Assembly: GCA_000004695.1 (NCBI GenBank)
Contig: CM000154.2
Coordinates: 2,464,001 to 2,528,000 of the forward strand
Reading direction: 5' to 3'
Source of the DNA: Dictyostelium discoideum
Lineage: Eukaryota
Length of the DNA: 64,000 nt
In this document: in pieces, positions 1-64,000 of the stretch
How the letters are laid out: the number at the start of each line of letters is the position of its first letter
How positions within the stretch are numbered: the stretch's first letter is position 1
The notes under the pieces: model-generated
The model's input: the letters and a program-made list of their open reading frames with translations, nothing else
What the model was told of the DNA's origin: nothing
Database searches by the model: none
Program-made: the position numbers and the translations under genes

Positions 1-365
1 ATATTAACTAAAAAAATAAAAATAAAAAAACAAAATTTAATTTGTTGTGACATTTTAAAATTTTTTTTTTTTTTTTTCACTAAAATTATTTCACAAAATT
101 TAATTAAATCAGTAAATGAAAAAAAAAGTATAAATAAAAATATGTATTTTAAGTTTTTAGACACCAATAATTTCAATTTTCAAACACCATACATAAAAAT
201 AGGATGCAAAGTTTAAATAATAATAATAATAATAACCAAAAAAAAAAGGAAAAACATAAAAAAAAAAAAAAGAATTTGAAATTATAATTTTTAAATTATT
301 TCTTAAACCAAAAAAAAAAAAGAAAAAAAAAACATATTTTCACAAAAAAAAAAAAAAAAAAACAA

Positions 366-398
<33 letters not shown>

Positions 399-401
399 TT
401 T

Positions 402-434
<33 letters not shown>

Positions 435-467
435 CATTTTCGTCAATTATAAAAAAAGAATATCAAA

Positions 468-1096
468 ATGAGTAAAAATAATAATAATAATAATGGTGGT
501 GAAAGAATCCAACCAATTGAAAACAATGATAATATTCATATGTATAGTTTACCATCAACACAAATTAATGAAGATAAAGTAAAACCAACTGGAATTATTG
601 ATGGTTTATTAAATATTAATGTTTCAGAAATACCATGTTTTAAATCATCAATGCTATATGCAGTTGGTGGTGCTATGGGTGTATTAGCAGTAACCTCACT
701 TATTCCATCTTTAAGAACAAGTAATTATTAATTTTTATTTTCTTTTTTTTTTTATTTTTTTTTTTAATTTCTTACTTACATTTTTTTACCTGAAAATTAC
801 AGAAAGATTTGGACCAGCAGATTATGGTGTTTGGACATTTTTAGGTATTGCAAGTTTATCTTGGTAAATATATTGATTTATTTTTTTTTTTTTTTTTTCA
901 ATATCATGATTATATAAAATTTTCTAATAATAATTATAATTATAATAATAATAATTTTTATTTTAGGCCAATTTGTGATTATAACCACAAATTACACAAT
1001 AAAAGGGTTAAATTATTAATGGATGCACAAGTAGCTGAAATGAATAGAAAGATGAGTGAGAAGATTGAAACAGAAAAAGAGGATCAAAAAAAATAA
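468..1096 (+). CDS. cox20: COX20 cytochrome c oxidase assembly protein (3 exons, ~147 aa)
   Basis: Exons ~468-720, 803-863, 967-1096. Donor GTAATT at 721; acceptors cag|803 and tag|967. The spliced frame gives ...IPCFKSSMLYAVGGAMGVLAVTSLIPSLRTKRFGPADYGVWTFLGIASLSWPICDYNHKLHNKRVK..., which parallels human COX20 (..TPCARHSILYGSLGSVVAGFGHFLFTSRIRR..GGFILVTLGCWFHCRYNYAKQRIQ), including two TM helices and the conserved P-C and C-x-Y motifs. Confidence 0.65.
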
Positions 1097-1173
1097 TATA
1101 ATTTAATAGTTTTTATATTGAAAAAAAAAGAAAAAAAGAAAAAAAGCACAGATGATTTTAAAATATTTTATTA

Positions 1174-1236
1174 TGGCGGATTCAAAATTAATGTGGCGGA
1201 TTCAAAATTAATGTGGCGAATTCAAATATTAAATAC
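1174..1236. repeat. ~21-bp tandem repeat (TGGCGGATTCAAAATTAATG) x ~3 in 3' flank of cox20
   Basis: Direct reading: ggcggattcaaaattaatgtggcggattcaaaattaatgtggcgaattcaaatattaa. It is followed at 1437-1496 by (ATTTTATTTTTA)n 12-bp tandem repeats. Confidence 0.8.
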
Positions 1237-1436
1237 TTGGCTATTTAAATAAATTTTCCCCGAAAAGAAGAAAAAAAAAAAAGAAAGGGAAAGAAAATAA
1301 TTTTGCCCCTTTGGTGTTTTTTTTTGGTTTTTTTTTTTTTTTATTTTTTAAAATTTTAATGTTAATTTTATTTAATTCTATTTTTTTAATTTTATTTTTA
1401 TAAAATATAAATAATTTTTATTTATTTTCATTTTTA

Positions 1437-1496
1437 ATTTTATTTTTAATTTTATTTTTAATTTTATTTTTAATTTTATTTTTAATTTCATTTTAA
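1437..1496. repeat. 12-bp tandem repeat (ATTTTATTTTTA)n x5
   Basis: ttttaattttatttttaattttatttttaattttatttttaattttatttttaatttca. Confidence 0.8.
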
Positions 1497-2604
1497 TTCC
1501 AACCATCAAAAATAATTATATTTACAAGGTGGTCCACCTGCCAAGCATCAATTGATATCATTGAACAAATAAAGCTTCATGCCAGTGTTTACATTCAAAT
1601 AAGAAAATTTTAAATAGATCAATCAATTTAGGTGACGGTCATGTGTTGACAACTAATGAATAAAATAATACCCAAAAATTTTTGAAAGTATTAAAATGGC
1701 TCATGGAGCATTGGGTTTATTGAACCATTATAAAATAAAAAGAAAAAAAAGAATAAAAAAACAAAAATAAAATAAAATTTTGAAAAAAAAAATAACTTTC
1801 AGACTAAACGCATTGCATCCAATGAAATCGAAAATAAAAAAAATAAAAAAAATAAAAAATACCACACACCAAAATGATCATGTCAGTTTTTTATTTTTTT
1901 TTTCATTTTATTTTTTTCAAAAATATAATTTTTTTTTTTTTTTTTTTATTTTTTTTTTAAATAGTAATCAAAAAAAAAAAAAAAAGATATTTTCGAAAAA
2001 TTCAACTAATCAAACTTTGATTAAAAAAAAAAAAGTGAAAAAAAAAAAGTGTTTAGAAAAAAAATGAAAAAAAAAATGAAAAAGATCTAGATCAAAATCT
2101 TTTTTTTTTTTTATTTATATTTTTTTTTTGTTATTATTTTTAATTAAAATAAAAAATTAAGAAATAAAATAAAAATTGTAAAATGAATTATTGTTTGAAA
2201 AATTGGAAAAGAATACTCGCTCTCATATTACCTTGTACAATTAATATTAAAAAAAAAAAAATATTTTTAATAAAAAAAAGTTATTTTTAGTTTAAAATTG
2301 ATGAGAACCAAAATCAAACATTTGATATGGAGGATTTTTAACCACGCACTATCAAAAAAAAAAAAAATATCAACCAAAAGGTTAGGTTTTTTGAAAATTT
2401 TTTTTTTTACGAAAAGCATTCAACTGTAACAAAAAAAAAAATGGTTCACATAAAAAAATTTAAAAATATCTAGCCCAACGAGTTGATTGTATTCGAAATG
2501 ATTTGATTGGTTGCATATAATTTAAAAATAAGTTTTTATAAAAAATAAAAAAAAAATTACAAAGTGAATAAAAAAAAAAAAAAATTAAAAAATTAAAAAT
2601 AGCA

Positions 2605-2649
<45 letters not shown>

Positions 2650-3249
2650 ATCAATTAGTTTTTGTGTTGTAAACTTGTGGATGAAGTTGTTTTGAAGAGA
2701 AAGAGATTGTGTGTATTTTCAATATAGATTTTATCAAAATATCAAAAAAAAGTTATCATTATCAAATTTTTTTTTGAAAGTAAGTAAAAATTATTTTTTC
2801 AGCAAACTCAGTTTCAACGAACACTTCTGAAAATGTTGCCCAACATCTCAAAATCAAATATGAAAAACAAATTAGATTTTAGCTATTAACCCAAAACCTT
2901 TTTTTTTTTTTTAACCATTTTCTTTTATTTTTTTTTTATTTATTTTTTTATTTACCTTTTTTTTTCATTTTTTTATTTTTTTTTTTCTATACATTTTATT
3001 TATTCATTTAAAAAAAAAAAAAAAAAAAATAGATCATCACACAAATATATTATTTATATATTTTTTTTTAAATATATATTATATAAATAATTATTTGTAA
3101 TCTATTAATTCTAATTTGTTTTTTATATATATCACATTTTAGAACACACAATCATATTTAAAATTCTTTTTATTATTTATTATTATTAATTTTTGTATAA
3201 TTAAAATCATAAACAAACACACATACACACATAAAATTATTTTCACAAA

Positions 3250-3617
3250 ATGAGTTCTCACAAAACCTCATCAAAGTCCTCATCATCAAATAGCTCAATG
3301 AGTATGATATTGGGATTTTCTAAATCATTAGAGAAAGGTAAAATATTAGACAATTAAATATAAATAATTATTTCAATTAATAATATTAATGTAAACACTT
3401 TTTTTTATTCTTTTTTATTTTAATTTTTTATTTAGGGTCTTTTGGTGTTTTGTATGCTATGATCAAAGGAAACACATTCCCAAGAATATTGACCATCTTA
3501 AGTTTGTTGATAGAGTTTTGTCGTATGTATAAAATAAAAATAACCGCGGGGTTGATGTTATTGATTTTTTTTTTATTTTTATTTTTATTTTTTTTTTTTT
3601 TTGTGATTTCCAAAATA

Positions 3618-3654
<37 letters not shown>

Positions 3655-6600
3655 CCCAAAATTTTTCATTTTCCAAAAGTCACATGCCCACTGACAAATT
3701 TTAATTAATTAACCCCTTAATCTGTTTCTATTTTAACCAATCACAATTTTCCAAAAAAAAATAAACCCAAACCCAAAAAAAAAAAAAAAAAAAAAATAAT
3801 AAAAAATTAATAATAAAATAATAAATAAAAAAATAATAATAAAAAATTTAATAAAAAATTAAATAATAATAATAAATAAAAATAAAATTACAATGAATAG
3901 AATTATCATCTTTTGGTTTTAAACATCAATATCCATGGGGTGGTGATGCTGGATAGTAAGTTTTTAATTTATTGTTATACCAAAATAATTAAATAGCTTT
4001 TTAACAAATTTTTTATTATATTATTATTATAATTATTATTACTTTTAAAAAATTATTAGTTATTTAAAAAAAATTATGTCACCAATTAGTCATCCATCAG
4101 ATGTTATTGGGTATACTGGTTTTACAATCTTTTTTTGGATTGTCATTGGTTTGATGTTATTAGGTTTTTTAAATATTTGGTATGTTGCATATCAATTTTA
4201 TCGTGGTAAAATTGCAAATATTTGGATTATTAGAACTCTTCGTTGGTTTGTTAGTACTACTGTAGCAGTTTTATTTATTCCAATCATTTCCTTACTTTTA
4301 ATTGGTTTGGATTGTGAGTACACAAGTAAAGGTGCTTTTCTTAGAAAGTTTGGTGGTGAAAATATTTATTGTTATAAAGGTGCAAACTTACCAATTGCAA
4401 TTATTTCAATTATTTTTATTATTTTTTTCAGTCAAGTTGGTTTTACATCAAGTGCAACCTATTATGAATATGATCCAAATGTTAAATCAAGATTTGCTAA
4501 ACCACATGCAAGAGTAAGATATTTTCTTTTTATTTTGTTTTATTTTTAAACTTTTTACTAATTTTTATTTTTTATTTTTATTATTAAATTATTTAGTTAG
4601 ATGTTATTATTTTATTAGTAAAACTTATTCTTGCATTATTAAATTCATTAGTTGATTTTTCACCATGGACAACATCAATTGTATTTTTTATTTTATCATT
4701 AGCATTAGTACTTGGATCAATTTTAGTTTTACCATATAATAATCAAAGATTAAATCAAATAAAGAGTGGATTTTATGCAACAGTATTTTGGGTATCATTT
4801 ATGACATTGGTAAATATGGGCATTAATGATGAAACATCACCAGCTACATGTTATGTTACAATTGTTGGTGTATTCTTTGCTTTTCCAGTTGGTTACTTTT
4901 CCAATAGATTATTTTATAAATTTTTATGTTCAAAGATTAACCAATTAAGAATTCCATCAACTTTATCAACTATGGATCTTCATGAAAATAAAGATAAAGA
5001 AAATGATAAATATGAAACTCATACTTCAAGAGTAACATGGGGTAGACAACCAGTAACATTGGGTAGTAAAAGACAAATTATACTTCCATTTTTCGGTAGT
5101 AAATTTGCATTTCCATTCTTTGTTGAAATCATGGCAAGAAAATTATTAAGAGGTAGTAATGAAGGTGTTTCAAGTAGTCCAATTGAATCAATTGAACGTG
5201 CAAATAATCTTTATCAATGTGGTTTACAATATTTCCCAAATTCAGATATATTATGGATGGCATATTGTAACTTTTTATTCACAGTTAGAAAAGATAGACA
5301 TATCGGTTATGCTGCATTAGAAAAACTTAGAAGAATGAATCCTTCTTTCGATGTTCGTTTCTTCATTTATCAACGTGATAAAGAAAGAGAACAAATTATG
5401 GATTCAGATTTACGTGGTCCAGAACATACAGGTAAAATTCAAGATTTCGTCAGTTACATGGAATTTAAAAAACTTTATTATGGTGCTAAAAGACATCATG
5501 TTAAATGTTTAACATATATTAAAAAGTTTTGGGGTTTATTATTACATGAAACAGTTGATCTTCATCGTTTATCAGATTTATCAGGTCGTATTGCAACAAC
5601 TGAAAATAAAGCAAATGAAAGTTATGAACGTTTGTTAGCACTCAATCCAAATTCAGTTAGAGTACTTCGTGATTATTCTCAATTCCTTGAAGAAGTTGTA
5701 AGAGATAAAGAATCATCATATAAATTACAAAAGAAAGCAGAAGCAATCGAAGACATCATGAGTAAAAGTCAAACAACTGATTTTAAAACAATTGATATTA
5801 AAAATTTAGAAGACTCTGATACAGAAGTTGATCAAGTATTAAAACAAGAACCAAATGCAATTCAATTGGCAAAGATTGATGCAGATATTGAAAAATCAGG
5901 ATCAAAATCAGGATCATCAAAATCAAAAGATGATTCATCAGAATCAAGTAGTTCATCAAAAGGTAGAAGTAATAAATATAAGGAATTCCAACAAAGTAAT
6001 GCAATTAACAAACTTTCATGGTTAATGATTGGTACAACTGCATGTTGTGTTATTTATTTAATTATTGTTTTGGTTGTATTCAGAGGATTGGCAGTTAAAC
6101 ACACCAATGCATATCAAGGTATTTTATCAATTACAGATTGTGCAACTGAAGCAGTTTCAATTGCAATCAATTTAAATACTATGCAAGCATATGCATTAGG
6201 TGCTGGCTTAAGTTTCCCAATTGAGGCAGCTGTTGAACAAATTAATATTTTAAAAGCTCAAAACGATAGAAGTTTAATTATAATGAAAAATATCCATGAT
6301 GCAATTTATTGGGGTGAAGGTAATCCAGCTGCATATGTTGGTGATAATTTATCCAAATTAAAAGATAGAAATGGTATTGATGTTTTCGATATTGGTTCAA
6401 CCATTTTCACATTTGATCAATTCAATCGTTCAAACACCGTTTTAGAAAATAAAAGAATGATTCAAATTTATAGTGAACCATCAGTCAATATGTCAATTTT
6501 GGTTGCACCAAAAGGGACCAATACAACTACTCATTATTCTCAAACTTATAACGCTTGGAAAGCTGGCAATGCTTTCATTGAAAGTGCAATCATAGCCAAT

Positions 6601-8115
6601 AAATTATCAGTTTATGATTTCATAAATGGTTCCACAAATCCAGATTTGAAGTTTGTAATTTTAAATGCACCAAGCAATATTCCAGATATTTATTTAAAAA
6701 TACAACAAGCTTATATAGATTCTTTGGTTGACAATATTATGAACACTTTGAATACGATCCTTTACGTTTGGTTGGCCATTTTTGGTTTTCTTGTTGTTAT
6801 TGGTGCTGTTTTATTCCGTCCAATTGTTAGAAAGATTTCTCGTGAAAAGATTCGTACACTTGTATTATTTTCATTGGCACCAAGAGATGTGGTAATTAAA
6901 CTTTCAACAAAGAAAATTAAAATGGTTAGTTTAGATAGTGGTAGTGAACGTGATAATCTTTTCGATACAACTGACGATGATGATGGACGTGATGATCACG
7001 AACATCTTCACCATGATAGTGATAATACCCCCACAGGAGAAAGAAAAAAGAACGACGATATTGTATCAATTAATGTTACTGATCCAACTGGTGCAACTCT
7101 CTCTTTATCTCCATCCAATCCAAGAAAACATTCTCAATCCTCAGATAATGAAGCAGAAAACCGTTCATCCAACAAAAGCAACAATCAATTTGGTGATCGT
7201 CGTCCATTAATGGATTCAACTGGTGTTTTAGCATCGACAACTTTAAATAATAGAAAATCCAATGAAGAAAAACCAAAATCAGAAGAAGAAAGCAGAGATG
7301 AATATAATAAGAAATATGGTTGGGATGGAAAGACTAAAAGAAATTTAAATAAGAAATCACTCAGATCAGTATTGAGACGTCTTCATTGGTCTTATGTTTT
7401 AGCAATCTTTTTATTATTTGGTTTTATTACAATGGGTATTTGGGTATCATTTACAGTTGTATTTAATAACTCACAATCTGGCTATACCTTGGGTAAAAGT
7501 AGTACAAGAGCATTAAACAGTCGTATCATTAATTTCTATGTAGCTGAACTATATACATTTGATAATGACGCAAACGAACAAAAAGCAATGGACGCTGTAA
7601 CCCATTTACAAGAGAACCATCAATCATTACCATACCTTGAAGAGGTTAGACCATTGATGGAAGGCTCCTATGGTTGTTGGATGCTTAATAAAAGTGATTG
7701 TCTTACAAGAGATTCAATTTATTATTCTGATGTCAGTGTTGGTCTTGACTGGTTAATCGATCAATATGCAAAACACTGTGTATCTCTATTCAACACTGAT
7801 TCTGCAACTCTTGGAACAAGTCCAGAGTTGGCCTGGTTACAAGCAATTGGCTCAAACGTAATGTTCCAAGGCTTGGATACTGCAACTTTTACTTATTTCG
7901 AATACTACCTCTCACTACAAGATTGGGCCACAAAAGTTTTGACTTCAGTTTTAGCTGTTAGTTGTGTTTTATTAGTAATTATATATCTTGTATTATTTAG
8001 ACCATTTATGAATCATCTTAGGATTCAACATATTCATACTTTGGCCTTATTACGTTTAGCTCCTGACGATATTAGATTCATGGAAGTTAGTGATAAAGTT
8101 ATTGACGAAGATTAA
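3250..8115 (+). CDS. Paralogue A of a large (~1400 aa) multi-pass membrane protein with central TPR-like soluble domain (possibly 'tiny macrocysts' Tmc-like family), 5 exons
   Basis: Exons ~3250-3337, 3436-3522, 3901-3955, 4060-4513, 4597-8115 (the last contains the 1104-aa ORF 4801-8115). Splice phases are consistent (1,1,2,0). All exon lengths are identical to paralogue B (88, 87, 55, 454 nt). There are hydrophobic TM segments in exons 4-5 and again at the C-terminus, and a TPR/HAT-like block (CGLQYFPNSDILWMAYCNFLFTVRKDRHIGYAALEKLRRMNPSFDVRFFIYQ...). The family assignment is from memory only. Confidence 0.7.
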
Positions 8116-8300
8116 AAAAAATTAAAATGAAAAAGAAAAGGATTTTTTTGTGTATATTAAAAAAAAAAGAAAAAAAAAAAAAAGAAAAAGAAAAAAAAAA
8201 ACTACAACTTTGTAAAGTAAAAAAAAAAAAAAAAACCTTTAATAAAAATCTAAAACATTTCTATTTATTTAATATTTTTTGTTGAGGTTGATAATTTGAG

Positions 8301-8332
<32 letters not shown>

Positions 8333-8425
8333 CAACCCCTATTTTTACAAATCTGATTTTTAAATTCCTCTTCGGAAATTTAAAAACATTTTTTTTTTTT
8401 TTAGTTGGAGTTAAAAATCTTTTTG

Positions 8426-8492
8426 ATTTTCATGAAATTAAAAAAAAAAAACTGTTTAAAACTTAAACAGTTTCAATTTCATGAAATATTTA
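8426..8492. repeat. Nested imperfect palindrome/hairpin in the A-B intergenic spacer
   Basis: tttcatgaaatt-A10-aactgtttaaaac|ttaaacagtttcaatttcatgaaat. The inner stem is aaactgtttaa/ttaaacagttt and the outer stem is ttcatgaaatt/aatttcatgaa. Confidence 0.6.
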
Positions 8493-8596
8493 CTATCAAA
8501 AAATTTTATTTTTAAATTATTAATCATGTTGCGCAATAGTGACGGATATGTCATTGAAAAAAAAAATTTTTAACAAAAATAAGTATTTTGGGTTTA

Positions 8597-8634
<38 letters not shown>

Positions 8635-9125
8635 AAAATAAAAATTTAATCAGTAAATTTTAAAAATATTAAAATTGTCACCATTAAAATGCCAAAAGGC
8701 CAAAGTTTTTCAGCTAATTAATTACCATGTACAAAAAAAAAAAAAATGTTTACACCCAATCAGTCAAAATAAAATTTCTCATATTTCACTTACCGATTCG
8801 AAAACAGTTATTTTAAAAACCATGACAAAAAAAAAAAATTTCAAAAAAAAAAAATTAAAAAAAAACTGTAGATATTTTTTTGATGCCCAACCAAATCTCA
8901 TTCTCAACTTATCTATAAAAAACCACTATCGTCTTTAATGTTTTATTTTTTTTTTTATTTTATTTTTAATTTTTTCTTTTTTTCTTTTTTTTTTTTTTTT
9001 AAAAAAAAATATACCTATAAATTTCTTTTTTTTAATTTTTTTTATTTTTAACAAATCAAAACTATATTTTACCTTTGACACGGTTCTTATATATAATATA
9101 TAATATTCTACTCATTGTTGGGTTT

Positions 9126-9128
<3 letters not shown>

Positions 9129-9183
<55 letters not shown>
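9129..9183. repeat. poly(A) homopolymer (~55 nt) in promoter of paralogue B
   Basis: An uninterrupted A run. Similar runs at 2601-2645, 8299-8330 and 9348-9400, and T runs at 3621-3655 and 28827-28872. Confidence 0.9.
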
Positions 9184-9186
<3 letters not shown>

Positions 9187-9230
9187 ATTTGATTAGGAGA
9201 TAATATCTCTTTTCAAAAAAAAAGAAAAAA

Positions 9231-9347
9231 ATGTCATCAACTAAATCAGGTTCCTCAAAATACTCATCTGGAAGTTCCATTAGTTTAATAATGGGTTTTT
9301 CCAGATCATTAGAAAAAGGTAATAATTAGTTTTTAAGAGGGAAGTTC

Positions 9348-9403
<56 letters not shown>

Positions 9404-12400
9404 AAATTACTAAAACCAAAAAAATATTTATTAAAAAAAAAAAAAAAATACAGGATCATTTGGTGTTTTGTATGCAATGATCAAAGGAAATACATTCCCA
9501 AGAATATTAACTATCTTAAGTATGCTAATTGAGTTTTGCCGTATGTATAAATATAATTTTAATTTTTTTTTTTTTTTCTTTTTCACTTTTTTTTTAGTTT
9601 TCAATTTTTTTTTTTTTTTTTCAATGTTAGAGTTTTAATGAATAAAATTATTTAACTCTTTTAAATTTTATATCAATGAAATAGAATTATCATCATTTGG
9701 TTTTAAACATCAATATCCATGGGGTGGAGATGCTGGATAGTAAGTATTAATTTTTTTTTTATTATTATTTTAAAAAGAAAAATATTAATACTAACATTGT
9801 ATTAATTTTAAAAAGTTATTTAAAAAGAATTATGTCACCAGTAAGCCATCCATCAGATGTATTTGGTTACTTGGGATTTACAATTTTATTTTGGATTGCT
9901 GTTGGTTTATTGATTTTGGGTTTTTTAAATATTTGGTATGTTGCATATCAATTTTATCGTGGTAAAATTGCAAATATTTGGATTATTAGAACTCTTCGTT
10001 GGTTTGTAAGTTTCTCAGTGGCTGTATTATTTATTCCAATCATTTCCTTACTTTTAATTGGTTTGGATTGTGAAGGATCAAGTGAAGGTACCATCTTAAG
10101 AAAGTTTGACAATGAAACCATTCAATGCTTTAGAGGTGCAAATTTACCAATTGCCGTAATTTCAATTATTTTAATTGTAGTTTTCAGTATTGTTGCCTTT
10201 ACATCTAGTGCAACCTATTATGAATATGATACAAATGTTAAATCAAGATTTTCAAAACCACATGCAAGAGTAAGAAATATTATTATTATTATTATTATTT
10301 CTTTTTTAAATAATTTTATTAATTTTTATATATTTTTTTTTTTTTTTATAAAAAATATTTTTTAGTTTGATGTAACAGTTTTATTTGCAAAATTTGTGTT
10401 TGCATTTTTCAATTCATTAGTCGATTTTGTACCATGGTTAACATCAATAACATTTTTTGTTTTTATGGTGATATTAACTTTTGGATCAATTATTGTTTTA
10501 CCATATAATAATCAAAGATTAAATCAAGTTAGAAGTGGATTCTATACAGTTGTTCTTTGGGTATCATTTATGACATTGGTAACTATGGGTATTAATGATG
10601 AAACATCACCAGCTACATGTTATATTACAATTGTTGGTGTATTCTTTGCTTTTCCAATTGGATTTTTCTCAAATATGTTTTATTTCAAATGGTTATCATC
10701 AAAAGTTTCCGATATTCAAATTTTAAATCAAAGTCCAAGTATGGATCTTAAAGATGCCAATAAAAAAGGTAAACGTAATAGTGTTGAAAAAGAATCATCA
10801 CCAACATCAAAAGTAACATGGGGTAAACAACCAATTACATTGGGTAGTAAAAGACAAATCATTTTCCCATTCTTTAAAAAGAAGTTTGTAATGTCATTCT
10901 TTGTTGAAATCATGGCAAGATCAATATTAAATAATAACAATGAAGGTGTTTCAAGTAGTTCAAATGAGTCAATTGAACGTGCAAATAATCTTTATCAATG
11001 TGGTCTTCAATATTTCCCAAATTCAGATTTATTATGGATGGCATATTGTAACTTTTTATTCACAGTTAGAAAAGATAGACATATTGGTTATGCTGCATTA
11101 GAAAAACTTAGAAGAATGAAACCATCATTCGATGTTCGTTTCTTCATTTATCAACGTGATAAAGAAAGAGAACAAATTATGGATTCAGATTTACGTGGTC
11201 CAGAACATACAGGTAAAATTCAAGATTTTGTCAGTTACATGGAATTTAAAAAACTTTATTATGGTGCTAAAAGACATCATGTTAAATGTTTAAATTATAT
11301 TAAAAGATTTTGGGGTCATTTATTACATGAAACAGTTGATCTTCATCGTTTATCAGATTTATCAGGTCGTATTGCAACAACTGAAAATAAAGCAAATGAA
11401 AGTTATGAACGTTTGTTAGCACTCAATCCAAATTCAGTTAGAGTACTTCGTGATTATTCTCAATTCCTTGAAGAAGTTGTAAAAGATAAAGAATCATCAT
11501 ATAAATTACAAAAGAAAGCAGAAGCAATCGAAGATATCATGAGTAAAAGTCAAACAACTGATTTTAAAATTAGTGATATTAAAGCAATTGATTCCGATGA
11601 GGATGATATTGAAAAAACTCTTCAAGAACCAACAGCAATTCAATTGGCAAAGATTGATGCAGATATTGAAAAATCAGGATCAAAATCAGGATCATCAAAA
11701 TCAAAAGATGATTCATCAGAATCAAGTAGTTCATCAAAAGGTAGAAGAGGCAAATATAAGGAATTCCAACAAAGTAATGCAATTAACAAACTTTCATGGT
11801 TAATGATTGGTACAACATGTTGTTGTATTATATTTTTAATTGTTGTATTGGTTGTATTCAGAGGATTAGAAGTTAAACATACCAATGCATATCAAGGTAT
11901 CATTTCAATCACAGATTGTGCCAATGAAGCAGTTCAAATGGGTATGCATTTAAATGCAATGCAAGCATATGCTTTGGTTGCTGGTGTTGGTAATAATACA
12001 GTTGAAGCATCATTAATTGAAATTGCTAGAAGAAGAGCTTTGGTTAAAAGAGGCATTATCATTATGAAGAATATTCATGATGCAATTTATTGGGGTGAAG
12101 GTAATCCAGTTAGTTATGTTGGTGATAATTTATCCCAATTGAAAGCAAGAGATGGTTATGATATTTTCGATATTGGTTCAGTAATTTTCACATTTGATCA
12201 ATTCAATCGTTCAAGTACTTTATTGGATAATAAACAAATGATTGAACTTTACAGTCAGCCATCAGTCAATATGTCGGTTTTAGTTGCACCACCAGGTTCT
12301 AATACAACTTCACTCTATACTCAAACTTATAACGCTTGGAAAGCTGGTAATGCTTTCATTGAAAGTGCAATGCTTGCTAGTGATGTTACATTTGATGAGC

Positions 12401-12820
12401 TTAGATACTCTGTCAACCAAAATCCAAATTTCAAATTTGTAACAATTAACGCCCCAGTAATTATGCCAGATATTTATAATAAGGTTCAAACAGCTTATAT
12501 CGATTCATTGGTTTCCGATATCACTGGTACATTAGATGCAATTCTCTATACTTGGTGTGGTATTTTCGCTGTACTCTTTTTAATTTGTGCCGTTTTATTC
12601 CGTCCAATTGTTAGAAAGATTTCTCGTGAAAAGATTCGTACACTTGTATTATTTTCATTGGCACCAAAAGATGTTGTTGTTAAACTTTCAACAAAGAAAA
12701 TTAAAATGGTTAGTTTAGATAGTGGTAGTGAACGTGATAATCTTTTCGATACAACAGATGATGATGGACGTGATGATCATCTTGGAGAAGATGACAACAA
12801 TATTCAAACCCCAGTTGGTG

Positions 12821-12854
<34 letters not shown>

Positions 12855-13932
12855 TAACAATAATAATGGTTCAATATCATCAAACGTTACAAAATCAGAT
12901 GGAGAAATTGGTTCAGATGGTGTTCGTAGTAGTAGTGGTAGTAATGTTTTAAATACATCATCACCATATAGAGATAGACGTCCATTAATGGATTCAACTA
13001 GTGTTTTGGCATCAACAGCAACATTAAATAATAGAAATGTAAGATTACAAGCTAAAGATGAAGAAATAACTAATGGTGGTGGTGAAAGAAAAGGTAGTGA
13101 TGCAACAAGAACAGCTCTTTCAGAGGATAAAAAATATGGTTGGGATGGAAAGAGTAAAAGAAATTTAAATAAGAAATCACTTAAATCAATTTTAGGTCGT
13201 CTTCATTGGAGTTATATCCTTGCTACATTCTTATTGTTTGGTTTCATCACTATGGGCATTTGGGTAACATTCACTGTCGTATTTAATAATTCTCAATCTG
13301 GTTATACATTGGGTAAAAGTTGTTCAAGATCATTGAATAGTCGTGTCATCAATTATTATGTTGCCGAATTGTATACCTATAGTCAATATGTAAGTACTCA
13401 AAATATGGTTGATGCAATCACAGAATTACAAAGCAGTCATCAATCATTGCCATACCTTGAAGAGGTTAGACCATTGATGGAAGGTTCATACGGTTGTTGG
13501 GCACTTAATAAAAGTACTTGTCTTCCACCATCCTCTATGTACTATGAAGAAGTTAATAGTGGATTGGATAGAGTTGTTGACAGTTTGGCAAAGAAAGCAA
13601 TTAATTTGGCTTATACCGATCAAGCTGCCTTATTAGATAGTCCAGATTTACAATGGTTCTTAGCACTCATCGATTATATTTTCATTGGTCTTGACACTGC
13701 AACCTTCACTTATTTCGACTATTTCTTAGAAAAACAAGAATGGGCAAATACAGTTTTAACCGCTATTCTATCTGTTAGTTGTGTTATTCTATTGGTAGTT
13801 CATGTAGTATTATTTAGACCATTTATGAATCATCTTAGAATTCAACATATTCATACTTTAGCCTTATTACGTTTAGCTCCTGATGATATTAGATATATGG
13901 AAGTTAGTGATAAAGTTATTGATGAAGATTAA
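9231..13932 (+). CDS. Paralogue B of the large multi-pass membrane/TPR-like protein (tandem duplicate of 3250-8115), 5 exons
   Basis: Exons ~9231-9318, 9454-9540, 9685-9739, 9816-10269, 10366-13932. It has the same exon architecture and phases as A. Protein identity with A ranges from ~65% to ~98% depending on segment, and it carries a poly-N insert (N~25) near 12830. Confidence 0.7.
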
Positions 13933-14123
13933 AAAAAAAAAAAAAAAAATAATATATTAAAAAAAAAAAAAAAAAATGTATATATAAAATTTTAATAAAA
14001 AAAAAAAAACAAAATAAAAATGTATAGAATCTTTTTGTAAAAATTAATTATATTATTTATTTTAATTACTTTTTTTTATTTGTTTTTTTTATTTTATTTT
14101 TTATTTTTTATTTTTTTTTATCT

Positions 14124-15050
14124 TTAATAATTAAAAAATAAAAATGAAGGGTCACAATAAAAAACTAAACAACCATTTGGATACGAGGGTATTGAAGTTA
14201 AACTATAACCCTTTGGACAACTTGGGGCAATTGAAGAACTACATTTTTCTGGTGATATTGGAGCGCATTCAAAGAAAATATAACAATGATTAAAACTTCT
14301 GACATATGTTGCAATTAAACCAGATACACATCTAATTTCTTGAATTTTCTTTGGACAGTTATTTGAATTTGTTAAACTAATAAATAAATTATCAATATTA
14401 TATTCATATTTTGGTTTCCAATCTACATTTTTTATAATTTCATAATTTTCATCATAATATTCAGAGTTTGTTTCATTATTTGTTATGGTTACTGAATTTA
14501 CAGTAAATACGGAATTTCCAGTATTAATTAAATATTCCATCCAATTTGTTTGAATATTTTTAACATTTTTTGGATAATCTTGATATACAAGTGTTTTAAA
14601 TCTATTTTTTTCATCATTTTCATTTAATTGAGGTACTAATAAATTATGAGGATTACCCAAAGTATAAAATTGGGTATCTTTTGTTAAATTGAAAGTTTTA
14701 CCAGGCATTGGCATTAATCTATAGATATTGTGAGCTTCTGCAGTATCAACATCGTTTTGATAATCTCTATTTAAAATACCTCTAAAAACTATATGATAAG
14801 GTGGAGCATTTCTAATTTTATTTTCATTTACAACACCAATATCATCTTGTTGATTAATTTCTGAAACATAAATTTCCATCTCTTCTTTACCTGTATTTAA
14901 TTCCTTTACAAAATAACCACCACATCCAGGTTTTTCATAATTATCACATCTTCTTGTATCAGTTCTTGCTGCATAGTATTTAAAATCATCATTACATTTA
15001 ATTTTAAATATTAAATTAAATAAAATTAAAATAATAAATTTTATTTTCAT
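14124..15050 (-). CDS. Secreted cysteine-rich protein of unknown function (308 aa, single exon)
   Basis: N-terminal signal peptide MKIKFIILILFNLIFKIKC. The codon usage is coding-like. The C-terminal region has 10+ Cys (CPKKIQEIRCVSG...CYIFFECAPISPEKCSSSIAPSCPKGY..GCLVFYCD). No family recognised. Confidence 0.55.
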   Translation of the reverse strand: MKIKFIILILFNLIFKIKCNDDFKYYAARTDTRRCDNYEKPGCGGYFVKELNTGKEEMEIYVSEINQQDDIGVVNENKIRNAPPYHIVFRGILNRDYQNDVDTAEAHNIYRLMPMPGKTFNLTKDTQFYTLGNPHNLLVPQLNENDEKNRFKTLVYQDYPKNVKNIQTNWMEYLINTGNSVFTVNSVTITNNETNSEYYDENYEIIKNVDWKPKYEYNIDNLFISLTNSNNCPKKIQEIRCVSGLIATYVRSFNHCYIFFECAPISPEKCSSSIAPSCPKGYSLTSIPSYPNGCLVFYCDPSFLFFNY

Positions 15051-15409
15051 CTTTTCAAATCATTTGAAAATTTAAAAAAATAATAATTTAAAAAAATTGG
15101 ATATAAAGACAATAAAAAAAAAAAAATAAAATAATAAAAAAATAAAATAAAATAACAATTATTTATTTCAAATAAAATCAACCATCTATGAAAGATTTAT
15201 ATATCATTTTTTTTTTCCAAAATGTTGTATAATAAATTACCCCCACGAACACACACTTTTCATACCCAATCTTTTTTTTTTTTTTTTTTTCTAATTATTT
15301 AATTATTTATTTATTTAATTATTTAATTATTAATTATTTATTTTGTAGATTTTTTTTTTTTTTTTTTTTTTTTTAATTATTTAATTTTTTAATTATTTAA
15401 TTTTTTAAT

Positions 15410-18400
15410 TTATTTTGTAAATTGTTTAATTTTTTCTTGTAAGGAATTAATTTGTAGCGAGAGAGAAGGAGTTAAATTTAATTCTTTTTGTAATAATATA
15501 TCAGATAAACTGAAATTTTTTAAATTAAATTGAACAACAGCAGAATAAAAATTAGTTAAGGATAGTTTTGAATTAATGGTTGATGATTCCTCTAATAAAT
15601 TTAAAGCATTCTTCATATCATTTGTGAATTGTTTTAAATTATTATTTGTTAATTTACTTGAACCAATAATTAGAATACCTTTTAATAATTTTATAACTGG
15701 ATTATCTAAATAATTATTATTATTTAAATTTTCTTCTAATAATTTTAATGAATCTTTAAATTTCTTTTGAATACAATAAATTCTAATAATTTTCGATATT
15801 GTTGTTAAAATTAAACCATTATTATTATTATTATTATAATTATTGTTATTGGTTGTTTGTTGTTTTAATACTAAAAGTGATCTATTTAAACAAAGTAAAG
15901 AAGCATCTAATTGATCATTACTTTGATAAATATCACAAAGATTATGATAGATTGGAATTGAATTTGGTTCTAATTTTAATGCATCCTTTAAAATTGATAA
16001 TGCTTTAACTTTATCGCCTTGTTTTAAAAATTTCTTTGCTTCTAGTGATAATAATACAGATTTCTTTTCATTTGTATAATTTGTTTGTTTTTGATAATTT
16101 GAAATTAGTTTATCAAATTCAGCAATATCATCAGTGGTACCACTATCACCTTCACTTGTAATTGAAAGTGCTAATTTAAATTCAAGTTCAATTAAAATTT
16201 GTTGAAATTTAAATTCTTCTGTTATTGTTGTTGTTGTTGTTGTTGTTTTTGTTAACAAATATTGTACAACATTCCAACATGATTTAGTTGATTCCCAATC
16301 CTCTTTATTATCAGTATAAAGTGAACGCCAATAAAGTAAATTTTGAAGATGAACCCAAGGTTGAATATTATTATTAGTAGTTGATAATGGATTTGAATGA
16401 ATGATACGTTTGATTATAACAATGGCATTATCTAAACATTTTGTCCAAGGTGATTGTAAATCATAAAGATTTGCTTTTGCAATGATTTCCAATTCTTTAA
16501 TAGTTGGTGGTTGTAATACTTTGTGATCAGGACCAACACTTAATTGACCCATACCAGAATATTCTTGACTTTGTTTCTTATTTAATGAATGATTTAATAA
16601 TGATAATGGTAAATTACATGGATCATTATTTTCACTATTACTATTACTATTACTATTATTAATGAAATATTTCATTTCTAAATCAGCTAAACTTGTCCAA
16701 CCAATTGGCTCTAATGGGAATAAATGAATTAATTTTTGTAATTGTTTTCTGGCTTCTTCAATTTCATTATTTAATAAATGAATTTTTGATAATAATAAAT
16801 AGCTATTGGATTCCAATTGTTCAACTGTTGTTTGTAATTTAATTAAAACATTCTTTGCTAAATCATTTTTACCACAATCAATATAGATTGCAGCTAAATA
16901 ATACCATGATTTATAGAATCTTTTGTCAATTGTTATAATTGCTTCTAAAGTTTTAACAATTGTATCAATTTGTTGTTTTTTACCACTATTATTATTATTA
17001 TTACAAGTATATTGAATCTTTGCTAATGTAAATAATAAATTTTGTTTTCTAATGGTTGCAGTTTCTAATGATTTTGGAATTTGTGAAATTGATTTCTTCA
17101 TTGCATCAATTGATTCATTTAATTTATTTAATTTACAATAAATTAATGAAACCAATTCAAATAATATACTATTTGATAATGATGGTTCTGTTGTTTGAGT
17201 TGTTGTAATATATGGTTTAATTGTTTCTAATGCTTCATCAAATTTACCTAAATAATATTGAGTTCTTGATAAATTAATTTTAACATATTTTAATTTTTCA
17301 TCATTTGAAAATTCAATACCATCATTTAATGGTTTATCAGAGAATAATATTGAACCAATTGAACAACTTGAATTATTATTATTTAATGTAATCTTTGATT
17401 CATTATCATTATCATTATTTTTAATGATGGTTTTACTACTGTTGCTACTATTTGATAATAAATTTAAAGCAGATTTAAAATATTTTTCAGAATTTTCATA
17501 ATCATTTTGATGGCTGTAAACTAAAGCTAATGAATTATTTCCTTCAATTGAATTTGGATTTAATTCAACGTATTTGTATAATACTGAATAACTAGTTTCA
17601 CTATAACCTTCTAATAATGATGTTATACCATAACCTAATAACCCTTGACCAATTGGTGATGATTCTAATGCATTATCAATATAATTATAATCTTCTCTAC
17701 CTGTTGAATTATTATTATTATTATCATTATTATTATTATTATTAATATTTTTATTACTTGATTTAACTTCATTAATTAAACCTTGCAAAGACCAAGAAAT
17801 AACAGAATCAATATTATTATTTTTGGCAATCATTAAAGATTTATCAGATTGTTCAATGAAACCATATTCAAAATATAATAAAGTTAAATTATTATATGGT
17901 TCAGATTTTGAAGAATCTAATTGAATCGATCTAATTAGGGCATGTTGACTTTGGGCAGGGAATTTGTCCATTAAAACAACACCTAATAAATTCCATAACA
18001 TTGGGTCTGATGGTGATAAATTTAAAGCTTCAACAACACATTTAATTGATGATTTTAATAAATTCTCTGTTTCTTCTTTTGTAACTTTTAAATTTTTCTC
18101 TTGTTGTTGCTTTCCTTGTTGTTTTAAATAATTTTTAAAAATAATATATTGATTATAATAACCAATTGATAAATCTTGTAATGAATGGGAATTTGAATGA
18201 ATTCTAACACAATTAAAATATGCATTTGAAGATTGTTTTGATTTTTCAATTAAATAATCATAATTATTATTATTATTACTATTACTATTGTTATTATTAT
18301 TATTTGGTAAATTTAAGAAATAACTTGAAATATCAGCATATAATCTCCATAATGAATGAAAATTATTTTCTTTTTCTAATGCAATTTTAATTGAAGATTC

Positions 18401-21114
18401 AGCTAATTCGAGATGAATTAAAGATTGACGAAAATTTCTAAATTTATATTGTTCAATAGATAATTGTAATAAACATTCAGCTTTACCTTTTAATGAAGGA
18501 ACATTATTTTCCAATTGTTTTAAAACTCTATCATATTCATTGATAGCATCATCATAGAGACCTAAAGTTTTTGATAATGTTGCAATTTGAAAATTGATAT
18601 CAGTTGCAATACGATTTTCATTATCTAAAATCTCTTCTGCCTTTTTCAAAGATTTTAAAGCTGCAACATATTTGAATTGTCTACGATATGCTTCGGCCAA
18701 TGTACGCCAATAACTCTCATTCAAAGGCTCACCCTTAATTGCATTCAATAGGGATACTACGGAATTATGTATATCTTTATTATCCATTTGATAGATTGCA
18801 AGTCTATAGAATGCCCATGAACATTTTATAACATTAATTGGGAATCTTTTAATTTGTTTAGCTGATAAACAAAAATCGGTAATCTCTTTATACAATGACA
18901 TCACCAATGAAGTTTGACCACTCTCTGCATAGATTTCACCCAACTCAAATCCTGCTTCACCATTTAAAATATCCAATTGTAAACTTTTTTGATAACATTT
19001 CTTTGATCTCTCTTTTTGACCAATCATTTTATAAAGTGTACCTAATTTTGCAAACGTATCAGAATGATTTGAATTTAATTTTGCTGATTTTAAAAATTGT
19101 TGAATTATAAATGAACAATTATCATTATTATTATCATTATTATTATTATTTTCAATTTTATTTAATTCCATTAAAACTAAACCATAAACATAATAATTTA
19201 AATAATTATTAGCAGTTTCACCATTTAATTCAATTATTTCTTTTAAATTATCTTTACTTTTAATTAATGATTCTTTTGATTCTTTTAATAAAATATCAAT
19301 CCAAATTAAATAAATTTTTGATAATTCAATAATTTTCTTATTTTGATTATTATTTTGATTATTATTTTGATTATTATTAATAATTAATTGAAATAATTCT
19401 TTTGATTTTTTATAATCTTTAATTGAATAAAAATTTAATTTACTTTGTGAAAATGTTAAATAATTAAAATGAATTGGGAATTTATTAATTAATGATTCTA
19501 ATAATGATGATGCCAATTCAAAATTACAATTGAATGATAATGATTCAACTAAAATCAATTGAAGTTTAATGAAAATATTATTAAAATAATTGGCACCACC
19601 AACTGATCTTTGTTTTTGCTCATAGACAATCATTGACTTTTTAACTATATCTCTAACACGTTCATGATTTTCAACTTTTAAATACCATTTTGATAATGCT
19701 AAATAACCTAATAATGATTCGGTACTACCTGAATTTGAAAATCCTTTCTCTATTAATTGTTTACTTTGTTCACTATAATCTTTTAATTTAAAAACTTTAT
19801 AAAATCCTAACCCTATCCAACCTAATCCCCTATTTGCATATTTATTTGTTAAAATATTTGAAATTTCATTAATTTTTTCATATAATTCATTATTATTCTT
19901 TGATTCTTGATCATCATCTTCATCATCATCATCATCATTAAAATTAAATTCTTCTTCTAATAAATTTATTAAATTTTCTAATGAATAAATTGGTGTTGAT
20001 AACATTTCATTCATTCTTTCACAATTTTCATAAATTTCTTTATAAAGTTGTTTTTGTTTTTCTTCATCTTTATTCTCTTCATTACTATAAATTCTTCTTT
20101 TACCAATTAATATTTGAATGAAATGAGTATAAATTCTTATCATTTGTTCATTTGTTAAAATATTTAAATTTATTTTTGTTAATAATTCTTCATAAACTTT
20201 TAACTATATATATATATAGTTATAAAAAATAAATAAATTAATATTAATATTACTCTATATATATATATATTGGTTTTTAATTTTTTTGGAAAAAAAAAAA
20301 AAAAATCAAATACAAACATTAAAATTATTAATTAATGATTTATTTAATTCAAATTCAATTTTATCTCTTTCTTGTTTTTGTTCAGGTGTATGTTGAATTG
20401 CACCTAATACATGTAATTTTGAGTAATCTACAATTGGTATATTCTTCTCACGTAATTTTTCATCGATTTTAGTTTTTAAAGTGTTTAAATAGTATTGATA
20501 ATTTGCATCTTCAAATTTTTCTAATAATTTAATTCTATCTATTTTTGATGATTCACTATCATTTTCTCCATCATCACTACTTTTTTCATTTTCAAATAAA
20601 ATTGGTGAAATCAAATCAATTGTAGTTTTATAATCTTTTAAAAAGTAACTAATTTCAATTAATCTAAATACCAATTCTTTTTTTTTTTGTTTATCTGTTG
20701 TTAATGGAATTAATTCTTTTAATGTGTTTGATAATTTATCATTTTCATTTGTTTTATTATATAATTCTAGTAAACCCTAATTTATTTTATTTTATTTTAT
20801 TTTATTTTATTTTAAATTTTAATATTTATAAGTTTATTTTGTTTCAAAGAAAAAAGGAAAAAGAAAAAAAAAAAAATTTAACTAATTACCCTTAATGGAA
20901 CTGGTGAATTCTGTATTTTTAATGCAGCAATATATGATTTTTCAGCAGCAGCTAAATTATTTAAATTAAAATTTGAAACACCTAAAAAAAGATGAATCAT
21001 GAAATTTTGATCATCATATTGTACTATCTCATTACAATTTTCTAATGCTGTCTTATAATCTTTTTTATCAATAGCCTCCCTTGTCTCTTTTAATTTACTT
21101 TTAATATAGTCCAT
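15410..21114 (-). CDS. ski3: SKI3/TTC37-like superkiller TPR-repeat protein (~1825 aa, 3 exons)
   Basis: Exons (minus strand) ~20890-21114, 20318-20776, 15410-20203. Donors are GTAATT and GTTTGT; acceptors are tag|GGTTTA and tag|TTAAAAG. N-terminus MDYIKSKLKETREAIDKKDYKTALENCNEIVQYDDQNFMIHLFLGVSNF..AAAEKSYIAALKIQ parallels human TTC37 [71 protein letters not shown]. Numerous TPR-like repeats follow throughout the long exon. Confidence 0.75.
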
Positions 21115-21180
21115 TATGGATGTATAAATAAATTATTAATTTTTTTAAAAAAAAAAAAAAAAAAAAAAGGTGGTTTGTGG

Positions 21181-21218
<38 letters not shown>

Positions 21219-21426
21219 TGATCATTGAGAAAAAATTAAAAAAAAAAAAAAAAAATAAAAAAAAAAAAAAAATAAAAAATAAAAAACAAAAAATTAATAA
21301 TAATTATGAATCATGGCCCTCAGTAAATCTACAAGCTTAGAAAGAAAAATCCAAAGTGGATAAGTGGAATTGAAAAATTGGAAGCATTTCATTTTAATGT
21401 TTATAAAAGGAAATTATAATAATTAT

Positions 21427-21465
<39 letters not shown>

Positions 21466-21942
21466 ATAATAGTAAAAATAATAAAAATAATAAAAAATAA
21501 CAACAAAATAACAATAGTTGTAAAAAAACAAATAACAATACTATTAAAAACCTAATTATCACAATAATTAAAAAAAATAACAAATATTAATTTCAAACAC
21601 TTAATTTAAATTTCTTAGTTTTTTATTAAAAAAAAAAAAAAAAAAATTAAAAAGGTAATACATTTAAGGAAAGAAAGATTAATTGTAAAAAACTCATATT
21701 TTTTTTATTTATTTTTGAAAAAAAACAAAAAAAATAATAAAAGAGTTCGTTGAAAAAACATTTTTTTATTTTTATTATTATTTTTATTTAAAAAAAAAAA
21801 AAAAAAAAATCGATTGCATATTCTTTTAAAATTCTGAAAAAAATATCTTTTTTTTTTTTGGTTTTTAAAAGTTTTTTTTTTTTTTTTTTTTAATAACACA
21901 CAAAAAATTATTTTGTAATAATAAAATTATTTGTACAATAAA
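21115..21942. promoter_or_regulatory. Divergent intergenic promoter region between ski3 (minus) and the RNA ligase gene (plus)
   Basis: An 828-bp AT-rich spacer with A35/T35 homopolymers between two divergently oriented start codons (21114 and 21943). Confidence 0.4.
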
Positions 21943-23524
21943 ATGACTCAATTTATTGATAGAAATCAATCATATAAATTAAGAAACTCTACATTATTTC
22001 CACACGATATAACAATTGAAGATTGTCGTGAAGGTAAGCATTTTTTTTATTTTTTTTTATTTTTATTATTTGAAAACCTCAACATATTAATATTTTTCTT
22101 TTTTTTTTTTCTTTTATAGCCATAAAAGATGCAGCTGGATTCAGAGAAACAACAAAAAATGGATTAATTTGTTTTAATTATGATTTTTGTTTTAAAGATT
22201 CATTCCCAAATCCAGATATTGAACCAGATGATAAAAAAGCATTCCTTTATAAAGTAAGAAGAGAATGTAGAGGTTTAATTTTCAATGAAGCAACAAGTGA
22301 AATTGTTTGTAGAAAATTACATAAATTCTTTAACATAAATGAACAACAAGAAACAAAAGAAGTAAGTTTTATTTTATTTATTTTATTTATTTAAATAATA
22401 ATATTAATTTATTTTTTTTTTTTTTATTTTTTATATTTTTTATAATTTTTTTTTAAAAAAAAAAGGAATTAATTAAATTAGATGAGAATTTCATTGTATT
22501 AGAAAAATTAGATGGTTCATTAATTGCACCAATTTTAATTAATGGTAAAGCAGCATGGGGATCAAAGAGTGGTATTACAGATTTAACAATTAAAGTTGAA
22601 AAACATATTCAATTAAAATTAAAAGATAATAATATTAGATATGATGATTTCGCATTAGAATGGATGTTAAAAGGTTATACACCATTATTTGAATGGTGTT
22701 CAGAATCAAATCAAATCGTATTATATTATGCAATTGATAATTTAAATTTAATAGCCATGAGAAATATGAAAACTGGTGAATATTTAACTCATGATGAGAT
22801 GGTAAAGATTACAGCACCATTCAATGTACCAGTGGTAACATGTGTTGATTTAAAATCACATACACATTTCTCAAAGCTTTATAGTGAATTAAATGGTGCT
22901 GATAAGAGCATCACCACCACCTCTGAAGAATTTATAAATACAGGCGCATCAAAATTATTGAAAATTGTATTAGGCTTAGAGAATTGTGAAGGTTATATAT
23001 TAAAATTCGATTCAGGTAAGACCTATAAGATGAAGAGTAATTGGTATTTCGAGTACCATTCAATTGCACCAAATATTAAATATGTTTTAGAAAAGGATGT
23101 TTTCTATTTAATTTTAAATGATGGTTTAGGTGGTATCGATGATATTATTGCAAAGATCACTGCTTCAGGACCTGTACCACAAAGATATTACCAAATTCAA
23201 GAGTTTGGTAAAGAATTATTACAAAAACTTGAAGATTTATCTATTAGAGTCATTCAATTCATTAAAGAATCAAAATCACAAGGAAAATTAAGAAAACATA
23301 TCTCCTCTGATAATTCGGTTTCAAATGCTTTCAAAAACTTTGTTTTTAGATTTTATGATTCAGTTGAAGCAAATGATAAAGTTACAAAACATATTGGTGA
23401 TGTTTCAAAACATATAATGGAAAAATTAAAACTTCTTTGCACTAATTCTTCTAAATTAGAAGAATGTAGAATTATTCTTGGTGGTATTAAATTTACTGAA
23501 GATAAGCCAAAATTATCTGATTAA
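21943..23524 (+). CDS. T4 Rnl1-family RNA ligase (nucleotidyltransferase), ~463 aa, 3 exons
   Basis: Exons ~21943-22033, 22120-22361, 22466-23524 (GTAAGC and GTAAGT donors). Four motif matches to T4 Rnl1: ECRGLIFNEATSEIVCRKLHKFFNINE vs T4 [30 protein letters not shown]; motif I lysine box VLEKLDGSLIAPI vs T4 ILTKEDGSLVSTY; NQIVLYYAIDNLNLIAMRNMKTGEYLTHDEM vs T4 [56 protein letters not shown] vs T4 [25 protein letters not shown]. Confidence 0.8.
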
Positions 23525-23551
23525 TTAAAAAAAAAAATAAATAAAAATAAT

Positions 23552-23628
<77 letters not shown>

Positions 23629-23632
23629 TAAA
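23552..23632. repeat. (TAA)n microsatellite (~27 units) in 3' flank of RNA ligase gene
   Basis: aataataataat... an uninterrupted trinucleotide run. Confidence 0.9.
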
Positions 23633-23833
23633 ATGAAAAAATAAAAAAAAAAAAAAACAAAAACAAATAAAATGTTTTAAAAAAAAAACTTTTTTTTTTT
23701 TTTAAAAAATAATTAACAAAAAATTAAAATGTTAAATTATTTTTTTTTTAGATATAAAAATTTTCATTTGATATTTTTAGTGCAATTGGGCGGACTTGGT
23801 GATGAGTTGGGTGTTGGAAAATTTTTCTGATTC

Positions 23834-23872
<39 letters not shown>

Positions 23873-23903
23873 AAAATTTTAGTTATTATCAATAAATTGA
23901 AAA

Positions 23904-24857
23904 ATGAGTAACATCGATGAAAGTAAAAAAAAAGATAAAAATATTAATAATGAAGAAACTTCATTAAATCAAATAACATCATCACTTTCAATGATTTCTT
24001 TAACTCCATCAATACCTCCATCAACACCACCATCAACACCAAATAATAACAATAAAAATAAAACATTTAATAACAGTGGTAGTGCAATTAAAAATAATTT
24101 TAATAATAATGGATCAATTATAGGAGAAAGAGCAGTTCAATATTTTGGATATTTAGTATTATCACAAGGTCATATATGGAGAGCCACGACATCAAATGAT
24201 ATTGGTATTGATGGTCAAATTGAATTTGTTAATAATTTTTCAAGAAAAGGTAGTAAAGCTATAATTTGTGGAGTTCAATTAAAAGCAACGGTTGTAGATA
24301 AAAATGCTTCAATTAATATTGAATCTGTAAATTATTGGATTAAATATCCATTACCAGTTATAGTAGTTCAAATTTATTTTAAACAACCAATTAATTCATT
24401 ACCAACTTGTTTATTCTTAACAAAAGAACAAGTTCAAAGTTATATAAATTCAACAACTTTAAATACACCTAATAAAAATTCATCTTCATCATCTTCAACT
24501 TTTTCTTATTTTTCACCTGTTCAATCACCATCACCATCACCATCATCATCATCGAATTCCTTAATGACAATGGTTATTGAGTCAAGAGTATTTGATAAAA
24601 ACAAAGCAAAGGATTTCTCATGTGATGCAGTTCAAGAATATTGTATTGAATATATGAGAAATAATTATGTAAATTTTATTGATAATAGATTTCAAGATTA
24701 TTTAAAAATTCAAGAATATTCAAAAATGAAAGCTGATCAAATTTGGAAAGATTTAGTTCATAAATTTTTAAAACTAAAACCAACTTATAATTTAAAAGAA
24801 GTTATAGTTTTTAATTTAAATAATATTAATAACAATAATAACAATAATAATGATGAA

Positions 24858-24921
<64 letters not shown>

Positions 24922-25496
24922 GTTTTAATGATGATGATTATGAAAATGATGACAATGAAACTTTTTTAATAAATATTCAAAATTTATTCGAATTCCCATT
25001 TTCAATAATTCAAGATAATCATAGAGATTATTTAAAAGAACAATTAATTGAATTTGGATATGACCATAATGTATCACTAAGAAATATTTGTGATCAAATT
25101 TACCATTTATATAACAATAATAATAATAATAATAATAATAATGAATTTATTAATTTATCAAAATGGTTTAGTTATTTATATTGTATTTTAAATATTGATC
25201 CAATTAAATCAATTGAAAATGATATTTTAGAGATTAATTTAAATTCATCAATTAAAAAAGATATTATTTACATAGAGATTTTAATTTTAGAAATTTGTGA
25301 TTTCATATTACCAAATTATTATAAAGAAATTATTACAACTCAAACAACTGCAAAATTAATAATTATTAAAAATATTATAAATCTTTCAAAAACTAGTAGT
25401 AGAGGTGGTGGTGGTACTGATGGCGGTAGTGACGGTGGTGTTAATGAATTATTAAATAATTCCATAAATTTATTAAAAAAACAAATAAATAAATAA
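23904..25496 (+). CDS. DUF4365-like / PD-(D/E)xK restriction-endonuclease-fold protein with long poly-N linkers (530 aa)
   Basis: Single ORF. N-terminal domain ERAVQYFGYLVLSQGHIWRATTSNDIGIDGQIEFVNNFSRKGSKAIICGVQLKATVV...NYWIKYPLPVIVVQIYF matches the DUF4365 pattern (aE..fg.l....g......D.GID..iE......G......QvK......W...p.PvllV), i.e. a D...(I/V)D...E.(Q/V)K nuclease-like core. The remainder is low-complexity (N25, S/P-rich). The domain call is from pattern recall and has not been searched. Confidence 0.5.
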
Positions 25497-25573
25497 AATA
25501 CAAATAAATAAATAAAATACAAATAAATAGGTTTATAATTTTTTTATTTTTATTTTTATTTTTATTTTTTTGA

Positions 25574-27100
25574 TTAAATTCTATTATTATCATGTAATAA
25601 TCTTAATAATGAATCAGTTACTGAATTATCTCTTGATTCTTTAATTGAATTTGATATACCATAACCAAGTATTATAGGTTTACTATTATTATTATTATTA
25701 TTATGATTTTTATTATTGATTGAATTTGAATCATTATTCTCAACAGTTAAAACATGTAAATATAATGAACTATCAGTACCTCTATTAATTTCTTTAACTA
25801 AATGAATTTGACCAGGTCTTTTTGAATGTTGATTTAAAACGGTTTGTAATCTACCAATATGAGAGAACCCAACACAATCATGTAAAATTAATGTTGAAAA
25901 CCAAGCTGGTACATTATTTTTAGAGGTTTGATATACATCAGCTCCTAATTGTTTTTTATAATATTCCCAAATTGAACTTGGATTTTTATAAAGATGTAAA
26001 TCTTGATTTTCAATTGGTGCTTGATATGATTGATTTTTCATCATTAAATTTGATGATGATGTTGATGTTGATGTTGTTGATGGATCTGATTTATTATTTT
26101 CATTTTCTTTATATATATTTTGTTGTTGTTGTTGATTTTGATTTTGATTTTGATTTTGATTTTGATTTTGATTTTGATTTTGATTTTCTATAGTATTAAT
26201 TTTTATTTTTTTTTTTAATAAAAATTTTTTATAATTCGCAAATAAATGATCAAATTCATATTGTGATAATGAATCTAAATATTCAGTGAATAAAGGTAAA
26301 ATTTTGTCTTCAATAGCTGATTCACCTTGATCTAGATAAACTGAACCAATGAATGACATGAATGTGACGTAATATAATTGTTCATATTTTTGATTTGGTA
26401 ATTTATTTGATAACTTTTTGATGTATCCTTGAAGATTTAAATATTGAAAAGTATTGGCAATGACAACATGGGATATAAAGAATGAGTTTATAGGTATTAC
26501 ATAGTTATTGGTGACATTTGGGTATCGTTTAAATAGATATTTACAAACTACTAATGGAAATATCTTTGATGCTTCTGCGAAATATTTACCAGTGATTAAT
26601 GTTTTATTATCTTTTGAAAAGGTTACCGCTGTTGAAAATGAATTGGAAAGTAATTGATTATCGTTGAATTTCAATCCATTGAATGTATTCTCTATCTTTT
26701 TAATTAAAATATTTTTACTTATAACATTTGGTACAATTTCTTCGGAAAATTTATTCTTACAAAATTGACTATTACCAATATGTGTTGAATCTAATAAATT
26801 TTCATTTTCATCTTTAAAACTATATGATTCATTATTATTTTCATTATTATTATTATTATTATATTTATTATTATTATTTAAATTATTATTATTATTATCA
26901 TTATCATTATTATTTAAATTATTATTATCACTATCATTTATTTTAAATTTTATAAAATTTGGATTATTTTTGGAAAAATATAATTTATTTGAAATTGTAA
27001 AATTTAAATTTAATTTATTATAACTATTTAAATTTGAAATAATATTGGTTATAAATTTTTTATTGGTATTTACACATAATCTATTTGTTAAAGATATCAT
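25574..27100 (-). CDS. RNase III-like domain + C-terminal dsRBD protein (putative mitochondrial ribosomal protein L44/MRPL3-like), 508 aa
   Basis: Single ORF. The central region NKTLITGKYFAEASKIFPLVVCKYLFKRYPNVTNNYVIPINSFFISHVVIANTFQYLNLQGYIK resembles the degenerate RNase III fold of MRPL44. The C-terminus ...RPGQIHLVKEINRGTDSSLYLHVLTVEN...PIILGYGISNSIKESRDNSVTDSLLRL has dsRBD character. It contains an (NQ)9 repeat encoded by (GATTTT)n on the plus strand at 26120-26190. Confidence 0.45.
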   Translation of the reverse strand: MISLTNRLCVNTNKKFITNIISNLNSYNKLNLNFTISNKLYFSKNNPNFIKFKINDSDNNNLNNNDNDNNNNNLNNNNKYNNNNNNENNNESYSFKDENENLLDSTHIGNSQFCKNKFSEEIVPNVISKNILIKKIENTFNGLKFNDNQLLSNSFSTAVTFSKDNKTLITGKYFAEASKIFPLVVCKYLFKRYPNVTNNYVIPINSFFISHVVIANTFQYLNLQGYIKKLSNKLPNQKYEQLYYVTFMSFIGSVYLDQGESAIEDKILPLFTEYLDSLSQYEFDHLFANYKKFLLKKKIKINTIENQNQNQNQNQNQNQNQNQQQQQNIYKENENNKSDPSTTSTSTSSSNLMMKNQSYQAPIENQDLHLYKNPSSIWEYYKKQLGADVYQTSKNNVPAWFSTLILHDCVGFSHIGRLQTVLNQHSKRPGQIHLVKEINRGTDSSLYLHVLTVENNDSNSINNKNHNNNNNNSKPIILGYGISNSIKESRDNSVTDSLLRLLHDNNRI

Positions 27101-27400
27101 GTTTTTTAATTATTTAATCCGTAACAAATTTGATCCATTCAAATTGTCGTTTTTTGAAAAAAAAAAATAAAAAAAATTAAAATAAAAATAAAAAAAAATA
27201 AAAATAATTTTTTTTTTTTTTTTTTTTTTTTTTCACTTTTTTTTTTTTTTTCACCCCAACCCAAAAAAAAGAACCCCTTTTTTTTTTTTTTAATTTTTTA
27301 ATTTTTTAATTTTTTTATTTTAAATTAAAGTTTATTATAATAATAATAATAAATAAAACTTTAGAAAGAATATTTAAAGTGTTATTATTCTTTAAATAAA

Positions 27401-27634
27401 ATGTCAAATAATAGTAATAAAAGTAAAGAAGTTTCAATATTTTTATATAGAAATTTAGTAAGACAATGTTCAAAGATTGATAAGAACCCACAATACAAAC
27501 AATACTTTGTTACACCAAAATCATTAAGACCAGGTTTACCAACATTCTTTTTACCAAGTGTATCTTTTTTACAAAAATTAAAAATTAAGTTTAGAGAAAG
27601 TTGCAATGAAAATTTAAAAACAAATGATATTGTT
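27401..27634 (+). CDS. Possible 5' exon (LYR-motif-like, ..IFLYRNLVRQ..) spliced to the AlgH-like gene, or a separate small gene
   Basis: ATG at 27401 and a canonical GTATGT donor at 27635. An in-frame acceptor (aataatag|AGA) at 27750/27751 joins it to the downstream ORF. The unspliced read-through gives only poly-I junk. Confidence 0.3.
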
Positions 27635-27717
27635 GTATGTATTATAATTATAATTATAATAATAAATAGAATGATTAATTATTAATGATTCATATATATA
27701 AACTAATAATAAATAAA

Positions 27718-27749
<32 letters not shown>

Positions 27750-27843
27750 GAGAATAAATTCATCAATCAGCGACGGTTTTGCTGTTTTAAAGAATATAAA
27801 TTTATCAAAATATGCAAACTATGAATCGAATCAAGAACAAATT

Positions 27844-28824
27844 ATGTCGCAGATGAAAAATTTTTATAATAGGATAGGTGGTTTAAATAATGAGCATGAA
27901 ATTGATCCAACTATACCTCAAAAATCAAGACCACTAAATTCCCAAATAAATAATAATAATATAAATAATAATATAAATAATAATAATAATACCACAATAA
28001 ATACTAAAGAAATTAAAAATAAAGAAGAATCAAAAGTAGAACCAAAAATAACATCATCAACCTCACCAACCTCACCAACAACTCCAACAACAGAAACAGC
28101 AACTTCATCATCATCATCATCAACAACATCAGAAGATTCATTTAAAGGAAGTAAATTAACAAAAAGAGAACAAATAAAATTACAAAAACAACAATTATTA
28201 GAGAAACAAAAAGAAGTTAAAGATAGAAAATTTTGGCCAATCAAAAATAATATTGAAGAAATTGGTGAAGGGGAAGAGGAGGAAGAAGAAGGAGAACAAG
28301 AAAAAGGACAAGAAAATGGTGTAGTTAGATATAGTTCAATTAAACCTGGTACAATTTTAATCTCTCATCCATCATTAGGTGAACATTTGAATAAAAAGGT
28401 TGTATTGATCACTCATTCAATTGGTGGTCATCATTATGGTTTCTTTATTAATACTCCAATTCAAACTGGTGCAGCATTATCATACATTGATTTCGAAATG
28501 AAAACACACTACGACAGAGCAGCAGTAGAAGCCAATCGTTCTAAAAACTTTTCAAGACTCTTTATATACGCATTGAAAAGACCAATTGGTCCATTAAAAA
28601 CTTTAAATTGGAATTTAGGTGGTCTTCAATCAATTACTGATCATTCTGTTTTATCACGTGGTTTTGATGGTTTAAATTGTACTCAAATCGTTCATCCTTA
28701 TTCAAATTTATCTGGTTCTAAAAAAATTAGAGATGGTTTATATATTGGTGGCAAATTAAAAGAAGTTGGGTAAGTTATTATTATTATTATAATTATTAAA
28801 AAAAATAATCAAAACAAGAATTAA

Positions 28825-28875
<51 letters not shown>

Positions 28876-29112
28876 AAAAATAGAGATAAAATTAGAAATA
28901 AAGAAATTGATAAAAATAAATTATTAATGTTTGTAGGTTGTTCTACATGGAATCCAGGACAACTTGAAAAAGAAATTAAAGAAGGTGCTTGGTTTAGAGC
29001 AGATTGTAGTAACGAAACAATTCTTAAACAATTAAAACCAAAAAATTTTTGGGCTGAAGCATTGGAATCAATGGGTGGTGATTATAGCGATTTAGTTAAA
29101 ACTCATTTTTAA
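27844..29112 (+). CDS. AlgH/YqgE-family (DUF179, UPF0301) protein, ~350-390 aa, >=2 exons
   Basis: Main exon 27844 (or 27751)-28769 with donor GTAAGT at 28770 (phase 2). The terminal exon begins at an upstream acceptor (candidates 28884 or 28896 keep the frame) and ends at 29112. Family motifs: GTILISHPSLGEHLNKKVVLITHSIGGHHYGFFINTPIQ (AlgH: lia.P.l.d.nF.rsVvll.eH...GamGlviNrP) and FVGCSTWNPGQLEKEIKEGAWF (AlgH: flGyaGW.pGQLE.Ei..g.W). The N-terminal 150 aa are low-complexity (N/T/S/E-rich). Confidence 0.6.
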
Positions 29113-29170
29113 AATAATAAATTTAATCTTTTTTTTTTTTTTTAATAAATAATAATCCATGTTTAAAGGT

Positions 29171-29211
<41 letters not shown>

Positions 29212-29226
29212 AATAAATAAAAAAAA

Positions 29227-30060
29227 TTAATAAATAAAATCTTTATTTAAATCTATCTTTAAAATGAAAATAAATTGGTTTGGATGAATGTTTTTCAAAT
29301 TGTATTTTTGTGATTGTAATAGTTGATAAGAGGAGATTGGTGAGTTTAAAATTGTAACGACGTAAAGATATAAATACCAATTCACGTAATTCATTTTGTG
29401 TAAGTATACCATTTCTAAAATTATCATTTGAGTTTGATTTTGATTTTGAATCTGTTTTCTTTTTAAAGATATACATATGGTTTGATAAAAGATATTCTAA
29501 TGTGAAAATTTGTTGTTGGGAAACTGCAATTATTAAACAATTCTATATCACTATATTCTAAATTCTCTAATAGTTTATCACCACCACCAATCGTTATTAT
29601 ATATTTCAACATTTTTAAACTTTTATAATTAAAAACTTTAAAATTATCATTAAATTTATTAATTTTATTTTTGTTTTTTTTATATATTAATTTGATAAAT
29701 GATTTTAATGCTACTAAATTTGATGATTGAATAATTTTAATAAATAATTCATTAAGATTAAAGTTTTTTGAATAATATTCATTATTACCAAATAATTGAT
29801 TATAAAATAGTTCATCCTTTTTAATTAGTTCTAAGATCAAATTTGGGAATGTTTCTCTAATAATACCTGTAATTTTAATTTCAAAAAATAAATATTGATT
29901 ATTTTTGACTTTATCTTTTAAAATTTCAATACCATTTGTATATTTAGATAAAATTTCTGAAACATTATATAATCTATCATATGAATAAATATTTGAAAAT
30001 TCAAAATTTGAATATATAATTTTATTCAAAAATTTATTTCTATAAAATTTCCAAAGTTTA
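29227..30060 (-). pseudogene. Truncated, frameshifted paralogous fragment of the 958-aa gene at 36724-39600
   Basis: 29227-29476 is ~93% nt-identical to 36721-36975 (the 3' coding end plus 3'UTR; protein MYIFKKKTDSKSKSNSNDNFRNGILTQNELRELVFISL...KPIYFHFKDRFK). The adjacent ORF 29463-30029 resembles an internal segment (GIEILKDKVKNNQYLFF vs ISILKDKVKSNKYLSFF) but is in another frame. Confidence 0.6.
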
Positions 30061-30618
30061 TTTCTATTTTTAAAAAAAAAAAAAAAAAATAATATAAAAA
30101 AATAAAAAAAAAATTTTCATTCACAAAACAAGTAAGCCCATCTTTTTCTTAAAAAAAAAATGAAAATATATTTATTTTTTTTAGTGGAGCAACAACACTT
30201 TTTTCTCTTTTAAAAATTAGCGATCCCTTTTTTTTTTTTTTTATCGTATGGAGAAGTGGACTTGATGCTAATGAAGTAATGGGGTACCAATAAAAAAAAA
30301 TTGTTGCATTTCTCAACACAATTTTTTTTTCGTGACACCTCCTTGCATTTTTTTTTGCTCGTGCCCGTTCGATATTTTGTGATAAAAAAAAAAAAAAACA
30401 AACGAAAATTTTTTTAATTTGTATCTCGAAAAATGATCTCTTCAAAATCAAAAAAACATTACGAAAATAATTCTTTTTTTTTTTTTAAGTTTAAAATTTT
30501 GATTTTGACGCAAATTGATTGTAATTTTTTTTTTTTTCTCAACCATACTCTTTTTTTTTTATATATAAAAATAATTTTTTTTTTTTTATATTAAAATAAA
30601 TAAAACAAAAATAATAAC

Positions 30619-33181
30619 ATGAGAAATAAATATATAATATTTTTATATTTATTTGTAATAATATCACAGATTTATTGTAGTGATCCTCCAAAATGTAAAA
30701 CAACAAAAAATGTTTACAAGGATAGTCAGGTATTTGGAGATGGAGATTCTAAAGAAAAGAATGTGGAATGGTGGTTTTTAGAGCAATTGAGTCACAGTAA
30801 AGGTGCTATTTATACTGATAGCACATTAAAAGAAATGAATTCAGAGATTAATGAAATAGTTGATTTTAATATTAGAGATCCAAATACAACAAAACCAAAC
30901 CCGATTACATCAACATACAAACAGAGTTTACCAAATGAATCTGGTGCTATTTTATTTAATAGTTTATCTTATAATGATCAACCCAGTCATGGTGATAATA
31001 GTGTTTGTGTTAATTATTTTATCTTTTTTTTTTTTTTTTTTTTTTTTTTGATTATTATTTTGTTGTTAATAGTTTTCTAATATTTTTATTTTATTTTTAT
31101 TTTTTTTATTTATTTATTTATCTAAAAAAAGGCACATGCAAAAGGATTTTTCATTTGGAATGAAAATGGGGGAATTCATGTAATTCACAGTGTTCCAAAA
31201 TCTCCAGAAACAGGATATGAACCTCTTTTTAATTTCAATGAAAATACTTTAAATAATCAACATGCTCAACATTCAATTTGTATAACTTTGTCAAAAGAAG
31301 AACTTTATATTATTCCAAAGTATATTATTTATAGTAATTTAAATATTCAAACCATTAATACAGTTTCAACAGTAAATGGTAATAAAAAGGTATCATCAGC
31401 CAATTATTATTCCGAAAATCTCCAAACAAAGGTTGAAAGGATAAGCACAGGAGTCATTAAGTTGGAAAAAATTAATAGTACAATTTTAGCATCACAAATT
31501 CCCAAAACTTTTAAAGAATTGGATAGTCTAATGAGTGAATATATTTTTGTTGGAAAAAATAATGATGGTGATCCTGATATATGGGATGGAATTATTTATT
31601 TAAATAAATGGTCACAATTGGTAAGTAATTTTAATTATAAATTTGTGTTAATAAATCATCAAACTTACATTCTTAAAATAGGCAGATTTAATTCTAGACA
31701 AAGATATTACATCATCAGATACAGCTCAAAATCCTCTTGAAACAAATGTTCACTATAATAAAATTTATGAGAGTAAAAATAAAGGGGATTACTTCATTCA
31801 AACAACAAATAAATACCTCTATAAAGAGTATAATGAAAAAATTGAGGAAAATATTAAATTTTTAATAATTTGGCATTATATAGATAATTTTAAAAATGGT
31901 AATAATTTTAAAACAATGGTCCATACTCAAACAAAGGTTTCAAAAAGTAAAAATGCAATTTCTCAAGCAGTTGAATCAATTTATCTTTCTTACAGATTCG
32001 AAACACCTTGGTCAAAAGTTATTAGTGCTGATTCAGGAAGTGACCATTCAAAAATTTCTTATCAATTCAATAATATAGATAAAGTAGATAGCGGTGGCGG
32101 TGGTGGGACTATTTGCTTTGGTGATTTAAATTGGCAAAGAAAGCAAGAGGCACGTGGAGGTGGTGCTTTTTGTAGTGATAAAATGAAATATCTTTCTGAA
32201 TACTTTTACAGAAGAGTTGGTATAATTAGACACCCAGAGGAAAATCAATATCTTAAAAAAGAATTATTAAGATTAAATAGCATTGCAGGTCAAAAGTTGA
32301 ATTTAAACGGATTAATAACTAAATATCCAAAGGAACTCAAAGTCATTTTAGGTGACAGAAAGCTAGACTTTGAAACCAAGGTTAAAGGTTATGGAGATGA
32401 TGAAAAATACTATCATTTGAATCCATTTATTATCGTTTACAATAATGAAAAAGATGAAGATAAATTATTTTCAAATGAATATAATTATGGTTATGACAAT
32501 GTTTATATTCCACTATTAACCCAACTTAAGGATCAAACTTCAACAAATAAATACAAATCAGAGTTATTCGATTTCAATGTGTTTCCATCAATTAAAAGGG
32601 AAATTATTTTATGTGATGATAATGATGTCACTTGTAGATTTGAAAAATCCAAATCTTACCAATTGTATAAAGATATCTATGTTGAATCAACATTAACAGT
32701 TACTTTAAAAGATAGACGTGTAAACGATGAAACAGAAAATACAATTGTTGTACCAACATCAACAGTCACACCTTTCCCAGACAAGATATATATCGATTTA
32801 AAAACTGTGGATTCAGTTAAAAGACTCTATGAAAAATTGAATTTTAAAAAAAATGAAAACATCATTCAATTGAAAGAAGTCAATATAGAAGATTTAGAAA
32901 AATTTAAATTCCCAGATGAAGGCGATCAAAGTGATAGCGAAGAAGGTCATGATGATAAAGATTATAATGAAATTAATAAAAAAATATGTAAAGCTTATCC
33001 AAGTGATACAGATTCAAAAATCATTAATTATCATCCGGATTGTCAAGATCATCTTATCTATTGTATTCTCTTAACAGAAAATAAACATGGTGATCTACAA
33101 AATATCAATTCCATTGAAGAGTTTAGAAAAGTTTTGGGTGAATATACCGAAGGTGTAAGTATTAAATTTATTTTATTTTAA
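30619..33181 (+). CDS. Deoxyribonuclease II (DNase II) family protein with long C-terminal extension (~790 aa, 3 exons)
   Basis: Exons ~30619-31002 (GTTTGT donor), 31132-31620 (GTAAGT donor), 31682-33181. Signal peptide MRNKYIIFLYLFVIISQIYC. It has ...SLSYNDQPSHGDNS|AHAKGFFIWNENGGIHVIHSVPKSPE (human DNase II: [31 protein letters not shown], the first HxK catalytic motif). The second motif is GSDHSKISY...GGGGGTICFGDLNWQRKQEARGGGAFC (human EDHSKWCVS...RNQGEEQRGGGTLC). After the second HxK the ORF continues unbroken for ~370 more codons. Confidence 0.75.
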
Positions 33182-33717
33182 TTTAATTTTTTTAAAATTT
33201 AACTAATTCCAAAAATAAAATTTTTTAGTTTTTAAAATTGGATAAATGGTGCATTAAGAAATAAAAAAAAAAATTCTATTTTAAAATAAATATCACATTT
33301 AATTTTTTTTTAATGGTTAATCAAATAAAAAAATGAAGCTTGAAAATATGAAGATGGATGCCATAATTGAATTACTGTAGCCAGATTTTCTAATTATTCT
33401 TTTTGATTTAAACCATTGAATTTATCATTTTTTTGATTTTTAATTTCATCCTGTTTATCTTTTTCTAGTTTTTCTATTTCTTTTTTAATTTTGCTTTTAC
33501 CTTTACTATTACTATTACTATTAATAAAATATTAATTGGATAGTTAGCTATAATTTGACCCCTTGAATGTTACAAAAAGGTTAAAAATAATTTAGTTTTT
33601 TTATTAAAAAATTAAAATTAATTAGAAATATTCAGAGGAATAATTAATATTAATATTAGTAAACAATAATTAAAATGTTATACATGTAAAAACACTAAAA
33701 ATGAATTTTGTATCAAA

Positions 33718-35637
33718 TTAAATTATTGATAAAACCATGTTTTTATTTTGTTTTAATGCAAACATAAGTTGAATATGAAACTGAATAAGTGGAGTTTTTA
33801 TGGTATTATCTGTGCATGTTAGATAAGTTGAAAGATCATAATGAAGTTCTTTTTCATTTGTTGGACATTTGACATTAGTTCCAATCGTTGGTTGGAGATC
33901 TATTGAATATGGATTGGCTGAATCATAAATACATTTGGAATCATCATCAATTGATGGAGTTGGTGGTAATGTTGGTTCTGGAATTATGTTATCATCTTGT
34001 GATGGTTGAGATTTCATTGTACATCTATAGTATGGATAATCTGTGGTGCATGTAATTGAGTTCTTATAGAAAAAGATTTTAGAATGTCAATATAATCTTT
34101 TTCAGATACAGATGATACCCGTATCTGCTAAACAAGAAATCGTATTATTATCTTGACTTAATGATTCATCTTTTGAACATGAAAGTGTAGTATTCATAAT
34201 GAAGTAATTTTCAGTTTCATTATTATAACATCTTAATGGACTATTATTAGAGTGTGTTGATAATGAATTTTCAATGAGATTATATTGACATTCTAAAATA
34301 TTTGAATATTCATCATCTTCAATTGGATCGGATTAATTTTAATAGAAGTTTCTGTTTTTTCAATGGTTGTTGTTGGTTTATTATTAAATTTAACAACAAT
34401 TTCATCAGATCCATCATCATATTCTATAAAGTTATTACCAATAAAATTGGCTTCTCATATGAGAAGTAAACGGTTTCATTTGAATCTTGATTACCAACTT
34501 TAATAATAGTATTGAATTTATGGTTTTATTTTCATTCTGGTTGTAATGATCTGGTAACTCTTTTGGAATAAAGTTATTACCTGTTATTATAATTTCATTG
34601 TTACCATCTGTTGAAGAATAGTAATGTGTTTCATTTCCAGTGGAATTATTGATTGTATCAAGTTTTGGTGGATCGTAAGAATACAAATAATCAGTATGAT
34701 TTGGTGATTGAAGGCCTACTTTTACAATGATTGTATGATTAACACCAATTCCTGGTGGGATTGTACAATTTAATTCATAGGAACTGGTCCAATTAATTGA
34801 TTGACAAAGATAGCTTTCACCAATTAATATTTCTGATTGATTTAACCATTGTGCAATAGTTTCATTGTTTTCATAGTATGGACTTAAATTTTCGAATGGT
34901 AAAAAGTTGTAACCATTTATAACGATAACCTCACCACCATCAGTGTTTGTTGATAAAGAGTTTTGTGTTAATTTTTCAATCCATGGTTCATAATAAGAGT
35001 AGGTGAAAGTTTGGTTTTGGTATTCTGAAATTTTGATACTGATTGATTTATCTATACCAATCGAATCAGCTAAAATACAATTTACTATATCAAAGTTTTC
35101 ATCGATATATTGATAATTATTATATTTTAAATATTGACAAATTCCTTGATCTTTTATATCTATATCTTCAATAATTTCTAAACTTTCACAGAAATCGAAT
35201 TCGCAACTTGCATAAAACTCTTGATTGATAATAATATCCACTTGTTCTGCAATGTATGTACCTAAACCTCTACCTATTACTGTGAAATAATTTGTACCTG
35301 TTGTGTTTAATTTTGATTCATAATTTGAAAGAATGACTTGGTCTATAATTGGTGAAGGATAACTAAATGATATTTCTTCTAAACTGTATTGATCATCTGA
35401 ATGAACAACTACAAGTCCACTAATAAATCCAAATGGTGCTGAAGCAATAATCTCTTGGTTTGAAATGAATTCAATATCATTTATTAATATGTCTCCAATT
35501 TTTACTGATTGACCTTTTCTAAAATTATTACCATTAATTGTAACTTTTGTATTGTAATCTCCATTTGTTGGTAATATACTATTAATAATTGGTCTTTCAA
35601 ATGAAAATTCTAAATTAATATCATCGTTTATAAACAT
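33718..35637 (-). pseudogene. IPT/TIG-repeat (Tgr/tiger-like) cell-surface protein pseudogene, disrupted by frameshifts/stops
   Basis: The 400-aa ORF 34435-35637 carries repeated TIG-like units (..TKVTINGNNFRKGQSVKIGDI.., ..EVIVINGYNFLP.., ..NEIIITGNNFIP..) and ends in out-of-frame junk. More in-frame fragments lie at 33718-34420 in different frames (e.g. ORF 33718-34017), separated by stops. There is no clean splice-site rescue. Confidence 0.5.
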
Positions 35638-35740
35638 CGGTAAACTATCACTATAAAATAATTGAATGAAACTGTAAAAAAATATTTTTAAATATTAATA
35701 AATATTAATAAATTTTTTTTTTTAATTTTTTTTTTTTCAC

Positions 35741-36400
35741 TTACTTTAAAGAACCTAAACCAGAAGCAATAAATGAAAATGAATCAACTCCATTTATGCT
35801 TGTTAATCCAAATATAGTATCAGTTAATTCAAGATCATCAATAAAAACTTTGATTGTTAAAATATTATTTAAAATAATTGATTTATTTTTTGGTAAATCG
35901 TTGTCATTTCCTTTTGAATATAGTTTATCGCAAATGGATAATACTCTATCCAATGTTTTTAAATCTGCTCTAATTGTTGAAAGTTCAATGGCTCGAGGGT
36001 ATTGGGCAAGTTTTCCTAATGCAATTTCGTCATCTTGAAATAATTTATCATTTTCAATATTATCAAAAAAATAATTTAAAGATGTAAACTATATCTACTA
36101 TAATAATAATTTCGGTTGGATCTTCACCTTCTTTTTCATTTCCAAATTCTTTTTTTTTTGCCATTTTTTTCTTTTTTTTTTTTTTTTCTCCTTTTCTGTA
36201 TCATCCACATCACTCTCTTTTGGAATTTCTTGGTCTATTATTTTCATTATCCTCTTCATCTTTTTTAGTTTTTAATTTTTTTGATATTCTTTTTTTTTTA
36301 GTAATTAGTGAATTGATTGAATTTAAATCAATTGTTTCACCTTTTCCCCTTTTTTTTTTTGGAAAGTTCATCATTATAATCCATTTGTTTTTAAAAAATA
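35741..36400 (-). pseudogene. Internally deleted copy (5' ~220 bp + 3' ~330 bp) of the adjacent 958-aa gene
   Basis: 36181-36400 matches 39580-39790 (the 5' end/promoter-proximal block ctccttttctgtatcatccacatca.tctcttttggaatttcttggtctatt...). 35880-36120 matches 37081-37260 (..tttaaatctgctctaattgttgaaagttcaatg..). The central ~2.6 kb is missing. Confidence 0.6.
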
Positions 36401-36723
36401 ATTATTGGTGTGTTTGTGATTTTGGTGTTTTAAAAAAAAAAAAAAAAAAAAAAAGAAGTAAAAAAAAAAATAAAAAATAAAAATAAAAAAAACTGGGTCC
36501 AAGATAAAAAAAATTTGAATTTCTGATAAAAAAAATTATTTTCTTGGTTTTTTCTCTGTTTTTCAAATTTCCTCTTAAAAATATTTTATTTTTAATTTCT
36601 AAAAAATAAATAATAATAATAATAATAAAAATTCATATTTAAAGGTTTAAAAAAAAAAATAAAATAAAATAAAATAAAAAATAAAAAAAATCAAATAAAC
36701 AAATTAATAATTAACTAAAATCT

Positions 36724-62969: not shown

Positions 62970-64000
62970 TTATTTATTATTATTTACTAAATTTGAAATT
63001 TGTAAAGTTTTTTCTAAAACTTCATACATTAAAGTTATATTTTCAAATATTAAATCAATATTTTTAGAATCAATTTCATACCAAACTAAATCTTTAATTA
63101 TTGATGGAGTATTTTGATTATCTTTTAAAGAAAGATCAGGAGTAATAACTATTATAGTTTTATCTTGATTGCCTTTTTCATCTTTAAATGATTTTGCATA
63201 TTCAATTTGTAAACAATACTTTTCAATTTCTGTTTTTGTTGTTTTCCTTGTAAATAAAATACACATTAATAATGAATTTTTAATAAATTCTTTTAATGGT
63301 TGAATTGAGTGATATTTTTCATTTTCTTTTTCAATCAATAATTGTTTATAAAATTCTTCTTCACTTGTTTTACCATCATCATAATAAATTGCTTGATTAT
63401 TATTATTATTATAACTATCTTCAATTTGAATTGTAGTTGATGATGAAAAATAATTATTATTTAATTCACTTGAATTAAAATTATTATTTAAAATTGGAAT
63501 ATCATTGTCATCATAATAATTATTATTATTATTATAATTATAATTATTTTGAATAATATTATTTTGATTATTTTGATTATTTTGATTATTATTATTATTT
63601 TCATTTTCATTAATTTCATTTTCATTATCATTTTTAAAATTATATAATTGAATTAAATAATTTTCAAGATATTGATAATTTGGATCAGATGGAATTAATT
63701 TTGATTTTTCTAACTTTTTTTCAATTTTTCTTTTAATTTTCCATTGTTGTTTTAATTTTTCATCATTTTCTAATTTTAATTTCTTTTCAAGTTCAATATT
63801 TTTTTTTCTTTGAATTGAATTTTGTTTTTTTTGTTTCATTAAATTGAATAAACTAAATTGATCATCTTGATCCGAAGGTCTACCAATGATTTCATCTGAA
63901 CTAATTGTTGGAATTGAATTTTCTTTAAATTTATCACAAATGAAATCAAATAAAATTCTATCTGCATTATTAAATAATAAATAACAACCACTGTTTTTAT
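62970..64000 (-). CDS. 3' portion of an unidentified protein-coding gene that continues beyond the window edge
   Basis: ORF 62970-63839 (289 aa, N/Q-rich middle, C-terminal ..[47 protein letters not shown]..). The frame stays open upstream of the ORF-track M to position 64000 (..[58 protein letters not shown]..). Confidence 0.5.

Follow-up and report, generated by a model that had tools for sequence, protein, structure and literature searches.

Recurrent ectopic gene conversion very probably homogenises one segment of an old tandem pair of Tmc-family genes in Dictyostelium discoideum

Two neighbouring genes of Dictyostelium discoideum, here called A and B, alternate along their coding sequences between stretches that are nearly identical and stretches that have diverged widely. 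Does this patchwork record exchange between the two copies, as the original prediction held, or only constraint on the encoded proteins? We analysed both genes within a 64,000-nucleotide stretch of contig CM000154.2 (the window), together with two further D. discoideum assemblies, two D. citrinum assemblies, and assemblies of D. firmibasis and D. purpureum.

Genes A and B lie head-to-tail on the forward strand, with a start-to-start spacing of 5,981 nt and an intergenic gap of 1,115 nt (Table 1). They are adjacent, on the same strand and have a common exon-intron structure, as is characteristic of tandem duplicates. All introns of both genes are GT-AG, exons 1-4 measure 88/87/55/454 nt in each, so their phases match as originally predicted, and exon 5 is 3519 nt long in A and 3567 nt in B. 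Translated A is an exact match to DDB_G0289205 of D. discoideum AX4 in a protein collection search, and five-exon models of this type reproduce D. citrinum and D. purpureum database proteins exactly. The exact B protein was not found in the protein collection, and a second homology search with B returned neither a D. discoideum sensu stricto entry nor the name 'TmcB'; B is 95% identical to ACTFIU_002855 of D. citrinum. Approximately 11 membrane segments are predicted from hydropathy. The Pfam domain TPR_TmcB (PF25474) was detected at residues 496-618 of A (155.8 bits, E = 6.5e-46) and 500-622 of B (162.5 bits), with a gathering cut-off of 27. A and B are 76% and 68% identical, respectively, to TmcC (UniProt Q5FBC4) across 99% of their length, and TmcC has the same exon structure. 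By domain score and full-length similarity, both genes belong to the TmcB/TmcC ('tiny macrocysts') family. Gene A is annotated merely as a hypothetical protein. The Tmc names reportedly originate from a gamete-enriched gene study by Muramoto et al. in Mech Dev 122:733, 2005, which PMC4910948 cites. We found no literature on the A or B loci, whether on their experimental characterisation or on a role in macrocyst or sexual development or cAMP signalling. A tblastn search identified no Tmc copies in the window besides A and B, a tRNA scan of the window returned nothing, and a search of the window with the intron-2 sequence gave no match. The poly-Asn run in B, which had been put at about 25 residues, is 15 residues long, and Asn runs of varying length occupy the same place in B orthologues.

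Table 1. Gene models and putative conversion tracts in the window (all on the + strand)
Feature	Position	Counterpart in B	Description
Gene A (DDB_G0289205)	3250-8115		Predicted TmcB/TmcC-family multi-pass membrane protein, 1400 aa; exons 3250-3337, 3436-3522, 3901-3955, 4060-4513, 4597-8115
Gene B	9231-13932		Tandem paralogue of A, 1416 aa; exons 9231-9318, 9454-9540, 9685-9739, 9816-10269, 10366-13932
Possible small tract	4804-4893	10573-10662	Few sites
Putative tract 1a, A	5203-5472	10984-11253	HAT/TPR domain
Putative tract 1a, B	10984-11253		Same evidence as A 5203-5472
Paralogue-specific island in tract	5473-5562	11254-11343	CLTYIKKFWGL in A, CLNYIKRFWGH in B
Putative tract 1b, A	5563-5742	11344-11523	C-terminal half of TPR_TmcB
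Putative tract 1b, B	11344-11523		Same evidence as A 5563-5742
Putative tract 2	5857-6090	11635-11868	Ser-rich linker and next membrane helix; signal weaker or older, few sites
Putative tract 3	6799-6971	12583-12755	Juxtamembrane segment VLFRPIVRKISREKIRTLVLFSLAP; modest support, few sites
Poly-Asn run, gene B	12823-12867		15 codons; low-complexity cytosolic linker

Overall, A and B are 72.6% identical at the amino acid level (1014/1396) and 78.8% identical at the nucleotide level. Within this average, A 5161-5790 differs from B 10942-11571 at 22 of 630 nt (96.5% identity), identity reaches 97.6% between A 6808-6971 and B 12592-12755 and 97.8% between A 5857-6038 and its counterpart in B, and the three longest exact matches measure 163, 125 and 101 nt. 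The first two of these blocks had been recognised in the original prediction, although the B coordinates given for the first (10931-11560) sit 11 nt off the correct register and yield 27.6% identity if read literally. The final 100 nt, for which 97-100% identity had been claimed, are 94% identical. Coding sequence between the blocks has indeed diverged (45-78% amino acid identity per 40-codon window). The introns and flanks of A and B have only A/T low-complexity matches, in line with the claim that the introns are unrelated; this absence of homology indicates that the genes are not exchanged as whole units.

Hereafter, the core is the HAT/TPR-domain segment (A 5203-5742, alignment columns 451-630), and sequences are labelled dis, cit, fir or pur for D. 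discoideum, D. citrinum, D. firmibasis or D. purpureum, followed by A, B or C for gene A, gene B or TmcC. Uniform synonymous divergence, which would have refuted the original prediction, is not what the alignment shows: dS between A and B falls from 0.643 in the rest of the gene to 0.072 in the core, with synonymous differences between disA and disB at 7/105 in the core and 292/676 elsewhere (Fisher P = 3.8e-15). The same comparison of the core with the rest of the gene is not significant for the orthologue pairs disA-citA (P = 0.2) and disB-citB (P = 0.4). Paralogues within a species have a core dS of 0.03-0.12, except citA-citC (0.195), and a dS of 0.41-0.67 outside the core. Core dS between orthologues is 0.15-0.46 among D. 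discoideum, D. citrinum and D. firmibasis, and comparisons against D. purpureum give 0.7-1.0. Not all of the conserved sequence behaves like the core. Block 4163-4317 and exons 2-3 combine protein-level conservation with ordinary synonymous divergence (third-position divergence in 4163-4317 is 0.231 in either comparison, within or between species) and reflect constraint only. Conversion accounts for only part of the identity mosaic, so the reading of the patchwork as its signature holds for the core but not for blocks of this kind.

Phylogenies of separate alignment segments gave the classical sign of concerted evolution. In neighbour-joining trees of columns 451-625, sequences grouped by species (bootstrap support of 89%, 93% and 95%) and orthologue clades received 0%, whereas the flanking columns (1-430, 741-985 and 1201-1440) recovered orthologue clades with 79-100% support and species clades with 0%. 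Within the tract, paralogues of one species are therefore closer to each other than to their orthologues, and the flanks retain the orthologous phylogeny. The two D. purpureum sequences (pur1 and pur2) cluster together in every segment, which fits independent duplication and whole-gene concerted evolution equally well. We also carried out a GENECONV-style permutation following Sawyer's logic, in which the order of 419 silent polymorphic sites was shuffled and the length of concordant runs was scored. The longest runs were 31 sites for disA-disB and 39 sites for disB-disC (P <= 0.0002 for each). D. firmibasis pairs gave P = 0.012-0.058, and no significant run was found in the cross-species control pairs. 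The D. citrinum pairs were not individually significant (P = 0.08-0.26), so the evidence for this species comes from the tree and the site patterns. In the site tables, A, B and C have species-specific synonymous variants in common. The assemblies of four lineages, produced independently, repeat this segment-restricted pattern, each species with its own variants.

Site patterns divide the core into two tracts around an island. In tract 1a, third-position divergence is 0.041 between A and B within species and 0.141 between orthologues, and 15 sites are of species type versus one of paralogue type. B and TmcC are identical across 314 nt here, and the disB sequence is closer to disC, at distance 0.000, than it is to the allele of the same gene in strain ACTFIR. 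In tract 1b, the corresponding divergences are 0.006 and 0.054, with 13 species-type sites, no paralogue-type sites and the 163-nt exact run inside it. The island between them (90 nt, 30 codons) has the reverse pattern, with a distance of 0.100 between A and B within species and 0.052 between orthologues, and five paralogue-type sites versus one species-type site; its T/N, K/R and L/H differences at residues 538-546 of A are kept in every assembly. Beyond the core, third-position divergence within and between species is 0.117 and 0.224 (A-B in both cases) in tract 2, where nine sites are of species type and three of paralogue type; 0.121 and 0.172 in tract 3 (four and two sites); and 0.122 and 0.294 in the possible small tract (seven and two sites). 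The C-terminal block has modest support as a further tract, with few sites.

The exchange is not confined to the tandem pair. In D. discoideum, TmcC lies in inverted orientation approximately 66 kb downstream of B, outside the window; the sequence used here was taken from another strain, whose assembly is closely related and matches the window at 99.3% identity across gene A. TmcC is a third partner in the exchange with A and B, and the identical run of 314 nt between B and TmcC compares with at most 98 nt for any orthologue run between species. The original prediction described the process as ongoing, and conversion is still active: 5/30 differences between the AX4-like strain and ACTFIR are common to at least two paralogues in the core, compared with 3/109 elsewhere (P = 0.012), which indicates that some events postdate the split of two D. 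discoideum lineages. Core dS between A and B (0.072) is similar to core dS between the two strains (0.059). The A/B duplication itself is old, preceding the split of D. discoideum, D. citrinum and D. firmibasis, so high identity does not signify recent duplication. Of the "interallelic/ectopic" conversion that had been proposed, the ectopic part stands; since D. discoideum has a haploid genome and the copies that exchange are separate loci, the interallelic part does not.

Could selection acting on the nucleotide sequence itself, whether through codon bias, mRNA structure or a regulatory or antisense element embedded in the gene, keep the core uniform with no exchange between copies? Core GC3 is slightly lower than elsewhere (0.10-0.12 versus 0.17-0.18), some high-identity blocks such as 4163-4317 do reflect constraint only, and dis-fir orthologue dS is somewhat lower in the core than elsewhere (odds ratio 0.25-0.44), which suggests that a lower rate of synonymous change, or differential sorting of differences between ancestral paralogues, contributes partly. 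However, core dS between orthologues is near-normal, at three to six times the within-species paralogue values, and constraint is unable to yield species-specific synonymous variants that paralogues have in common. The more distant paralogues D and E provide an internal control in the same genome: they have the same protein conservation in the core (pN of 0.03-0.07), yet their core pS against A, B and C is 0.27-0.35, compared with 0.06-0.09 among A, B and C. D and E are outside the exchange, unlike A, B and TmcC. Synonymous constraint and codon bias were rejected on the orthologue comparison and these control paralogues, and we regard nucleotide-level selection without exchange as highly improbable. 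GC-biased gene conversion was also rejected, as core GC3 is not raised and is, if anything, lower.

Marginally more probable, but still very unlikely, is that the genes were homogenised by unequal crossing-over or by repeated rounds of re-duplication of part of the tandem unit. Unequal exchange would be possible between A and B, which are direct tandem repeats at a spacing of 6 kb, but the tracts are short (approximately 90-550 nt) and internal, and coding sequence of 65-75% identity and unrelated introns flank them on either side. In addition, all lineages examined have the same number of copies in the same order (A then B), and a crossover with the inverted TmcC would leave the interval inverted instead of patching it. 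Collapse or mixing of paralogue reads during assembly can be set aside with the greatest assurance. Near-identical paralogous segments are known to cause consensus errors, and indels make up most of the differences between the ACTFIT assembly and the window (28 gaps in 6.9 kb); against this, independent assemblies have the same pattern with different species-specific variants, and the paralogue-specific island inside the tract is intact in every one of them.

We therefore favour gene conversion, and consider it very likely that A and B are an old tandem pair whose HAT/TPR segment has been repeatedly homogenised by ectopic conversion among A, B and TmcC, donor and recipient being unpolarised. 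Under this model, most of A and B would have diverged independently since duplication, and short-tract, non-reciprocal, interlocus conversion would have homogenised a segment of approximately 0.55-0.9 kb encoding the HAT/TPR domain and, less strongly, a few smaller patches. Presumably, one copy suffered a double-strand break or a gap and was mended through homologous recombination (synthesis-dependent strand annealing), a paralogue serving as template. Such repair would require long near-identical homology, which the TPR segment alone supplies, and this segment stays similar because of strong protein constraint. As every conversion restores homology, the process would be self-sustaining, with tracts ending at the diverged flanks and unrelated introns. 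The island may be kept paralogue-specific by selection against converted alleles. A more speculative proposal, which we think doubtful, is that homogenisation is itself selectively favoured, the three paralogues needing an identical cytosolic HAT/TPR module for a common partner or for mutual assembly, with the island as a specificity patch. If so, the locus would be a natural map of common versus private function in a membrane-protein family tied to the sexual cycle. More generally, the TPR module is homogenised, the island is protected and the membrane and luminal parts diverge freely, and these differences offer testable hints as to which regions have common and which have paralogue-specific functions.

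This case is a clean example of interlocus gene conversion, a well-known process, and not new biology. The human gamma-globin pair is the textbook case of concerted evolution by this process. Published accounts describe mammalian gene pairs converted for more than 100 My (PMC2720389), interlocus gene conversion between Caenorhabditis paralogues (PMC3966223), and conversion with islands of divergence in the GOT1 paralogues of Tigriopus (PMC3728101). As in known cases, paralogues are more similar than orthologues within defined stretches, synonymous sites are homogenised, and short tracts bounded by diverged sequence, with an island of divergence inside, have persisted over tens of millions of years. 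Unlike them, the Tmc case concerns a haploid social amoeba of approximately 22% GC and three loci, one of them distant and inverted, with parallel homogenisation of the TPR domain in three or more species and no rise in GC3. One study estimates the lineages with parallel homogenisation to be 50-100 My apart (PMC12745789). The tgrB1/tgrC1 allorecognition locus, represented in the same new assemblies, is likewise a Dictyostelium membrane-protein family with local duplication and recombination; there, recombination and a hypermutable hotspot create diversity (PMC12745789), whereas the Tmc exchange removes diversity between paralogues in one domain. The locus thus provides a well-controlled Dictyostelium example of ectopic conversion, with tracts of approximately 0.1-0.55 kb. 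Because TPR sequences group by species, Tmc paralogue trees and dates based on this conserved domain will mislead.

Models of the tandem paralogues A and B, both on the forward strand, were built by hand and then verified by translation. The A/B region is AT-rich (18-35% GC) with GT-AG introns in the Dictyostelium style, and exons 1-4 have the same lengths in both genes (88, 87, 55 and 454 nt). The A protein is an exact match to DDB_G0289205 of D. discoideum AX4, and applying the A/B exon pattern to orthologous loci exactly recovered the deposited D. citrinum and D. purpureum proteins. A and B belong to the TmcB/TmcC ("tiny macrocysts") family. Both have a weak Pfam HAT-repeat match N-terminal to the TPR_TmcB domain, and hydropathy suggests approximately seven membrane helices ahead of that domain and four behind it. 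The exact B protein is absent from a collection of 15 billion proteins, and neither of two homology searches returned a D. discoideum sensu stricto record of B, although the adjacent gene A is represented by AX4 accessions. Deposited models for several Tmc-family proteins (P0005, P0007-P0009, P0013 and P0014) look wrong: the AX4 protein of TmcC (paralogue C) includes 12 residues translated from intron 1, in three strain models ~40 residues are left out where exon 3 joins exon 4, exons 1-3 are missing from the D. firmibasis B model, and 'GKIQDFVSYMEF' is absent from the ACTFIW protein of the more distant paralogue D, at a point where an indel disrupts the reading frame of the DNA.

Features of the A/B locus (nucleotide positions are those of the window)
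Feature	Position	Size	Remark
Gene A exons (+)	3250-3337, 3436-3522, 3901-3955, 4060-4513, 4597-8115	1400 aa	
Gene B exons (+)	9231-9318, 9454-9540, 9685-9739, 9816-10269, 10366-13932	1416 aa	
TPR_TmcB, A	aa 496-618		Pfam match
TPR_TmcB, B	aa 500-622		Pfam match
Island	A 5473-5562	90 nt	Between the two strong tracts; paralogue-specific states kept across species

A and B are 72.6% identical in protein and 78.8% in coding sequence. The original prediction read their mosaic of identity as ongoing gene conversion between tandem paralogues. Its main block is real (96.5% between A 5161-5790 and B 10942-11571), although the B register was 11 nt off, and A 6808-6971 is 97.6% identical to B 12592-12755. 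The final ~100 nt, given as 97-100% identical, measured 94%, and the asparagine run in B has 15 residues rather than ~25. The introns are indeed unrelated, with similarity limited to A/T runs. Synonymous divergence is non-uniform, uniformity being what the prediction had set against itself: the proportion of same-amino-acid codons that differ is 0-3% in windows A 5353 to 5712 and 40-53% across much of the C-terminal third. Conversion accounts for only part of the mosaic, which has two causes. In A 4163-4317 (94% nucleotide identity) and in exons 2-3, third-position divergence within species equals that between species, and these are simply constrained proteins.

To tell nucleotide-level constraint apart from gene conversion, orthologous loci were added: D. 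citrinum (L001, L006), D. firmibasis (L002, L004), D. purpureum (L003), the ACTFIR lineage of D. discoideum (L007, L009) and D. discoideum TmcC (L005). Three orthologue groups, A, B and C, are common to D. discoideum, D. citrinum and D. firmibasis, with orthologues 90-95% identical and A and B 73% identical within each species, so the duplication is older than these speciations. According to one estimate, AX4 and D. firmibasis separated 50-100 My ago (PMC12745789).

Synonymous divergence (Nei-Gojobori) was calculated for a core segment of the HAT/TPR domain (alignment columns 451-630, A 5203-5742). In this core, A-B dS was 0.072 in D. discoideum, 0.090 in D. citrinum and 0.047 in D. firmibasis, and 0.03-0.20 between A or B and C within species, compared with 0.15-0.46 for orthologues between species and 0.7-1.0 for any copy against D. 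purpureum. Beyond the core, paralogue dS was 0.41-0.67. The drop was highly significant in paralogue pairs (P=3.8e-15, 6.9e-13 and 2.7e-16) and absent from the orthologue pairs disA-citA (P=0.2), disB-citB (P=0.4) and citA-firA (P=0.74). Two distant paralogues from the same genome, D (L010) and E (DDB_G0276733, L011), served as an internal control. Their protein is nearly as conserved in the core domain (pN 0.03-0.07), yet they differ from A, B and C with a pS of 0.27-0.35, while the latter three differ from one another with a pS of 0.06-0.09. The low synonymous divergence therefore cannot be put down to protein constraint, codon usage or an RNA element; exchange between the three genes can explain it.

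Neighbour-joining trees of columns 451-625 recovered species clades holding all three paralogues (bootstrap support of 89% for discoideum, 93% for citrinum and 95% for firmibasis) and never orthologue clades; columns 1-430, 741-985 and 1201-1440 recovered orthologue clades (79-100%) and never species clades. Runs of synonymous variants found in one species only occur in that species' A, B and C. A GENECONV-style permutation on 419 silent polymorphic sites, restricted to codons with an invariant amino acid, identified a 31-site run for disA-disB (A 5449-5800, P<=0.0002) and a 39-site run for disB-disC (P<=0.0002); firmibasis pairs gave P=0.012-0.058 and no cross-species control pair was significant. 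Gene conversion among A, B and C, the tandem pair included, is thus firmly supported by core dS, species-clade trees, permutation and the D/E control. The core tree (columns 451-625, A 5203-5727) is ((discoideum, firmibasis), citrinum) and that of the flanks ((discoideum, citrinum), firmibasis), and D. citrinum core copies retain states in common with D. purpureum. Judging from these sequences, the core grouping likely reflects ancestral paralogue differences fixed by conversion in different directions in each species.

These results show that the three loci have evolved non-independently only in short internal tracts, with copy number and order unchanged. Homogenisation by unequal crossing-over is unlikely, given that the homogenised stretches are internal and that one participant is a distant, inverted copy. 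An assembly artefact is likewise an unlikely source of the identical segment, as independent assemblies of several species contain it with different species-specific variants. Under gene conversion, a paralogous template would be copied during recombinational repair. Tracts would be limited to places where protein constraint preserves sufficient nucleotide identity for strand invasion, with each event renewing that identity and diverged flanks setting the tract ends. GC3 does not rise in the tracts. The process is a known, textbook one (PMC2720389, PMC3728101 and PMC3966223 offer comparison elsewhere), here in the TmcB/TmcC family, for which our literature search found no earlier report of it.

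Homogenisation is strongest in A 5203-5472 (third-position divergence 0.041 within species) and A 5563-5742 (0.006), against 0.14 for orthologues. The island between them reads CLTYIKKFWGL in A and CLNYIKRFWGH in B and D. purpureum. Among C genes only that of D. citrinum has the B type, the remainder having the A type; this difference is in its own right evidence for a patch copied from B to C or the reverse. The island may be held by selection. Weaker signals of the same kind lie at A 4804-4893, 5857-6090, 6799-6971 and the final 90 nt. The D. purpureum pair has its own identical runs (e.g., 212 nt at columns 226-296), and may have arisen either independently or by whole-gene homogenisation. 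In this tandem pair (L003 9934-14562 and 15881-20506) pS is 0-0.07 in columns 181-315, and the homogenised stretches lie partly outside the region of the discoideum tracts.

The description of conversion as ongoing holds insofar as some of it postdates the split between the window genes and the ACTFIR lineage (~4-5% diverged over the locus). This follows from strain differences common to two or three paralogues, TmcC included (5 of 30 in A 5100-6100 vs 3 of 109 outside it; P=0.012, Fisher test), and from the similarity of A-B core dS (0.072) to between-lineage core dS (0.059). At six sites, five of them in columns 477-686, A and B are alike within a lineage and differ between lineages.

The D. 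discoideum core is a patchwork among A, B and TmcC. The longest exact stretches are 314 nt for B-TmcC (B 10978-11291), 182 nt for A-TmcC (A 5449-5630) and 163 nt for A-B (A 5539-5701); exact runs in orthologue pairs across species are at most 98 nt. Two D. discoideum assemblies place TmcC on the strand opposite to B, ~59-66 kb past its end and ~16 kb beyond the window's right end (position 64000). The order in D. citrinum and D. firmibasis is C-PLAC8-A-B on a single strand, and in D. discoideum (L005, L008, L009) A-B followed ~59-66 kb on by Endotoxin_N, PLAC8 and inverted TmcC. This contrast indicates an inversion in D. discoideum with one breakpoint just upstream of A, its size being ~70 kb relative to D. 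citrinum (L001, L006) and D. firmibasis (L002/L004). Gene order 3' of B is conserved in all three species compared (L001, L002, L007): the long minus-strand ORFs at 14124-15050 and 15410-20143 correspond in syntenic position to a DUF6748 protein and a ~1,830-aa protein, also on the minus strand.

Intron 2 is 354-407 nt long in A of D. discoideum, D. citrinum and D. firmibasis vs 144 nt in B. The A orthologues of these species have in common a conserved block (window 3660-3740: AAAAGTCAC...TTAATTAATTAA...TTAATCTG) in an otherwise A/T-only intron, which may be a regulatory element. D. firmibasis TmcC has lost intron 2, exons 2 and 3 being fused in a single 142-nt exon (L004 3193-3334); the intron is present in every other family member examined.

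Follow-up and report, generated by a model that had tools for sequence, protein, structure and literature searches.

A T4 Rnl1-type RNA ligase gene resident in the nuclear genome of the amoebozoan Dictyostelium discoideum

The C domain of the phage RNA ligase T4 Rnl1 (RnlA) confers a preference for breaks in the anticodon loop of tRNAs. The Rnl1 family takes in the tRNA ligase of fungi and plants, a ligase from Branchiostoma and seven genes of Naegleria gruberi (PMC4408790), and bdelloid rotifers harbour horizontally acquired ligases of the PF09511 type (PMC11258130). A preliminary description of the locus discussed here had regarded Rnl1 ligases as essentially phage and bacterial enzymes, which is an overstatement in view of Trl1, Naegleria and the rotifers. 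According to work cited in PMC10946435, yeast Trl1 can be replaced by the T4 Pnk and Rnl1 pair. Dictyostelium has RTCB (PMC13247085) and, alongside it, an Rnl5-type RNA ligase (PMC13247085, PMC1807946); Dd-Clp1 and Dd-Nol9 are also known in this organism (PMC10598085).

The window, that is, the whole 64,000-nucleotide stretch of D. discoideum DNA that was analysed, contains at positions 21943–23524 of the forward strand a three-exon gene for a 463-residue product. The coding sequence is 1392 nt long without internal stop, and the boundaries are exact, from the ATG at 21943 to the last base of the TAA at 23524. Removal of two GT..AG introns joins 21943–22033, 22120–22361 and 22466–23524, and the parts are the following:

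21943..22033, + strand: exon 1, with the ATG start, codons 1–30 and base 1 of codon 31
22034..22119, + strand: intron 1, 86 nt, GTAAGC...TATAG, phase 1, 13% GC
22120..22361, + strand: exon 2, from the remainder of codon 31 through codon 111
22362..22465, + strand: intron 2, 104 nt, GTAAGT...AAAAG, phase 0, 3% GC
22466..23524, + strand: exon 3, codons 112–463 and the TAA stop

GC content is 26–27% in the exons as against 13% in the first intron and 3% in the second. The spliced product is identical to DDB_G0289211 (XP_636340.1; UniProt Q54HU9) of D. discoideum AX4, so that the gene model of the preliminary description coincides with the public one, and the sequence is also found in further D. 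discoideum assemblies. The position of intron 1 (after coding nucleotide 91) carries an intron in Dictyostelium citrinum and Dictyostelium firmibasis and none in Dictyostelium purpureum or in the paralog, DDB_G0286041. That of intron 2 (after coding nucleotide 333, phase 0) is common to D. purpureum, D. citrinum, D. firmibasis and the clade of DDB_G0286041-type paralogs. Logan contigs of 1.1 kb with the exon-3 reading frame retain the intron 2 sequence and are therefore genomic rather than transcripts; splicing is accepted because the product agrees exactly with the public model, because intron positions are conserved and because the alignments are continuous. UniProt names the product 'T4 RNA ligase 1-like N-terminal domain-containing protein', and a search with gene, protein and paralog accessions found no paper citing them in the literature library used. 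With this domain annotation, a paralog and orthologs in Dictyostelia, Physarum, Balamuthia and Acanthamoeba, the gene is no singular oddity; on present evidence it is an already annotated, uncharacterised homolog and not a new kind of system.

The sole Pfam match above cut-off is PF09511 (RNA_lig_T4_1), which scores 143.4 bits (cut-off 28.3; E 1.3e-41) and has its profile positions 1–220 of 227 aligned to residues 79–308. PF09414, the separate RNA-ligase model that the preliminary description had chosen as the Rnl1 profile, gives 21.1 bits, under its cut-off of 27, and PF09511 is the relevant model. PHROG 562, 'RNA ligase and tail fiber attachment catalyst', matches residues 40–428 (E 3.2e-53). 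The best PDB sequence match is T4 Rnl1 (E 4e-18); hhalign aligns the two proteins with a probability of 99.94% (E 2.7e-37), covering T4 residues 31–362 of 374. When the profile of a 92-sequence alignment (A1) was compared with the PDB, T4 Rnl1 was matched over chain residues 53–365 (E 1.6e-49) and Trl1 over the nucleotidyltransferase part only (E 1e-10 to 6e-4). The closest PDB match is thus T4 Rnl1 and not an ATP-dependent DNA ligase with nucleotidyltransferase and OB domains, the outcome that would have spoken against the original assignment, and a T4 Rnl1-type ligase gene in an amoebozoan nuclear genome is confirmed as real.

Within the T4 Rnl1 branch, the protein falls in the sub-branch of which the ligases of Sinorhizobium phages phiM19 and phiN3 are typical. 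The NCBIfam model TIGR02308, 'T4 RnlA family RNA ligase', still spans residues 79–431 (profile positions 51–364 of 373), with 97.8 bits, under the equivalog cut-off of 242.25; by the NCBI rule the protein is a divergent relative and non-equivalog of T4 RnlA. With Pfam T4_Rnl1_C (PF20819) the DDB_G0289211 protein yields nothing at E ≤ 1, and the proteins of the paralog, Acanthamoeba and phage phiM19 yield nothing at E ≤ 0.01; T4 Rnl1 itself scores 133 bits as a control, and many metagenomic relatives also match. As T4_Rnl1_C is undetected and TIGR02308 falls below cut-off, the tRNA specificity of the T4 enzyme is not simply transferable. Searches of Pfam and NCBIfam profiles detected neither a kinase nor a phosphatase nor any further domain, in line with what had been said of the protein, and Pfam no OB or other duplex-clamping domain; taken together, Pfam, the AlphaFold model and structural comparison account for all 463 residues by the Rnl1 fold. 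PADLOC returned no match for the ligase, and a healing enzyme is neither fused to DDB_G0289211 nor adjoining it.

The active site is intact. Its elements and the domains that carry them are located as follows:

22263..23056, + strand: nucleotidyltransferase (adenylyltransferase) domain, residues 79–308, PF09511, split by intron 2
22260–22274, + strand: RECRG in exon 2; R81 corresponds to T4 R54
22320–22334, + strand: HKFFN in exon 2; K99 and F101 correspond to T4 K75 and F77
22502..22519, + strand: motif I, EKLDGS, residues 124–129
22505–22507, + strand: codon of Lys125, the predicted AMP-accepting nucleophile, aligned with T4 Rnl1 Lys99
22691–22693, + strand: codon of E187, corresponding to T4 E159
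22850..22948, + strand: insertion of 33 residues, about 240–272, a gap in eight aligned relatives (alignment A2)
22988–22996, + strand: EGY, residues 286–288, corresponding to T4 E227 and G228; the EGY block spans 286–310
23027–23047, + strand: KMKSNWY, residues 299–305, corresponding to T4 K240, K242 and Y246
23090..23476, + strand: C-terminal all-helical domain, about residues 320–448, corresponding to the C domain of T4 Rnl1

All 13 T4 residues checked (R54, K75, F77, K99, D101, G102, K119, E159, E227, G228, K240, K242 and Y246) are matched by identical residues, among them R81, K99, F101, K125, D127, G128, K145, E187, E286, G287, K299 and K301. Mutagenesis by the Shuman laboratory reportedly found R54, K75, F77, G102, K119, E159, E227, G228, K240 and K242 of T4 Rnl1 to be essential. 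Eleven of the 13 catalytic columns are invariant in alignment A1, including K125, D127 and G128, and the remaining F101 and K145 are conserved in at least 90%; K125-L-D127-G128-S lies opposite T4 K99-E-D-G-S. Pairwise, profile and structural comparisons all align two features singled out in the preliminary description, the lysine of motif I and the EGY/K.KS.WY block, with T4 Rnl1.

A superposition on T4 Rnl1, which the same description had proposed, bears out the assignment in both domains. The AlphaFold model (pLDDT 91.4, pTM 0.89) finds T4 Rnl1 as its leading PDB match in Foldseek (E 1.6e-17) and the Trl1 LIG domain as the second best, while the best viral structural match is the phage phiN3 ligase, with a target-normalised TM of 0.81. 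Fold and profile–profile comparison alike indicate that the all-helical C domain is homologous to T4 Rnl1 residues ~253–374. The 240–272 insertion is a surface segment of lower confidence (pLDDT 66–73).

Relatives of the ligase occur on no fewer than 521 viral contigs. In a tree built by neighbour-joining only, a kind of analysis that the preliminary description had called for, all 18 named amoebozoan sequences group with four environmental ones in a single clade that lies within phage and bacterial sequences. Bootstrap support for the clade is 74%, rising to 94.5% without Acanthamoeba, whose inclusion is moderately supported. A profile built from amoebozoan sequences alone yielded no other named eukaryote among its best 120 matches. 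The nearest sister contigs in this tree are L025 (266 kb) and L066 (336 kb); two of the genes flanking the ligase on these contigs match arginase and peptide deformylase in a pooled scan. Inspection of their flanking reading frames, by eye only, recognised no giant-virus gene. Transfer by way of a giant virus was considered and is not supported: the ligases of giant viruses in BFVD stand farther off, with 17–22% identity.

The relatives in phages commonly sit in repair cassettes. Among 113 genes flanking the ligase at distinct viral loci there are 23 AAA_33 P-loop kinases, four HAD_PNKP phosphatases and three metallophosphoesterases, and on one metagenomic contig the genes for a HAD_PNKP phosphatase, an Rnl1-type ligase and an Rnl2-type ligase are consecutive. 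The best explanation of the whole, and a reasonably probable one, is that the DDB_G0289211 product belongs to the T4 Rnl1 branch as an ATP-dependent RNA ligase of stand-alone type, that its gene was probably captured from a phage or bacterium, and that it likely acts as the sealer in heal-and-seal repair. Its enzymatic activity, substrate and physiological role are here inferred. By homology, Lys125 would attack ATP to form ligase-AMP, the AMP would pass to a 5'-phosphate end of RNA, and a 3'-OH end (with 2'-OH) would then attack and close the phosphodiester bond. As the C-terminal helical domain is the counterpart of the T4 C domain, sealing of broken tRNAs or stem-loop RNAs is the most likely job, and the role most likely is the sealing step in the repair of RNA breaks, probably in tRNA, beside RtcB. 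The ends would have been healed beforehand by separately encoded enzymes, for which the Clp1/Nol9 5'-kinases and a 2',3'-cyclic phosphatase are candidates, in a pathway running alongside RtcB, presumably the main tRNA-splicing ligase of Dictyostelium.

A more tentative extension of this proposal, possible rather than probable, is that Amoebozoa early domesticated a phage counter-defence enzyme and that the two ligases now provide innate RNA-repair immunity parallel to RtcB. The two Rnl1-type enzymes, together with host 5'-kinases and phosphatases, would re-seal tRNA anticodon or rRNA loops cut by anticodon nucleases or ribotoxins of bacterial prey, intracellular pathogens and fungal competitors.

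The Trl1 LIG domain as second-best structural match, the membership of Trl1 in the Rnl1 family and the replacement of Trl1 by T4 Pnk and Rnl1 raise the alternative of a tRNA-splicing or unconventional mRNA-splicing ligase, which would act in a 5'-phosphate pathway of the yeast/plant type with separate healing enzymes, redundant with RtcB or replacing it. Eukaryotic stand-alone sealing ligases are indeed known, in the 'sealing-only' Trl1 of Mucorales (PMC10946435) and in Branchiostoma (PMC4408790). This alternative is nevertheless unlikely: Dictyostelium has RTCB, the clade occurs in Amoebozoa alone and lies within phage sequences, unlike a core splicing enzyme, and the YRxxR motif by which Trl1 recognises the 2'-PO4 (PMC10946435) is missing from all 11 amoebozoan sequences, the DDB_G0289211 protein and ten others, in a check for the sequence pattern only. 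Trl1-like chemistry was rejected on the absent YRxxR pattern and the type of C domain.

Less probable still is a nucleotidyltransferase, active or partly so, that has been recruited to another task, be it the sealing of nicks in RNA duplexes or RNA:DNA hybrids, the circularisation of RNA or a structural role without catalysis. The second, non-ligase function annotated for T4 RnlA (tail-fibre attachment), the 240–272 insertion and the divergent C domain missed by T4_Rnl1_C are compatible with such a change, and the presence of RtcB and an Rnl5-type enzyme in Dictyostelium (PMC13247085, PMC1807946) would permit specialisation. It is countered by the agreement of both domains with the T4 Rnl1 fold, by the lack of an OB or duplex-clamping domain in the Pfam search, and by purifying selection, with catalytic residues invariant or nearly so in both paralog clades and across Amoebozoa.

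The remaining alternative, that this is no functional host gene and instead bacterial or phage contamination, an insertion of very recent date or a pseudogene in decay, might be prompted by the phage and bacterial sequences that are its closest non-amoebozoan relatives and is refuted by identity to the AX4 reference protein, occurrence in further assemblies of D. discoideum, a pair of spliceosomal introns whose positions recur in other species and the paralog, flanking genes syntenic in D. citrinum and D. firmibasis, a dN/dS of 0.10–0.14 between close Dictyostelium species and a GC3 of 14%, similar to that of neighbouring genes. Residency in the host genome, proposed in the preliminary description, therefore stands. 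The Acanthamoeba homolog has nine introns. The nuclease-like gene downstream (DUF4365) was considered as a functional partner and rejected: the adjacency recurs only in D. citrinum and D. firmibasis, and it is treated as coincidence since the gene of D. purpureum and the paralog lack this neighbour. An early amoebozoan would have captured the gene from a phage or bacterium, probably once; introns and host composition would have been gained afterwards, and a duplication would have followed in the dictyostelid stem.

DDB_G0289211 offers a clean, datable case of ancient transfer from phage or bacterium to a eukaryote in which the gene has turned fully host-like. Dictyostelium appears to possess at least four RNA ligases, namely RtcB, the Rnl5-type enzyme and two Rnl1-type enzymes, and the latter might seal RNA breaks induced by ribotoxins or stress. 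If so, this genetically tractable, bacteria-feeding phagocyte would be a convenient eukaryotic model of RNA repair as defence, a concept that so far draws its main support from heterologous experiments in yeast and from expression data in rotifers.

T4 Rnl1 (PDB 2C5U, 5TT6, 9DO4) resembles the Dictyostelium protein in the identity of all checked catalytic residues and in being a stand-alone enzyme with no fused healing domain. Overall identity is ~23–26%, and the Dictyostelium protein differs in a longer N-terminal segment (residues 19–78), common to the phiM19-type phage ligases, in the 33-residue insertion, in its sub-cut-off TIGR02308 score and in the lack of a T4_Rnl1_C match; its gene is nuclear, eukaryotic and intron-bearing. 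The Dictyostelium host is not known to have a PrrC/Pnkp partner system. The phiM19/phiN3-type ligases (~390–410 residues), in whose sub-branch the amoebozoan clade nests, match it over full length (residues 19–454, 29% identity), N-terminal extension included. Identity to phage and metagenomic relatives is at most ~38%, and the phage and bacterial genes often adjoin genes for P-loop polynucleotide kinases or HAD/metallophosphatases, whereas the Dictyostelium gene does not.

The fungal and plant Trl1/RNL ligase domains are likewise products of eukaryotic nuclear genes, and the stand-alone format is shared with the Mucorales 'sealing-only' Trl1 and the Branchiostoma ligase (PMC10946435, PMC4408790). 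Unlike Trl1, the Dictyostelium protein has a different C-terminal subdomain, devoid of the 2'-PO4-binding YRxxR (PMC10946435), and lies phylogenetically on the phage side of the family; it also lacks KIN and CPD domains, a difference that is not decisive, as Mucorales Trl1 lacks them too. Uncharacterised eukaryotic Rnl1-type ligases are also encoded by the seven Naegleria gruberi genes, thought to form part of RNA-repair toolkits (PMC4408790), and the PF09511/PF09414 ligases that bdelloid rotifers acquired horizontally are induced by a fungal pathogen and have been proposed to act against ribotoxins (PMC11258130). Both groups fall outside the best 120 matches of the amoebozoan profile and are probably independent acquisitions or distant branches relative to the amoebozoan clade. 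Human RLIG1 (C12orf29), a 5'-3' RNA ligase, provides a further parallel: this eukaryotic enzyme depends on ATP, joins 5'-PO4 and 3'-OH ends of RNA and has tRNA among its candidate substrates (PMC11494293).

DDB_G0289211 lies on the forward strand of a very AT-rich window (21.8% GC), and its organization is as follows.

21943-23524, + strand: DDB_G0289211, from the ATG to the end of the TAA
21943-22033, 22120-22361 and 22466-23524, + strand: exons of DDB_G0289211, which join into an open coding sequence

The spliced sequence of 1392 nt is open throughout and specifies 463 amino acids; the two predicted introns (GT..AG, 86 and 104 nt) contain 13% and 3% GC, against 26–27% in the exons. The Logan contigs that carry the gene are genomic sequence. 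An exact-sequence look-up equates the product with the D. discoideum AX4 entry for DDB_G0289211 (EAL62839.1, XP_636340.1, UniProt Q54HU9), so that the gene model of the preliminary description is the same as the public one. The domain assignment is already in databases: NCBI labels XP_636340.1 a 'hypothetical protein' and UniRef a 'T4 RNA ligase 1-like N-terminal domain-containing protein'. A literature search with the accessions of the gene, the protein and the paralog DDB_G0286041 found no mention of them in the papers it covered. A long (AAT)n trinucleotide microsatellite (23545-23625, + strand) begins approximately 20 nt past the ligase stop codon, in an AT-rich tract presumed to be 3′ UTR or intergenic.

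Sequence, profile and fold comparisons all bear out the proposed Rnl1-type identity. Pfam RNA_lig_T4_1 (PF09511) matches residues 79–308 well above its cut-off (E 1.3e-41; 143 bits against 28.3), whereas PF09414, the model named in the preliminary description, stays below threshold (21.1 bits against 27). PHROG 562 ('RNA ligase and tail fiber protein attachment catalyst', equivalent to RnlA) covers residues 40–428 (E 3.2e-53). NCBIfam TIGR02308 spans residues 79–431 at 97.8 bits, far below its equivalog cut-off of 242 bits, which marks the protein as a divergent relative. The best PDB sequence matches are three T4 Rnl1 entries (E ~4e-18), and a 92-sequence profile retrieves T4 Rnl1 at E 1.6e-49 over chain residues 53–365; fungal Trl1 ligase domains align to this profile in their nucleotidyltransferase part only (E 1e-10 to 6e-4). 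In hhalign, T4 residues 31–362 of 374 are covered with 99.94% probability (E 2.7e-37). Motif I and the EGY/KS.WY block are thus in register, and T4 Rnl1, rather than a DNA ligase, is the best PDB match.

Explicit alignment places T4 R54, K75, F77, K99, D101, G102 and K119 at R81, K99, F101, K125, D127, G128 and K145 of the Dictyostelium protein, and T4 E159, E227, G228, K240, K242 and Y246 at E187, E286, G287, K299, K301 and Y305. All 13 mapped residues, drawn from a list of essential positions that reportedly derives from published mutagenesis, are identical; 11 of the 13 columns are invariant in 92 homologs, with F101 and K145 conserved in at least 90%. A confident AlphaFold2 model (mean pLDDT 91.4, pTM 0.89) was used for fold comparisons: T4 Rnl1 is the top PDB match in Foldseek (E 1.6e-17), and the Sinorhizobium phage phiN3 ligase is the best viral match in BFVD (target-normalised TM 0.81). 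Pfam PF20819, the T4 C domain, gave no match in the C-terminal region of amoebozoan or phiM19 proteins; the putative correspondence of this region to T4 Rnl1 rests on profile–profile and structural alignment. The protein almost certainly has the Rnl1 fold and an intact active site, and is probably an active RNA ligase.

The view that this is a resident host gene was upheld by intron positions, synteny, selection and GC3. The genes flanking the ligase are listed below with other ORFs of the window.

15410-20143, − strand: TPR-repeat protein of 1577 amino acids, upstream of the ligase and syntenic in sister species
23904-25496, + strand: single ORF of 530 amino acids, directly downstream of the ligase
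4801-8115, + strand: ORF of 1104 amino acids matching Pfam TPR_TmcB
10396-13932, + strand: ORF of 1178 amino acids matching Pfam TPR_TmcB, in tandem with the preceding one
31916-33181, + strand: ORF partially matching DNase II
34435-35637, − strand: ORF with IPT/TIG domains

In D. citrinum and D. firmibasis both introns occupy identical coding positions, after nt 91 (phase 1) and nt 333 (phase 0), and the ligase likewise lies between the large TPR gene, upstream and in opposite orientation, and a downstream gene for 530–585 amino acids. The D. purpureum ortholog and the paralog clade share the nt-333 intron, aligned to the same site, which makes it older than the duplication. The Acanthamoeba castellanii homolog contains nine introns. 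Nei–Gojobori dN/dS is low both within the three close species (0.10–0.14) and in the comparison with D. purpureum (0.23), and GC3 (14%) falls within the range of neighbouring ORFs (7–17%).

In the downstream product, residues ~70–156 are matched by Pfam DUF4365 (E 1e-10) and by 'Aga_REase-PNTD1-PNTD2' of PADLOC (E 9e-11), models that seem to represent a nuclease (REase) domain of the kind found in prokaryotic defence; beyond it lies a long low-complexity stretch rich in Asn. A PDB search with this sequence found no relative. Its adjacency to the ligase is kept in D. citrinum and D. firmibasis, and no homolog was found within 1.5 kb downstream of the D. purpureum ortholog. The two TmcB-like ORFs (E ~3e-46 to 3e-48) are an apparent tandem duplication. 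ARAGORN found no tRNA genes across the entire 64,000-nt window.

Homologs, named here as in the source databases, are present in all of the sampled dictyostelids (D. citrinum, D. firmibasis, D. purpureum, Polysphondylium, Acytostelium, Tieghemostelium, Heterostelium and Synstelium) and beyond them in Physarum, Balamuthia and Acanthamoeba. The second D. discoideum copy, DDB_G0286041 (Q54MC4), has 443 amino acids and 38% identity. A neighbour-joining tree (179 sequences, 375 columns, 200 bootstraps) unites all 18 named amoebozoan proteins and four unnamed environmental ones in one clade, with 74% support, or 94.5% when Acanthamoeba is omitted. This clade spans the phyla Evosea and Discosea and branches from within phage and bacterial sequences; inside it, the dictyostelid orthologs (77% support) and the paralog clade are sister groups. 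An amoebozoan-only profile scores its own members at 377–602 bits and all others at no more than 369, and its top 120 matches include no named eukaryote outside the clade. The pattern is consistent with a single ancient acquisition, after which the gene was inherited vertically and duplicated in the dictyostelid stem. Acanthamoeba may instead have acquired its ligase separately. Two predicted proteins, P0151 (Heterostelium album, 861 amino acids) and P0013 (Synstelium, 514 amino acids), join the ligase to aminotransferase (PF00155) or Ras/Roc GTPase domains; these are probably merged gene predictions, not true fusions.

The presumed donor side is large: relatives with 28–39% identity, mostly full length, lie on at least 521 IMG/VR viral contigs, and 1491 GenBank phage records also match. 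Among 113 flanking genes, two per distinct viral locus, 23 match AAA_33 P-loop kinases (KTI12 and Zeta_toxin matches that overlap these probably come from the same proteins), four match the PNKP-type HAD phosphatase, three Metallophos_2 and two Metallophos. A 93-kb ENA metagenome scaffold carries a compact RNA-repair cassette (L003, 7559-10630) in which a stand-alone HAD_PNKP phosphatase (146 amino acids), an Rnl1-type ligase (386 amino acids), a 94-amino-acid ORF and an Rnl2-type ligase (346 amino acids, PF09414/PF21189) follow one another, thus combining two different sealing enzymes. These flanks and this gene row indicate that prokaryotic and phage members commonly reside in heal-and-seal RNA repair cassettes; T4 rnlA is functionally paired with pseT. 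In an unusual architecture, two metagenomic proteins of 701 amino acids (P0076/P0102) fuse an AbiEii-type nucleotidyltransferase toxin domain (PF08843, 30–257) to a PF09511 ligase (351–554).

By homology, the Dictyostelium ligase would adenylylate its own Lys125, activate a 5′-PO4 end and join it to a 3′-OH end. YRxxR, the Trl1-specific 2′-PO4-binding motif (PMC10946435), is absent from all 11 amoebozoan members checked by sequence pattern; together with the T4-type C domain, this absence predicts T4-like end specificity (2′-OH). Healing of the RNA ends would be supplied in trans, with Dd-Clp1 and Dd-Nol9 of Dictyostelium (PMC10598085) as candidate 5′-kinases. As Dictyostelium has RTCB (PMC13247085), its Rnl1-type ligases more likely serve in repair or in an accessory role than as the ligase essential for splicing; the organism also has an Rnl5 (DraRnl-like) ligase, EAL61744 (PMC1807946). 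That DDB_G0289211 acts in tRNA or RNA break repair is a tentative proposal, with odds approaching even.

The preliminary description is supported in its observation and overall interpretation, and corrected in its premise that Rnl1 ligases are essentially confined to phages and bacteria. The protist Naegleria gruberi has seven stand-alone Rnl1-family genes, and the family also takes in the tRNA ligases of fungi and plants and a ligase of Branchiostoma (PMC4408790). Bdelloid rotifers have acquired RNA ligases horizontally, PF09511 types among them; a fungal pathogen strongly induces these genes, for which a role against ribotoxins was proposed. A review, as quoted in the same paper, holds that lateral transfer spreads RNA repair systems widely to microbial eukaryotes (PMC11258130). 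Set against these cases, DDB_G0289211 is a correctly identified, domain-annotated and uncharacterised member of a known family, to which the present analysis adds the amoebozoan-wide clade, the paralog with its shared intron, purifying selection and the association of phage relatives with repair cassettes.

What the first reader, a model, noticed from the sequence alone, without database searches (positions are those of the whole stretch)
21943..25496. RNA ligase immediately followed by a DUF4365 / PD-(D/E)xK nuclease-like gene: a possible horizontally acquired RNA damage/repair pair
The next gene downstream on the same strand (380 bp spacer) begins with a ~120-aa domain whose spacing of D-IGIDGQIE-F...CGVQLK...W.KYPLPVIVV fits the bacterial DUF4365 restriction-endonuclease-like fold. 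That fold is common in prokaryotic defence islands. A nuclease-like protein adjacent to a phage-type RNA ligase is reminiscent of toxin (anticodon nuclease) / repair (Rnl1) logic. Two more prokaryote-flavoured genes (AlgH/DUF179 at 27844, RNase III-like at 25574) lie within 6 kb. Eukaryotic synteny does not imply an operon, so a functional link is only a hypothesis.
Basis: inference. Interest (0 to 1): 0.6.

Follow-up and report, generated by a model that had tools for sequence, protein, structure and literature searches.

The report
Amoeba RNA ligase beside captured bacterial-type nuclease

Summary
Window 21943-23524 is a three-exon gene for a 463-aa Rnl1-type RNA ligase (DDB_G0289211; Pfam PF09511 E=1e-41; model matches T4 Rnl1 over its whole length; all essential ligase residues present). 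After a 379-bp spacer, ORF 23904-25496 encodes a 530-aa protein. Residues ~69-183 form a DUF4365/DREN PD-(D/E)xK nuclease domain (PF14280 E=1e-10, above threshold). The DxGxD...QxK catalytic motif is intact, the fold matches SPARDA DREN structures, and dN/dS is 0.14-0.21.

The "acquired pair" reading is not supported. Ligase orthologues occur in all dictyostelid groups sampled and in Physarum, Balamuthia and Acanthamoeba, and they follow the species tree. The DUF4365 gene was found only in D. discoideum, D. citrinum and D. firmibasis. It is absent beside the ligase in D. purpureum and four more distant dictyostelids. Its only other detectable relatives are weak matches; all that carry names or recur in genomes are bacterial, and the similarity is confined to the nuclease domain. 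Eighty bacterial DUF4365 loci held no Rnl1, and eighty viral Rnl1 loci held no DUF4365.

Best reading: an old amoebozoan RNA-repair ligase next to a lineage-restricted, probably bacterium-derived, probably active nuclease. A functional link remains untested.

The parts
21943..22033 (+). Rnl1-type RNA ligase gene (DDB_G0289211), exon 1
   Evidence: ATG at 21943 and GT donor at 22034. The spliced product is found exactly in a D. discoideum assembly, and a 463-aa member of its 90% cluster is annotated DDB_G0289211.
22120..22361 (+). Ligase exon 2. Encodes R81 and K99/F101 (the counterparts of T4 Rnl1 R54 and K75/F77).
   Evidence: AG acceptor at 22118-22119 and GT donor at 22362. Aligned to T4 Rnl1. 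These residues are invariant in 37 homologues.
22466..23524 (+). Ligase exon 3. Encodes motif I K125-L-D-G-S (the AMP-accepting lysine), K145, motif III E187, motif IV E286-G287, motif V K299/K301 and the helical C-terminal domain, plus the stop codon.
   Evidence: PF09511 E=1.3e-41. TIGR02308 E=7e-28 covering model positions 51-364 of 373. AF2 model pLDDT 88.5. Foldseek best hit T4 Rnl1 2c5u, E=1.9e-17, TM 0.69 over 428 columns.
23525..23903 (.). 379-bp AT-rich spacer between the two genes. It presumably holds the ligase 3' end and the promoter of the nuclease gene.
   Evidence: Sequence. No Rfam match. Poorly conserved among D. discoideum, D. citrinum and D. firmibasis.
23904..25496 (+). Single-exon ORF for a 530-aa DUF4365-domain protein
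   Evidence: ORF. The same 530-aa gene is called in a D. discoideum chromosome assembly. Intact orthologues are present in another D. discoideum isolate, D. citrinum and D. firmibasis.
24108..24452 (+). DUF4365/DREN PD-(D/E)xK nuclease domain (residues 69-183). The catalytic motif D99-x-G-x-D103...E107...Q125-x-K127 lies at 24198-24284.
   Evidence: PF14280 E=9.9e-11. A profile including this domain hits the DREN-APAZ structures 9jsb at E=2e-17 and 9qbq at E=8e-19. [quoted passage not shown] Foldseek top hits are SPARDA DREN, E=6e-7, rmsd 2.1-3.0 A over 113 columns. dN/dS 0.14-0.21.
24567..25493 (+). Lineage-specific C-terminal half (residues 222-530). It is predicted helical and is interrupted by a poly-Asn tract (residues ~304-340, nt 24813-24923). 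No detectable homologues outside the D. discoideum group.
   Evidence: AF2 predicts helices at low confidence. No Pfam or NCBIfam hit. hhalign against the bacterial family matches only residues 70-155. dN/dS 0.25-1.06.

Best explanation
These are two independent genes that happen to be neighbours. Gene 1 is an ancient amoebozoan ATP-dependent RNA ligase of the T4 Rnl1 family. By family knowledge, K125 is adenylylated, AMP is transferred to a 5'-phosphate RNA end, and the 3'-OH attacks to seal the break. The substrate is most likely breaks in RNA loops such as tRNA anticodon loops. Gene 2 is a young gene restricted to the D. discoideum/citrinum/firmibasis lineage. Its N-terminal ~115 residues are a DUF4365/DREN PD-(D/E)xK nuclease domain, most probably captured from a bacterium. 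The domain is now fully adapted to host composition and fused to an amoeba-specific low-complexity linker and a helical C-terminal region. By analogy with DREN, it should be a Mg2+/Mn2+-dependent, sequence-nonspecific endonuclease acting on DNA and possibly RNA, with metal bound by D103 and Q125 and with K127 contributing to catalysis. Its activity probably requires oligomerisation, here presumably through the C-terminal half. The nuclease gene sits at a synteny breakpoint just downstream of the ligase, so the adjacency is recent and probably fortuitous. Shown here: the domain identities, intact motifs, purifying selection, phylogenetic distribution and lack of linkage elsewhere. Inferred: the enzymatic activities, the need for oligomerisation, the bacterial donor and the biological role.
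For: Ligase. PF09511 E=1.3e-41. T4 Rnl1 by sequence E=4e-18 and by fold E=1.9e-17, TM 0.69. R81, K99, F101, K125, D127, G128, E187, E286, G287, K299 and K301 are invariant in 37 homologues. Orthologues at 93/88/64/50/46/42% identity in D. citrinum, D. firmibasis, D. purpureum, P. violaceum, A. subglobosum and T. lacteum, plus Physarum, Balamuthia and Acanthamoeba homologues and an old paralogue, DDB_G0286041. In an NJ tree all named amoebozoan sequences form one clade, and the orthologue subtree groups D. discoideum, D. citrinum and D. firmibasis, then D. purpureum, apart from the other dictyostelid genera, as expected. Nuclease gene. PF14280 E=1e-10. The DxGxD...QxK motif is intact; these positions are the experimentally essential residues D41/Q60/K62 of NbaSPARDA (PMC12205087), Q62/K64 of TmuRE (PMC10810196) and D42/D46/Q66/K68 of EAT16 (PMC11297309), mapped through. 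Fold match to DREN. dN/dS 0.14-0.21 on the domain. An exhaustive phmmer search of 1.84 billion representatives found one strong cluster (D. discoideum) and 14 weak hits at E 3e-6 to 8e-4. The named ones are Acetobacter, Morganella and Proteus, and the best-matching family recurs across bacterial phyla. Homology to these is limited to residues 70-155. Synteny. The pair is present in D. discoideum isolates, D. citrinum and D. firmibasis. It is absent at the ligase locus of D. purpureum and four other dictyostelids by tblastn and by HMM on six-frame ORFs. Downstream genes differ between species. No linkage: 0 Rnl1 in 80 bacterial DUF4365 loci (1.34 Mb) and 0 DUF4365 in 80 viral Rnl1 loci (1.29 Mb), with positive controls working.
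Against: If D. discoideum has one DUF4365 gene and two or three Rnl1 paralogues among roughly 12,500 genes (the gene number is from memory), the chance that they are immediate neighbours is about 5e-4. This is a post-hoc figure, because a reader would flag many kinds of 'interesting' adjacency, but it is not negligible. DREN cleaves ssRNA as well as DNA (10.1101/2023.06.08.544223). PD-(D/E)xK cleavage leaves 5'-P/3'-OH ends, which are exactly what an Rnl1 ligase can reseal without end-healing, so a functional link is chemically possible. Co-expression could not be examined. Absence from D. purpureum rests on a 21-kb locus and on predicted proteomes, not on a whole-genome tblastn. The C-terminal half was not adequately searched for homologues. 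The NJ tree has no bootstrap support.
Confidence: 0.72

Rival explanations
1. A functional RNA damage/repair module. The DUF4365 protein would cleave cellular or invader RNA when triggered, and the adjacent Rnl1 ligase would reseal the 3'-OH/5'-P breaks. This would be analogous to PrrC versus T4 Rnl1/Pnkp, with the adjacency retained because of co-regulation.
For: The genes are tandem on the same strand with a 379-bp spacer, and this arrangement is conserved in the three species that have the nuclease gene. The a priori chance of this particular adjacency is low (inference). DREN domains show collateral ssRNA cleavage in vitro (10.1101/2023.06.08.544223). PD-(D/E)xK products are directly ligatable (family knowledge). 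Both enzymes have intact active sites.
Against: The genes have very different ages, so they were not acquired as a pair. The ligase works without this partner in all other Amoebozoa sampled. There is no co-occurrence in 160 prokaryotic and viral loci. No Pnkp or other repair partner appears among the called neighbours. Conservation of synteny over such short distances (dS 0.2-0.4) is expected without any selection. Characterised DUF4365 effectors act mainly on DNA (PMC10810196, PMC12205087).
Confidence: 0.08
2. The DUF4365 gene is not a horizontal acquisition. It would be an old amoebozoan or eukaryotic gene that diverged rapidly and was lost, or went unannotated, in D. purpureum and other dictyostelids.
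For: Base composition (GC ~0.19-0.26), poly-Asn tracts and the host-like C-terminal half show no sign of recent foreign origin. The closest bacterial hits are only 26-47% identical over 60-160 aligned residues, so no donor can be named. The absence calls rely on predicted proteomes and single loci.
Against: No other eukaryotic protein appears among 1.84 billion representatives at E<=1e-3, even though D. purpureum, Heterostelium, Acytostelium, Tieghemostelium and EukProt proteins are present in the protein collections searched. The hits that carry names, or whose family recurs in sequenced genomes, are bacterial, and that family spans many bacterial phyla. The gene lies at a synteny breakpoint where each species carries different genes.
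Confidence: 0.12
3. The DUF4365 domain is retained as a non-catalytic nucleic-acid-binding or scaffolding module and is not an active nuclease.
For: An isolated DREN domain is monomeric and inactive (PMC12205087; 10.1101/2025.04.08.647717), and the partners that activate it in bacteria (APAZ and pAgo) are missing here. The position after R93, which is E in most of the bacterial relatives aligned here (the 'WRE' motif), is Ala in the amoeba.
Against: All invariant catalytic positions (D99, D103, E107, Q125, K127) are kept in four orthologues, with dN/dS ~0.15-0.2. The R-E position is not invariant in bacteria, where P, L and Y also occur.
Confidence: 0.15

Closest known systems
DREN (DUF4365) nuclease domain of SPARDA short-Argonaute defence systems (NbaSPARDA, XauSPARDA, TmuRE-Ago; PDB 9jsb, 9jt2, 9qcc, 9qbq)
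   Same: Same Pfam family and same PD-(D/E)xK fold. The catalytic constellation is the same: D103/Q125/K127 correspond to Nba D41/Q60/K62. The domain size and its N-terminal position in the protein are similar.
   Different: There is no APAZ domain and no adjacent short pAgo. The C-terminal half is an unrelated, amoeba-specific helical and poly-Asn region. The host is a eukaryote. The first motif acid is Asp (DxGxD), as in non-SPARDA DUF4365 proteins, whereas SPARDA has Glu.
Stand-alone bacterial DUF4365 proteins of ~300-340 aa (e.g. WP_086650083 Acetobacter cibinongensis; Morganella/Proteus WP_369443820) and the eCIS toxin EAT16 of Photorhabdus
   Same: These are the best sequence matches to the amoeba domain (E 3e-6 to 8e-4; hhalign E=4e-16). 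They share the DxGxD...QxK motif and the YW..PxPV segment (PMC11297309).
   Different: Their C-terminal domains are not shared with the amoeba protein. Identity is only 26-47% over 60-160 aligned residues, so no specific donor lineage can be named.
Bacteriophage T4 RNA ligase 1 (Rnl1; PDB 2c5u, 5tt6, 9do4)
   Same: The nucleotidyltransferase domain carries all essential residues, and the Rnl1-type helical C-terminal domain is present. The model superposes over 428 columns at TM 0.69.
   Different: About 21% identity. It scores below the TIGR02308 equivalog cut-off (97.8 against 242 bits). It has ~80 extra N-terminal residues and a longer C-terminus. It is a vertically inherited cellular gene of Amoebozoa with paralogues, not a phage counter-defence gene.
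PrrC anticodon nuclease versus T4 Rnl1/Pnkp (RNA damage and repair logic)
   Same: A nuclease-like gene and an Rnl1-type ligase occur in one genome neighbourhood.
   Different: PrrC is a host-encoded anticodon nuclease that, by established knowledge, leaves 2',3'-cyclic-P/5'-OH ends needing Pnkp, while the ligase belongs to the phage. Here the nuclease belongs to the PD-(D/E)xK class, no Pnkp is nearby, both genes are in one eukaryotic genome, and the association is not conserved.

Membership tests
DUF4365 / DREN (Pfam PF14280) | Profile score above Pfam's gathering threshold | tested here: met
   42.3 bits against 24.3, E=9.9e-11, residues 77-156. The orthologue P0001 carries a precomputed PF14280 assignment.
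DUF4365 / DREN (Pfam PF14280) | Conserved DxGxD...QxK catalytic motif | tested here: met
   D99-I-G-I-D103, E107 and Q125-L-K127 are invariant in alignments with bacterial members and in four amoeba orthologues. The motif definition and mutagenesis come from PMC11297309, PMC12205087 and PMC10810196.
DUF4365 / DREN (Pfam PF14280) | [quoted passage not shown] | tested here: met
   The AF2 domain model has pLDDT ~70-78. The top 15 Foldseek PDB hits are all SPARDA DREN chains (13 of them at E<=1e-3; best E=6e-7, rmsd 2.1-3.0 A), followed by MspJI, Hjc and I-Ssp6803I. Model confidence is moderate only.
DUF4365 / DREN (Pfam PF14280) | Metal-dependent nuclease activity that depends on oligomerisation | not testable with these tools
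   Requires recombinant protein assays.
SPARDA system (DREN-APAZ + short pAgo) | APAZ domain C-terminal to DREN | tested here: not met
   The PADLOC model match covers only positions 8-98 of 429. The PDB profile alignment covers only the DREN part of the chains. The C-terminal half is predicted all-helical and matches nothing.
SPARDA system (DREN-APAZ + short pAgo) | Co-encoded short Argonaute (MID-PIWI) | tested here: not met
   The neighbours are the Rnl1 ligase, an RNase III-like gene, DUF179, SKI3 and DNase II. No PIWI-type family is listed for any called neighbour.
Rnl1 family of ATP-dependent RNA ligases | Nucleotidyltransferase domain with motif I KxDG lysine and motifs III, IV and V | tested here: met
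   PF09511 at 143 bits against a cut-off of 28. K125-L-D-G, E187, E286-G287 and K299/K301 align with T4 K99, E159, E227-G228 and K240/K242 and are invariant in 37 homologues. The T4 residue numbers are from memory of Shuman-lab mutagenesis.
Rnl1 family of ATP-dependent RNA ligases | Rnl1-specific helical C-terminal domain | tested here: met
   The TIGR02308 alignment spans model positions 51-364 of 373. Foldseek aligns 428 columns to 2c5u with target-normalised TM 0.69, well ahead of Trl1, Rnl3 and Rnl2/Rnl5 ligases.
Rnl1 family of ATP-dependent RNA ligases | Equivalog of phage T4 RnlA (NCBIfam TIGR02308 trusted cut-off) | tested here: not met
   97.8 bits against a cut-off of 242.25. It is a family member but not a T4 RnlA equivalog.
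Toxin nuclease / repair ligase module (PrrC-Rnl1-like logic) | Conserved genomic or evolutionary association of the nuclease with the ligase | tested here: not met
   The ligase occurs without DUF4365 in five other dictyostelid loci. There is no Rnl1 in 80 bacterial DUF4365 loci and no DUF4365 in 80 viral Rnl1 loci.
Toxin nuclease / repair ligase module (PrrC-Rnl1-like logic) | The nuclease targets RNA (tRNA anticodon loop) and the ligase reverses the damage | not testable with these tools
   Needs biochemistry and genetics. Characterised DUF4365 domains degrade mainly DNA, with collateral RNA cleavage (papers cited above).
Toxin nuclease / repair ligase module (PrrC-Rnl1-like logic) | Co-regulation of the two genes | not tested
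   No expression data were reachable. A full-text search for DDB_G0289211 and DDB_G0286041 found no paper.

The most novel reading that the evidence does not exclude
A social-amoeba lineage has domesticated the effector nuclease domain of a bacterial abortive-infection system (DREN/DUF4365). It has rewired the domain to a eukaryote-specific helical and poly-Asn regulatory half and uses it as a triggered, oligomerisation-gated nuclease in its own defence or prey-processing. In the most novel version, the adjacent Rnl1 ligase acts as the built-in repair arm that reseals its 3'-OH/5'-P RNA breaks. That would be a eukaryotic nuclease/ligase damage-repair pair assembled de novo from an old host gene and a new bacterial one.
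Probability: 0.07. Interest if true: 0.8.

Novelty: new member of a known kind. Interest (0 to 1): 0.35.

Why it matters
If the nuclease is active, it would be a eukaryotic, selection-maintained copy of the DREN domain, which so far has been characterised only as a bacterial immune or toxin effector. None of the 21 full-text papers that mention DUF4365 appears, from its title or abstract, to concern a eukaryotic member. It would add to the list of bacterial defence modules reused by eukaryotes and would give a genetically tractable host in which to ask how such a nuclease is controlled without Argonaute/APAZ. The ligase is one more example of the known but functionally unexplained richness of Rnl1-type RNA repair enzymes in free-living protists (PMC4408790). 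The adjacency itself should not be treated as evidence of a system.

Tried and rejected
1. The search for homologous proteins with the full 530-aa protein was swamped by poly-Asn words and returned only one hit, P0001. With the N-domain alone it returned nothing, not even P0001, which is an index limitation. The exhaustive representative search replaced these.
2. The search for related loci with the mixed amoeba/bacterial alignment A2 failed for lack of a conserved stretch. It was redone with a bacterial subfamily.
3. phmmer of the full protein against the PDB gave only low-complexity hits. A profile search was needed.
5. The afdb50 fold library was unavailable. The viral BFVD search gave no hit at E<=1e-3, so there is no sign of a viral vector.
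6. Rfam search of 21000-29500 found nothing.
7. The 38-bp GC-rich patch at 23781-23818 in the spacer was considered as a regulatory element or small RNA. It is not conserved in D. citrinum or D. firmibasis, so it was dropped.
8. I tested whether the gene after the ligase in D. purpureum (a 1131-aa MTPAP-like nucleotidyltransferase) or the extra D. firmibasis gene (836 aa, B-box/FNIP-like repeats) are related to each other or to anything in the window. They are not.
9. The idea that the whole bacterial DUF4365 protein was transferred is rejected, because only residues 70-155 are homologous.
10. A literature search for the gene identifiers found no paper.
Full report
ORIGIN OF THE WINDOW. The sequence is extremely AT-rich (GC 0.13-0.30) and has poly-Asn/Gln coding tracts. 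The spliced product of the first gene is found exactly in a D. discoideum chromosome assembly (CM142511.1, 5.29 Mb). A 463-aa member of its 90% cluster is annotated DDB_G0289211 / UniProt Q54HU9.

CHECK OF THE OBSERVATION: THE LIGASE. The ligase gene has three exons, 21943-22033, 22120-22361 and 22466-23524, with canonical GT-AG introns. Its 463-aa product scores PF09511 (RNA_lig_T4_1) at E=1.3e-41. It matches T4 Rnl1 chains 2c5u, 5tt6 and 9do4 at E~4e-18. It aligns to NCBIfam TIGR02308 over model positions 51-364 of 373, but at 97.8 bits, below the equivalog cut-off of 242.

An AlphaFold2 model built from 37 homologues has mean pLDDT 88.5. Its best PDB match is T4 Rnl1 over 428 columns (E=1.9e-17, target-normalised TM 0.69), ahead of fungal Trl1 ligase domains and Rnl3, Rnl5 and Rnl2 enzymes. 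The residues aligned with the essential T4 residues are R81, K99/F101, K125 (motif I, EKLDGS), K145, E187, E286-G287 and K299/K301. They are invariant or nearly so across the 37 homologues. The gene therefore encodes a complete and very probably active Rnl1-family RNA ligase.

CHECK OF THE OBSERVATION: THE DUF4365 GENE. After a 379-bp spacer (23525-23903), ORF 23904-25496 encodes 530 aa. PF14280 (DUF4365) scores 42.3 bits, E=9.9e-11, against a cut-off of 24.3, over residues 77-156. PADLOC's model of the nuclease-APAZ partner of short Argonautes matches at E=9e-11, but only at its N-terminal nuclease end.

Aligned with 12 bacterial-type DUF4365 proteins, the amoeba protein keeps every invariant column: D99, G101, D103, E107, Q125, K127, Y144, W145, P151. 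A profile built from that alignment finds the solved SPARDA DREN-APAZ proteins at E=2e-17 (9jsb) and E=8e-19 (9qbq). In that alignment D103, Q125 and K127 fall on NbaSPARDA D41, Q60 and K62. D41 and Q60 coordinate Mg2+, and mutating any of the three abolishes or impairs nuclease activity (PMC12205087; 10.1101/2023.06.08.544223). The equivalent Q62/K64 of TmuRE (PMC10810196) and D42/D46/Q66/K68 of the eCIS toxin EAT16 (PMC11297309) are also required.

[quoted passage not shown] The rest is low-confidence helix and disorder. Foldseek against the PDB returns SPARDA DREN chains as the top 15 hits, 13 of them at E<=1e-3 (best E=6e-7, rmsd 2.1-3.0 A over 113 columns). MspJI, Hjc, EcoRV and I-Ssp6803I follow.

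HISTORY OF THE LIGASE. The ligase has orthologues in D. citrinum (93%), D. firmibasis (88%), D. purpureum (64%), Polysphondylium violaceum (50%), Acytostelium subglobosum (46%), Tieghemostelium lacteum (42%) and Heterostelium album. It has homologues in Physarum, Balamuthia and Acanthamoeba, and an old paralogue, DDB_G0286041.

In a neighbour-joining tree of 119 homologues, all named amoebozoan sequences fall in one clade of 22 tips. The orthologue subtree groups D. discoideum, D. citrinum and D. firmibasis, then D. purpureum, apart from the other dictyostelid genera. The paralogue split predates the Dictyostelia (no bootstrap). Any transfer of this gene from the phage or bacterial world therefore predates the amoebozoan radiation. 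Multiple Rnl1-type ligases in free-living protists are already on record, for example seven in Naegleria (PMC4408790).

HISTORY OF THE DUF4365 GENE. Its history is completely different. An exhaustive phmmer search of 1.84 billion cluster representatives with residues 60-300 found one strong cluster, the D. discoideum protein P0001, and only 14 weak hits at E 2.6e-6 to 8e-4. Those with names are Acetobacter, Morganella and Proteus proteins. The best-matching family recurs in Proteobacteria, Bacteroidota, Actinobacteria, Cyanobacteria, Gemmatimonadota and other phyla. Profile-profile comparison shows that the homology is limited to residues 70-155 (E=3.9e-16), and the C-terminal halves are unrelated.

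Intact orthologues lie directly downstream of the ligase in a second D. discoideum isolate, in D. citrinum and in D. firmibasis. At the ligase locus of D. purpureum, P. violaceum, T. lacteum, A. subglobosum and H. album there is no DUF4365 sequence, either by tblastn or by an HMM search of six-frame ORFs.

Downstream of the ligase, gene content differs from species to species. D. purpureum has an MTPAP-like nucleotidyltransferase ORF there, and D. firmibasis has an extra B-box/FNIP-type gene. The upstream neighbour is conserved and is the SKI3/TTC37 orthologue. The nuclease gene therefore sits at a synteny breakpoint and appeared after the split from D. purpureum. It is nevertheless a real gene. 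Among D. discoideum, D. citrinum and D. firmibasis the nuclease domain has dN/dS 0.14-0.21 at dS 0.22-0.38. The middle and C-terminal parts are less constrained, at 0.25-1.06.

LINKAGE ELSEWHERE. Eighty bacterial DUF4365 loci (±10 kb, 1.34 Mb) contain no ORF matching an Rnl1 HMM. Eighty viral contigs carrying Rnl1 homologues (1.29 Mb) contain no ORF matching the DUF4365 HMM. Both HMMs recovered their own family in the control searches. BFVD fold search gave no significant viral match to the nuclease model.

INTERPRETATION. The most economical account is two independent genes. The first is an ancient amoebozoan RNA-repair ligase. The second is a lineage-restricted gene whose nuclease domain was probably captured from a bacterium, has since taken on host-like composition, and was fused to an amoeba-specific C-terminal half.

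By analogy with DREN, the protein should be a metal-dependent, non-specific endonuclease whose activity needs oligomerisation. Isolated DREN domains are monomeric and inactive (PMC12205087; 10.1101/2025.04.08.647717). The helical and poly-Asn C-terminal region is the obvious candidate for that control. These last steps are inference.

DREN cuts ssRNA in vitro, and PD-(D/E)xK products are directly ligatable. The specific adjacency also has a low a priori chance, roughly 5e-4, although that figure is post hoc. Against it, the unequal ages of the genes, the absence of linkage elsewhere and the absence of any repair partner such as Pnkp leave it at about 0.07-0.08.

LIMITS. No expression data could be consulted. 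Absence outside the D. discoideum cluster rests on predicted proteomes and 21-kb loci. The afdb50 library was unavailable.

VERDICT. The result is a new eukaryotic member of the DUF4365/DREN family with a new architecture, lying next to a known type of protist RNA ligase. Interest is moderate to low, at 0.35.

Noticed in passing
window 15410-~21114 (- strand, multi-exon): The gene transcribed divergently from the ligase is the SKI3/TTC37 (superkiller complex) orthologue (PDB 9g8o_B and 7qdr_B, E~7e-40). It is the evolutionarily older neighbour of the ligase and is also upstream of it in D. firmibasis, D. citrinum and D. purpureum.
   Followed up: partly
window 25574-27100 (- strand): A 508-aa ORF with only weak RNase III similarity (Pfam E=0.002, below threshold; T. 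maritima RNase III 1o0w E=1.6e-4). It is conserved in position in D. citrinum and D. firmibasis. Its 'prokaryotic flavour' is not established, and it could be an ordinary organellar RNase III-like protein.
   Followed up: partly
window ~27389-29084 (+ strand, multi-exon) and ~30580 onward: A DUF179/AlgH-family gene. PF02622 is significant only in the full-length gene models of other assemblies. A DNase II gene (PF03265) starts about 8.6 kb downstream of the ligase start.
   Followed up: no
L003 12042-15437 (D. purpureum) and L002 13880-16390 (D. firmibasis): The slot downstream of the ligase is evolutionarily labile. D. purpureum has a 1131-aa ORF there, and the only gene called within that span (90 aa) carries a weak MTPAP-like nucleotidyltransferase hit. 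D. firmibasis has an extra 836-aa B-box/FNIP-repeat gene after the DUF4365 gene. Neither has a counterpart in the window.
   Followed up: yes
proteins P0073 and P0099: Some uncultured prokaryotic or viral Rnl1 homologues are 701-aa fusions with PF08843 (as I recall, an AbiEii-type nucleotidyltransferase toxin domain). That is a toxin-domain/RNA-ligase association that does exist elsewhere and might merit its own look.
   Followed up: no
protein P0010 (EukProt): One amoebozoan-like Rnl1 homologue (514 aa) carries Ras/Roc GTPase Pfam hits (PF08477, PF00071) in addition to the ligase domain. It could be a real fusion or a merged gene model.
   Followed up: no
window 23904-25496 versus L001 10001-11536: Two assemblies both labelled D. 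discoideum differ by dS ~0.05-0.12 and by poly-Asn tract length in this gene (86% overall protein identity). This indicates substantial divergence among isolates under that species name. The poly-Asn tract expands to more than 100 residues in D. firmibasis and D. citrinum.
   Followed up: partly
window 23781-23818: A 38-bp GC-rich island (GTGCAATTGGGCGGACTTGGTGATGAGTTGGGTGTTGG) sits in the otherwise ~90% AT spacer upstream of the DUF4365 gene. It is only partly present in another D. discoideum isolate and is absent in D. citrinum and D. firmibasis. There is no Rfam match.
   Followed up: yes
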